From assembly GCA_965153455.1 (NCBI GenBank), contig OZ234493.1:26092213-26156212 (forward strand): a stretch of DNA of 64,000 bases. Reading direction: 5' to 3'. The stretch's first letter is position 1; every line of letters begins with the position of its first letter. The notes under the pieces are model-generated. The model was given only the letters and a program-made list of their open reading frames with translations, was not told the origin of the DNA and searched no databases. The position numbers and the translations under genes are program-made. The stretch is from Sphagnum compactum. Lineage: Eukaryota. Below are positions 1 to 64,000 of the stretch, one piece after another.

Positions 1-68
1 TTGTCATTGACTTGATTTTGTCTTTGTTATGTTCCATGCTACTAATCATGATGCAATAATTACTGCAG

Positions 69-1637
69 GGGTGGACAGTGTGGGAACAGTTCCAGTGTCA
101 ATGTTGACATACGCATCCATTGTGTCTCTTCATCCTGATTTGATCATTAATGCAGGCACAGCTGGTGGATTCCAGGTCTCTAGATGTTACCTGCATTAGC
201 ATACCTTGTGTGGCTAAATGTTCTGGTCATCTGTTTTGGAAATTGTCTTCAAACGCAAGGGATGATCTGTGATATTGATGCACTTAGCTTTGGTGGGAGG
301 ACTTCATTGGAAGGATGCCTCTTATTGCCTAGAGACTTATATGATCTGGGGATTGTGGCATATTGACTGCAATTGATGTACTCACTGATATTCGTGGGCA
401 TGGCAGTCAAAAGGTGCAGCTATAGGTGATGTATTTGTGGCAACCCAGTTTGCAAACCATGACCGTAGGATACCTGTTCCTGTATGTATTGACTATAGCG
501 AATCCTCTCCTTGCCATTTTTTGTCAATGGACTCTGCATATTGGTGATAGTAGGTATTTGGTTGCTGCTGAAATGCTGTTGGGGTTGGTTATAGGTTTTT
601 GATGAGTACGGGATTGGAACTCTTGGAGCCACTCCAATACCTAACCTTGTCAAAGCTCTTGCACTCAAGGTGGGTAAAAGTCACATATCAACACTGTACA
701 TGCCTTCCATCATCTGTTGTGTGCATTTTAGTTGGTCTCCTTTCTTCAATCCACTTAAAGGTTTGTGCCCAATAATGTCCATAGCTTCTGTCATCTGTTG
801 CATGCATCTAAGTTGGTCATGTTCCTTAATCCACTTCAAGGCTTGGCTCCAACAATGTTTTCCCCTTGCTTATAGTTCAGAGAGGACTCAACTGCCAGAA
901 AACTCAATTTATGTTTGAAGGACTTCCATTCTAGATTGTTGCTGGAGGCATATGCATAAAAAAGCACCTTGCTTCTAGTCACATTCAGTGTACACTGTTG
1001 TTGAGAATCTGGATAGCCACACAGAGAGAGAAAGCCCTGAGCACCCACAAACCTTAAAATCTAGTACACCTGAAATGCTTTTCTTTATGCTGTGGCATTG
1101 GCAAACTTTTTCATGATCATCACCAGAATGACCATCACAGAGACTGAAGCTTATTTTATGTTGGTTACTGTTGGTAATACCAGGAGGGTAAGATGTCAAC
1201 AGGGAACTCCCTTGACATGACCCCACAGGATGAAGAGATCATAAAGGCTAATGATGCTACAATCAAGGACATGGAGGTCAGTTTCCATATCACTCGAAAG
1301 CACTTGCATGTACTCATTCATTGTGTGAAGTCTGTAATTGCAAATGTTTTGATGTGCAGTTGGTACCTGAGAAATCCTGTGAAGGAATTGGGTGCTACTG
1401 TGGTATGTCATGCATGAAAAGCATTTGTGTATGGTGTAGGGTGCTGCAGTAGCATATGTGGCTGACCTGTTCACAGTCCCTTTGATCGCACTGAAGGCTG
1501 TGACTGACATTGTGGATGGCAGCAAGCCCACAGTAGAGGAATTCTTAGAAAATATGTCAACAGCAGCAGCAGCACTATCTGCAATGGTACCCCGTGTTCT
1601 CAAGTACGTGAGTGGGAAGAAGATAGCTGATCTCTGA
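69..1637 (+). CDS. MTN: 5'-methylthioadenosine/S-adenosylhomocysteine nucleosidase, 3' part (5' end upstream of window); exons ~69-175, 407-481, 595-669, 1184-1276, 1440-1637
   Basis: Spliced translation GVDSVGTVP..HPDLIINAGTAGGFQ / SKGAAIGDVF..HDRRIPVP / STGNSLDMT..ATIKDME / GAAVAYVADL..KAVTDIVDG..EEFLEN, all with GT-AG borders; matches the plant MTN family. Confidence 0.93.
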
Positions 1638-4391
1638 AAAGTTTTGTATCTGGAGAGACAAATCAGTGTGGGTGATTGCTCTAGGGAAGGGTGATTCAGT
1701 TTGTGTGATGTTGATTTTCTTGGTTCCAATTTTGGCAGGATTGAACACCAAAATTCACCTATTTTTTAACCAATCCATCTTCTCCATGGCAGTTAACATG
1801 AGATCCAATAGGTGGGATATTTATGCAACCAACAAAACAATCATGGATCTTACACTTCTACATTCAATTAGTTGATTATTTGTCTAACAGTCAAATCTAC
1901 AATGAGACTGCAAACATGAATAAAAAATTCTTTTTTGAGTTGTGTTGAAAGTCAAGATTACTCTTGGCACTTCAGGAAGTGGCTCAGTCTTTATTCCTGG
2001 CTATCTTCTGAATCTCTATCGGGCCTGAACAAGAATGTACATGTAGAGATTCCTTCTTTTCTCTATAACCTTTAATTATAAATGGCAAAATGGTTTAAAG
2101 AATTACAATACCTTTAGTTTATGCAAAACTCTAACTAAAAATGAAAAAATGGCAAGGGAATGCAATACTTTCACTTGTTTTACAAACTCTAATATAATAA
2201 GCTAAGGATGTTTGTAATATTCTCAATTTGTTATAGCAAACTCTAATCCAATGTGGTAAGGACATTTCAATACCTTCATTTTTTTTTTTGCAAATTTAAT
2301 ATAACATGCCAAAATTTTTATTATACAAACATATAATTCATGGTGAGAAAAGGAATGCATTGCCCTTGTTTGTTTCATATACAAATAGACTTTTTTGAGA
2401 ATGAATGTTAATATGCATTTAAGTCATAAAAAGTTTGAGTGCACACTAAAAAGGGGGAAAAAAAATAAAATATTTGTGACATGTTACAAAAGCAAATCAG
2501 AGTCCGAAACTAATCCATCAATATGTGAAAATTAATAATATATGATTTATTAGGAACTTTTTTTGGAATGGTGCATTGGTGGGTGTTGGGTCACATGGGC
2601 CTTTCATTGGGACAACAAATATGGGAAAATTTATTGGAAAAACCAGGGACATCACTCTTAACAAATGCCTTGTAGCCTAGGGAAATGGTTAAAAGATCCC
2701 CTCCTCCTTTGTGACATTATCATTTTTGTTTAGGTTCATAAGGCCGTCACCTTGTGTTTGGGTGGGGGCACATTCCTGAAATGAAGGAGGAGTAATTTTA
2801 ATTATCTCTTCTCGTTTTCTGGGAGGGATATTCATTAACATAATGATCGATGTTTTACATAATGTCCAGGGCAATGTTTTGTTTTTATGAGTTTCTTGTC
2901 GTAGCTTGCATTGGCAATCATCCTAAAAAAGAAGTAGCATGAATTGGCAATTGTCCTCGAAAGGAATTAGTGTGAATTGGCAACGACTATCGAAATTGTT
3001 GATTTTCTTTTTCAAGCATCCTTGGATATTTATTATTATCATTATTTTTCAAATTTCAATTTCAAATTTCAAAAATTGTGAAAGAAAAACATCCAAAAAA
3101 ACATCATTTCAATCAATTTTCTTCATGTTTTTTCATTGTTGTGAAAGAAAAGTCCAAAATGAAAAAAATTCATCACTAAAAAAAGCACTTGTCTTTTTTC
3201 TTTTTTCTTCAGTTTTGTTATGTTGAAAAACATTGCTAAAATTTCCCTGAAGTAGAAAAATTAGTAGAATTTGCACTAAAAAGACACAATTTTTTCAAAA
3301 AAAAAATCCCAATTTGTTTGTTGAGGGGGGAAAGGAAAAAAAAAAACTGCATGATTGCAATGGTCAACTATTACCTTGCGTTTGGCATTGTCCATGATGT
3401 AAAACACCATAATATTATTTTTTTTTAAATTTGATTCTTAATTTGGTTGATTTTTTTTTTAATTTGAGAATATCGTCTTGATATCATATTAATAATAATT
3501 TATATAATTAAAAAATATATTTCAACTTGTTTTTGTAATTTCAAAAATTACCCACCAACTTATCCCTTCACACTATATTTTAAAAATATTATTATAACAA
3601 CAATGTTTTAAAAACGATATTTCAAAAGTTACACATCAACTTATCCCTTCTCGCTATACTTTAAAGATATTATTGTCACAACAATGCTTTAAATATAAAA
3701 AGAGGTCTATCAGCAGACCTGTCGGCCAGCGGGGTCGAAAATCAGAGAAAGTGTGCTCATAAACCCTTCTCCTATACATCATCCTCCAGAACATCGATGG
3801 ACGATGATGATGAAAAACTGATGTTATCAGATTCGCCAGTGCTACACTCCAAATCAAATCTGTCCGACAGGATGAAAGCAACGAAAGAAGGAGCTTTCCG
3901 GAGAAGAAGAGACAAGGCTTTCCGAAGAACTGTTCCTTCCCGCTTTGTACGCGCAGCTTTTTATGGCGCGCGAGTTGTTCCTGCGCTGCTTCGCGTCCGT
4001 TCTCGTTGCCATCATCTCGACGTATTTGCATTGTCCGCACACGCGATTGCTGATGTTTGTGTCAGAAAAGAAAATATATTTTTCTTTTCCAAAAGATCCG
4101 CTCGCTATTATGAGTTGTTGGCATTTGATTGAGTTTTTTAATGTACTTTAATTCCAAGAGAATCAATCGCTCGCATGCAGGAGGGAGTGAATGACGCGAT
4201 GCGAGTGGCTTGCCTTCACGAAGTTCCAGCAGCTCCTTCCCAGCTTTCTTTCTACTCTGATTGCTAATTTCATGTTTTTGTTGCAAAGGTGAAGGAACTC
4301 GTTTCGATCTGATCCAATTCTTTGCGATAGAACAGAGGAGGCTGGATTTGTTTTTGCTGAATGCTCATCTAGTGCCTTTGGATACGTGAAG

Positions 4392-7300
4392 ATGGCGGTC
4401 GAGTCAGGTGATCTGTCGAAGCCCTTGCTAAACGTCTCTAAATCGTACGAGGAAGAGCACAGGAATCTGCTTGGTAGCTTGCAGACAGGCAAGGATGGAT
4501 TGCTGGCAGCGGCAGGAGCGCATACCGGGCTCAGCTATTCTCGGACGCGTACTCTTCTCAGGCAGAGGCAGAGACGGAACGCCAGTGAGCCTAGAACCGA
4601 GTCAGTCTTGTGGAAATCGTTGATGTGGCCTATCACGAAGATCATGGAGATCGAAAGGATTAAAACTCCTGTAGCATTGCCGGTGAAGGCAGGCCTTGCA
4701 GCTCTCCTTGCGGGAATATTATGCTTCGCTCCTGGCGCTCTCAGTCCTCTCAACAAGAACGGTGTGTGGGCCGTCGTTACCGTGGACATTGTTCTCGAAA
4801 CAAATGTCGGCTTAACATTCAGCAAAGGTACATTTTCCATCAATCTTTGTCTCACAATTTTTCAGGGCGCATTTGAGATGTCTGATCAGATTCAAGAATT
4901 ACACATACAGAGCTCTTGCTTTACACCATTCTTCAGGTTGCATTTTGAGATGTCTGGCTCACAATTCTTCAGGGCGCATTTCAGATGTCTGATGATATTC
5001 AAGAAGAATTCAGATACAGGGCTCTTGCTTTTCACAATTCTTCAGGGTGCATTTGAGATGTCTCTGATGATATTCAAAGCATACATATACAGAGCTTTCT
5101 TGCTTTTTCTCCACATTCAATGACTGACCAAAACTGGATTGTGATGTTGAAAGCAGAGTAAAGAAGAGAAAGCAGTTTTGTTTTGTTCACATTATATATC
5201 TTTTTAAAGTTCTGATTACAGAAATTCTGATTTGCTCCTCCTTTCAGGTTTGAATCGTACACTGGGAACATTGCTGGCGGCTGCACTTGCAATGGGTGTT
5301 GTTTTGTTGGGACAGTACCTTGGTAGCTATGAGAATTACTTTCTTCTCTTGTGCACATTTCTTGGAGGTGCAGTTCCGACCGCGTTCAAGTTCAGGGAAC
5401 CTTTCAAAGATCGATGGAATTATGCTGTGGTCATGTCTATGATCACCTTCCACCTTCTAATCCTGAGCCAGAGTGACCGCAGTGCAAAATTCACACTTCC
5501 CCTGGTTCGGTTTGGGATGATTGTGATTGGGTTTGTCATTGCAGTTTTGGTGAACATTTTGCTCTTGCCAAATTTTGCTGGTAATAATGTCAACAATCTG
5601 CTTGCCACCAACTTTGAGCGTGCTGGCAATGTGGTGGAGAAGTGTGTAGAGGAGTATTGCGAAGGCACCGTGCTGGCTGACATCTCCAATGTCTTGAGCC
5701 ACACTACAAACGATGAATTGCACTTGAGCTTCCATGAAATTGTGGCAGCAGAATCCGAAGTGGACAAGCTTGTTAGTGCCTAGTTACTCAAGCCTCTCTG
5801 GTGTGTGTATGTGTGTGTGCACACATGTGTAGTCAGCATTGAAATGCTGCTTCTGTCTGTGCATAAATGTGTAGTGCTTTTACAATCTTTGCAGCTGAGC
5901 ATTTCTTTTGCACCTGATTTTGTTGGCTGTGTCCTGAAATGTCCACTGCAGTTGGTGGCAGCCAAATCTGAGCCCCCACATGGCAAGTTCTTCTTCAGAT
6001 ACCCATGGCATATGTATGAGGAGGTGACAGAAAGCCTGCGCTTCTCTATGTATGATGTGGTGGCATTGGATTCATGTCTGCGTGCTGAGATTCAGGCACC
6101 TTTGAATCTGCGTACTTTGTTCAGAATGCAGTTTCTGGCTCTTGGCAAAGAATGTGCAGAGTAAGCTCTTGCTCCTTCTCTCATTCTGAACTTGGTCTAC
6201 GGCTACAGCAACACAAAAAATACTCTTTCAATCCTGCTCTTTTGTCTTTAGATTCTTCGCTCTCTCACTTGAGATACTTTTACAGAGCTAGCAGCTGGTT
6301 GTTCATACTTTGTCAAGCCCTTTGGTGGATAGACATTGGTATCATGACATTAATGCCCAAGAAGTAAATTCAATTACTTGTGAGCAGATCTTGATCCTTG
6401 CAACCAGCCAACTGGACTGTTGAATCTGCTGCATTAAGTTCCATACCCTGATGTGTGTGCAAACCTGACAAAAGAATCCTTGAGGGTGAAAAAATCCTGT
6501 GCTGATATTGCTGAAGGATTAGGTGAGCAAAACAATGGCTAGGAATAACATGGGACCATTCTCTCCAGATCAGAAGCTAGGGCCACCATTCTGTCACATT
6601 CTCCCTGGATCCTTAGACTAATCATTGCAGTGTCCAGACTGACAAGGTGCAAAGTCTTCCAGGTGCAATCTGTGAACTTCAGAACTGAATTCACAGCAGC
6701 CACTGATCCTGATATTTGTTGCTCAAGGATGCATTTGACAAGAACTCAGTAACTGAAATTTTATGCAGCTTTTCAGGTTTTTGTGGTGTGTGTGTACAGT
6801 GTCTTTCGAGCATTAGGGAAGACAATGCGCAATATGGAACGAATTGACACCCAGCAGATCATGGAGAGGGCGGAAGAGGTGGCCATATTACTGCAACATA
6901 ACCTTGCCAAGCATGCCAATATCTTGCTACTAGGAGCACCATGCCCTGGGCCTGCTGGAACACCTCTCAATGAAAACACACAACGGTTCTTAGCAGGATT
7001 ATTCAATAATCCAAGTGCACCATCTGAAACTACTGATGACAATTCCCATCCAGAAACCGTGCAGGAGGATCTGCAAATTGAACAGTATGACCTTAATCTG
7101 CTCTTGTTTTATTGTTTAGTTTGCATTGCTGTATGGCAGTAGGGGTGATTAGAGCCATAAGAAGTTCTTAGTTTTCAAGAATGCAAGATGCCGTAAAAAT
7201 TGTTTCCTGACCCATCCTCACTCACACAAGGAGCAGTAACAAAGTGCTAACACATCAGTTTGTGTGCAGAAGAGAAAATCAAATAGAAAAGTCATTGGAA

Positions 7301-7564
7301 CGTAAGTCCCATAGACTGGAGGGGCAGGCTGGTGAGTTTCTGAAGAGAAAGGCATCAATAGGTGATCATTGGGATGTTACAGTGCAACGCCTTGCAGCTC
7401 TCTCTCTCATCAAATTTTCTTCAACCCTTATCGAAATCACAGCAAGGGCCAAGTTTTTGGCTTCTATCGTGGATGATCTTGCTGTCAAAGCCAAATTTGA
7501 CATTTCTGACCTGGAAACCTCTAAAAGCTCACCCGAATTCGAACAGATATTTGGCAATGTGTGA
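4392..7564 (+). CDS. ALMT: Aluminium-activated malate transporter (ALMT) family protein; exons ~4392-4827, 5248-5771, 5952-6160, 6800-7083, 7270-7564
   Basis: VWAVVTVDIVLETNVGLTFSK|GLNRTLGT, several TM helices, SEPPHGKFFFRYPW (WEP-motif region), CLRAEIQAP, LSLIKFSSTLIE..AKF C-terminus. Confidence 0.9.
4850..5107. repeat. Degenerate ~70 bp tandem repeat in ALMT intron 1
   Basis: Recurring CACAATTCTTCAGGG(C/T)GCATTTGAGATGTCT...CATACAGAGCTCTTGCTTT. Confidence 0.7.
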
Positions 7565-8019
7565 GGTTCTCTTCTACCGAAAACCCAGAGGCAATCTGTT
7601 AAAGAGTACAAATATCGAGATTGCTCTTGTGTAGCTAAATGTAGTTCTAATGTATAGTCATTTACTGCACTGATTTGTGATCAGAATGCTAAAATCTTCA
7701 GGCTCATGATCATTGTCTAGATGAACTCCTTTCTCGTTCATGGTGCCTGAAAATGCACAAAGTTTACAACTTTTGTTGTAAGCGTACTGACCCACTTCTG
7801 TAAGTCAATCTAACAAGCCTCTTTCAGTTACACATAAAGTTTAAATCTTAAACCCTAAACTCTGAAAAGAAGCCTTCTGATGTAGAATCAGTGAGGATAC
7901 TTGTACTGTTAGGTATTGACAAAAGTTTTTTTACTTTTGTATTGTTGTTTTTTCAAGTTATTTGGCCTGTCCAAGTTGCAAATATCATCTGGCAAGGATT
8001 AAGTATTCTATATAGGGTA

Positions 8020-8130
8020 TATAGGTAGCTGTTCTACAGGTTTTTCAGGTGTCTTGAATGGGCAGAATCGGCAGTGGTGGCTGATTCAGTGATTAGCTAC
8101 CTACCCACAACACTGCTGATTCTCCAGGTT
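8020..8130. repeat. Dispersed repeat; inverted homologue at ~60,680-60,830
   Basis: Reverse complement of 8020-8086 (ATCAGCCACCACTGCCGATTCTGCC..AAAACCTGTAGAACAGCTACCTAT) matches ~60,760-60,822. Confidence 0.65.
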
Positions 8131-9148
8131 CCAACCCACCTCTACTGCTATTTCATACTTTCCAGTGAATTCTTCATGCCAGGTAAAAACTAAAACCGTC
8201 ACTTAAGAGGGTATATTCTGCCACCTAGTTTGTCGCTAGGACTTGGCCTTTATGCAATGGGAGGCAGCCCTAGGGTGCATTCTGCCTATTAGTTTGTCCG
8301 TAAGGCTTATAGCCTGGATGTGTACATAAATGACTGTTGCAAGGATCCATCAACAGGCAGCTGTTAAGAGTTTGATTTGCACCAGGGTTAATTACTCTTA
8401 ATTAACCTGGTTTTATTATCACCCATAATCAGAATTGAGTGACTTCACAGTTCACACCTTATGAACAATGTAATTACTTTAGTTTATAGGTTTTTTTGGG
8501 TGACTTTGTCTAAGGCTCTTCTTTTGTTTTCTTTTTCTGTTGTTTTTTTTGGGTGTTTTCTTTCCACCAAATGTCTGTTTTTTCCTTTTCTTTTGTGGTT
8601 AATGGAATTGAGCCAATGTCTTGTACATTTCACCAAACATGAATTGCTGAACAATATATATTTGCAGCATTTTCTTCCTTTTGAATACCTAGTGGTCATT
8701 AACCTTAGTAATTTTCAGTCTTTGCAAACCACTCAAATTAACATCTTAAAGTTAACTAGCAGATTCAATTTTGTGTGTAATGGTATCCTTTGTTGTTACA
8801 TAGTGGCCTTGTTTTGCACCCCCTTTGTGGGACATGTAACAATACACGCACAGTATGATTGATTCAATAATTTATCAACTGCCTGCCCGAGGTCCGATCA
8901 ACCCAAACCTATCTTGCCCAAAACATTGACCATGGCCAATATTATCAGCAAACTGTACCCTAAACCAAAACTGAAATTATTTTCTAAGATCCCACTGATC
9001 ACAAAATACTTAGCACATTCAAAATAAAACATAAAGTCTGTTAATAATAAAACCCAGAAAAATAAAGCAAAGTGAAACACCACACCACTTAGGACTCAGC
9101 CCCCATTTATTTTTGTGCAAAATTTTGCCCTGTTGTGAATTTTAGGAA

Positions 9149-9199
9149 CTTGCTAATGGTAAAAAAGGAGCCTTAAATGTAGGAGCGGTTCTTATTTTA
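9149..9199 (+). pseudogene. petA: Plastid cytochrome f fragment
   Basis: LANGKKGALNVGAVLIL. Confidence 0.88.
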
Positions 9200-9276
9200 A
9201 ATGTAGAGAACAACAAATGTGGGAAACTTTGAGAGATTATCTCGATTTGGTAATAAAAATTAAAATAATTTTTATT

Positions 9277-9305
9277 TGTCGCAGGTTCGAATCCTGTCAT
9301 CCCTA
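9277..9305 (+). pseudogene. trnP: Plastid trnP 3' half
   Basis: GTCGCAGGTTCGAATCCTGTCATCCCTA T-arm and acceptor stem. Confidence 0.7.
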
Positions 9306-9334
9306 CCCTGAACTCTATATATTGTAACATTGTT

Positions 9335-9361
9335 TACCGGGGGTTCGAATCCCTTTCTTTC
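9335..9361 (+). pseudogene. trnS: Plastid trnS 3' fragment
   Basis: TACCGGGGGTTCGAATCCCTTTCTTTC. Confidence 0.6.
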
Positions 9362-9410
9362 TTCAGCACCGTAGAGCGCCTGGTACTCGGACGTTGGCTT
9401 GAGGTATTTT
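9361..9410 (-). pseudogene. rrn23: Plastid 23S rRNA fragment
   Basis: Reverse complement AAAATACCTCAAGCCAACGTCCGAGTACCAGGCGCTCTACGGTGCTGAAG resembles plastid 23S. Confidence 0.7.
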
Positions 9411-9654
9411 CGCGTGAAGTAAATTCTCGCACCTACGTTATTATCCAATTGGAAGAAGATCAAAGAACTCAAAATAAAAAGTATGGGGCCCGTATTTTGA
9501 ATACCTCATTTAAGAAATTTTTTTTTTGTATTAATAAATTTCAGTGAGTGATCTCGCGAAAATATCGATGAAGTGAAAAAATTATCGGTGTGCTGACCAA
9601 ATGGAGCATCTCCTACCTCATAAGTCAGAAGAACAATCAAATAAAATGTAATTT

Positions 9655-9820
9655 TTTGGTGGAACATACAATTTCGTAAATTGAGGTTTATTAATGATTA
9701 GATATTCATGTAACTGAACGAGGAATTTTTTCACTTGACCAGTTTCTAATACATCTAAATATTCATTTACTCCAATATAAATAGTAGCTACTTGTTCTTC
9801 TACTGTCAAAGGTGCTGACA
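9655..9820 (-). pseudogene. atpA: Plastid ATP synthase alpha fragment
   Basis: [47 protein letters not shown]. Confidence 0.9.
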
Positions 9821-9864
9821 TCCGCCACAGGGTAAGCCACCATCTTTCAGGCCTCTCTGATCGA

Positions 9865-9923
9865 TTCTAAAAGAAGCTATTAAAGAACATACTGAAATTT
9901 TTTTACTTCAAGGAGATAAATAG
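9865..9923 (+). pseudogene. atpA: Plastid atpA extreme C-terminus (opposite orientation to the neighbouring atpA piece)
   Basis: [19 protein letters not shown]. Confidence 0.75.
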
Positions 9924-10016
9924 AGGCCTCATTCTTTTGGGAATAGAGAGGCAGTAAAATAAAGAAATATTTTTTCGACTTTTTTATCCTCGTTCATTCC
10001 CGATGGGAATTTTCTA

Positions 10017-10178
10017 ACCTCACGGGAGGTTTTAAAAAGCCTCGTGAATTAACGTGGGTTACTGGTGTAATTCTAGCTGTATTAACAATTTCTTTCGATG
10101 TAACTGGATATTCCCTGCCTTGGGATCAAATTGGTTACTGGGCCGTCAAGATCGTAACCGGTGTACCTGAAACTATTC
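10017..10178 (+). pseudogene. petB: Plastid cytochrome b6 fragment
   Basis: [51 protein letters not shown]. Confidence 0.95.
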
Positions 10179-10271
10179 TTATTAATATAGCAGATCAAAT
10201 TTTATCTCAACCAGAAGGAATTATACAAGAGAAGTTCCGGATCGAGAATTATTTAATCTACTCTCCGACTT
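10179..10271 (+). pseudogene. chlL: Plastid chlL C-terminal fragment
   Basis: [27 protein letters not shown] with frameshift. Confidence 0.82.
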
Positions 10272-10368
10272 CCAATCTTCATTCCATTCAGGAAGTTGAA
10301 ACAATAATGAACGAACAATATTTTTAGAAATTATTAATATGGGTAATACTAAATATTTCTTGAGGTAC
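10272..10368 (-). pseudogene. ycf1: Plastid ycf1 fragment
   Basis: [32 protein letters not shown]. Confidence 0.85.
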
Positions 10369-10535
10369 AATTGGATAATCAATAACCAACTTCTTCACCA
10401 TTGAGCTAATGGAAAATCCCATCTATTTGCTATAGCGAGACGGTCCGCTTTGAAAAAAGTTCCACCACAAGGGCAACGTTACCAAAATAGAATATCTGTC
10501 TTTTTGAAAGATGTTGGGTCTTGGGTGGTCCGCCC

Positions 10536-10774
<239 letters not shown>

Positions 10775-10802
10775 TAAAAATGGATTAACCCCACACACAT
10801 AG

Positions 10803-10890
10803 ACGCCCAATCATTCCGGATAACGCTTGCATCCTCTGCCTTACCGCGGCTGCTGGCACAGAGTTAGTCGATGTTTATTCCTCAAATACC
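10803..10890 (-). pseudogene. rrn16: Plastid 16S rRNA fragment
   Basis: Reverse complement contains GTGCCAGCAGCCGCGGTAA..GGATGCAAGCGTTATCCGGAATGATTGGGCGT. Confidence 0.92.
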
Positions 10891-11371
10891 TATACCTGTA
10901 ATCGAAGATTCTACAATTCATACTATTTCGAGTTTAACTCATCTAGCCAAAGGGGTTATGGAAGGACACTCCAATTCGATTATGTTTATTTTCTTCGATC
11001 CAATATTCAATTCGTATTAATCAAATTGCTTCCGCTCCGAGAACGGAAGACTGTGTTGGTAGTATCACTCCCCAAAATGATGATTGGGAATACCAATTCG
11101 ATTCCATTTTTTTGAATGATTCTAAAGAAAAAATCAAAATCAAAATCGAAGGAGCAGATCCAAATATTAGAGGATATTTCATTTATCAAAATCAAGATTA
11201 GATTTATATTGGATCGCCTCTTGCGAAACAAATTTTGAATTGTTTAAGAAATATAGACAACTCTTATAATAAGGATTGGAATTCCACTTATTCTAGTATC
11301 CTTCCGCATGCTTATAGTATTTCACGAATAAATAAAATGGGAAAAGTTTCCTATGGTCTAGTTTTCGATAG

Positions 11372-11428
11372 GAGGATTTGGCATGTATGAATAGATTTTG
11401 GTTCAATACAAGTAATGGAAGTCGATTT
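11372..11428 (+). pseudogene. ycf1: Plastid ycf1 C-terminal fragment
   Basis: EDLACMNRFWFNTSNGSRF. Confidence 0.85.
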
Positions 11429-11469
11429 ACCTCCCCATGATGAGTAAGTTAAGAAAAGGCTCTTGTAGG

Positions 11470-11525
11470 TACCCACTCCCTTCTCAGAGAACCGTACGTG
11501 ATAGTCTCCTATCATACAACTCCAT
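11470..11525 (-). other. Organellar group II intron domain V fragment
   Basis: Reverse complement GAGTTGTATGATAGGAGACTATCACGTACGGTTC, a decayed GAGCCGTATG..CACGTACGGTTC. Confidence 0.75.
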
Positions 11526-11555
11526 CTTGAGATAGCCGACTTGTAGTTTTATTGG

Positions 11556-11622
11556 GCCGAAATACAAAGCTTTGAGCACCAATAGGAAGGCACCAACACC
11601 TAACAAAATTAAATGGATACCC
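11556..11622 (-). pseudogene. psbC: Plastid psbC fragment
   Basis: [22 protein letters not shown]. Confidence 0.88.
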
Positions 11623-11721
11623 AACGATTGTATTATTAAAATTGGCTCGAATATGAATAACTCTTTTAGGTATTCTACGTCTTCCTTTACGTAAACTAAT
11701 TTTCTTTACAAGTTTTGTCAT
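11623..11721 (-). pseudogene. rps11: Plastid rps11 N-terminal fragment
   Basis: [33 protein letters not shown]. Confidence 0.88.
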
Positions 11722-11912
11722 AGTTATTCTTGCGTATATGATTTAGAAATCGGAAAAAAATATTAAATATATAATTTATTTTATTATTTTTATAGTAGGA
11801 GACTTCATTTGTTATGGTTATGAATTGCCAGTCTGAATGGCTTCGAGTAGAACCCATAATAGGGTCTCGAAGTTTTTTTTTTATAAATAATATCACTAGA
11901 GGTAATTTTTTA

Positions 11913-12021
11913 ATGACAACTTCTTACTTACCTTCCATTTTTGTGCCTTTAGTAGGTCTGGTTTTTCTAGCAATTACAATGGCTTCTCTCTATATATATG
12001 GAACAAGACAAAATAGTTTGA
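11913..12021 (+). pseudogene. psaI: Near-complete plastid psaI copy, frameshifted near the end
   Basis: [35 protein letters not shown], preceded by GAGG SD-like motif. Confidence 0.9.
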
Positions 12022-12030
12022 TTTTTGATA

Positions 12031-12218
12031 TTCACCAGGGCTTCAATCGCCGGCTTCCCTGTCATCAGGTCACCACTTCCTTAACCTTCCGGCACTAGGC
12101 AGGCGTCAGCCCCCATACGTGGTCTTACGACTTTGCGAAAACCTGTGTTTTTGGTAAACAGTCGCCTGGGCTTGGTCACTATGACCTCCTCTGTGAGGAG
12201 GTACCCCTTCTCTCGAAG
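12031..12218 (-). pseudogene. rrn23: Plastid 23S rRNA fragment
   Basis: Reverse complement has CGACTGTTTACCAAAAACACAGGT..GGGGCTGACGCCTGCC.AGTGCCGGAAGGTTAAGG. Confidence 0.92.
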
Positions 12219-12353
12219 GTTATTTGTATAATTTCCAATTTATAGCTCTGTTTTATCTACCAAATAGAAGGTCTCACTATCTGTAATGAAAGACTTCTCC
12301 ATCCAGTAATGACACATTATTTCGGTTCAAATTCGTATAGCCTTAAACCTAAA

Positions 12354-12384
12354 AGCTTCTCCGACGGTATGCCTCTAGGAATTT
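12354..12384 (+). pseudogene. psbA: Plastid psbA fragment
   Basis: SFSDGMPLGI. Confidence 0.75.
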
Positions 12385-12835
12385 ATGGTACTGTGTACCC
12401 CAGATTTAGGATTGGTTATCAAAATCTGATAGCGGGAGCAAAAGAAAAATGTATGAAGTGATTACAACCATACTTTTATTTGAGCAAAAGTAAATGCGTA
12501 AATCGAGACATCAACGTAATTCAACGCTGGTACTAGATACTTTGCTATTGAAAAGATATTTGGAAATGGAAATATTCCCTCTATTCCTATTATCTAGATC
12601 AATATATTTCACCAAACTAATTTGGAGAAAAGTTTTAATTATTTTGTTGATTCTTACATCTACATTATTTTCTCTCAATAATCATGATTTTTCATCAATA
12701 AGTTGATGATTATTCCATCGATAAATAATGAAAAGTAGGGGAAGAATTCTTATCATTAGAAATCTTATCAGTAGATATAAATAGGAACCACGAAGAGAAA
12801 CAATAGAAAAAGAGCTCCAGTATAAAGATCCTGAT

Positions 12836-12967
12836 TGTCTTACCACGACTGCTGGCACAGAGTTAGCCAATGCTTATTCCTCAGATACCGTCATTGCTTC
12901 TTCTCTGAGAAAAGGAGTTTACGACTCGTGGGCCTTCTACCTCCACGCGGCATTGTTCCATCAGGCT
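12836..12967 (-). pseudogene. rrn16: Plastid 16S rRNA fragment overlapping the piece at 10,803
   Basis: Reverse complement ..CAATGCCGCGTGGAGGTAGAAGGCC..GCAATGACGGTATCTGAGGAATAAGCA..GGCTAACTCTGTGCCAGCAG. Confidence 0.92.
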
Positions 12968-12971
12968 GTCA

Positions 12972-13045
12972 TGCATCTGACAGGAGTGGAACCTGCGAAT
13001 TCTCCAATTATGAGTTGGGTTCTTTAACCGCTCAACCACGGATGC
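12972..13045 (-). tRNA. trnI-CAU: Plastid-derived trnI(CAU), full length, mutated (probably non-functional)
   Basis: GCATCCGTGGTTGAGCGGTTAAAG..CCCAACTCATAATTGG..GGTTCCACTCCTGTCAGATGCA. Confidence 0.8.
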
Positions 13046-13096
13046 TATTGCTTCAATTCATTATTAGTGGTATATCTATTCTTTGACAAATCCTAC

Positions 13097-13166
13097 TACG
13101 GGTAGCGGGAATCGAACCCGCATATTCTCCTTGGCAAGGGGAATTTTACCATTAAACCATACCCCC
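13097..13166 (-). tRNA. trnG-GCC: Plastid-derived trnG(GCC), near full length
   Basis: GGGTATGGTTTAATGGTAAAATT..CTTGCCAAGGAGAATATGCGGGTTCGATTCCCGCTACCCG. Confidence 0.82.
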
Positions 13167-13459
13167 AACTATCTCTTGTATTTATTCCTTATTATATTAA
13201 TACATTTTTCTTTATATAGTCAATTTTTCCTTAGGGTTCTTTCGGTCACTCACCAAAAAGCTGGAGAAGGAATAAAAGCCCTCCCTGGAGTCCATTTATT
13301 TCATACCTCGGGACTTGTACTTGATCGAGGGATTGTATATAAAAGCGAGGATCTTTTTCCAAATGAAATACTTTCTTCTTTTTTTTTCTCGTTACATCCA
13401 TTTTCGTGCCGTTATATAGAAGAGTTCGAAATAAATGAAATGGAGACAAAATAAGGAGG

Positions 13460-13560
13460 GAGCCACTCTCCTTGTTTTTATTAGGTGGAATACAACGAAT
13501 AGTACCTTGATGTTTACTAAGTAGTTGGTTTCCACCATTAGAATATTGGTTGTGCTTCAA
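13460..13560 (-). pseudogene. rpoC2: Probable plastid rpoC2 fragment
   Basis: NQLLSKHQGTIRCIPPNKNKES resembles the rpoC2 QGTIR segment. Confidence 0.55.
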
Positions 13561-13583
13561 ATCGAATATGGGATTTCACGGTT

Positions 13584-13676
13584 CTAGGGGATAGGGTAAA
13601 AGTAGAATTGAGTCCCTATGATCTAACTAAAGGACGTATAATCCATCGACTCCGTACCAAATCTCCAAATGGTTAA
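13584..13676 (+). pseudogene. infA: Plastid infA C-terminal fragment
   Basis: [30 protein letters not shown]. Confidence 0.9.
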
Positions 13677-13707
13677 ATATTAAAACGTCTGATTCATAGA
13701 ATACGTT

Positions 13708-13854
13708 GGAGAGAGATTTTACCCCTGTAACTACTAGTATAATAGATTGTCACGTATTAGCACGTGGATCCCAAGAAAAAGTAATTGGTAATATAACTCG
13801 AAAAGATAGGGAAGAACACCCAGATTTAATTGTATTGACACCCACATGTACCTC
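13708..13854 (+). pseudogene. chlB: Plastid chlB N-terminal fragment
   Basis: [49 protein letters not shown]. Confidence 0.93.
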
Positions 13855-14050
13855 TCCCTCTTTACTATTGAGGTCTCCATCCGATCTAATAATATTTTTT
13901 GAAGAGAAAGAATTATTAACTGTATCTATTACGAAAGACCTCCCACCCCTTATTTTTTATACTATGTACGTGGGGAGAGAAGCAAACAGAAACATATAAA
14001 ATTGGAATTTCCGGTTTCATATAAATTTATTTAGATTGGGTTGACAACAA

Positions 14051-14103
14051 TAACCATTTATGGATTAGTCGTAGCTCTAGCACCTTTATTTGCAAATCCT
14101 TTT
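14051..14103 (+). pseudogene. atpH: Plastid atpH C-terminal fragment
   Basis: TIYGLVVALAPLFANPF. Confidence 0.88.
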
Positions 14104-14317
14104 GATTAATTACTAATTTGTGTTCGAAGGCTACCTCGTAATTATAAATTAGTAACCTCCTCTAAATAAGTAATTAACCAATGAATTCCTTATATTAGGG
14201 GAGGGACTGATCATAATGAACAATAAATAAAATATCTTTGTATTTTTCGATAAAAAGGATTTATTATTTTTGTATCACAGGGAGCAAGACACAAAAGGGT
14301 ATATCCAATTGTATTGC

Positions 14318-14411
14318 GGGGAGTAGGAGTAATGATATCGTCTACAACGCTTCAGCTACAGGTAAAGTCAATAAAATTATACGTAAAGAAAAAGGTGGAT
14401 ACGAAATAACC
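14318..14411 (+). pseudogene. petA: Second plastid petA fragment
   Basis: [31 protein letters not shown]. Confidence 0.9.
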
Positions 14412-14610
14412 ACAGGGAATATCAAGACGTTTACCAATATGACGTTCCATTTGAGTGCCAAATATGGCAGATGGTTCTACACGAGCAATCATATCTCCTA
14501 CTTCGGTGTGATTGTCTATAATTAATATTTCATCACAAAAACCTTGAACTTGTTCTTTGAACCATTTTGCATCATGTTTGCAATAAGTACATGCACAACT
14601 AACTCGAATG
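14409..14610 (-). pseudogene. chlB: Plastid chlB internal fragment
   Basis: [46 protein letters not shown]. Confidence 0.93.
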
Positions 14611-15260
14611 TTCAATTGATTAAATTAACCAATGGAATGATTAGATGAAATTGAAATATCGGGGGGCATTAATTCAAATAAAAAGAGGAAGAAAAGAGAA
14701 ATATCCTATACAAAGATTGAATCTAGGACTCTATTTGCGAAATTATATTCATGGGTTGCAATCGTAATAATTTTTTTGAAAAAAATTATCATTATTACTA
14801 GAATTCGCATTGATTCGGTAGTGATTTACATCTACAAGAATCGGATATAAGCTTTCTGAATTTGTCACTTCCTCCAGGACCGAGGTGTGTTTTTGGATGT
14901 ACCCTACGAAAAAAGATTTAAATAAATTCGACGTATTTATCAGTAGTGAAGATACGACATTCGAAATGAAATTTTTGACTCATCCGCAGTGGAAGAAGTA
15001 TATGGCTAAAATGGTTCAATATTTTTTATATCACTTCGGGAACATATGCGAGCCACAAAATGAAAATGGAATTATGATTAAAAAAACAGTGATATATTTG
15101 TAAAAAGAGATATTCCACCTATGCTATTTATTATGGAAAGATCTCGGTAGTTTTCGATTATTATCATACTTGGCCTTACTCGATGAAATTGCTTTTCACA
15201 AAATAATTTTTTCCTTTTTTTGAATTAATCGAGCCGGTACATACAAATCCGACGAATACG

Positions 15261-15343
15261 TTATAAACTAAATCTACTATTTGATTAATACCTTCATAGC
15301 GCAAGAAGGGTCGATATCCTAGAGGAAAATTTTGAATATGAAC
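15261..15343 (-). pseudogene. chlB: Third plastid chlB fragment
   Basis: [27 protein letters not shown]. Confidence 0.88.
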
Positions 15344-15439
15344 ATACGATATCTGATTTATTATTTATAAGTTTTTTCTGGGGGGTATCCTATTTATAAA
15401 AACTATAAAAATAAAATATAAAATTATTGGGTTGCCCGG

Positions 15440-15564
15440 TTACGGATATAGGTAAGCGTCCTAAAGCAATTTGATCATAATTTAATTCGTGACGATCATA
15501 AATGGAAAGTTCATATTCTTCAGTCATCAATAAACAATTCGTGGGACAATATTCGACACAGTTT
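15440..15564 (-). pseudogene. ndhI: Plastid ndhI fragment
   Basis: [41 protein letters not shown]. Confidence 0.92.
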
Positions 15565-15600
15565 TCGTAGGGGCAAATTGAAATGGAAAGGAGAGTTAGT

Positions 15601-15696
15601 GAGCCGTATGATGGGGGACTATCTTGTACGGTTCGGAGAGCACTTAGTAGGCAGGAGTAAATGATCACTTTCTATCGAAGCTTGACCCTATCTACT
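15601..15696 (+). other. Organellar group II intron domains V-VI fragment
   Basis: GAGCCGTATGATGGGGGACTATCTTGTACGGTTCGGAGAG..GACCCTATCTAC. Confidence 0.8.
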
Positions 15697-15847
15697 ATGG
15701 TTTTCTTTAGTATTTTTTTTTTGAAAATAGGTGATCTTAAGGCGGAACGCTCCCCTATCGATGTATTTTGACCAAAAACTTATAAATTTTATTCTATTCC
15801 ACACACTATATGTAAATTTGTTTCTTCAGTAGTTTACTCAATTACTC

Positions 15848-15919
15848 GCCCCTTTAACTCAGTGGTAGAGTAACGCCATGGTAAGGCGTAAGTCATCGGT
15901 TCAAATCTGATAAGAGGCT
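15848..15919 (+). tRNA. trnT-GGU: Plastid-derived trnT(GGU), full length with a few transitions
   Basis: GCCCCTTTAACTCAGTGGTAGAGTAACGCCATGGTAAGGCGTAAGTCATCGGTTCAAATCTGATAAGAGGCT. Confidence 0.85.
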
Positions 15920-15998
15920 CTTATTATTTCTTGTGATATAGTCGGAAGAAACATATAGAATTGGGAGAAGAAAAGGAGGTAAAAAAAATGGGAAGTTA

Positions 15999-16046
15999 TG
16001 CATTGGTAAATCCATGAATCTGAGCAAAAGTAAATTCAACAGACCA
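15999..16046 (-). pseudogene. chlN: Plastid chlN fragment
   Basis: WSVEFTFAQIHGFTNA. Confidence 0.85.
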
Positions 16047-16315
16047 TAAGTGTTAATGATATTTCGGAATAAAATTTCAGGTACCTAATTGAATTGAGAA
16101 AAAAAAACGCTGATATGGATTCCCCTAACTGATTTCCCACTACCTCACTACTTCATCCACCAAAACCACCGGGCAAGGTTTTTCAACGATTCATGCACCA
16201 TAGGTAGGTCCAAGTATCTAAATCATTTGGGGTTGTTTCAATATAAATGGATTTTATGGTATTTGGTAAGAAGAGTGTTTGACAATTTCTGGTACTCCAC
16301 TTATTTCATAAAGTA

Positions 16316-17960
16316 TCTTTCTTTCTTTCTTTCTTTTAATTTAATGTCAATACGCGGACCAGAGAGATCCATTTGACGACTATTACCTAGTTGATTTGAG
16401 CAAAACACTCCTGTTGTCTAGGCAAGAAACTAAGTACAAAGCTATCGCTTTCTGAGTAGCCGAATGCATCAATTCAGGCAGTAAACTGCACGGTGTCAAC
16501 TGTTTCCCTAGCTGTTGACTAAACTTGCAACGAATGTCATGGTGAGCTGGGCACACTAGCAACAGGTGGTCTTCATCCTCAACAGCTCCTAGGGAACACA
16601 GGCGACAAACCCTATTTCTCCTTGGTACACTCTCAGGCTTTGCATGCCTGCCACACTCTACCTCCAAACGATGGTTTGAACATCTGAACCTTGAGAAAGA
16701 TTGCCTGAGCTGAACATTTGTGATCACTTGCAAATAACTCTGATGTGCATATGAATACCCAGATTCTGTTGTACAGCTCGTGTTCATCAGCTGGTATGTA
16801 CGTAATCTGCTACTTTTGGCTCTGGCCTGTTCACCATAAGTGGATTCTAGATAAGAAGCCTGTGCACTTGCTACAACACACATGACATTAGTATAGAGAA
16901 CCCCAACCCCTTGGTCGTCAAGCCATAACTGCACGTTCCGGAACCAACACTGTTGGTTATCATTGAGCACACTGAGCATCTGGAGCTGGGTCTGGTAGGC
17001 AAAGTACAACAGACGATCTGGTGTGGACTCCCGTAGTCTATCATAATACTTGAGAGTTTGTTGCCACCAAAAATACTCCAATGGATACCTTCCAAACTCC
17101 CCCAACACAGCAAAAGTGTTTGTTGTCTTATTGACCCCTAATATTCCTCTCAGGAACATTCTATGTACTTGTTCTGCTTGTTGCAACCCTTTCGCCCCTG
17201 TACAACCTGTCCACACCTCGCATGCATAGCTCAGTACTGGGCGTACCAGTGAGTCGAACAACTGACACATTACTTTCGGATCTGTTATGCTCAGATCATT
17301 GCATATGCGGTGTAATGCAAACAATGCCTTCTTCCCAGCAGCAGTCAGTTTGTCTATGGCTACTGCCATGCCTCTTGTACTATGTAACTCTAAGCCCAGG
17401 TATCTAAATGATTGAACCTGCTCAATGGTTGTCCCTCTGTATGTGAACTCTGGCGTCGCACTGTGGCATTTCTCAAACACCACCACCTTGGTCTTGCTCA
17501 CATTGATGACCAATTGTCGTTCAACACAAAACTCAGATAGAACATCTATTTGTTTCTACAACCCTTGTGGGGTCTCTAACATAAATGCCAAATCATCTGC
17601 ATATAGCAATTTTTTGACTACTATGTCTGCCAGCTATGGCGGGTTGTCGCCATCAAGTGCATCTAGATGTTTCTCAAGTCCATCAAGGTAGAGTCCAAAA
17701 AGCAGTGGGCTTAGTGGACAGCCTTGTTTGACCCCAATGCCACATGAGAACCGGGCTGATAGCCCTTTTGTTGGATGCATAACTCTGACGCTGTCCTGGC
17801 TGTACATGCTCTGTAGACACTGCATGAAGCGACCCACAATTCCCATCTCAGCCAGCACCTCCCATAGCAGATCACGAGGCACTGTATCAAAAGCTTTGCG
17901 AAAGTCCACAAAACAACGATACACCTTTTTGCGTTTGTGAGTGCTCTGTATCAAGTACCT
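16316..17960 (-). mobile_element. 5'-truncated non-LTR retrotransposon (RTE/RTEX-like), decayed
   Basis: RT motifs FVDFRKAFDTV, GVKQGCPLSPLLF, LLYADD (two in-frame TAG stops near YADD), C-terminal CRLC..EDEDHLLLVC zinc knuckle, (GAAA)n 3' tail at ~16,316-16,336. Confidence 0.9.
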
Positions 17961-18107
17961 ATCGAAATAGAATCCGCACAAGGAAATCCCTATGGTTTTT
18001 ATCACAAAAAAAAAGGGTAGAATCTTACTCTTGATACTGACGGATAAATCATTGTGACATATCCAAGCGGGATGCTCGTGACGTGTACATGTAAGATAAA
18101 CCAAATC

Positions 18108-18188
18108 TGTTAACCTTTTGAACTGTTGCTGAATTCATAGGCAGGCAAGAGACAACCTGGCGAACTGAAACATATTAATAGCCAGAGG
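18108..18188 (+). pseudogene. rrn23: Second copy of the plastid 23S 5' region fragment
   Basis: Near-identical to 10,578-10,651 but retains the ~7 bp between AAACAT and AGCCAGAGG. Confidence 0.88.
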
Positions 18189-18222
18189 GGAGGTGACGGG
18201 GATTCAAATTCCCCTGGGGGTA
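18189..18222 (+). pseudogene. trnE: Plastid trnE 3' half
   Basis: GGAGGTGACGGGGATTCAAATTCCCCTGGGGGTA. Confidence 0.78.
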
Positions 18223-18477
18223 CTTGGAGAGAAATTTTCCCTCGTTTCTTTTGTCCACTTATTTTGTAATAAAATTGAAAATAAGGAAATCTTCAAATTC
18301 GACCAACTCGCCCGCCATTACTTTGTCAAAACTCTATGTATCTATTTCATATTTATGATGAAGTTCATTTTCGTAATAAATTTTTTCCTTGTAATGTACC
18401 TGCCAAGAAGTTTATTCAAGTAATATCGAGACTTGCTTGCTATTCCATAGACTTGTAGACTAAAATTGGAAAGTACC

Positions 18478-18551
18478 GCATCTTGAATAAGCCAACTTTT
18501 GGAAGGTGCTGTTAGAAGATCATCAATTCCTAATGGAATAGCTGCTTGTAA
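18478..18551 (-). pseudogene. rpoC2: Plastid rpoC2 N-terminal fragment
   Basis: [21 protein letters not shown]. Confidence 0.88.
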
Positions 18552-18573
18552 CGGGCAAAAGTAAAAGCATATG

Positions 18574-18674
18574 CCAGTCACAATAGCACCAAGTACTTCA
18601 TAACGGGAACGAATATGATCGGATTTTATGATAAGCATTTCTTGTAAGATATAAGCAACACCGAAACCTTCTAA
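18574..18674 (-). pseudogene. rpoB: Plastid rpoB fragment
   Basis: [34 protein letters not shown]. Confidence 0.9.
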
Positions 18675-18799
18675 AGTCTAATCGTCTTCATCGTCGTTCC
18701 ATGAAGACTTATGTGAAATCTTCCAAAATATTAATTGGTAGAAGCACCGACTCACAAAATCAAGAGTTAGAAAAAAAGGAAATCGTCATAAATCAAGAA

Positions 18800-19310
18800 A
18801 AATTTCAGCAAAAGCTTTAAAAATCACGAAATTATTTTTCAAGTAGGTAGCCAAATATGTACAAGGCAGTTAAATTTTTTCCTTCCATATAATGTTAATA
18901 TCCAAAATTGTCTAAATTGGATTATGGGATGATCACCACCACCTCGGCTACATCACAAAATTGAAAAATAGAACATTGGTTAGGATGCCAGGAACTAGGA
19001 ACCCTATAGTGAATCTCTAGACTAAAACCAAGGGATGTTGCAATGTACTCTACAAGCCTTTTTTTCGAGTGCAAAATTGTTGAAATTTATGTCGCAAATT
19101 CAATCATTTTTTGAAAAAAAAATTGCCAAAAGAATTCGGAAAAATCGAAAAATTCTTTACTTTTTTTTCCCATGCACTGTTCCAGTGTATAGTGAAATCT
19201 ATATTATTAAATTATTTTTTCCTTTCATATTTTTAATAGCCAAATTTGGCTAAATCGGCCACTAGATGATCATCACCTTGGTACATCACAAAATTTTTAA
19301 AAAACATTGG
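18800..19310. repeat. Two adjacent copies of a nuclear dispersed AT-rich repeat
   Basis: Shared end CCAAA.TTG.CTAAAT..GATGATCA.CACC..TACATCACAAAATT..AACATTGG at ~18,900-18,980 and ~19,240-19,310. Confidence 0.6.
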
Positions 19311-19691
19311 TGCACATAAATCCTAAACCCCCATACCAAAATGAGTTTGGGAGGGGGAAAAAACAGCAAAAGAAAAACCTGAGGAGGATTTTTGAAAATT
19401 TTGAGATACAGAAAATTTCCAAAATATTAGAAAATTACTCAAATTTACACCAGAGAAACAAAACTTCGCAATTTATTTTTCGAAAAAATGACCAAATTTG
19501 TGAGGAAAAATAAACACTGTCACGTTATGGAAATTCATGGAAATAGAATCCACATACCATTAAAAGCTTAAACCCTAGACCCCAAATCCTAAATCCAGTC
19601 TTGCAAAGAAACAAGAATAGCGAAATACACACAATCTGCAATCCGTTGTTGTTGCAGGTTTTTTTGCTTCGATTTTTGACAAAGATTTGCA

Positions 19692-22056
19692 ATGGCTGTA
19701 GTTATGGCGGGTGCTAGTTTCTGTTTGCCATTGCCAGTACGAGCCTCAGGAGCTTTGTTTCTTGCCTCGTCGCCAACTGTTGCTGTTTCTTTTGGTGCTT
19801 TTACTTCTTGTCCGCAAATGTCACATGACATTTACGTTTCTCTTCAAAGCTTTTGTAAACCGTGCATGAATTAGGTTTGCATTGTGTTATTTCTTTTTGG
19901 TTTCTGCTGCTCTTTAGTACCATCTGGAATGCTTGGGAGGTTGTTGAGCGGGCTCAGTTTCAGTTTTATCGCTTGTTTTAGGAAAGGCTTTTCCCTTCTT
20001 GGAGTCTTTAGTTTTAAGACAAGGTTTTGAGATATGAAAGGATTTGCGGCTTGTCAACAGGCTTTAGCAGAGTTGGATTGAGTTCTCGACGTGCTGATGC
20101 AAGAAGATCCGGCCAGCAACGCAGTTTATCAATTCATGCACGGGTGCAAGAAGTGGACTTGAGTAAGGTTGACTACTCAAGTCTTTCCTCGTCACTATGT
20201 CATAGTGACAATACAGTTGAATTTGTATAAACCCTTGCCAGAGTCACCTCCCCCGGAATCTAGCACTAGTGTTGTAGTCCTAGCAGGGGGAGGTGACTCT
20301 TGCTCTTCAATTTGGCAATAGCAGTTTTCAAGAGAGTCTATTTTTTCGGTCTCCCTCCTGAATTGTCAAGCACTCAGAGAAAATTCCTAGTGCATTTGAA
20401 GGGCACCTTAAGGCTTATATCTCTGAGCATCCCTCCTAGAAAAGAGGAGATATCTTCTGCTGACTCCTTGAGAATGGGAGGGAAATTACACCTAATTGTA
20501 GGCATAAGATCCATTCCACCTTTAAGGAGTAGGTCTAAGAACTAAGAACCCTCCCCCTCCTATGCCACATGATCTACATATGTTTTTCATGAAAATTGTT
20601 AGCGTCATTCCTTATGATGGGTAAAGCCCATGGGTGCAGGACATTCCTCAAATGTGGGGCTGAACTCAACCACCACTTCATCCTTGGCTCCTTATTTTGG
20701 GAATGCCCCCACCCTGGGGCTTTACCCTGCAAGAGTCTTTGGATTATGAAAATATTCTTGTTCCATTTTATCTCAGTTTTCTTAATCATGAAATTCTTGA
20801 GGGGGGATGATGAGCAGGTTGTTCCCCAGGCAGACAGAGTATTGGTACGCCTTGAAGAGTTGCCCAATGTAAGGAGTATTGGCAGTAGTTTTGTTTGTTT
20901 ATTGTTTTACACTGTCTCTTGTTTGATGTTGCATCATCATTCAAGCATTTTTCTGGTTTTGAGTTTTGGTCAATCATTTTCTTAGCTCATAAGAAAAACA
21001 CCTCTGAGACAAGCCAGATGTGCTTTCCATCTATCATTCAAATTTCTTTGCAGAAAAGTGCTGGTGGAGTGTTGCTACCAAAGTCAGTTACCAAATTTGA
21101 GAATTATCTTGTTGGAGAGGTATGTGAACGTTATCATCCTACTTTGACAGTTGTAGTCTCAATAAGGTGTGTGAATGAACCTTATCTGGATGCACTACAT
21201 CATGAAGCATTCTCATGTCAAAGACCTGTGTGTGTGTGTGCAATTTTTGCCATGTGAGTTTGCTAAAAAATGTTGATGGGAAACTCCAAGAAGGTACCTT
21301 GACAGTTGTGGTCTCAATATTGACGCAGGTCATATCCATTGGGAAGGAGGCCACATCCATAGAGAAGGGACAAAAGGTATTTGAGTCTCCACTTGGACAC
21401 TTGCTACAACTTGTGGAGTTTTGGAACTAAGTTATTCTGGCACAGTGCTGTTAGTCCTACTTAAAGAGGTGTTTGTTCAAAGGCATTATTATTCATGGAA
21501 TGACCTTCTGGGTGGGCATTCTGTTTTGTGAAATGCCCCCATGCTGGGCAGGCCTGTATTGCCTGGCGTGGTGGGAAATTTTGTTTTGTAATTTCTGACC
21601 TCTGCCTGTATCGGCTCACCTTGATCATTATGCCAGGCAATGCCCTGCTGCCAGGGTGTTATCCTACACATGATGCAAGAGCAGTGCTACAGCTCTTGAA
21701 CTCTATACACTGGAATGTTTTCTATCTTTTAATTCAATTTGACCTCTCTGCAAATGCTCACCTTAGTAACCTTCTGTTGTTCCATGTCACTTCAACTTTG
21801 CAGGTCCTCTTCTCAGATATCAATGCTTATGAGGTATGGCAGGAGTGGACATGACATGGATTCTGTGCTTGACTTATTTTCCACATGAGCAAAGCTGCAT
21901 TTTGTCTATTCTGCACTAGTGTTGGCACCTAGGTACTGTTATTTCTAAGACAAAGTCTTACCCACATCTTTGTTTTATCCATGGCAGGTAAATTTGGGAA
22001 CACCTGAAAAGCTGTGTTTCTGCTGCATCAGTGACTTGCTTGCCATTGTCGAGTAA
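19692..22056 (+). CDS. CPN10: Chloroplast-targeted 10 kDa chaperonin; exons ~19692-19795, 20040-20167, 20818-20868, 21054-21119, 21328-21376, 21804-21833, 21988-22056
   Basis: Transit-peptide-like N-terminus, then VVPQADRVLVRLEELP / KSAGGVLLPKS..YLVGE / VISIG / VLFSDINAYE / VNLGT..CFC..DLLAIVE*. Confidence 0.9.
20619..20727. mobile_element. Hairpin MITE-like element with GGGTAAAGCCC termini in a CPN10 intron
   Basis: GGGTAAAGCCC...GGGCTTTACCC; related element at 60,917-61,019. Confidence 0.6.
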
Positions 22057-23621
22057 CTTCACCACCAATTTTTGCTAGTTAGCAGCAAAAAATTGACAAA
22101 AGGAAAACTTACTTGTGTGTCTTTGAGCAGGAATTTCATCTTGCTTCCTCCACTTTTAGGACCCTTGAACTCATAACAAGAGATGAAACTATCTCTGTTC
22201 AGAAATTGCTGGATACTTATTCTTGTATGTTGAACATTCATCACTTGCACTTTTGCTCAAGCAGTTGTCTACTAACCTGACATAAAATCTCACAGTTTTC
22301 AGTTGATTGCAGTAACCCTTTGACATGTTTCTGAGTTACAAATAAGGTACAGGTTTTTAGGTATTACTGGTTCAAGTACATGTTTTTATGGCTAATTTTA
22401 CACTTCTGCCAAGTTGTATTTGTTCAAGGAAAGTAAAATAATATGCTTCAATAGACTGCATTCCTGAACAAGGAAGCTTTCCAATAGAAGAGTAAACAAG
22501 AGGACTATTTATCTACCTAGCAAGGATAGTGTAAAGCAGAAAGTCCAAAGCATCTAAACAAGTTGTCAGGAACAATAGACTTCATGAGTAAGTGATGAAG
22601 CAATAGTGAACTTTCCTAGCAGAAATATGCTCATGAACTTCTTGCAATCATGTTGTACGTAAGATGAAACATTCTTTATCACACCACCAAAGCTCAATTT
22701 TAACATAGACAACAGATGCGAAAGCAGGTATTGTAATATAAGCATAAAAAAAAATCTGCATGCTGTGTGGCCAGCACCTGCACTCAGCAGGAAGAATTTA
22801 TCAAAACCACCAAGGATGTAGGATATATCACCCTTTTGAGTAAACAAGCAGGATAAGAATGTGATCCTATCAATGAATTAATTGTTTTTCTCTTATTGTG
22901 AGATACTACTAAACATGGTCTGTCAGATTGTCATTTACAACAGCACCATATTATTGTGCTGTGCAACTCTGTACCACTCGTTGCCTGCAACAAAGACAAT
23001 GTAAACAAATGTAAGATCTATGGATCTAAACTTAAAATCAGTCAATTTCAAGTCTGGGGTCACAAGTCTGAAATTGAAAAAGTGCATCTCAAATGAGAGG
23101 GAACATACCATGAAACCTCTGTTGTGTCCTGTGCAGGATTAGGCCTGCCATTTCTACTATGAAATCACCCACCACCACCTTGGAACACACAGAGGCAATG
23201 CATCCCATATTGTGTGTCCAAATCCTTGTCTTTACTAGTGCAGAGCCCTCATGTTAACATCCCCGCATATCACCAGAAGAACAATTTCAGCTTCACACTT
23301 GGTCAGTCCTCCATGTTTTAATATTCTGGGAAAGACAATTGACAACGTGGCCGTTTCTCACCATCATCATACATGGTCTACTGCAGGTTCTAAGAATTGG
23401 TTTGGAGTTATAATTAGGGTTAGTCCTGTGTCAGTAATCCTAAACCCTGACTTGGGCTGCTTTCTGTAATTAGCATCTCAGATCCATATCTGAAATACTT
23501 TGCTAACTGAGATGGAATTGGCATCCAAAAATTAGCCTGGCATGGCTACATCCATACTGTTCACCACTCTGCAAGGTGAGATGAGTAGTGGCACATGGGA
23601 TGAGTAAGGGCACTCCCTACT

Positions 23622-26600
23622 TTACTCTGAGTGCATTGATGAAAGGGAGATGGCAGATATTGAGGCAGTAGGGCTGCCTGTGTTGTACACAGCTGTCCCA
23701 CCCTGGGACCAGCCTTCCAATAGTCTGTGGAGATCCTCCTGAGCAGTTGTCAAAAACCAATCATCATCTGGCAGTGTGCTGCAGAACACAGTACACCACT
23801 CTGTCTCAGATCCCTTCACTTCACATAGGTATACATTTCTGGGCTTAAGCCTCAATTGAAGCGTCACTGTGCCAAACATTAAGAATTCAGGCTTTGATTC
23901 ACAAATGAAGAAAATGTGGCCAATGGTGCTGAAGCTTTATGGTTGAGTTAGAGAAACCTGGAAGGATCAGCTCCAGTGGCAGCAAAAGCACTGCAAGCAC
24001 GTTCTATGACACATCCAATTAACTGATGTGTAATCCTTGACAGGAATTTTCCGTATAAAGAAACCTGTTTCAAGAAGTGCATGTCCAACACAAACTGCAC
24101 CACCATATTGGTGATGCATTCGTATGGTTCTGGTTTAGCAGTTAAAATGCGAAATTGCAAGGAACTAAGGTACAAACAACAAAGACTAACATTTTGCAAA
24201 ATTCAGGTGTTGGAGCTCTTGGCAAAAAGGAATGCTGGAGGCCTACTTGTTGGAGGCCAATCGCACCAAGGCTTCTTGGACCCTGTTCAATGGCCTCCCA
24301 GAACTCTTGGTCATCTGACAGCCAAATGACAAAGGCCTCTGTGAGCCGCATCAGAAACAGCTGTGCCACTCTGTCCCTACCAACAAGCATCTCCATTGCT
24401 GTCTGTTGCATGGAGGTCAGCTTCATGAACAATGACTGCAATGGCAAATCTTGTATTAGGGACACACGCCTTTGCAGACTACTAAAACAAAAAAAGAGAT
24501 GACATCTGGCATAAGGTAAGGAGAAAAACCAGAAGGTGCCTAATAGAGTAACCAGACCTGAAACATTGGAGAAGGCATGGGATCTTCATGCCAGGTGGGA
24601 GAATCATTGTCAAGATTGAGGTATGTTGTGGGGCTCAGCTTACTGTCACCTTCAGCATCATCAGCAAAGAAAAAATGGAGAACCAGTTGTCTGCAGAGGT
24701 GATCTTTAAGTCTATCAACAGCCCTCTGCAATTGCCGTTTCCAATCCTTGAGCTCTGGTGTGAGACCTGTTGTTGTCAGTGACTGGCCTTGCTTGAGCCC
24801 ATGGTGACCAAGTGCTTGCATATCTCCTGCAACTGCTTGGAGGCCACTTGGCACCAGTTTTGAGGCCGCACGAGGCAAGAGCTCGTCAGCTAATGCTGCA
24901 GCATTCCCAATAAGTGCCAGCTGCTGTGCCTCTGTTACAGCAAGTCGAACCTACACCAAATCAGAACATACCATTAATTTTGCCACTCCACTTGTGGTCT
25001 GGCCTGTCAATAGAAATAAAAAAGGCCACAAAAAAATCCAGTTTTATTATTGGTCTTTCAACCTACATAATAACTTCTCCCACAACAAACACAAATAATC
25101 TGAGTTGAACCAGATGGTCCAGCTTTACCCCTCAAGCTTTCCTTGCTGACTATTCCTCTGAGTCCATCAGCTGTCATTGTACACTGATATACCAGAGTCA
25201 CATAGAGATATCTTCATAAGTATCAAGACCTTCTCCAAGCATCTGATTTGAGTAAACCTACATAGAATTAAGAGATGATTTAATAACCAGTTTATAGATA
25301 TCTCAGATACAATATCACATTGGTGAACAGGAAAAAGAAGCGGAAAAAAGTAAAAGAGAGATGCCATCCTAGAAAACCAAAAAAAAATGAGAATTGGTTT
25401 GAACTGTGATGGTCACATGAATGTTCAGTGACCTTCAACAACATGTATGGTAGCAGTGACCAGCTTTCACAACATCCCCACTGACTTCATCAGCTCCTAG
25501 AAGTGGGTGGAGGTCAATGTGGTATGTTAACATATATCCAAAGATGCTGTCACAAGACTGGAAGTAACAAAGAAACTCAGCCACAATGCTGGCTAGCTCA
25601 AAATAACATAAAAGAGAGGGAGATGGCAAAAGAGATTAGGAAGAAAAAGGAACATCAAACAAGGAGAAAAAAAACAGGGAAAGAGGAAAAGGAGAAAGAA
25701 TGTAGAGAACTTTGACAGCAGGATCTTTTGAGAAAGATGCGGGCTTTGAAAGCTCCCTAGTCAGGAATAAGAAGCTCTTGAAATCATCACTTCGAAGATT
25801 CCAAAGGCAGAAACACCAGAAAGAAATCTTTCTTTGTAACACAAAAAAAATTCTTATTCTGCTATTAGAAAGTTTGAAGAGTAACTTTTTCTCTTCAGAA
25901 GACTAATTAAGCTTGCCATTTGAGTACAAAACCATGAAAACATATAAAACCATCTATGAAATTCTCCAAATTGGCATATTGGAATCTACTGAGGCATCCC
26001 AATTATGGAATTCCAGCATATTCTGGCTGAGAACACCTTGTCAAGGATGTCAATGTGTAAAACTTTTTTCATTTTGGGATAATGCCAAATCCAAGTTATT
26101 GCAAGAAAAGTCATCAGAAGTAGAATTAAGCTCACAGAATGCTTTAGGGTACATGCCATTGCCAATAGAGAGTCTCTGTGTTGATACATGTAGAATTCCA
26201 GTCATTACCAAGCAGCCATTTCAAAAACATGCAAATGCAAAAGACATTAACAACATCATATGTTTTGCTGGTTGTCTCAATTTGTCTTTCTACCTTCCTC
26301 CTAGCTGAGTTCTCTGTGCCAGGCTCCTCATCCTCATCAAGGTTGGGTACCGCCTTTATGAGTAGACTCACATATTGGTCAAAAAGTGTGGATAGCCCAT
26401 CCAAAGTCATGCCTCCTAGCTGCATGCTAATAAGGGATCCCACATCCTCCAAGAAATCCTGGAACATGCAAAACCCAACAAGGACTTGATGTAAATAGGT
26501 GAAGAATACAAGAATGGTAAGTTGAGGTGAAGCTATGCAAATGGAAGCTGAAGAAGAGTCACATACACACCTGTACCAAAAAGTTGAAACGGTGCGCACT

Positions 26601-29600
26601 GCTAGACAGTCTCAGATTGGATGTCACTATGCTCATCCCGAGTCTAGATTGCATTCCAGTGCCATGCTGCAGTGACGTAGGGTTATCCAACACCCAATCA
26701 TCAGCAGCTGCCAATGCAGCTACACTTCCTTCAATCTTTGTCAAGTTTGCCTGCAATGCTTGCTCCACACTAGGCCTCATGAGCTTAGAGAGGGTTGGGC
26801 ATAGTGAAAGACCTTGCTTTTCCAGCAATACACAATGAGCAAATGCAACTCTCACACATTCAGCTGCTGCTCTCAAGCCCCCAGCCACTGCAGCTGAGGA
26901 AAGCACATGACGATTCAATAGTGCAGAATAATGCTGTGTGATGCTGTGTGCCCAAAGAACAAGTTCTGATGCATATGCAGTCTCCTCACCAAACACTACC
27001 ACTGAGTCTCTTGAAGCCTGCAAGAAATTGAAGTCTCACACCAAGTTTATACTATTCTTCAAGATGGCAGTAGACACCAAAAATCACCCAAGATTAAGAT
27101 TTCACACAATCAACAATGAGTCATCCATCAACCATACATGCTACATCCCTGTTTGCATCACTAGACTTCAAATTCTGTGCCCCTGACAAACAACATTATC
27201 TTACCTGGGCAATTGTTGAGAAGACCAACTGTGAGAGTGCAGCTGTGTACACTCCCCCATTTGAGAATTCACTGGGCCGGAGCTCCTTTGTGCTCCTTTG
27301 GAGGCGGTCATAGTGAGAATGCAACAAGAGTGTGTGAGCACGCAACCCATCACCAAGCCTGTCTAGAGCAGCTATGGCAGATCGGAGCTCTGATCCTCTG
27401 AGTGTAGGATGCTGAACTGCTTCGGCCAGGTCCTCCACAAGTCTGGCTCTCCGTTCTGACAATGCTTCTTGGAGCTCTGAAATTGCAACCTGGGTTAATC
27501 CTGCATCCGTGTCACTTCTGTTATGTCCTTCAGCCACTAACTGCTCTCCTTCCTCCAAGACAGCAAGCATTTCTTCCACTTTCCTCTCAGCCAGTAGAAC
27601 ATCAAGGATATCTGGGATCTTCTCTGCACGAATCTCTAGATCTGTGGGCTTTTGGCCATCTTTTGAATAGTAATCTGTGTCTAAAGAGGCACCTGCTGGC
27701 CCAGAGGATATGGAGGCTCCACTCTCTGCCAGTATGTGGATTAGAGTGGCTTGGGATGAAAGCAGGTTGCGCATGGTTTGAATTTCTCCTTCCAACTCTG
27801 AGATTTGCTGTGACGTGCTGCTCTCACAAAACAGCCATGGATAAAATGAAGTTCTTACCAACTGGAAACCCTTGACATTGTAAACCAAGGAGCCCTCATA
27901 TCTTCAGCTGTCAGTAATGGTTGCATCTGCTATGCGCAGGTACCCTCAGTCACCATTTCTGTATGCATGTATGAGATTGTAAAGGATACACCACAAAAAT
28001 TCTTTGAATGCAACTGTTTTGTAAATTCCAGCAGAACCAAATTCAACATGACCAGAATGAGTGCTGTCACAACCATATGAGTGCCAATCACAAACTATCA
28101 CACCATCACCTTTACTATGAATAGCAGTGACTAGCTGCTATGACTTCTCACTGACTTCATTAGTTACTGGACTTGGCTGTAGAAAAGCCGTGTAATAAAA
28201 AAATCAGCACTTGTGAGATTGCAGTGACACACAACAATTGAACTTATATAGTAACAATGCAGTGGTGGCGTAAGAGACTTAAGAGACTGGCACTGTGAGC
28301 CCAAACTCAGCATTGATCATAGTTACATACTGCTATTTCCTGTTGGTCAAATCAGTCCAGTTTTGTTGTAGGTTCTGTATTCTCTCTTCTTAAGTGATGA
28401 TGGGTTTCCTCTATTTTCATGTTTGCTGATTGGCTGATGTTATGTTCTCAGATCTAGAATGTCTATAACCTAGTCATTGGGTCATCTCTCAATTCACTGA
28501 AATCCTGAAGTAAGGAGAGAAACCCTCAATACTTATGAAGATCTACAAGTTTTTGTCTGCGTGAATAATTCAGCAGGTGTTTTCTTTTTCTTCGAAACAT
28601 AAAATTAGATACAAAAGAAAACTGTTGCTATAGCATGCAAGAAGAAAAAAAGGAATAAAAGAAAAAGAAGAAGCATATCTTGAAACAAAACTATTGAGCT
28701 CTAAATACAAAATCAAAAACCTTAATTCTCATGCACAGCTACTTACGATATGCAATGTTGTCACTAGTGTAGTGAGCTGCTTAGATTTTCTCAGAGCTGC
28801 TTAGATTCATTGTATGCAACTACAGCTTATCAACTAAAGGTTGTGCACATTGTCCAAGTTGCCATGATGATGATGTGAAAATCCTAGCTTGAGAGTGAAA
28901 GGGATTGATGGATAGTAGCAGAATAAGAAAGAAAGAGGAAGCATCAAACCTAATGAAAGCATCGTAGTTTGCATATATGGCTTTCCGCATCTCCTCAGCA
29001 GATGCTTTCTTCAAGTCTGTGAGCTCGTCACAAAGCTTCCGAATCCCCTGCATATTGCAGCAGAAGATCAATGCTTTTAGCATTTAGGGTTTGCTGGCAT
29101 TCAAGCACAAGTTGGTTCAGACTCTCGTTTTCGTTGGCGTTCAAATCAAAGATAAGATCGATGAAGTTGCAGAGAAATCTCCACAACAACAATTAAAGGT
29201 AACACGACAATGAGTGCAGTCATAACCTCATGAGAGTCGCTCACAAAGTGACAGACCATCACCTTCATCACGAACGGCAGTGACGAGCTGCCATGGCGTT
29301 TAAATCAAAGCCGTGAATGCTGGTACCTAAGGCTCTTCGTTGCAAAGGATTGATCAGACCTACGACACACAAAAAAGAAAGTACTAATTAGAGTTTCCAG
29401 AAAGGGAAAGGAAAGGATGTATGGAACCTTCTCAGTCATGGACTGGAACTTCGCATCCACAAATCCTTTGGCATCGAAATTCGCGGTCTCGAAAGCAATT
29501 ATCTCTTCGTTTGAATCCTCATAGCCATTCCTCCCATTCATGTGCGCTACAGCTACTTCTGGAGATTCAACGCTCCATGTTGAACGCACCGATGACTTCA

Positions 29601-29616
29601 CTGCGGACACAGACAT
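23622..29616 (-). CDS. EXO84: Exocyst complex component EXO84 (multi-exon)
   Basis: FDAKGFVDAKFQSMTEK / GIRKLCDELTDLKKASAEEMRKAIYANYDAFIR / DILDVLLAERKV..GGVYTAALSQLVFS / AGGLRAAAECV / LLMRLTE-like..FWEAIE..GLQQ / FVLDMHF / LPDDDWF. Confidence 0.93.
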
Positions 29617-29934
29617 CCTGCAAGAAAAAAACACAAACTTCCTCTATCTCTCTATCGATAGCTCTGCGTGCGTGTCTGTCTGCGTTTGTATCTCTCTCTC
29701 TCTCTTACTGTTCGGGGTGTGTGTGTATGTCTATCTCTCTCTCTCTCTCTTTCGATCTGCAAACCTACTTCTCCCAGCTTCAATTCACACCGATCCATCA
29801 AAAATCCCTGCCATTCTTCAAATCGCCGAGCTCCTCACTCCCCTCCCTTCCATCTCTGCAAATCCTTCCGAGCACGACGCAACGCTCTTCAGCTCCGAGT
29901 CAAGAACCTCCTTCCTCCACAGAAACAAACGTCG

Positions 29935-30090
29935 AGAACCAAAACCCTAATTCTGATCAGGTCGATTATAATAGAGAACCAAAACCCTAATGCTGATCAG
30001 GTCGATTATAAGCGAGAACCAAAACCCTAATGTTGATCAGGTCGATTATAAATAGAACGAAAACCCTAATGTTGATCCGGTCGATTCTAG
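29935..30090. repeat. ~40 bp tandem repeat x4, each with a telobox AAACCCTAA, in the EXO84 promoter/5' region
   Basis: AGAACCAAAACCCTAATnnTGATCAGGTCGATTATAA units at ~29,935, 29,975, 30,015, 30,054. Confidence 0.88.
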
Positions 30091-30221
30091 CTTATAATCG
30101 ACTATAATTTTGCTCCGTATAAGCAGGCCCTATTGCCATAATAACTAAACATTCCAGTGAATTTTCCGGTTATTCAGGAAACACCCGGTTACCTTGGCGA
30201 GCGTCAGTCTGAAATGCCTGG

Positions 30222-30561
30222 GGGATGAAGAAAATCCAGCATATGCCGTTTTGGCTCAGGAAAATGGTTTTGGCTCTGTATAATTGTGCATGTTGCTGTG
30301 GCTGGTAAATGGTATGGTGCAATAGCTCTGTGCACCTGCAGAAAAGAGTGTAACAAATATGATCTAACTGTTGCTCAGTGTTTCTGATTGGCCCATCATA
30401 ATGATTGGTCCAGATGGTTTGCTACTAGTAGTCAGTCCCCCACTGATCTGCTGTCCGAGTTTCAGTTTTACGGGTGGTGTTGCAAAAGAGTAGATAACTA
30501 AACTTGGATGTGAAAAATATTTTCAAAGGGTTATAACTGAGCACCGCTGGAGATGCTCTAA
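30222..30561 (-). mobile_element. PIF/Harbinger (Tourist-like) MITE, one end missing
   Basis: Ends ACTGAGCACCGCTGGAGATGCTC-TAA; internal sequence is the reverse complement of 30,761-31,080. Confidence 0.75.
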
Positions 30562-30760
30562 ATGTTCATCATTGACCTTTATCTGAACTGATAATTTTGC
30601 AAAGCCTTTCTACCCTTGCACAGTTTGGAAATTCTCAAAGCTTCTTTACATTTAGCCAGCTGATTTGTTTTTTGAAATTTTGAACTTTACCCTTTTTTCA
30701 TGTCCCAAAGCTTAAAGTAGGCTTAGCCTGAACAACATATTGATATTATTGTGTAGTGTT

Positions 30761-31120
30761 TTAGCATCTCCAGCTGCGCTCAGTTGCAAAAATATTTTTC
30801 ACATCCAAGTTTAGGTATTTACTTTTTTGCAATCCCACCCAAAAAACTGAAGCTGGGACAGCAAATAGATGGAAGGACTACTAATAGCGAACCACTCCTG
30901 GACCAATTATTACGATGGGTGAATCAGAAAACACTCAGTAGTAGTCAGATCATATTTATTACACTCTTCTCTCCGTGCACCTTGTACCAGCCACCGCACA
31001 GTGTGCAATTATGCTGAGCCAAAACCCGTTTACTGAGCCAAACCGGCATATATTTTGACTTTGCTTCATCCAATTTTATCCTACAGGATCACATACTGAG
31101 CACCATTGGAGATGCTCTAA
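30761..31120 (+). mobile_element. PIF/Harbinger (Tourist-like) MITE
   Basis: TTA-GCATCTCCAGCTGCGCTCAGT ... ACTGAGCACCATTGGAGATGCTC-TAA terminal inverted repeats with TTA/TAA flanks. Confidence 0.8.
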
Positions 31121-32167
31121 CAGCTTACATGAGCATATTTCTCAGCCCAAATCAATTTTACTATAATAGTTCATCCAAAATATACTACAAAGGCCATTTT
31201 TTTCACTGCTGCTGGTGGTATAGCAAGTTCAACCAAGTGTTTCTTTTTTATACGAAATTTTGGTTTCATAAAGTAAATTCAACCATTAAAGGCCAAATTT
31301 TGCCAATTTTTTTGTCAAAATTCAATTTCTTTGCCAAATTTTTGATGACACAAAATTCAAAAAAAAAAAAAAAAGAAGAAAAAAACCAAACCAAACCAAC
31401 AACCTCCAAAATAAGAAGTGTTGCATGAAGTTCCCAAGAGATAAATTCACAGTTCATAGAAACCCCTGGTGAACATCCTTCAAAATGTGGTGAAAACTAA
31501 GTTGTTCCAAAGTCTCTCCTTTTAAGGCAGATCCAACAGATGGGTGGGATCTTGAAAACCAGCTTTGCTTACATCTAAATGGTCAGAATTTATTCCACAT
31601 GATAAAATCTCATCTTTTTTGTTCAAGCCAAAAAACATCTAAAGTAGTAGCATCTTCTCAATGTAAATATGATTTGCTTCTCAACACAAGCAAAGATAAT
31701 CTCAATAAAAGTCAAAGTCTTGAAAGCTGTGTAAAAGTTTCATGTTACAAAGAATGGAAATTGGCTTTTAGCAAGTATCAAAAATGCTACTGCAAGACTT
31801 GAGCGTACTTGTACATCAGAAATTCCTCGTGTTGTAATTGTACTGATTGCATTCCTGGTTTAGTGTGCTACTTTTAGTCATGTTGTTCGGCAATTGCAAC
31901 CCAATCTGAATACAAACAATCTATTCTGTGCTTTTCAGGTTTGCATCTTTGCAAGTTTCATCCTAAGACTCTTACAAATGGGACCAAGATCCCTGCAATG
32001 CATCAGAACCAAATGCAGAAAAACAACACCGCAGAAGGCAGAGAATTGCACTGTGAGTCAGCTCGTATGCTTTGCCAAATTCATACCCAACCAGAAACAT
32101 CAGCTGTAGTTTTCCTACCTCACCATGTACAAGAATGCGGAGATGCATAATTTCCCACTTTTGGACA

Positions 32168-35100
32168 TTAATCATCCTCATCAGAGCCCACTTTTTGCTT
32201 CTTCCATTTATAAGCTGCTTCCAAAATCTTAAGGTTGGGAGCCATGCCTGACTCCTCCGGAAAGATGTAGTCTGTGTACTCCTCAAACCTGCACAGATCA
32301 TTCAGGGTGCAGTCCAACATCAAAAAGATTATCAGCAAGCTCTTCCTCTTTCTCATCCCTGTGGATGCTCAAGCAATGAACTGCAGTTATGTGAACAACA
32401 AAATAGTCAAGAGAGGAAGTTCATTAGATGAGAATGAAACTCCATACCCTGCAGGTGTCCCATCTTCTGCAGAGATGGGCCGCTTTCTCTTCACTCTCCG
32501 TGGCATCTTCCTTTGTACAGCTGCCACATCACCAAGGTCTGCAAAGCTGTGCTCTGTATCCCGCCATTCCTCAAGTAACATAGCTCTCTCCTCTTTCTGG
32601 TCAGGTGCTGTTGTTTGCAAGCTTTCAAAAGCTCTCTCAAAAATTGCTGGACCACCGTATGGACAAAATCAGTGTGCATTTTAGCCAACCATTTGACCTC
32701 TAATGTCCAGAAATTGTACTAGAAAACACACTAAATTGATCTCACTGCAGAAGACTCACCTCTGGATTTATTCACTCGTTCCTTCATTTCTGCCAGTAAC
32801 CTGTCAGGATCAGGCTCCCTGCCTTCTTCTTGTGCCCTAGATTCTTCCTCTGATGCCATTGTTGCCTCAAACTTGGCAAAGCTAACCCAGACTTTCAAGT
32901 GTTTTGTACGGTCCAACAGCCTCTCATACAGTTGCCTTGTCCGCTCATGCTCCCCTTCGGAAATCTCAAACTCAATGTATGCCTATACACATGGGAGAAT
33001 CCTCCATGTCAACAGAGAACATCTTAACCATTGTGGGAGGAAACAGCATACATAGTCTTGATAAGCAAAAAGGCATGCTCACCCATTTGATAAACATCAC
33101 AGACCCTTGATAAAAAAGAATGTAACCCTACCTTCCAAAGCAATTCAGGCATATCAAGAACAGGTTGTGCAATAGCAAGTTCAAAAATAGCCCGGCCCCT
33201 CTCAGTTTCTCCTAAAGACCTCTCCAGCTCTGCAAATTTGCTCCAGGCATAGCAGTTGGCTGGTGCCCACTCCAGATACTTTTCATACAATCTTCGACAT
33301 CGATCTATATTACCAAGCTGCAACTCTATCTCAATATATGTTTTGAAAATCTGCAAATCAAACCCCCACCACAATCAGGCTTAAGTTGACCTCACAATGT
33401 TACAGGGAGAAGAAATGTCAATTTCTTCTTGATCTCAGACCAATAGACTAGGCAGAGAATCAAGTGCTAAAACTCATCTGGCACCAACTTCTTGACATTG
33501 ATGAGGGTATCACATACTTTATCCTTTGGTGCCATGCCAATAGCAGATCCCAAGATTTGCCGCATAGATTTAAGGTCTTTCCGTCGTATCTCAAGCTGTG
33601 CTGCCATTAACCACATCTTGGCAAACGAGAACTTCCTATGTGGAATCAGTTTCAAACACTCTCTGCAACAGCACAAAAACCCCAGAATCAGTCATCTGAA
33701 ACACATGTAATGCAGCTTACAATCTGGAACTATGGATTGATGCAGACTTGTGGGTGAGAACCCCTAACTTGATGAAATACATGTGTTTCTTGACCTCCTC
33801 ATCTTCCCACATTTCTATGCTGCAATAAACTGACAAATCTTGCTGTGAAGCACAACAAGTGTTGTGCCTTTTGAACTTACGTAGATTAGAATTGCTTACC
33901 TGTAGACCTCCCTAGTCCTCTCCAGATCTTCAGCCTCCAACTCCTCATACAATGCATAATTGATCCTGATACGCCAGTATAACAGAAGTTCAACAGACCC
34001 AGATCAGATTGAGCAAGATAGAAGTGGAAAGAGATTGAAGCTTGCACACAAATCCACAAAGAAAAAAAGAACAGTCCAAGAGAGTTGTTCTTGTCATCAT
34101 AACTCACCAGAGATAGATGTATCGTTGCCAATACCGTTTCTCATCTGCAGGAGGCACATTTGCTATAGCTCGCTCATACACTTCGTGGATTCGTGCCTTA
34201 TCTCCAACACTCTCTTCCAGGTGACAATAATCAAACCAGATGTCATAATTCAATGGACTCTTCTTAATCTCTTCTTCATATTGGAATCGTCTCTTGCCCA
34301 CAATCACATCCTCAATACCCTCCCTGTCACCATACTGCTTCTCAAATTGCACAAACTTCCTATAAAGATCTTCCGCCTGTCCCTTTGGGATATGGTCCAA
34401 TGCATACTTGTAAATGCATCTTGCTCTTTCCACCTCCTTGAACTTCTCCTCGAATTCAGCAAAAGCAACAAACAGCTCTTGGGTTTGTCCATCCTCACCC
34501 AATTGCTCAATGGCGCGCTCGTAGCACTGTCTGGCTCTCCCAACTTCACCATTCTTCACTTCGAACTTGGCATATCGGACCCATGCTTTCACAGTGGGAT
34601 GACATTGCACATACCTGTCATAAATCGCTCTTGCTCTTTCAATTTCGTTGTACCGAAGCTCAAACTTGATGTATGCAGACCAGCCATGGTGATCAGGCTC
34701 CCATGTCATCCATCTCTCAAGTATCTGTCTTGCTCCTGCTACATTCCCAAGCATCTCTTCCATGTGAATGTACTTGTACCATAGCTGGTCAATGCGTGGC
34801 AGCAAAGAGACAGCCCTATCCCACACATTTCTTGCGCCATTGACGAACCGATGCTTCATCTCCATCTCTGCATACTTGAGCCACAGAGTAGTGTTGCGGT
34901 AATCCACCTCCAATGCTCTCTCCCATATGGACCTCGCCCTGGCGAAGTCTCGTTGGCTTTCTTCCCATTGAGCGTACTTCACCCACACACTCGTGTTCCA
35001 TCTCACTCTACGTATCAGGTCTTCGAACTCCTTGCGCTTCCTCAAACGATACTCCGCAAGCTCCTCGGCGTCTGTGATCTTCTGCTTCGGGGGTCGAATC

Positions 35101-35273
35101 TCAGCCTCCTGTCTCTCCCGCGCTTCTCTGAGGATCTGTTCCGCGGTGATTTGCACAGGAGCTGGAGTCTTGTTCTTCACCCGCGTGGGACGTGGCAACT
35201 TCACCTCCGTTTCCTTCCTTGTCAAGAACCCTAACGCAGGATCCGCTTCCTTCATCGCCATGCTTGCTTGCAT
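32168..35273 (-). CDS. CRN: Crooked-neck-like / CLF1 / SYF3 HAT-repeat splicing factor (multi-exon; exon 1 ~34,108-35,273)
   Basis: [37 protein letters not shown] repeats, [24 protein letters not shown]. Confidence 0.96.
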
Positions 35274-35992
35274 AAACCCTCTTCTTCTTCTTCTTCCTCC
35301 TCCTCCTCCTCCTCCTTCTCCCCTACTCAGCTAACAAAACACACCAAAACAAACAATCTCTCGATCTTAACTGTCTTCCCATCTCCTTCCCCACTTTTAG
35401 CCCACCCCTCCTTCCTTGCACGTCATGAACTCATCGTCCTCTTGCTGCGAGCGAGAAGATCTCGATACACTACCGCAAGCTTCTTCGTCAGAGTGCACTG
35501 CTCCTGCTGTTAGGGTTAGGGTTAGGGTTTGGTGCTCGTCGTCCTCGTCGAACGCTGGCGTCAGTCAGTTCGCAGCATGTTTTGCGCCAGTCGAGATAGA
35601 TCGTCGTTGGATGCTTGGGACCCACTTCGCAAGCGACAGGTGCAAAAGTGTTGTTCTATGTGAAGAAAACAGCTAGGCCGTTGGCGAAGAGATGATCTCT
35701 TCTTTGTCGACGATAATTTGAGGTTTTTCTTACGGTCGGTGATAAGAAGAAGAAGAAGAAGAAGAAGGAGAGGTGGGGGAAGTAGAGCGGAGCGTGCAGG
35801 CAAGCGGTTGTGGAGAAGAGCGAGCGGGAGGACGTAGGAAGAGTGGGGGCATCATCAACTGCGCTTCGGTTTGTTTCTCAGTTTTTCTTGCATCGTTTTA
35901 CGGTTAGCTGATGGAGTAGGGTTTCTGGATTTTGGAGTGTACGCGTTGTTGATTCTCTTGAGAAAGAAAGAAAGAAGGTGAAGCTTGCGGCA
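35274..35992. promoter_or_regulatory. Bidirectional promoter region between CRN and the FRG1-like gene
   Basis: Head-to-head starts ~720 bp apart; (TTAGGG)3 at ~35,510-35,527; (CTT)n/(GAA)n 5' UTR microsatellites on both sides. Confidence 0.6.
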
Positions 35993-36373
35993 ATGTCCTC
36001 ATCCTACGAGAAAGTGAGAGGTGGGAAGCTGAGTCTCAAAGGCGGGTCAGGTCTGGAAAAAACGATAGACAAGAAGAAGAAGAAGAAGAACCACAAGAAG
36101 ATGGCGCAGCTGGGGACTGAAGAAGAAGAAGCCACGGATCCTGTCGCAGAGGTGGAAGTAGTAGGAGAAGAATCAGGAAAGAAAAGTGGAAAACCGGTGT
36201 ATGACATCGACACAGGTACAGGCCACGCTCCGGATGGCAAGAAGAGCAAGAAATACGAGGAGCTTTTCCCAGTGGAGACCAAGAGATTTGGTTATGTGAT
36301 TCCGGAAGTGCTGTCAAGAGAAGCAGCTCTTGATGAACGAGTCAAGAAGAAGGCTGATAGGTACTGCAAGTAG
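35993..36373 (+). CDS. Small lysine-rich nuclear protein with FRG1-like N- and C-terminal motifs (single coding exon)
   Basis: YEKVRGGKLSLKG + poly-K NLS; ends LDERVKKKADRYCK, like FRG1 LLDRRAKLKADRYCK. Confidence 0.8.
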   Translation: MSSSYEKVRGGKLSLKGGSGLEKTIDKKKKKKNHKKMAQLGTEEEEATDPVAEVEVVGEESGKKSGKPVYDIDTGTGHAPDGKKSKKYEELFPVETKRFGYVIPEVLSREAALDERVKKKADRYCK

Positions 36374-36640
36374 AAAAAGGAAGCTGTAGTTTCTTGAGAA
36401 TGAAAGCTTTGTTTTGCAGCTCTTATGGTGCCCTGAACCCTGGGGAAGAAGAAGAAGAAGAAGAAAAACCAAAGCACGAAGAAAATCTGCCACAGCAGAT
36501 TGGTATGTCTGTCTTCTTACGGCCAGGTTGAAAATGGCTACTGATTGGAGAGGAAGCTCCTTCCTTTTCTCTGACATGTCTGTGAATGTTGTTAGATGTT
36601 TTGCACTGGTGCTGCTGCCACCATTATGGTTGCATGTACA

Positions 36641-37050
36641 CCATCATGTTTGAGATGGTTGGATTCTTCTATAGCTTCCTCTTGCAAGAAAGTGTCGATC
36701 AATCTGAAGGTGCTTGGAATCCTGTGGAAGAGGTTGAGATCAAAACTGGAACCATGGAAATCTGGTGCAGATCTGTAACACCACCATGTTTTGAGATGTT
36801 GAAATTCTTCTCTAGCTTTCCTCTTGCAAGAGAGTGTCAATCACTTGAAGGTGCCCAGAATCCTGTGGAAGAGCTCAAGAACAAAACTAGAACCATGAAA
36901 CTCTGGTGCAGATCAGTTCACCATCATGTTTGGGATGTTGAGAGTCTTCTGTAGCTTCCTATTTGAAGAGAGTCAATCACTAAAGGTACTCAGAATCCTG
37001 TGGAAGAGCTCAAGGGCAAACCAGAACATGAAACTCTGGTGCAGATCAGT
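36641..37050. repeat. 140 bp tandem repeat x3 downstream of the FRG1-like stop
   Basis: Units start CCA(T/C)CATGTTT at 36,641, 36,781, 36,921; share AATCCTGTGGAAGAG and CTGGTGCAGATC. Confidence 0.88.
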
Positions 37051-38196
37051 ATGTCTTTATGGCCACATAAAAAATGCTGCAATCAAGAGGGAGCTCCTTT
37101 CTTTCTTGTTCATGTGTGCAAATTGCTGCAGTTCTTATTGTCTCATGTGCAAGCGCTTCTTTTCTCCATAATCTGTATATTGCAATCTCTTTTCCTTCTG
37201 TAACAAGATGTCGGTTGGTGTATATCACCATCAAATCTGCACATTTGGGTTGTTTTGAAGTCTGCAGTAAATGTTATTCTTTCTGTTCTGTCTTCCTCCA
37301 TCATGCTTAAACAAGTGTTTGTATTTTGCTTATGACAATGTTACTCAATGCTCTCTGAGAGAACCAGACTTAACAGACTTCAGCTTCCTATGCACCATTT
37401 AAGATAGAAAAGTACCTAACCTCCTCAGAGGCAGCTGAAAGTGCTTTTGCCCTAGTTCAATGTGGCAACTAGATAGAGAAGTACCCAGTATGCTCAGTGG
37501 TTGATGAGGATGATTTACTGACCCTGGTTGAATGTGGCAAGGAACTTAGCATTTCCTTTTCTCAAGCTTTTGTACCTATAACCTTGTGAACCTTTTATCA
37601 AAAAAAGGAAAAACACAAGAAAGAGAGAAATGGATGGAGAATGCACAAAGGAGACCTCTTCCACCAATCTTTTTCAATTGATGTGGGGTGCAGAATAGTG
37701 CTCTCCCTATTCCAGAGATTTTGTGAAAACCCTACTACAACAAACAGCACCGGAAAAATACAGCACTGCAAGCAAGCTAGCAAGCACAAATTCTAGACAA
37801 AACATCACTTCAAACTCTGCCCAATGTGCAAAATTCTCCTCGGCACTATTCTCCTTTCTCTCAACTCAAAGCTCCTTGAAGCTCTTCTCCCTCATGCTCT
37901 ATCTCTCCTCAAAGCACCAGTCATCAGTAGTTGAGGAACAAGAGGAAGATGCAAAGTGAATGATAAACCAAATGTCTTATCTGTTTTGAATTTCAAGAAG
38001 ATCAGAAACCCCTTTGCATCTTACAAAATTGAATGACAGATGATTCTGCTGCTGTGCACTATATCACCAACTGTGCTCACTTCAGAGGAGATAAAAAACT
38101 TTGTTCAAGGTTGTCTGACAATGGATCGCTGCATAAATGTCTTTCTAAACACAGATATGAGGAGACATCACCAAGTTGGTTTGCTTGCAGGAGATT

Positions 38197-39261
38197 TTAT
38201 GTCCATCGTGTTGGCCAGAAAGCATGAATCCAGTATCCTGTTTTCCAGTTGTCAAGCAAGACCACCTTCCTGACAGCCAAGAAGCTGATAGCAATGCCAA
38301 CAAGCATGAGAATTTGTTGCACCATCCTGGATTTGATCCGAGCTGCAAATTGCGTAATAAACCCTAACAACAATCCCACCACTGTGTAAAGAAACCCTAC
38401 CACGAAGCCCTCAGCACCGAGCTGCATCCCTGAACCTTGGTAGAAGAAGAGGAGCTTGCCAGGCTGATTGCGGTCTTGCATGAACAGAGGCATCCTTCGA
38501 ATGATGTTGTGCATCCCACCAGAGACACTGAAGAAGTACACAAGGATGGCTATGGTGCACCAAACCCTAGGTTCCCGCATTGGAGAATCTGGCGCAATCA
38601 ACTTCTTGATTATGAATGGGGTTGTAGCAAGGAAAGCTAGAACCAGGAACCACATCTGCCATTTGCTGATGGGTGGAGGCCGCTCAATTGCAGCAGACTT
38701 TTGCTTCGTTTTGGCTTCTACAAACATTGACATGCCTTCTGCACTTCGTGGAAACTCAGACTGACTCATCTCTTCTGACTCGTCAACGTTTCCATTGCCT
38801 GGTGGGATGTACCTGATGTGCGGAAGAGTTGTCACTCCGAAGAGCTTGAAAACTTGTTGCGATTGTTTGAACTCTAGGTCGCAGAAGAAAACCCTAGAGG
38901 CAGCTGCCTCATTGGTACTACCTTTGTTATGTTTGATGTACGCAAGAGACGCGAGGCCGAACTCTTTCCGAAACTCTTCCAGTCTCAGCTCCCTATTGTC
39001 TCGCAGTTGTGATGCATCGAAGAAGATGACCAGGGAATAAGGTCGAGGATCTGAAGTCGACATGAACCTTCTGAAGCTTGACTCATCCAGATGAATCACT
39101 CCATCTTTGCTTTTGGATTGTCGATGCAAAAGCTCTGCAACCCGATCCGCATTCGTATCCGCAAACACCACGGGAGGGCTAATCACACACACACCCAACA
39201 ACAAAACCAGTGCAAAAACACGACCTCCTCCTCCTCCCATTCTTCTCTTTGCTGCAATCAT
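38197..39261 (-). CDS. OST3: Oligosaccharyltransferase subunit OST3/OST6 (intronless CDS)
   Basis: Signal peptide, PRPYSLVIFFDA thioredoxin-like domain, FFSVSGGMHNIIRRMP, QGSGMQLGAEGF, DNWKTGY. Confidence 0.94.
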   Translation of the reverse strand: MIAAKRRMGGGGGRVFALVLLLGVCVISPPVVFADTNADRVAELLHRQSKSKDGVIHLDESSFRRFMSTSDPRPYSLVIFFDASQLRDNRELRLEEFRKEFGLASLAYIKHNKGSTNEAAASRVFFCDLEFKQSQQVFKLFGVTTLPHIRYIPPGNGNVDESEEMSQSEFPRSAEGMSMFVEAKTKQKSAAIERPPPISKWQMWFLVLAFLATTPFIIKKLIAPDSPMREPRVWCTIAILVYFFSVSGGMHNIIRRMPLFMQDRNQPGKLLFFYQGSGMQLGAEGFVVGFLYTVVGLLLGFITQFAARIKSRMVQQILMLVGIAISFLAVRKVVLLDNWKTGYWIHAFWPTRWT

Positions 39262-40499
39262 CTTCTTCTTGGCCCCCCTCTTCTTCCTCCTCCTCCTTTG
39301 ATCTTTGGAACAGATTGATAAACGTTATGCAAGCATTGTAAACAATTCTGCAAAATCTGGAGAAGCAAAGCTACGATAGCGAGAGGGCACACAAATGCTC
39401 AGCTACAAACCCTAACGAGAGTCCAGTGAAAACCCTAATGCTTTCGAATTCCTTACGCTGTTGCCGCCAGTTTGTTGCCTGGGATTTCCTATAAAGTGCA
39501 TGCTTCTCCACCTTGAACGCGGTTTTAGTTGTTGTTGCCATCGCTCATACATGGCGTGTCTGTTATATTGATTGCATCTTTGTGATGGTGTTTGTAATAG
39601 GGTTTGCAGTTAGGGTTTAGAGCTGGTGCAAGAGGCGCATGGGTATTGCTCTCTTCTTCTTTGCTTATTGTGGCTTGGGTATTGCCTCAAACATTTCGTT
39701 GCATGGTATGTCTGCTGTGTAGATAGTTTCGCAGAGATGGGGATCGTCGAGTCTTGAGGAACATGGGTTTGCAGTTAGGGTTTGGAGCAAGAAGGGTGTT
39801 GTTTCTTCTTCTGTGTTTTTTGCGCGGTGGGTATTGCCACAAATCAATGATGATCTTTTGTTAGCCAAATCCGAGCCTTCCGTCTCACTGCTGCCAAGCT
39901 CTTCCTCGATCTAGTGTGAGGACTTCTGTTTTTTATCACAGAGAGCTTAGGGTGGGGTTTCAAGCCCTTTCATGGGTTGCTTTGATGTCTTGCCAAGATC
40001 TTTGCTGTTCAGGAGTTCTCATGCGATGATGATCTTTGAGAGGGTCTGGAAGTGAGGAGATGTAATTGGCGGCGACGATGACAAAGCAACCGAGAAAAAC
40101 AAACACTGCCTGAGATTTGCGCGCTCATCCTTCACCACTGCATCTCGCTTCTGTACTTCTTCTCCATCTCAATCAGTGATTGCTGGGCCCACTTTCATTG
40201 TTCTTCCTTCTCAGTGATGCTTTACCACTCCTGCAGTATATCCATTTTCTGTTCTTCGGGAATACTTGCCCTTATTGCTCCCTGTTTTCTCTACAATATT
40301 GTCTTGATATCTTGTGTTAGCATAGCTCCTTGTGATATTGTAAACAGAAGAAAACAATCTTGGCAAGGATCTGAAAGAGGAAGGTCATTAGAAGGCACCG
40401 CCGAAACTCAGTCTGGCGTCTTCTTTGAGTGACAATCTCAACACTTGATATGAGCCAAGATTTCGTTTCAAGTTTTCTAGGACGGAAGTAGGTTCTTTT

Positions 40500-40546
40500 G
40501 GTTTAGGGTTTGAGGCTTACAATTTAGGGTTTAGGGTTTAGGGTTC
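40500..40546. repeat. Short interstitial telomere-like (TTTAGGG)n tract
   Basis: GTTTAGGGTTTGAGG..TTTAGGGTTTAGGGTTTAGGGTT. Confidence 0.6.
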
Positions 40547-41949
40547 ATAAAAACAAGGCTAATGGGAGGCCAATGCAATGTAATATGTTTCTTGTTAGCT
40601 TGTTAACGCGGTGAGTGAGTGAAAGTGAACTTTTCGACAATTTTGCAATAACTTTGTATTAGTTTGAGTGTTTTGAATAGCACAAACAAAAGAAAATGCT
40701 TTGTTACTTGATGATTAAAAAAAAACCATGAAACTTAGTGTGGTTATGAAAAATAGCATTCTGTAGTAAGTTCACTCGCTTTTTATAGTTCCACATTTCT
40801 CCTTTATGAGTGTGAAAGAGCATCTACCTAATGGTCTTTTGGTTATTTGTTTGATGAGGAAGAAAAAAATAGTTTTACATCACATGTGAAGGAGACAACA
40901 ACTTTAGAATTAAGCTTTTGTAAAGGAAATGTGGTAGGCAAAGAACATGTTGGGAGATCATGGAGAAATGTAAGTTTTTGTGCTTGTTAGACCTTATGGA
41001 GAAGAAGTATTGAAAATGCCATTGCAATCCATTTAAGAGAGCAATTTAAAAACATTCATAGATACTATGAATGTAAATTCTCCAAATGATGTGTTATGAA
41101 ATCGGAAGTAAGTTCAAGATAAGTGAACAAAATGAAGATCTATGAAACAAAGAAGAAGATCTACTAAATAGAAAAGAAGATTGAAATAATTATACTTTCA
41201 TTTGATTGGCTATGGTTTGAACGTTAACATTTTTTTTGATACTATCAAAATAAGTGGCATATTTAATGCCAAAGATCAAAGTGTGCTTGTGATGAATTTT
41301 AAAATTTGTGAATGTTAGTGATGAAGAAGATGTCTAAAAATGTCAAATGTTTAGTAGCCCTAAGAAACAAACTCGCATGTATAGGGATGACAATGCAAAT
41401 GTTAAAACTACTAATTTTAATAGCCTTAGAACTAGGGCATACAAGTTATTTAGTGTGCAAAGGAAATTTAATGAGAAATTAAAAAGGAAGTAGAGGCGGT
41501 TGTCCATAGGTTCATCTGTAATTATAGATGCCATTAATGATTCCACACATGTGGTGAAGAAAATTGATTCTAAAAAAATGGAGATGACAAAATTCATCAC
41601 ATTTCAAGTGAAAAGCATAGAAAACAAATGATGATACAAGGTCAATTACAACTGGTTCTTTTGTTTTTGGATGTGTTGAAATCAAAAACCACATATGGTA
41701 GTGGCAATTGATTAAAAGGAATTAGTAATGACAATTGACTTTGATTTGTATTTCCATTCGTGGGAATAAAAATTTGGATTCCATTTCAAAACTCATCTTG
41801 TTTTACTTTGTCATGGGACAATTGAATGTTCAAAAAAAAAACTTTTTTTAATCTCACTTTCTGTTTTTGCTTATTTCTTTCTTTTAACTTGATAGGCAAT
41901 CTATCAACACCAAACCCCATTAGGTTCGTCACATCTTGTTCTTACATTT

Positions 41950-42540
41950 GTTAATTTAAGCTCTGGTGCACCCCAATTTCACAATAGTTATGAACTACAC
42001 CACAAGTAATTGTAATTACTGATGTTTGTCAACTCTAGAATTAAAAGGTTTCAAAATTCTCCATTTATTTTTCAAAGAACCAAATGCTTCCATCACCACC
42101 CTCCCTAAATTCATGTTGGAATCATATTTTATTTTGTCCACATTTCCAAGATTATGAATCTTCCAATTCTTTTACAAATAGGTATGAATTGGATAAGCTA
42201 CATCACCAATTAAGAATGGAATGCATCTCATACCTCAAAAGTAATAACTAATTTTTGTAAAATTTCAATTGTGCATATAGGCTACACTTCTTAAACTACC
42301 CACCATCATGTACCCCTCCAAGTTAGCTAACATAAATGTTCCAAAAGATTTTCTCTGCATCACACATAACTTGCAACACAATACAATGGAATTTTTTCCT
42401 ATTGAAAAAATCACCATTAACAACTTTAACTCTTTTGTTTGGAAGGTCTGCATGTGAATTCCATCTAACGTTCCACAAATGTTAGGTATACATGTAAGAT
42501 TTTCAAAATGAACAATGATGTCTTTCAAGCGTTGACCTAT
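41950..42540 (-). mobile_element. Decayed PIF/Harbinger DDE transposase
   Basis: IPNICGTLDGIH, FFNRKKFHSIVLQ..CDA, GGVHDG, LIGDVAYP, EAFGSLKNKWRIL spread over frameshifts and stops. Confidence 0.8.
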
Positions 42541-44099
42541 AAGAATATTGATGTATTTAATAATCAATTCCTTCTTTCATAGTTTTTTAATTTTTTGTTT
42601 TTGTTTTTGTTTTTTGCTTTTACTTTTGCCACAATGAATGAACGTAGGCACAAGATATTGAGGGCTTTTGTTTCTAATTTTTTTCATTTTTGTCTTTTAA
42701 CACAACCATTTTTATTCGAGTGATATTTTTTTTGGAATTGGAATCGATTGAGAGATCTTTTATAAATCCAAATGTTTTTCCTTGTGTGAAAATGGGCATT
42801 TCAACCTTTCATTTTCTACTTCACCTTTCGATTCACTTTCATTTTGTGCACTTGGAAAGGTTGAAAATGCATTCTTTTTAGCAACCACCTTGTGAGAATA
42901 AGCATTATCGATGCTAGGTCGAAGATAGGCATGGCAGATCCTATGGGTTTTCCATCCCCAAAGTATCGAAAAATTCATTGGGCATCCCAGCCCTTTCAAC
43001 AAGCACCCGATGGAAAGTTAATAATTAGCTTTACCCTTACACCCAATTGTGTTTTAATTTCCATCCATTCACCCATCATTCCCATCCCTCTTAATTTACT
43101 TCAATTAGTCCTTTCATCTTCTTTTGGTCCATCGACCTTCTTTTTGTTTCGCCCGTCACATGCACTAGAAGCTTCTTCAATATCTGTCGTATGATCTTTT
43201 CCTTCGCAACCCTGCATTTGTTGTCTTTCTTACATTCGTTTATTTGGTGCAACGGGGTTTAACATGACACTAGTTTACATGCACCACTCATAAGTAGTCA
43301 TTTGTCTTAAAAGCAGTGTTGCCCCAACTTTACCATGTTTTTCTCGTTCTTTAGCATGGACGTGGATTGCATCCATAGACATCATTGATGTTCAATGGGC
43401 TTTGCATTTTTTTTTTCTCTATTAACATCTAATCCTTTTGATATTGCAACTTGACATTTTTTTGTTATTCTTTTCTTGATGTTTGTCCTTTCTTCCATAG
43501 GGTGGTGAAAAAGGCCATTAAAATACTTTTGCTTATTTGCATTGATACACGGGCGGTGATTAAGAGACATTATAAGAAGAACAAACAATTGAAGCACTTG
43601 CTTTAGCTTCTTGCAAATGTCTGGAATCAATTCCAGATCTTACCTCATTTCCATTAGCATGATTACGTTGCACACAAGCCTATATTTATGTAGGGGAATA
43701 CGTTTGATATGTGTAATAATTTCGAACACACCTGAAGCCCCATCTCATGAGACCACAAAAGTCCTTTACATTCTCCATCCATTTGCTAAAGTTAAATTTT
43801 CCCCCTTTAATAATGATTTCCATATTGAGACATAAGTTACTTTAAATTGAGAAGCATTTATCTCTACTTTGGCTTGTTCACCACATCTTTATTTCAGTGG
43901 CCCCTCGAGTATGGTGTATGAATTTGAATGAAATTATTTTGTCCTATATGATTTTGCGAATAGTTTTGACTTCTTTTTCGAGGTGTGTGGGGACATTACT
44001 TGAAGTCATGTTCCACCTTCAATATCAAGTTTTTTTATGCGTTTCGACTCTTAATGTTGGAAAAGTAGTTTGGAAGCATATATCCCATTGTGATCAATG

Positions 44100-47000
44100 A
44101 AATCATTTATTGCATAATTGCCCGCACATTAGTTATTCAGTTTAGGGATATTCTTATGGAGAATTTTAGTCCTCATTAATTTGGTGTAATGATTCATGAT
44201 GGGTGTGAAACAATGGTTCGTGGCGTTCGAATGATGTTAAATTTGCACCTAGATTAGATTGGGTGGTGCTACAGGTGGATGTTTGTAATGCCTTCAATTT
44301 GATGTCATGGTCAATCATTTTTCAAAAATTACAATCTTTGTTTCATTCTATGGATTTGTTTTTCACATTTGTTCAATGATTTTATGCACACCCATCCCCA
44401 CTGTATTTTTTGCAGGTTTCCTAACATGGGGATCTCATAATCATTTCATCGGAATTACGTACATGATAGGGGAACCCATTGGGAGGAGCATTGTTTGATA
44501 TGGTTCATCTTTGCGCTCTTCACCTTATAGCAACAACTCACCCTATTTGTGTTTTCCTTTTGTTGGTGGATGATACACATATAGTAGATCCCACATCAAA
44601 TGTGGTTCCTATTTTTTTATGATTATAGCATGAGTTTTCATCATTAGACTAAAAGAAATTTACATATTTTCAACTATAATTTACAATTAATTTTTAGTTG
44701 CAAATGACATTTGCAATTAAAAGGATTTATAGTTGCATTGGACAAGTTGCACAAATATTAATTGCAAATGATGATATCATGATGATGTCATCAAATAGAC
44801 AATGGATGAAATATGTATTTGAGTTGATTGTATTTTTGATTTGTTGACTGTCTCACACATGCAACTATCATGCAATTAGTGACCAATTTCTAATGACTAA
44901 TGTCATGTTACCACGTGTCATATTTTTAAAATATTAAATAAATCATATTTATTACCAAAAATTTATCTCAACCATTTATTTCTTAAATCTTTGATTCATA
45001 ACATGGACAAATAATTTTGTGCCATGTGCCAACATTTATGATTTTTGAAACATTTAAAATAAAAATAGGTGGGTAGGTAAGTAAGTAAGTAGGTAAACTT
45101 AGGTAGGTAGGTAAATAGCTAAACCTAGGTAAGTAAGTAAATAGGCCTAGGTGGGTAGGTAGATAAGTAAGTAGGTAGGTATGTAAGTAAATATGCCAAG
45201 GTAAGTAAATAAGTTGAAATAGGTAGGTAGGTAAGTCTTAGGACATTTATGAATTTGTTTTATTTTTTTATGGATTTCACCAAATTAGGGTTAAACTTCT
45301 TTAATTGGTTCATCCCGTTTGGCCAATCTTGTGTATTTTAGCCTTCACGATGCATCTATTTATATAGTTGACACACTTGAAAGGGAGGCCAAACAATATG
45401 GGATACAAAATTAGATTGCAATCAGTTGCAAATAATATACAAAGAAGTTGTGAGTAAATTTTTTTATCCTATACAATTTGGTTTCCTTTCCAATTGTGTC
45501 AACTCCATAAGTAAATAATTCATTAATTAACTAATTAATGCATTAACTTTCTACAACTTATTTACTTACTACTTACCTATTACTTACCTACTTATCTATT
45601 TATTACCTATCTACCTATTAATAATAATAGGTTGTAATGGTATCAAATGTTAATTAAAAGTTATCATTAATTAATTAATATACAACATAAATTATAAATT
45701 AATAGTTAATTAATAATGAATATAATATTAAAATGAACTAAATAATTATTTCATATTAAAAATTCATTAATAAGTAGTTAATTGATTAATTAACTAGTTA
45801 TGCTTAATCAATTAGTATTTAATTAATGACAAACTATTTGATTAATAATCCTAATTTCTGTAATATTTAATATCAATTGATTAATAACTAGTTTCATTTT
45901 ATTAATTACAATTATTCGAATATTACATTTCATCTAATTATTATTTAATTTATATTAAATGGATAATTAACTAATATTAATATGTTTAAATTTTAACAAT
46001 TTTTAATTTTAAATCAGCTAATAAAGTGGTTAATTAATTAATAGCTAATTAATGAATAATTATTAATAATAATCATTCATGTATATTTAATGTCAATTGA
46101 TTAATAACTAATTCTAGTTTATTAAATGGTATTTAATTTTTATCACTAAGTAATAAATTAATACTTGTAATTTATTTAATATGTAACATTGATCAATTCA
46201 TAATTAGTTCTAGTTTATTGAGTAATTTTTACTGAATGACTAAATAAATAATTAATAACTAGTTTCAGTGAATTAATTAATTATATGTATTTATAATTAT
46301 TAAATATTTAATTAAATATTATTTAATCTTCATGACTAGATAAATAATAATAATTTATTTAGTATGTAAAAATGATCAATTAATACCTTTTTTTATTTTA
46401 TTAATAGTATTTTATCTTAATGACTAACTAGATAATATTATTAATTTATTTAATATGTTAAAATCAATCAATTAATAATTATTTTTATTTTATTAAGTAG
46501 TATTTATCTTAATGAATGAATAAACAAATATTATTTATAAATAATTGAATATTAAAATTTAAGTTTTTATTGATTAATCAATATTAAATGAATAATTAGT
46601 TAATATTAAAAATTAAATAATTAAATAATATTTAATTATGAATTATTTATTAAAATATTTAATAATGGTTAAAAATTAAATATCAACTAAATAATAATCT
46701 AATCTAATTTATTAACTCATATTTAATTTTAATGATGGGTAAATAATAATACGTTTCAATTAATTAATTAATAGGACTAAGTGAATAATTAATTAATATT
46801 AAATTTCCTGAATTTTACTAATATTTAATTCCAATTTTTACGAATTTTAAATATTAAATACTTATTATCAATTATTAATTATTAGTTACTATTAATTAAA
46901 TAATTATTCAATATTAAATAATTGCATCATAATTATTGATAGTCAAAAATATAAAGTTAAATCATTATTTACACCTTTAATATACCCTTAATGTACTTTT

Positions 47001-47500
47001 CACAAAAAAAATTACATTAAACCCTTACAAATATGTTGATAATATTCATAATAAATATGTATTAGAATATAAATAAACTTTTTAATTATATAACCCAAAT
47101 ATGTATGCTTATCATGCTTATAATACACATTATACATCAACTTGTGACTAAATTTTGGTTACACATGAAACTAATGGGCCATGGGGGCTTATTCATGGAT
47201 GATATAATCTTAAAAATATTCACATAGAAGGATGAAAAAGATAGTAATTGCACATTAGTTATAATATAGTTGCAAATCCTCCGCAAATTTGGTGAAATTG
47301 GTGAATAGTTGCAAAAGTAGTCACAAAAATAGTTACAAACGACATATAGTTGCATCCAGTCGTAAATATGATGGTTACATATCCTCACATTTGTTCTGGT
47401 GTTAAGGCATTTAGTGCAATTGTAAAGTGTGTAGCTTGGTCTTCACAAGGGTTGGACCATTCTATATCACTTCCTCTTGATTTTTTTTACTTCCGATTTG
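44100..47500 (+). mobile_element. Decayed CRE/SLACS-like non-LTR reverse transcriptase, interrupted at 44,647-47,401
   Basis: FSPH*FGV..GCETMVRG..DWVVLQVDVCNAFN, PLGGALF, VDDTHI; resumes after the insertion as VQ..KCVAWSSQGLDHSISLP. Confidence 0.68.
44647..47401. mobile_element. Non-autonomous CACTA-like DNA transposon with an extremely AT-rich core
   Basis: TTA on both sides (44,644-46 and 47,402-04); degenerate termini GACTAAAAGAAAT... / ...ATTTGTTCTGGTG; subterminal TAGTTGCA/TGCAACTA-type motifs; (TAGG/TAAG)n tract at ~45,065-45,240. Confidence 0.6.
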
Positions 47501-48379
47501 GGCGCTTTGGTTTAGTTAAATAAGGGGAACCAAAATATCAAGGGGGGAGGGGGTAGTTTGGACTTGTTTTTTCAATAAAACATTTGTGATTTCTTGTAGT
47601 TTTGAAAAAGTTGATGGCTCAACATCCTGTTGCTTGGGGGTATGAATAAAGTAATTGTTCATAAATGCAAATATGGTTTCAATTTTGTTCATTAAGTTTA
47701 AAAAACTTAAAGGTTTGCATAACAAAATTCATGCAATGTGTTGTGTAATCTACCCCATTATGCCCCATAGTTTGGGCCCTTACCATTAGTTCAAGTCAAA
47801 AATGGTGACAAATAGTTTTGGAAATAAAATATTTCATGCAACTAATGGAAAGGCTTAACATGCATTAAAGAAAGGTTCAATTTTTTTTTTGGGGGGCGGG
47901 GTGACAAAGGGGGGAGAGAATGGATTTTTAGTTTTTTCTTTGTTCCCCATGCAATTCCCCAAGTTCCCCAAGATGTTCCCAATAGCACTTTAGATTTACC
48001 CCATATGGTTTGTTCAAAGTTCAATTCTCATGTGTATAAATTACAAAGGTGGGCCACATGGGAACACGTTTGTTTTTATTTTGCAACTTGAGGTTGAAAA
48101 AGGTGTTTCTATTGGGGGGTGCCCAATGTTACAAAAAATTGATGATGTACCAATCAATATGGTTTCTTGAAAAAAATAAAATAAAATTTGAACACATTCA
48201 TGAACTAATTAATACAAATCACATTATGTCACCCAAAGAATGGTGCATGTTTGGTCATGAAATGTGTGATGAAATTAATATTTGCACCTTGAAAGTTTAT
48301 CACCCCATGTGTCCCAAAACAATTTTATTAGGTACATCATTTTTTTGTTAGACCTCCAAATTTAAGAAGGTTACCCACA

Positions 48380-49400
48380 ATCATATAACTCATCCTATTT
48401 AATGTGCTATTTCTATATATTATCCTTATATAGATTTAACAATATAAGGTTCCCTTTTCACTCTTCAATTAGATACACATGCATGGAAAACCAACTTTGG
48501 TTGTCCATGATTGCAATTTTGTTTCAACTCTTCAAATTTTAGTCAACTTTATGCACAATGATTTTGACAGCATGAAAACAATTTGATGCATTACCTTTGG
48601 CATTTTTCACTTTACTATGTTCAATTAATGCTTTTAAAGGCAATTTGGCATTTTCAAAAACTTAAACAAATACTTGAAAACTTCAAAATCCATCATGGGC
48701 CAACCCTCTATGAGCAAATGCCACTTTGCATTTTTTTTTACCTTGTTTGTGAATAAAAAAACAATTTAATCATTATTTGAACACACATCTTTCTTTTCAT
48801 TCTTCACATAATTCACACGCACAATACTCTTTTATTGTAACACCAAGTTTAATATCTATGCACTTTCTAAGGCTTGAATGTTTGATCAAAAATCAAGTTT
48901 TAGCACCAACAACTTATCTTTACTTTCAATTGTAAGACAAATCTTACATGTCATCAAGTTTAATCTCCCATCCATATTAAATATTGGTTCTAACCAAAAA
49001 AACTCACATAGTTTAACATTTTTGATACAATACATTAAGCTACCACTTAGTCTTTTAAGCTTTTTCTTTTATTGGTTCACAAATGTAGTTTCAACCATAT
49101 TTATAATTGCATTGTCAAGTGTGGCAATTAAAAGTTAAGATGTTTGTATAAAAAATATAACATTAAAAAGGAGTTGTAATGGCAAAAATTGATTGATCTT
49201 TAAAAACAATATTGACATTGACACATTCAACATTTGGATCAACTTCAACAACTCGAACTTGGAATCAAAATAAAACTTGATGTTTAATGGCAAACAAAGG
49301 TGTGCCATAGCCAAAAACAAGGAAGGAACAAAAGTAGTTAACAACATTCAAATTGAATATCTTGCAACTAAGTTATCAAGAATTTTAAAAATGGGTTTTT
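48380..49400 (-). mobile_element. Decayed hAT-like transposase remnant
   Basis: IMDNQSWFSMHVYL resembles the hAT/ZNF862-type DE.T..DNQSW.S.HVY motif; many stops. Confidence 0.5.
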
Positions 49401-51577
49401 TCTAGCCCTATTTGAATTCTAAACATTGTAACCAAAAAAAGATCAATGTGTAAAGGGATCAAAGGTCAAAAAGAACTTTGACAAGTTCAAAAAAAAATAG
49501 TGGAACGTTATTAAGGAAAACACACAAAGATGTAAAAGTGATTTAAAATGTTGGAACGAAGAGATAATTTAAAAAGAATGTGAACATGTTTGTGGAAAGC
49601 TTATAATACAAATGTTTTGTTTACTTTTGCTCAAATTTGCTGTTATTGTTATTGTTGTGCCAAAATTAACTACATGCAATAACTACACAAGGACAAAAGC
49701 GAGGTACACCAAATGCAACATTTAAAAAGTTTTAACAAGACCTTTTGAGTTAAACCCAAATCTAACTTGCAAGATTTGAATCTCCAATACTTGTTTTGTT
49801 CCTTAGATACAAAGACCTCACAAATCTTTTCTTCTTGTTGTTTCATGACAAAACCTTAAACAACATAACATTTATGCAATTAACCTATTCACAATTTTTC
49901 TTTTGTCATTTGCAAATAGGTGATGATTTGTTTTCCAAAACTTACATTATGGATGGCAATGGTTGATAATAGATTTAAATTAGTGCAAGAGTGGCAATGG
50001 AGATGTGGAGTGCAATAGTGCCACCTCTTGTCTAGAGAGAGAGATGGGAGGTGCCTACCAATGAATGGGATAAATAACTATTCATAGTAACAAACCGAAA
50101 TCATAGATTTTCCAAATGGTTAATGGTTCAATGTGGGTGGTTGATTTAACCCAATTTCGGTATTTCTTTTAGGGCATTTGCATGCCTTTTTTGGTCAAAA
50201 GATTATAAAAACTTTGCAACAAAAAAATAAAAAATTTAATCACAACTATAGGACTATTCTACATTTTTCAAGCAATATTAATGACTTTTGAACAAAAATG
50301 TAAATTCATTCTATTTAAAATTCATAAATATAATCAATGAAGTTTACCTTTTGATTTCCACATATTTGTTTTGACGAACCTTCAATCTCCATTTTCAATT
50401 CATTAATCCTTGTTATTGATAATTGAATTAGGACATTAATTACTATTCCTTGGTCAAGGTTTTTTTTTTCAATTTTGTTTTGTGACATAAAAAAATTGGT
50501 GAAATTTTCCCAAAAAAGAAAGATTAATCAAATCTATTAAAGAAACAAAATTCACAAATAAATTCCCAATTCTTTTTTTGAGAAGACCACAAAATTTGTT
50601 CCGGAAAAACAAAGATAGTAAGCAATGTCATCAAATAATTAGTTAACCATATAATTGCATTTAATATTTAAGTTCACAAAGTTTACCTGAATTTTGTTCA
50701 TTACATGGCCAATTAATTAAAGTGGACCCATTAAAAGCCACAAAAAGAGATATTGTAAACTCTCAAAAAACGATATTTTGATAAAAAGCCCCAAAAGTGG
50801 TTAGACAGACCCGCTACATCATTGGGTGCCACCTGGCCAGTAGCAGGTAAATATATATGTGGGAATATTTCGCCCCCCCATGAAACAAGGGGTGACCCGA
50901 AAGCAACAAGCCAACCAACAAAACAGAACAGAACCCACCCCACCTTGCTCACTCACTCTCTTAACAGAACAGAAGAAACCCTAGACGGCGCATACACCGT
51001 CCGATTTTAGATCGGACGACTGATCTGGATTCAGATCAAAGCCATGCATGTATACCCTTCAGACCTCATTTCAATCCGACCGTTGGATCTTACGCTAAAA
51101 CGCCACTTTTGTGACTGGAATGGAGGTGAAGAAAAACCCTCATCATTGCGCTTCTCTCTTCTCTCTCTCTCTCTGTCTCTCTCTCTGTGCGTCGTGTTGA
51201 CATGATTCTGTCCGCACACGGGCAGTCTCGCGACTCCATTTGCAAGCTCACGGGGAACACCCACAACCCACTTGCCAGATTCCTCCAGAGATAGTGAAGA
51301 TCAACACTATGCACTTGTTTGTTAGGAGATCTTGACAGCTTGCTGTGGCTTCTGGTTAGGTGTTTGGGAAGTGGAAGGGGGGCTAAGGGTTGAATGATTA
51401 TGCCAAGGATGGTGATGATTATGATGATTGTGATGTGAGTGAGAAGAGATGGGATTGGAGGCAGTCTCTTTCCGTGGCTATGAGTTCCAAGCAGCAGGAG
51501 TTGGGTGCTGTTGCATAGTGTAGTGCCACTTTAGAGAGCCAAGTGGGACGTGGGTAGCAAGGAAGACAGGAACCACA

Positions 51578-54500
51578 ATGCTCAAGTTTCTCAAGGGAGT
51601 GGTGGGATCAGGAGGTGGTATCAAGGATCTGCCTTATAACATCGGAGAGCCTTATTCCACTGCTTGGGGAGGATGGACACACTGCCGTGGTACTTCCAAG
51701 GTTTGTCTCTCATGCTGCAACTCTGGGTGGGTGCTGCTCCTAGCTTTTGAACTAATGAGGTTGTGTGTGTGTGTGTCCTTTTTTTGGGGGGGGGGATGTG
51801 GGTTTTCAGCTGCTGATGTCTAGTGTCCCAGGTCTTCCGCTCCTTGTTTCTATGATGCAAACTGATCCAGATTAGACTCAATGGAGATTTGGCTTGGTGT
51901 GGAGGGACACAGCAGCTGACAGTTTGATGAAGAAGATTTGTGTGCAATTCTTGGGTCTGTCATGGGATTAGGTTTTGTCTCCTGCCCTGGATTTGAGGCA
52001 TGCATGCTCAGAAAAAAGCTAGAGGGATTCTTCTGTTTTTTTTTGACCTAGGATCCAGGATTCCAGATTCTGCATTTGCTACCCTTGATTTGAAGCATAC
52101 ATGCTCAGAAAAAAACTAGAGGGATTCATCTGTTTTTTTTAAACCTAGGATCTGGGATTCCAGATTCTGCATTTTGTCTCCTACCCCTTGATTCAAGGCA
52201 TGCATGCTCAGAAAAACCTATATGGATTCATCTGTTTTTTTTGACCTAGGATCTGGGATTCTGGATTCTGCATTTTGCTGTGGCATCTGTTATGGTCCTC
52301 ACTGACTCACGATGATTGCATGCAATGAATGACAGGATGACAACTCTGCGGTCTCGATCTTTTCGTACGCAGGTTCAAATGCTCAAGATGGCCGCCTGGC
52401 TGCAGCTCGCAATGGAGCCAAGCGCCTCCGAGTTGTAAGCTATAATTGATTAGAAGAATTTTTTTCCCAAGCCCCCATCACTTCAAGAGTTACACTTAGT
52501 GTATGTTAGCATCAGATACCTACTCTAAACCAATCAATATTTGTTTGCAATAAAAATCCTTTCAGCTGTTCTGGTTGGGTTAAATACTTGCTTCACTGTT
52601 GCAAACCTCTTGTGACATGATAAGAAGCTCTGGTATGCATCCTCTCTATTTTCTGTAAAATAACTTGAGAGGGAGAGTTCTTCGCTGAGAGGCTATTGGC
52701 ATGGGCAGGTGCGGCATCCAAATGTGCTGGTATTTTTGCACAGCACGGAAGCAGAAATGGTGGAAGGTAGTGTGGTCAAACCCACAATTTACCTTGTCAC
52801 GGAGCCTGTTATGCCGCTGGCTGACAAAATCAAGGAGCTAGACTTGCAAGGCACACAGCGGTACCTTTTCCTCTCACTTTTTCTTTTGCTTGAGGAGATC
52901 ATCATGACACAGATTTGTGCAAGCAGTTTGTTCCCAATGACTTTTCTAGCATTTTGATGTGCCCATGGGATTGACTGTGAAAGAGGATATCTTGCAATAC
53001 AGGGATGAGTATTTTGCATGGGGCCTTCATCAGATTGCCAAGGCTGTCAGTTTCCTTAACAATGACTGCAAGCTGGTAATCTTTGATGTGCATTCATTCC
53101 CCCTGCTTTGAGGGTTTCTTATGGAAAAAGGATGTAGGGTGTGCTACAGATTTTTGACAGGCGCAAGTGGATGATGTAGGTCCATGGCAATGTGTGTCTG
53201 GCATCTGTGGTAGTGACTCCAACACTTGATTGGAAATTACATGGCCTTGATGTGCTCTCAGAGTTTGATGGCGGGAATCCTGCTGCCACAGGTCCTATGC
53301 TTGTAAGTTTGACCAATATCCGTTAGGTTTTCACATTCTGAATGCAGTCTGAATTAAGAAAAGTCTACTCCATGAGGCAAAATAGAAGGGAGTGATCTAA
53401 TCTAATCTTCTGTTACTGTGAAAAATGGGCTTGCATTGGTGATGAGTATGGAGATACTTCTCAATTCTCATGAGAGTTAATTCCTCCTGCAGCAATACGA
53501 CTGGCTGGTTGGGACACAATACAAGGCTCTGGAGTTGGGCAAGAGTGACTGGGCTACCATCCGCAAGTCTCCCCCATGGGCACTTGACTCTTGGGGTCTC
53601 GGTCGGTACTCTTCTTCCACCTCATGCTTTATGAGTTTTTTCTTAAGAATGCGCGTGTGTTTTAAAGATGTCATTCCACTGTTTCCTTCTGCCTCTGCTC
53701 AGAACAGAGGACACCGCTTTCCTTATAAGCAAGTGTGAGTCATTTGTGACAGAAAATAGATGTAGAGGTAACTCCTCCCTGTTGACCGGCATTTCCCTTT
53801 TGAGACCCTCATTACTACTGTCTGCATCTTGCTTGAGCAGGTTGTTTGATATATGAACTCTTCTCAAATAGCAAGCTGATGAAGACAGAAGAGCTGCGTA
53901 ACACATCATCTATCCCAAAGGTATTTTGGGTTGGGTTGTGCTGGGTTTGCACCTTTTGGACAGGGTTTTGAAATCATGTACTTGCTCTGAAGACAGTCTC
54001 GTAGAGTGATCTGGACTTGCATTTTACTGAGATTGTGGCTTTGGGTCCTTCCCAGACCTTGGTACCTGACTACCAGCGGCTTTTGGGTTCAGTCCCAGCG
54101 AAGAGGATGAATTCATTGAAGCTGATAGATAACAGTGGTGAGATCTCCAGGCATTCACCTCCCTGATTGAAAGACCAAAAAATGAAGCAGAACTCAAATC
54201 GGACTTTGTGGTTATTCTCACAGCTGTATGGAGCACTAATGTGAACTTGGACATCTGGGGAATATGTGCAGAATTTTTCCAGAATAAGCTTGTGGAGACA
54301 ATTCAGTTCATGGAGGTGTTGAACCTGAAAGACAGTATGGAGAAGGACACCTTCTTTCGCAAACTTCCGACCCTGGCAGAGCAGCTTCCTCGCCCTATTG
54401 TGACAAAGAAGGTACTGTCCCACGTCCTCCTTGTTTTATCATCTGCCAGGCCCAAAACAATCATATAAATTGCAGAGCTTTTGAACAAAGCTGTTGGTGA

Positions 54501-57500
54501 TGGTGAAGGAATGATCATCTCTCAAGCAGTGACTTGGTTACACAATCCTGAGAATGACATATCTTCACATACCATAACTTTGGTGTCAACAATTTGGGTA
54601 GCATTCTGCATTATGGGCATTCCTGAAACTTGCCTGAAAAACTTTGTGATCAATTTTGCCCATGTGGTTGTGTTCATCTTGCCATAGAGTGCGAACTGAG
54701 TTTTTGAACCTTTTTATGTTTTGCAGCTGCTGCCATTGCTGGCATCTGCACTGGAGTTTGGTTCAGCTGCAGCACCTGCTTTGAACCCATTACTGAAAAT
54801 GGGCTCCTGGTTGTCTCAAGATGAGTTCAATAGCAAGGCATGTTCTGTCAATTGCATTTCCTTCTTCTACTTGTTACCTCAAGCTAGGTGAACATCAATC
54901 GCAAAGTTTGGTCTTTTGATGTGTTTTTGGCTTTGGATGTTGATGCTCCAGATTTGATCATCAGATGTATTCCCTGCTTCAGGTTTTGCCAACTGTGATC
55001 AAACTGTTTGCATCAAGTGACCGTGCCATTCGAGTTGGACTATTGCAACATATTGAGAGTTTTGGTGGTGGTTTATCTACTCAAGTAGTTGATGAGCAGG
55101 TCAGCTATCCTACATATGTGCATCAGCATACCCGTGTGGCCTAATCTACATTTGGTTGTTCGGCAGTTGCAAATGTCATCTGCTAACAAGATGTGTGCTT
55201 GCATGGGTGTCAGGTTTTCCCACATGTTGCCACTGGATTTGCAGACACATCTGCTTTTCTACGAGAGCTAACACTCAAGTCGATGCTTGTAATTGCTCCC
55301 AAGGTCAGTGATGCAGGTGACAAATGAAAGCTAGAAAGCGAATTGTTGAGCAGTGATGCATGAGCTTTCATCTTCATTCTTGAAATAGGTGGTGGGGTGT
55401 TTTAGGTCTTCTTGCATTTCCAGTTGGTAAAATCCTTTGCCCTAGAAGTGTAGGCACTAACACATGTTTGTGTTTGGTGGGTGGTTGATTGTGCAGTTAT
55501 CTCAACGGACATTGACAGGCTCGCTTTTGAAGCATCTATCAAAGCTGCAGGTTTGTACCTCCTATTTTTGTCCATGTGCAAATGTGATACATGTATTTGC
55601 TGATGACCATAATATTAAACACTGCTCTCAAAGTTAGGTAACCAATCATGGGTTTGTCATTATCAGGTGGATGAGGAGCCAGCAATCCGCACAAACACCA
55701 CCATTTTGCTTGGCAACATTGCCAGCCATCTCAATGAAGCGGTGAGCTTATTTATGCGCCTTTGCTATGTCTCAACCTTGTTTAGATGGTAGAATGCCTA
55801 GCTTATTGCAGGAGGAGTTTGACAACACTTTGGATTTCTGCTTGCTTGCAGACAAGAAAAAGAGTGTTGATCAATGCATTTACTGTTCGAGCTTTGCGTG
55901 ATGGATTTGCCCCTGCCAGAGGAGCAGGTACAATATCCCCACTTAATCTTTTTGGTGGAGTCTTTTGTCAAAGGAATGTAGTAATGATACAGTTGGTAAC
56001 ATTGGCAACTGGAAGTTGCTCGCCTCATTGATGGCCTCCAAACACTAAGCCACATGGAGCTGCAAGAATGAAAAGGTTGTCATGAAGATTGTGCCGATTG
56101 TGTAAAGTTTCAAGCGCTGACTGATGGCTCCCTTACCAGGCATCATGGCCCTTATGGCAACCACTGAATACTACGATGCCACAGAAATTGCAACACGAAT
56201 ACTACCTCATCTTGTGGTGCTTACTGTTGATTCTGATAGGTACACTCACTCCAGTCCAATGAAGTACATGCAAAATGTTGATGCACTGCTATTTACTTAT
56301 TGGTGAAGGTTCTATCTTTTACTTTTACACTTCCATTCTTGGCATGTTTTGTGCACCCATTTGACAGTTATATAACTATGTGCATTTGACAGTGATGTGA
56401 GGACAAAAGCCTTTCAAGCAACAGAAGTCTTCCTGCAGGCAGTAAAGACCTACCATTCCAAGGTAATGAAACAGACCTTTCTTCTCAGTGAAACTCCACC
56501 ACGCGAGAGGTGTTTCTCAACTAGTCGTTACACTTTTGAGTTCTATGCCTTATGGGTTTAGGACAATGGTATGGTGGGTGTTACAGCTGAATGCTGGAGA
56601 CAGCAGTACGGTGTCTGCCACAGCAGTGACAGCAAGCACGACCACAGGATTGCTTGGGTGAGCTACACACTTGCTTCCTGGACAATATATTCTAGTCAGC
56701 ACACCTAACGATGGGTAAGGTCAATCTCTCTCTCACATGGGTATTTATTTTATCTTGTGTTGGACAGGTGGGCAGTAAATTCATTGGCACCAAAACAGAG
56801 GGTTGGAGATCATGTGACAGCTCCTTCTGAAAGTACCTCTGTAGCAAACAACACAGGTAATTCCTATAGTGTTTAGTGAGTACAGTCCAGCCTGCATTTT
56901 TGTTTTTTTGTTTCCTGTTCCTTCTCCTTCCCCTCTTGAGTGCAATGATGCTTAATGGCAGAACTGAATCACATGGCTCACTGCCTTTGGATAAACCTGC
57001 CAGTCTGAACCAAAAAGGCTTTCAAATTGTTTCACTAACATACTTTGTCCATCTCCTTGGGCAGCTTCAGCGGTGGAAGTGTCTGCACCTCTGCCAATTG
57101 CACCACTCTCAAACTCATTTCTCCATACAGACGAGGCGGCACCTGCATCTCCCACATCAACAGACGGGTGGGGGGATGCACAAGATAATGGATTTGCACA
57201 TGACAATGATGAGGATGAAAAGGATGGATGGGGTGATATGGATTTGCCACCAGATCCAGTACCTGCACTGGCACGCATTCGAGCTGCCCAGATGAAGCCA
57301 GTCACAACAACTACTACTGCCAAAATCACAACCAAGCCTGGTGTGTCTTCTCACCTTCACTGTAATTGCAGATGCAAGAATAAATAAACCCATGTTTTGA
57401 CATTTCTCTGGACATGCGTTTGTATCTGGGTCTTGAGATTTGGCAGTTTCTGTTAGGGCATATTGCACATTTAAGCTAATTTTGTTTTACTTCTTTGTAA

Positions 57501-58007
57501 GTTTACTATGATTCACCACTAAATCAGTTGCCACTTGACCTCTTTTTGGCTTCCTGAAATTATGCATTCTTGCTCACAGTCCTACATACAATGTGAAGCA
57601 TGACTTGAGATCTCAAAATTTCAAACTGCTAATTTGAAGTGATCATCTTGTTTGTTGAATCATGCTGCCACATTGTGGAAGGTGGGGAGAGGGTTCGGGA
57701 GAGCACAACAAAGACTTCTCTTGATGTTCGTGCGACCATGCCAAAGAGTTCATCTGCTGATGGTTGGGGAAATGAGGATGATCCTTGGGCTGCCATTGCT
57801 GCACCTCCACCTACTACCACTGTACGAGCTCTCAACAGCTCAGGAGGGTCAGCAGTGCCTAGAGCTACTACTGCTGGCAGTGGAGCTCCCAGAGTACGAC
57901 AAGCTCAACATGTGACGATTGATGGTGCTGGGAGTGGGAGAGGGCGAGGACGATCAGCAGCGCCCATGAAGCTTGGAGCCCAACGCATCCAGCGTAGTGC
58001 AGACTGA
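51578..58007 (+). CDS. SCYL1: SCY1-like (N-terminal kinase-like) pseudokinase with HEAT repeats, multi-exon
   Basis: MLKFLKGVVG..KDLPYNIGEPY, RHPNVLVFLHS, VHGNVCLASVVVT..DWKL, FFQNKLVETIQF, LASALEFGSA, VDEEPAIRTNTTILLG, C-terminal PMKLGAQRI. Confidence 0.93.
51978..52277. repeat. ~100 bp tandem repeat x3 in SCY1-like intron 1
   Basis: Repeated GCAT(G/A)CATGCTCAGAAAAA..GGATTC.TCTGTTTTTTT..ACCTAGGATC..GGATTC..GATTCTGCATTT. Confidence 0.88.
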
Positions 58008-58754
58008 GAACTCCCTTTGTATTTGTTCATGCATACAGAGCTTTTATTTATTTACAGTTGAGAACATTTTCATTATCACAATGTACACAATAAAATGTTA
58101 TGCTCAAATCACCTTGGTTGCCATCTAGTTCACTAGGATCAGTCAAGACCCAATGGCCAAAATCACTGCAGTAGATGAAAGGTGACTAAAGAAAAAGTTG
58201 GCTGGGTTGCAACACTCAAGCCAAGGATCTCTCATATTAGCTGCTACTCAACCTCAGCTTGGTTGCTGCAGTCGTATAAGATATCCACATCAATGTTAAG
58301 AATGTACCATTTTTTTGTTGCTGGATCCTGCAGTTGATGTACGACTTGGACTATGAATGGTGAAAGGATTTGTGGGGTGTTTTATTGGGGCCAAACATGA
58401 ATTGATGGCAAATCTCCTGTTGTCTTCTGCATCTTGCAGGTACTGTATTCCTTGCAGATATTATTATAGAAGGACACAACATCCTCTCCAATTTGTCAGT
58501 GTTGTTCACCAGGGTATAAACTTAGAAAGACTGAAAAATGGCAGTTCTGCAAATGGTGGATATATGTAATGGAGATGAGATCCATGACCTGTTAAATTAC
58601 AGAGGGAAGGAGAGCTACAATTCTTTAGCCATCTGTACACAAAATCCAGATCCTTTTGCCTTTACTAATGGGCTTAAGGATTACCACTACTACAATGCAA
58701 CTGTGGCAAAGCTTTTTGTTCCATAACAGGAGTGAGAATCATGAGGGTCTTGTT

Positions 58755-61700
58755 TTATGTAGGGAGAGAGGAGGATTGCAGCAGGGGCTCATCGCCTGCA
58801 ACCATAGTAACAATGACCCAAAACATGAGAAGACCCACAATAATGGTGCGCAGCATTGCTGTGTATGTTGCAAAGGAGGGTGGTGGTTCAATGAGAGGAT
58901 TCTCTTCAGAACCTTTGTCTTCCTCCTCTGCCTCCCCTTCCTCCACCTGCTTGAGCTGTTGTTGCTGTTGAGACCTAGGCCTCCTGTGTGCCACAGATGA
59001 AGAAGAAGATGTGCTGGCTTCTCCTGATTCTTTTTTTGTGCACACTTGTTCTTTACAAGAGGTGCAAGTACAGCATCCACCCAAATAGGAAGGGACTTTT
59101 TCCCGGCCTCCCATATACTTCACCAGCTTTCCTGTATAATTCTCACCTTCCATGTGCACTTTCTCCAGTGTTGATGGTTCCAGTACCTGCTTGTAAAGCC
59201 AACCCCAGAAAATTGTTTCTGCTTTTTCATACATGCTACATTGTTTGTCACAGACAAAAACCACATCTTCTTCACCTCCACAGGCTTGATTGGATACCAC
59301 TCAAGAAACCATGTAGAGATCGATCAACTTGGCATGGTAAACCTGTGAGCAGATTCCCTCTACAACTTGTGCACAGTTTGAATGGAACTTGAGCATGAAA
59401 ATGCGAAGCAATGGCTACTGTTTCTGGTCATGACAATGGACAGATACCAGGATTAAATAACAAAGAGGATAGATAGATAAATGGATCATTGCAGAGTGGG
59501 GGCAAACCAACCTCCATGATGTCGTTTGCAAGCTGATGCAAAACAGGGTGGAGATTGATCAAAAAGAGAGATGCAAGTCGCATAGGGAAGTGGTCTTGGA
59601 CCAGTACACAGCAGCACTTTGTCATATGCAAAGGAAAACCCACGTGTGATACACCCTCACAGTCCATTATGACTGTGAGGCGAGCATCATCTTCTTTGGT
59701 CATGTTCAGCACCCCATACTCCACCTGCGACACTGCTCCCCCCACCCCACTTCTCTTTTCCTTTCATTCTAGCAGAGACACAAAGCTTCTTCATCTTTGG
59801 TTCCAACCAACTTGCAAAGTCCACTTGCAAAAAGAATTGCTTGCAAAATTGCAATCTGATTTTGCAAACGGGGAGTGGAACAACAGCAATAACACAACCA
59901 TCAAGGGACTAAATCTCTTCAGCCAAAATTACACAAAAAGGAACCAACAACACAATTTGTGAAGATGAAGAGAAGGTACAAAGGAATATGAAAAATTTGC
60001 ATACCGACTGCTTGTGAGAATCGAGGACGCTCAGAAGGTGTGAGGATGGAGAACGCAAGTCCAAGTCGAACGATTAGTGTAGGGTAACCCAGTGTGTCAT
60101 GATGGTGCCAAAAGACAAGGTGTGTCCAGGGCTTCAGGTCAGCTTGAGAGAGGAAGTAGTATCGCTCACGCCACCTTACTGTTTTCTTCACTCGCGCAAC
60201 AAAGCTTGACACATCTCCAGCTGTTGCTAACCTAAACCTGTCAATCTCTTCATTGTCCATCCTGCCCAGCCCATTTTGTTTCCCCCTTCATCACTCTTCT
60301 CACCACTGCACTATGACAACCTACCTACCATCTCTGGGGCATCAAGTGAGGACATTTAGATTTCCACATGCAGGCATATGGCTAGAGAAATGTGCCTGCC
60401 CCAGGGGCACATTCCGATTTCTGCCTACTTGACATATAACTAGAGAAATGTGCCTGCCCCCAGGGCAATTCTGCCTTCTACCACTAGAGAACAGTCAGTA
60501 GCCTGAGCTCGACAAACTAGGTGACATATGACTGAGACTTTAACAGATGATTCTTGCACTCTAGGGGCACATTCCCTGGCATAAAGGACGATAGGTAGGT
60601 GTGAAATATCCAGTAGAGGTAGGTAGGTAGTGAGAAGATTGGCAGTGGGTGGTGGGTTTAGGAAATGACTGAATGACTCACCACTACAGATTCTGCCATT
60701 TAAGACACCTAAAACAAACTTCCAGAATCAATCACTACCTATCATCCTTTTAATGCCAGATCAGCCACCACTGCTGATTCTGCCATTTACACCAACGGAA
60801 AACCTGCAGAATCACTACCTATCACTCTTTTAGACCTGACTCTTTACAATGCTACTTTTCACCTATCCTGGAAGAAATGATTTTTATCACTTCTATTGCG
60901 TGTGATATTAAGTGTAGGGTAAAGCCCAAGGGGGTGGGTTTTATGGGAATAGGGACCCCACAAGGCAGAGCTGAGTGCGGGCTCCATTCCTGTAAAGCCT
61001 GCCTCTAAGGGCTTTACATGGTGTAAAAACTGATGCAGTTTTTTCCTTGTGATACTCAGCAGTTACCTGCTGAATACCCACCAGGTATCATGGGGAAAAA
61101 ATGACAGTGGGCATTACCTTTTTCAAAATGCCTGCCGGCATATTACACTCTGTAAGGCTACCTGCAACAACACTAAAATAAGCACGCTGGTTCTTAAATG
61201 TATATCCATTATACAAACATTATAATATCAACTGTATAGACTATTTTGACCTACTTTTGGGGTTCAGCTCTCAATACCTACCTTTCTGGGAGTTCAATTC
61301 CTTCAGCATCCAGAGCCTGCAACAAGAAGTCGAGAGAAGGATAGTTGGCAGCCAAGTCTTGCGCGTTCAGTTTGTTGCTGTTTGTGTCACCTTCACCACC
61401 CACAGGCTCCGATAGAGAAAGAATGCGGCGTAAGACCACTGACGAGTCCTCTTGTTGTAAGTCATGATAAGCATTTGTGAGAGCTGTTGCCATCGACAAA
61501 CAAATCATGGGCTTTGAGAAACTCTGACAAAAGGAAACAGACCAAAAAAAAAGAAGAAGCTTTTGTTAGAAAAATGAATGACAAGTCCAAAGAGGAAAAT
61601 TACACATGATTGATTTCCGCTCCATATTCAAAAATCATTCATTGGATCCATGGACTATATTTATGGTCAATTCATTTTAATGTACAACTAGTATACATAG

Positions 61701-63801
61701 CCTGTTTCTGAGGGATGGATCTGATGCCAGCCAGATATTTCTGCATAGAACTGATGATGCAGAAACTTGTTTCTCCATAACAGCTACAGTTTTCCAGAAT
61801 TATTATTCAGCTATTAAAACTACATGGAAATACTTTCCTCCAGGCTCTAAACTATGACCAAAAAGAGTCAAGGCTTAGGGTTGAGAATCAGAAATAAACC
61901 CTAAAGCCTTTCTATACACTACCCATCCTGGCAATCAACAGTACCCAATAAAAATTAACAAGTTTCTTTTCATAAATACAGAGGGAGAATAATCCCATAC
62001 TTAATTTAAACTTATGGAATGAAACTTATGGAATGAAAGTCTTTTATGCAGTCAACCAGGAAAGAAAGGACTTGAGAGATGGCCTGCTAATAATAATATA
62101 ATAAGGCTATGAGATATTTCATATCTGATAACATAACACAAAACAATCACCAAACCTGAAAATCCAACCCTAAAGAAAAGAGAGTAAACACAACCCAAGA
62201 ACAAGAAAATGAAGAGTGGTTTGAAATACAATGACAAATCCATTCGAATGTACAGGGACATTCATCAGCAACATGTAAGTACAAGAGAAGGGTCTATATT
62301 TAAACCCTTCCACAATTTGAGGCACCTGTCATGAGGTTGGTAGGCTGAGTGCAGACTGCCAAAAATTGCAGAAGGGCCTAAACATAGATCCTTCCTCTGC
62401 ATTAAGAACCTTCACATTTTTTTGTGTTGACTCACTTTAAATGTGAAAGAAGTAACGATAAAGATAAAAAAGAGGTACCTTCCAAATTATGGAAGGTACT
62501 CCGACAGGCTGGCATGGGATCTTCTAGGAGGTGGAAAGCCCCTTGCCCCAGATTCAGTCCTAAAATGATCCTCAGAATTCACTAGAAAAAAATTGATGGT
62601 TCTTTATGGTATTGACCATGTACCATGAAGATATCATCAGCTCCTAGCAATGGTTGGAAGTTAATGTCAAATGTATTAACCAATGTATTGAGTTTCTGTC
62701 ACAAGACTGGCAATAACAGGAAACCTCAGCCATGATGCTGGCTTACCTCAACAAGAACTAACAACCTAAAAGAGAAGGGGAACAACAACGAAAAAAACCA
62801 AAGAAAGAGGAATGCTAAGAGAATAAGAAGAAGTAGTAGCTGCATAAAAGAATCTAGGCTTCATCAGGATATTCATGGAACTTCCAAGCCACACAAAGAA
62901 AAGGAAAACAAGGGGCCACACTTCTGTTTTAAAACTCGTAGCATCGAAAGAAACTATGAATACTTAAAACCTTGAGATTTTTGACAAACTAGAACAAGTG
63001 CATTTTTGACATTCTGAAAACTTCTTGAACAGCAGAAGGGCACAACTACAGTTGATTCTTAACAATTTGGAAGTAGGCATTAGTCCTGAAGAAATTCCAG
63101 GAAATTTCAACAATACAGCAACTACTACTATCTATCATAATGACCTATGAGAGATTTCCCAACGTATTTAGAGGGTGTCTTAAATCCATAACATTCCCTC
63201 CTGACAAAGGAGGTCATCTTACGTTTCTGGGTTGGCTCTTACATTTTTGCAAGTGCCTGCCATTTTTCTTTGTGTGATGAGTAGGATCTGGCCACTAGAT
63301 TTGGAAAAAAACCTCTGACAGGTCATTACACACAGTAAGGCCCTTGAACAGGCATGTTACCAGAATTCAAAGCCTGCCCACACCTTATTCTGGTAATGCC
63401 CCTGTCTGCGGCCCTTACCTACCACTAAACATACAGTAACAACACCTGGTGAACAATCCTCAAAATGTGGGACAGAATGAAAACTACCCATCATTTCCAT
63501 AGTGTCTCTCTCTCCCTTGCTTACAGGCAGAGCTAAGAAATTGGCAATGGGGCAAAAATGATGGTAAGCAAAGGTACCTGGGTTGCTTGGGCAAGAAATC
63601 TGAAAGGAGCCCACCGCTGCAACCAGTTGAAAGGAGGAGCTTGGAAGATGGACAACCATTGCAAGCTCCACCAAATGGGCCGACACTTAGCTTGTGATGC
63701 TCGTCGCAATGCTTCCAATGCTGACACTTTGATCAAGAACACGAACAACTTCCCTGTTGCAACCTTAACCCCTCTTCTTCTCATTGTTGTTGTTGTTCTT
63801 G

Positions 63802-63832
<31 letters not shown>

Positions 63833-63946
63833 TGTCACATTTGGAGATGCATCCGAAACTGATGATGGTTTCTTTCCCATTCTTGTAATCCTAATTTTGG
63901 CTGCTTCTTGCTGCTTCTCTTCTTCTTCCATTTCCATCTGCTGCAT
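58755..63946 (-). CDS. Sec14/CRAL-TRIO domain protein with C-terminal TM segment; exons ~63578-63946, 61282-61524, 60006-60261, 59512-59732, 58755-59186
   Basis: LIKVSALEALRR..PPFNWLQRWAPF, GIELPER, EEIDRF..KKTVRWRE..LVFWH..PTLIVRLG, VIMDCEG..LVQDHFPMRL..LFLINL, VPSYLGGCCTC. Confidence 0.88.
60917..61019. mobile_element. Hairpin MITE-like element with GGGTAAAGCCC terminus in a Sec14-gene intron
   Basis: GTAAAGCCC..GGGAAT..CCC / GGG..ATTCC..GGGCTTTAC imperfect ~39 bp stem. Confidence 0.55.
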
Positions 63947-64000
63947 TGCTGTGCCCGTTTTGTCCCACTGCACACACTTGCTTGATTGCTTGTTGTGTTG

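Follow-up and report, generated by a model that had tools for sequence, protein, structure and literature searches.

The window analysed here, a 64-kb stretch of Sphagnum compactum DNA, carries a plastome-derived mosaic downstream of an ALMT-family gene (Table 1). The mosaic runs from 9149 to 18712-18750, holds ~8 kb of plastid DNA interrupted by one LINE fragment, and consists almost entirely of chloroplast-genome pieces of 35 to 270 bp that lie in both orientations and without plastome order. No function is implied for the block.

Organelle-depth contigs (~1000-6000) covered every 400-bp bin of 9203-16420 and 18025-18826 in runs X2, X5 and X15, whereas contig depth in the flanks was ~35-90. 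X2 contigs at 34-40x matched 8000-9178, 18720-18968 and 18939-20000 with 3, 0 and 3 differences (6/2490) and broke at the start of the plastid-like DNA. The left nuclear-depth contig terminated at 9178, in keeping with the predicted boundary at 9149. On the right, one joint ended at 18712 and the nuclear-depth contig began at 18720, so that the block ends at ~18712-18750 and not at 18800, as had been proposed. Because these X2 contigs match both flanks, an ALMT gene lies to the left and the block contains a LINE reverse transcriptase, we conclude that the locus is nuclear. No nuclear-depth read or contig was seen across internal junctions among the Logan contigs of the runs, which break at the block edges; for that reason we can only infer the contiguity of the block. 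The original prediction of a ~9.6-kb nuclear locus of tiny shuffled plastid fragments was borne out by coverage, tiling, flank contigs, and RNA and protein family matches. It had named ALMT and CPN10 as flanking genes: ALMT was recovered, but CPN10 found no match in any search run.

Table 1. Features of the mosaic and its left flank (window coordinates)
Feature	Position	Strand	Evidence
ALMT-family gene exons, left flank, outside mosaic	4293-5780	+	Pfam ALMT, E 1e-31 and 3e-8
Left mosaic block	9149-16315		~7.2 kb; all 400-bp bins 9203-16420 at organelle depth in X2, X5, X15
Spacer piece, 56 nt	9521-9576	-	L003 7325-7270, 96%, sharp ends
atpA piece, residues ~426-474	9672-9864	-	NCBIfam atpA; Pfam ATP-synt_ab_C E 3.5e-6; piece ends 9675, 9864
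petB (cytochrome b6) piece	10019-10271	+	NCBIfam E 6e-22 at 10019-10183; Pfam Cytochrome_B; joint ends 10019, 10271
D1 first copy, rRNA-like	10573-10651	+	Repeat comparison; parent piece reaches further left; high-depth contig over 10572
chlN N-terminal piece, residues 7-40	10655-10756	-	NCBIfam E 6e-8
D2 first copy, 16S rRNA	10803-10898	-	Repeat of Rfam-supported 16S; loose ends 10803, joint 10898
Group II intron domain V/VI	11437-11524	-	Rfam RF00029, 42.8 bits
psbC piece	11550-11630	-	L002 1037-1104, 98.5% over 68 nt; NCBIfam psbC E 0.014
psaI piece	11922-11999	+	NCBIfam PS_I_psaI E 1.3e-10; Pfam PSI_8
23S rRNA internal piece	12031-12241	-	Rfam LSU 77.9 bits over 11929-12241; loose ends 12031 (sets left limit), 12218
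139-nt piece	12526-12664		Plastome: directly after 13320-13548
D2 second copy, 16S rRNA	12826-12946	-	Rfam SSU 66.5 bits
tRNA-Met(CAU) 12972-13045 and tRNA-Gly(GCC) 13096-13167	12972-13167	-	ARAGORN; Rfam tRNA
229-nt piece	13320-13548		Plastome neighbour of 12526-12664
infA piece	13584-13652	+	NCBIfam infA E 1.4e-7
chlB piece, residues 49-98	13709-13851	+	NCBIfam DPOR_BchB E 5e-14
Spacer piece, 201 nt	13852-14052	+	L003 7687-7887, 99%
atpH C-terminal end and downstream DNA	14053-14321	+	NCBIfam ATP synthase subunit C, residues 61-80, 14044-14103; X15 contig 14051-14321
chlB piece, residues 313-384	14403-14618	-	NCBIfam E 9.5e-28; contig piece 14410-14609
Plastome piece, 236 nt	14882-15117		X2 and X15 contigs, 8-10 differences
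chlB piece, residues 387-417	15254-15346	-	NCBIfam E 3e-8
ndhI piece, residues 108-153	15429-15598	-	NCBIfam ndhI E 3e-22
Group II intron domain V/VI	15599-15673	+	Rfam RF00029, 49.1 bits
trnT(GGU) piece	15801-15932	+	L003 7899-8030, 97.7%; ARAGORN tRNA 15848-15920
40-nt piece	16244-16283	+	L003 5114-5153, 100%
LINE (non-LTR retrotransposon) fragment, 5'-truncated, 1.6 kb	16316-~17950	-	RVT_1 domain, ORF, tail
Right mosaic block	17989-18750		Organelle-depth bins 18025-18826; true right end between 18712 and 18750
35-nt piece right of LINE	17989-18023		Joints 10742/17989 and 18023>13551
D1 second copy, rRNA-like	18104-18192	+	96-98% identical to 10573-10643
tRNA 3' half-like piece, 35 nt	18189-18223	-	L003 6066-6032, 97%
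Spacer piece, 37 nt	18254-18290	+	L003 6586-6622, 100%
rpoB C-terminal piece	18573-18677	-	NCBIfam rpoB residues 1177-1210; Pfam RNA_pol_Rpb2_7

Composition of the mosaic

Coding pieces were identified with NCBIfam and Pfam, applied to single ORFs and to reading frames translated across stops, each stop written as X; RNA pieces were identified with Rfam and ARAGORN. Clear coding matches, on both strands, were obtained for atpA, atpH, petB, psaI, infA, ndhI, rpoB, psbC, chlN and three separate chlB pieces. The RNA pieces comprised one 23S, one 16S, three intact tRNAs and two group II intron domains V/VI. All of these genes, rRNAs and introns had been named in the original prediction, apart from the tRNA identities. 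Of its remaining assignments, petA, psbA and rps11 matched weakly (E 0.002-0.05, as did psaC and a second chlN piece), and petG, ycf1, chlL and rpoC2 had no match in any search run on the block.

Tiling the block on plastome DNA had been proposed as a check. On ~11.6 kb of moss plastome from metagenome contigs (L002 and L003), it yielded seven pieces with sharp ends, 35, 37, 40, 56, 68, 132 and 197 nt long (median, 56 nt), four oriented one way and three the other (from L002 hits). A control stretch of equal length (30000-40000) gave nothing better than E 0.45 against the same DNA, and the rest of the window gave a single match (28587-28669, 70% identity, E 0.002). The block retains about 5% of the tiled plastome DNA (565/~11,600 nt). 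None of the seven pieces fell within the 4.9-kb large ORF of L003, an outcome with a chance of ~0.02 under uniform sampling; hence sampling was patchy, unlike what the simple model predicts. An earlier count gave 38 pieces, mostly of 30-200 bp; at least 40 pieces are now evidenced, and extrapolation from the tiled sample puts the total at roughly 60 to 100.

Only two segments proved to be duplicated when the block was compared with itself: D1, which is rRNA-like and presumably a 5' segment of 23S, and D2, from 16S rRNA. Both D1 copies seem to share their final base despite unlike neighbours, which independent breakage does not predict. Independent sampling, when simulated with assumed plastome and inverted-repeat sizes, gave 2.6-3.8 expected overlaps of single-copy DNA, with a probability of 0.02-0.08 of seeing none. 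Since the duplicates are confined to rRNA, these data suggest one genome-equivalent as the source.

The LINE fragment did not figure in the original prediction. Its reverse transcriptase domain (RVT_1, E 6e-12) occupies aa 65-158 of an ORF at 17637-18134(-), starting near 17942; a long ORF lies at 16383-17555(-), and the tail, seen in the sequence, is a simple repeat at 16316-16340. Many repeat contigs cover this region.

Shared breakpoints and divergence

Do pieces that are scattered over the block derive from neighbouring plastome DNA? At least nine joints link pieces that are distant in the window and abut in plastome contigs, counting those without the flag "between: not known" among the 15 of 126 joints listed. 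(Contig-piece evidence outside the ~11.6 kb tiled directly comes from these 15 of 126 joints and from 24 of ~6300 pieces listed.) Five of the nine were visible inside single 151-nt raw reads. At 13548|12526, found in 13 raw reads and in one contig shared by X5 and X15, nothing separates the two pieces in the plastome. At 14052|15801, supported by three contig sets, by 51 raw reads and independently by L003, the gap is 11 nt. At 15343|14410 (39 raw reads) it is 16 letters, in agreement with chlB numbering, where residues ~383-384 are followed by 387. The plastome DNA lost between abutting pieces thus spans 0-16 nt. With assumed values for plastome and inverted-repeat size, simulation of independent random pieces gave 0.6-1.9 expected abutting pairs, a probability of 0.0008-0.05 for five or more and at most 0.0005 for nine or more.

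One of the nine joints is collinear, two have swapped order and six lie on opposite strands (p 0.75 against 1:1:2), and the relative order and strand of the pieces look random. Together with family matches on both strands and the tiled hits, this layout upholds the claim of mixed orientation without plastome order. The pieces are joined directly: no non-plastid filler was detected at 400-bp resolution.

Divergence was compared across 11 pieces, pooling three plastome sources (X2, X5 and L002/L003). They differed from plastome contigs at 34 of 1378 sites (2.5%), mostly by transitions and homogeneously from piece to piece (chi-square p 0.56). Within the same run, the contrast was ~2.5% for pieces against plastome contigs versus 0.24% for flanks against nuclear contigs. 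Over the whole stretch, LINE and flanks included, the X2 comparison showed 376 changed places, 275 of them transitions; 173 transitions had A/T in the window versus G/C in the contigs, and 102 were the reverse. Pieces at 17989, 10742 and 13551 are carried by the same plastome contigs. Since divergence is homogeneous and the same plastome contigs hold pieces located left and right of the LINE, these data argue for a single event.

Origin of the mosaic

Tiny, unordered pieces on two strands, their direct joining, the shared breakpoints and homogeneous divergence favor breakage and rejoining of one or a few plastomes at once over many independent captures. We therefore read the locus, with a probability of about 0.6, as a rearranged, non-collinear NUPT produced in a single event and later entered by a LINE. 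One or a few plastome molecules would have been fragmented into small pieces, a subset of which would have been religated in random order by end joining. The religated array would then have been fixed at one chromosomal break; a LINE copy would have inserted afterwards, and the block would have decayed as other non-coding nuclear DNA does.

Perhaps, instead, a large collinear NUPT of tens of kilobases integrated first and was then scrambled and ~90% deleted in place, by local shattering or successive rearrangements? Abutting breakpoints and a single age suit this sequence of events equally well, the low retention of the tiled stretch is consistent with it, and post-insertion rearrangement is an accepted origin of non-collinear clusters in the available passages of reviews. 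However, it requires dozens of rearrangements limited to 8 kb, next to ALMT exons that keep a strong family match; all 400-bp bins are at organelle depth, and neither non-plastid filler nor pieces of the nuclear flanks are evident; and stepwise change should leave residual collinearity, whereas order and strand vary randomly among the joints. We consider it possible but doubtful. The part of the original prediction that invoked a single event of breakage and rejoining is supported over many separate captures, while its placement of the breakage before integration fits the abutting breakpoints and age no better than breakage afterwards. Capture of many unrelated small fragments from many plastome copies at a break hotspot, simultaneously or repeatedly, would account for source genes that are widely separated in the plastome, and the available passages of the literature consider both hotspots and the capture of several fragments at the same time. 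Yet abutting pairs far exceed the expectation for independent sampling, no single-copy segment is present twice, divergence is homogeneous, and nested insertion leaves collinear joints, of which there is only one in nine; we judge this origin improbable.

Repair synthesis with template switching on plastid templates (microhomology-mediated break-induced replication or polymerase-theta-type filler) could explain why templated runs are short and why two segments are duplicated, and the common right end of the D1 copies could mark a repeated switch point or template end. Broken ends predict that distant pieces abut exactly, as they do here (losses of 0, 11 and 16 nt), whereas free template switching does not, and this route too seems rather improbable to us. 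The reverse transcriptase of the LINE inside the mosaic might be thought to have linked cDNAs of plastid RNA fragments by template switching, but this idea is already disfavored and we give it very little credence: petB, psaI, infA, atpH and one chlB piece are sense on the plus strand and atpA, psbC, ndhI, rpoB, chlN, two chlB pieces and the rRNAs on the minus strand, spacer and intron pieces are present, and the mosaic lies mostly 3' of the LINE, where switching during reverse transcription would put it 5'. An assembly artefact, with plastid reads stitched into a nuclear contig, is similarly very improbable. No spanning long read was seen and the Logan contigs stop at the edges of the block, as such an error would have it; but the same-run contrast in divergence, the predominance of transitions skewed to A/T in the window and the diverged LINE copy within the block all speak against it, and shuffling at the 35- to 270-bp scale is not an assembler behavior.

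Relation to known systems

According to the available passages of PMC12863932, PMC7037861 and PMC6215612, NUPT clusters of the rearranged, non-collinear type were described in 2005, as were mosaics with as many as 100 segments (Leister; Noutsos et al.), and the consensus view has the pieces concatenated either ahead of their capture at a break or in its course. The novelty originally claimed against larger collinear blocks was thus overstated. As in the clusters and mosaics of those passages, many pieces from different plastome regions are tightly clustered in mixed orientation at one nuclear site, with no long filler at junctions and concatenation thought to precede or accompany double-strand-break capture. 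In contrast to them, the pieces here are very small (tiled median, 56 nt; maximum, ~270 nt) and very dense, with an estimated 60 to 100 of them over 8 kb, and the host is a moss. No moss or bryophyte is mentioned in the NUPT passages available: neither word occurs in two of the reviews, and Physcomitrella is absent from Yoshida et al.; evidence from shared breakpoints for a common parent molecule is likewise absent from these passages. "Numins" are defined by a mitochondrial contribution, whereas this mosaic was assessed for plastid pieces.

In biolistic rice and maize arrays, introduced DNA was broken to 31-11,387 bp (mean, 410 bp), and earlier work cited there found 50 of 82 insertions to be shorter than 200 bp (bioRxiv 10.1101/379644, passages available). 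As in the mosaic, the DNA that was fragmented in those plant nuclei was naked and extrachromosomal. The arrays involve artificial delivery and mechanical damage, often have genomic pieces mixed in and reach megabases, whereas the moss mosaic is natural, old, 8 kb long and seems to be plastid DNA alone. The locus also recalls chromothripsis or chromoanagenesis of nuclear chromosomes: breakpoints are clustered, the retained pieces are randomly ordered and oriented and traceable to one parent copy, and most of the DNA between them has been lost. Here an organelle genome was broken instead of a chromosome, into pieces 100 to 10,000 times smaller, and copy-number oscillation does not apply as a test. 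We conclude that the mosaic is an extreme example of an already described class of organelle-DNA insertion.

The mosaic is plastid-derived

We compared the window with moss sequencing runs (X2, X5, X15 and X24) and observed that the mosaic is covered at organelle depth: every 400-bp bin of 9203-16420 and 18025-18826 lies under contigs of depth ~1000-6000 from X2, X5 and X15. Some X2 contigs over the block have a lower depth, ~370-1300; a clearly mitochondrial piece would make the block a mixed plastid and mitochondrial mosaic (numin). At the gathering score, Rfam gave eight matches, all within 11437-15920: one piece each of 23S and 16S, three tRNAs, two pieces of group II intron domain V/VI and a family of plastid 5'-UTRs, the last antisense over tRNA-Met. 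ARAGORN found three tRNAs in the block. NCBIfam, run on six frames with stops read through as X and on single ORFs, identified gene pieces on both strands (see the table), together with weak matches (E 0.002-0.05) to petA, psbA, psaC, rps11 and a C-terminal piece of chlN. The petG, ycf1, chlL and rpoC2 pieces named in the original prediction gained no support from the family searches. NCBIfam was more sensitive than Pfam, which on whole frames found only three families on the plus strand; a solved-structure search of one frame with X read-through returned no match, the method being too insensitive for 20-aa pieces. From the organelle-depth contigs, the tiled pieces described below and the RNA and protein-family matches, we conclude that the block is homologous to the plastid genome.

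Features of the mosaic and its surroundings (window positions)
Feature	Position	Strand	Remark
Mosaic	~9149 to ~18712-18750		interrupted by LINE fragment
atpA	9672-9818	-	NCBIfam, clear
petB	10019-10183	+	NCBIfam, clear
chlN	10655-10756	-	NCBIfam, clear
psbC	11550-11630	-	NCBIfam, clear
psaI	11922-11999	+	NCBIfam, clear
infA	13584-13652	+	NCBIfam, clear
chlB residues 49-98	13709-13858	+	NCBIfam
atpH	14044-14103	+	NCBIfam, clear
chlB residues 313-384	14403-14618	-	NCBIfam
chlB residues 387-417	15254-15346	-	NCBIfam
ndhI	15429-15566	-	NCBIfam, clear
rpoB	18573-18677	-	NCBIfam, clear
16S copies	10837-10890; 12836-12889		87-88% alike
Duplicated rRNA-like piece	10573-10651; 18104-18192		96-98% alike
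LINE fragment	16316-17950	-	5'-truncated
LINE simple-repeat tail	16316-16340
Joint	13548, 12526		0 nt between
Joint	14052, 15801		11 nt between; also on L003 (7883 then 7899)
Joint	15343, 14410		16 nt between; also by chlB residue numbering
Joint	9205, 10774		opposite strands
Joint	9675, 9864		opposite strands
Joint	10271, 10738		opposite strands
Joint	10742, 17989		opposite strands
Joint	10898, 15444		opposite strands
Joint	11792, 13676		opposite strands
Moderately repeated element	18827-19628		X2 depth 560-1050
AT-rich segment	45000-47100		G+C 0.13-0.24
(GTAGGTAA)-type arrays	45073-45236; 45562-45620		short
Tandem repeat	46093-46538		92 bp, ~4.8 copies, 70% matches

The mosaic lies in nuclear DNA and has diverged from the plastome

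X2 contigs of 34-40x depth match 8000-9178, 18720-18968 and 18939-20000 with 3, 0 and 3 differences, so that the flanks differ from nuclear-depth contigs at 6 of 2490 positions (0.24%). These contigs end at the onset of plastid-like DNA and restart beyond its end. In the left flank, Pfam recognized exons of a gene of the ALMT family (E 1e-31). With both flanks at nuclear depth, an ALMT gene beside the block and a LINE reverse transcriptase within it, we conclude that the block is nuclear chromosomal DNA. Twenty runs, labeled with one of seven organisms or as moss metagenome, each contain about one-fifth of the region's 31-letter words (maximum 0.23). A CPN10 gene had been proposed for the right flank; GroES/CPN10 was not found in the right-flank ORFs by Pfam or NCBIfam. 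NCBIfam gave no match there at all, and the sole Pfam match was weak and unrelated (DZF_C, E 0.006).

The right flank also holds a moderately repeated element, its X2 depth standing against ~40 for the unique flank. Its contigs join to themselves in X15 (for example, 19234 to 18922), which suggests a small dispersed or tandem repeat beside the mosaic. Elsewhere in the window, a very AT-rich segment accompanies short arrays and a tandem repeat.

Over eleven pieces, 34 of 1378 sites (2.5%) do not agree with the plastome contigs. This divergence is homogeneous across the pieces (p 0.56), in a test of low power that mixes three reference sources, and may point to a single event in time. Transitions make up 275 of the 376 changes listed against X2, LINE and flanks included; the window has A/T where the contig has G/C in 173, and the reverse holds in 102. 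The two 16S copies within the block differ at seven positions, all by transition. Transition-rich change is the decay pattern expected of methylated nuclear DNA. Divergence and decay pattern together argue that the block is an old insertion rather than a mis-assembly of plastid reads. Hence, the block is a nuclear copy, divergent from the resident plastome. The decay of the GC-rich 16S pieces seems faster than that of the AT-rich spacer pieces, which are 0-3% off the plastome.

The pieces are small and scrambled

Metagenome contigs containing an exact 24-letter pattern supplied five loci of moss plastome. Two of these, L002 and L003, together supply ~11.6 kb of plastome, and each agrees with the window at 99% identity over a 201-nt stretch. 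BLAST against them tiled seven window pieces of 197, 132, 68, 56, 40, 37 and 35 nt at 96-100% identity. Their order is scrambled, their orientation is split 4 to 3 (as read from the L002 matches), and their ends are sharp, with identity lost within a few bases. An equal-length control (30000-40000) gave a best BLAST E of 0.45 against the plastome loci, and the remainder of the window gave a single match, at 70% identity and E 0.002. Exact-pattern scans of genome contigs and viral contigs yielded no further plastome contigs.

Larger pieces, of 139, 201, 229, 236 and 271 nt, occur among the contig matches listed. Family matches, tiled pieces, joints and loose ends bring the evidenced pieces to at least 40. 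Extrapolated over ~8 kb, the mean tiled piece of ~81 nt implies ~100 pieces, and all observed sizes together imply ~57. The expectation of tiny pieces in both orientations and out of plastome order was thus borne out by the gene pieces on both strands and by the seven tiled pieces. Varied plastome regions, mixed orientation and non-plastome order are the composition of a rearranged, or non-collinear, NUPT cluster.

L003 carries at 2-4903 an open frame of 1633 codons with an open 5' end, a candidate ycf2-like gene judging by its size and position. None of the seven tiled pieces comes from this 4.9-kb ORF. The sampling of the plastome is therefore patchy, which is awkward for the reading that we favor below.

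Pieces share breakpoints and were probably rejoined at random

Plastome contigs and reads also revealed joints, that is, distant window places that adjoin in the plastome. Among the 15 of 126 joints listed, nine have no unknown gap, giving at least nine abutting joints; five of the nine lie within single 151-nt raw reads of the Hi-C run X24. Independent random pieces would be expected to give only 0.6-1.9 abutting pairs against the at least nine observed, with ~10% of the plastome examined. Hence, many pieces are probably neighbors cut from the same parent molecule. One joint is collinear, two have swapped order and six join opposite strands, compared with an expected 1:1:2 (p 0.75). This split fits random rejoining and speaks against insertions nested within an older piece, where collinear halves would remain.

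A further result concerns dose. Had many molecules been sampled independently, 2.6-3.8 single-copy overlaps would be expected, and the probability of none is 0.02-0.08. Self-comparison of the block found only two segments that occur twice, both rRNA. The plastome inverted repeat carries the rRNA genes, with two copies per molecule. Both copies of the rRNA-like piece seem to stop at the same right-hand base despite different neighbors, which is awkward for our preferred reading; it may reflect chance, a hotspot for breakage or a copy-paste event.

A LINE fragment, absent from the original prediction, interrupts the mosaic. Bins 16421-18024 lie under many repeat contigs and contain a minus-strand reverse-transcriptase ORF (RVT_1, E 6e-12). 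Each of the four runs compared contains LINE-related copies in great abundance. No clear target-site duplication was seen around the LINE, which may have transposed in or may itself have been captured. Plastome contigs are common to pieces left and right of it, which makes the two sides parts of a single mosaic.

How the mosaic formed

We considered whether the LINE or another element had assembled the pieces. A LINE-mediated chimeric retrocopy would carry its pieces in one sense and all 5' of the LINE, but the gene pieces are in both senses and most lie 3' of it; an RNA or LINE-mediated origin is therefore disfavored. A fragment-capturing transposon was rejected, since the block is bordered by neither terminal inverted repeats nor a tandem structure. 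The best reading is instead breakage of one or a few plastome molecules and random religation at one break. The one or few molecules would have fragmented to 35-270 bp, with random religation fixing a small percentage of the fragments at one chromosomal break. The record of such shattering would be consecutive pieces separated by losses of 0-16 nt at common breakpoints, and duplication confined to inverted-repeat genes.

Breakage may have preceded integration: at 400-bp resolution no non-plastid filler is apparent, and the ALMT exons beside the block keep their strong family match. Alternatively, it may have struck a larger plastome copy that was already integrated, an order of events to which these two observations are less favorable. 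A more specific form of our preferred reading would have a single plastome molecule, or genome-equivalent, shattered in the nucleus to ~35-270 bp and a small percentage of the pieces religated randomly into one break, a natural organelle-genome "chromothripsis." We give this form a probability of about 0.45, slightly below even. The original prediction had likened the locus to chromothripsis; random order and orientation lend that likeness some quantitative support. Its novelty was overstated, as this kind of locus is already known.

Known systems and significance

Rearranged or non-collinear clusters and mosaics appear as standard classes in passages of PMC7037861 and PMC12863932. Noutsos et al. 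2005, as cited in PMC6215612, described mosaics 3-92 kb long that comprise as many as 100 segments; by the current consensus given there, pieces are concatenated either before their capture at a break or in the course of it. A passage of PMC3989485 notes fragmented, mosaic NUPTs in an analysis restricted to matches of at least 100 bp. In biolistic arrays of rice and maize, naked DNA in the nucleus was broken up and rejoined in every orientation, with pieces of 31-11,387 bp and a mean of 410 bp (bioRxiv 10.1101/379644). The papers found to combine chromothripsis with NUPTs were off topic, judging by title and opening of the abstract. The block is real and striking in degree, an extreme case within the known rearranged-NUPT class; the locus reveals neither a new kind of element nor a function.

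Five of the seven tiled pieces are shorter than 100 nt, so searches with a cutoff of at least 100 bp, such as that stated in PMC3989485, would miss most of the locus. DNA still passes from organelles to the nucleus, and debate continues over whether it arrives in bulk or as fragments and whether the joining precedes or follows integration. Many small pieces with common breakpoints make the mosaic a compact natural record of one transfer event, from which full plastome tiling would yield the spectra of piece size and of junction homology, as well as the number of source molecules. If the shattering reading is true, such loci would record how organelle DNA is processed en route to chromosomes, and their piece-size spectrum would point to a nuclease or repair pathway.
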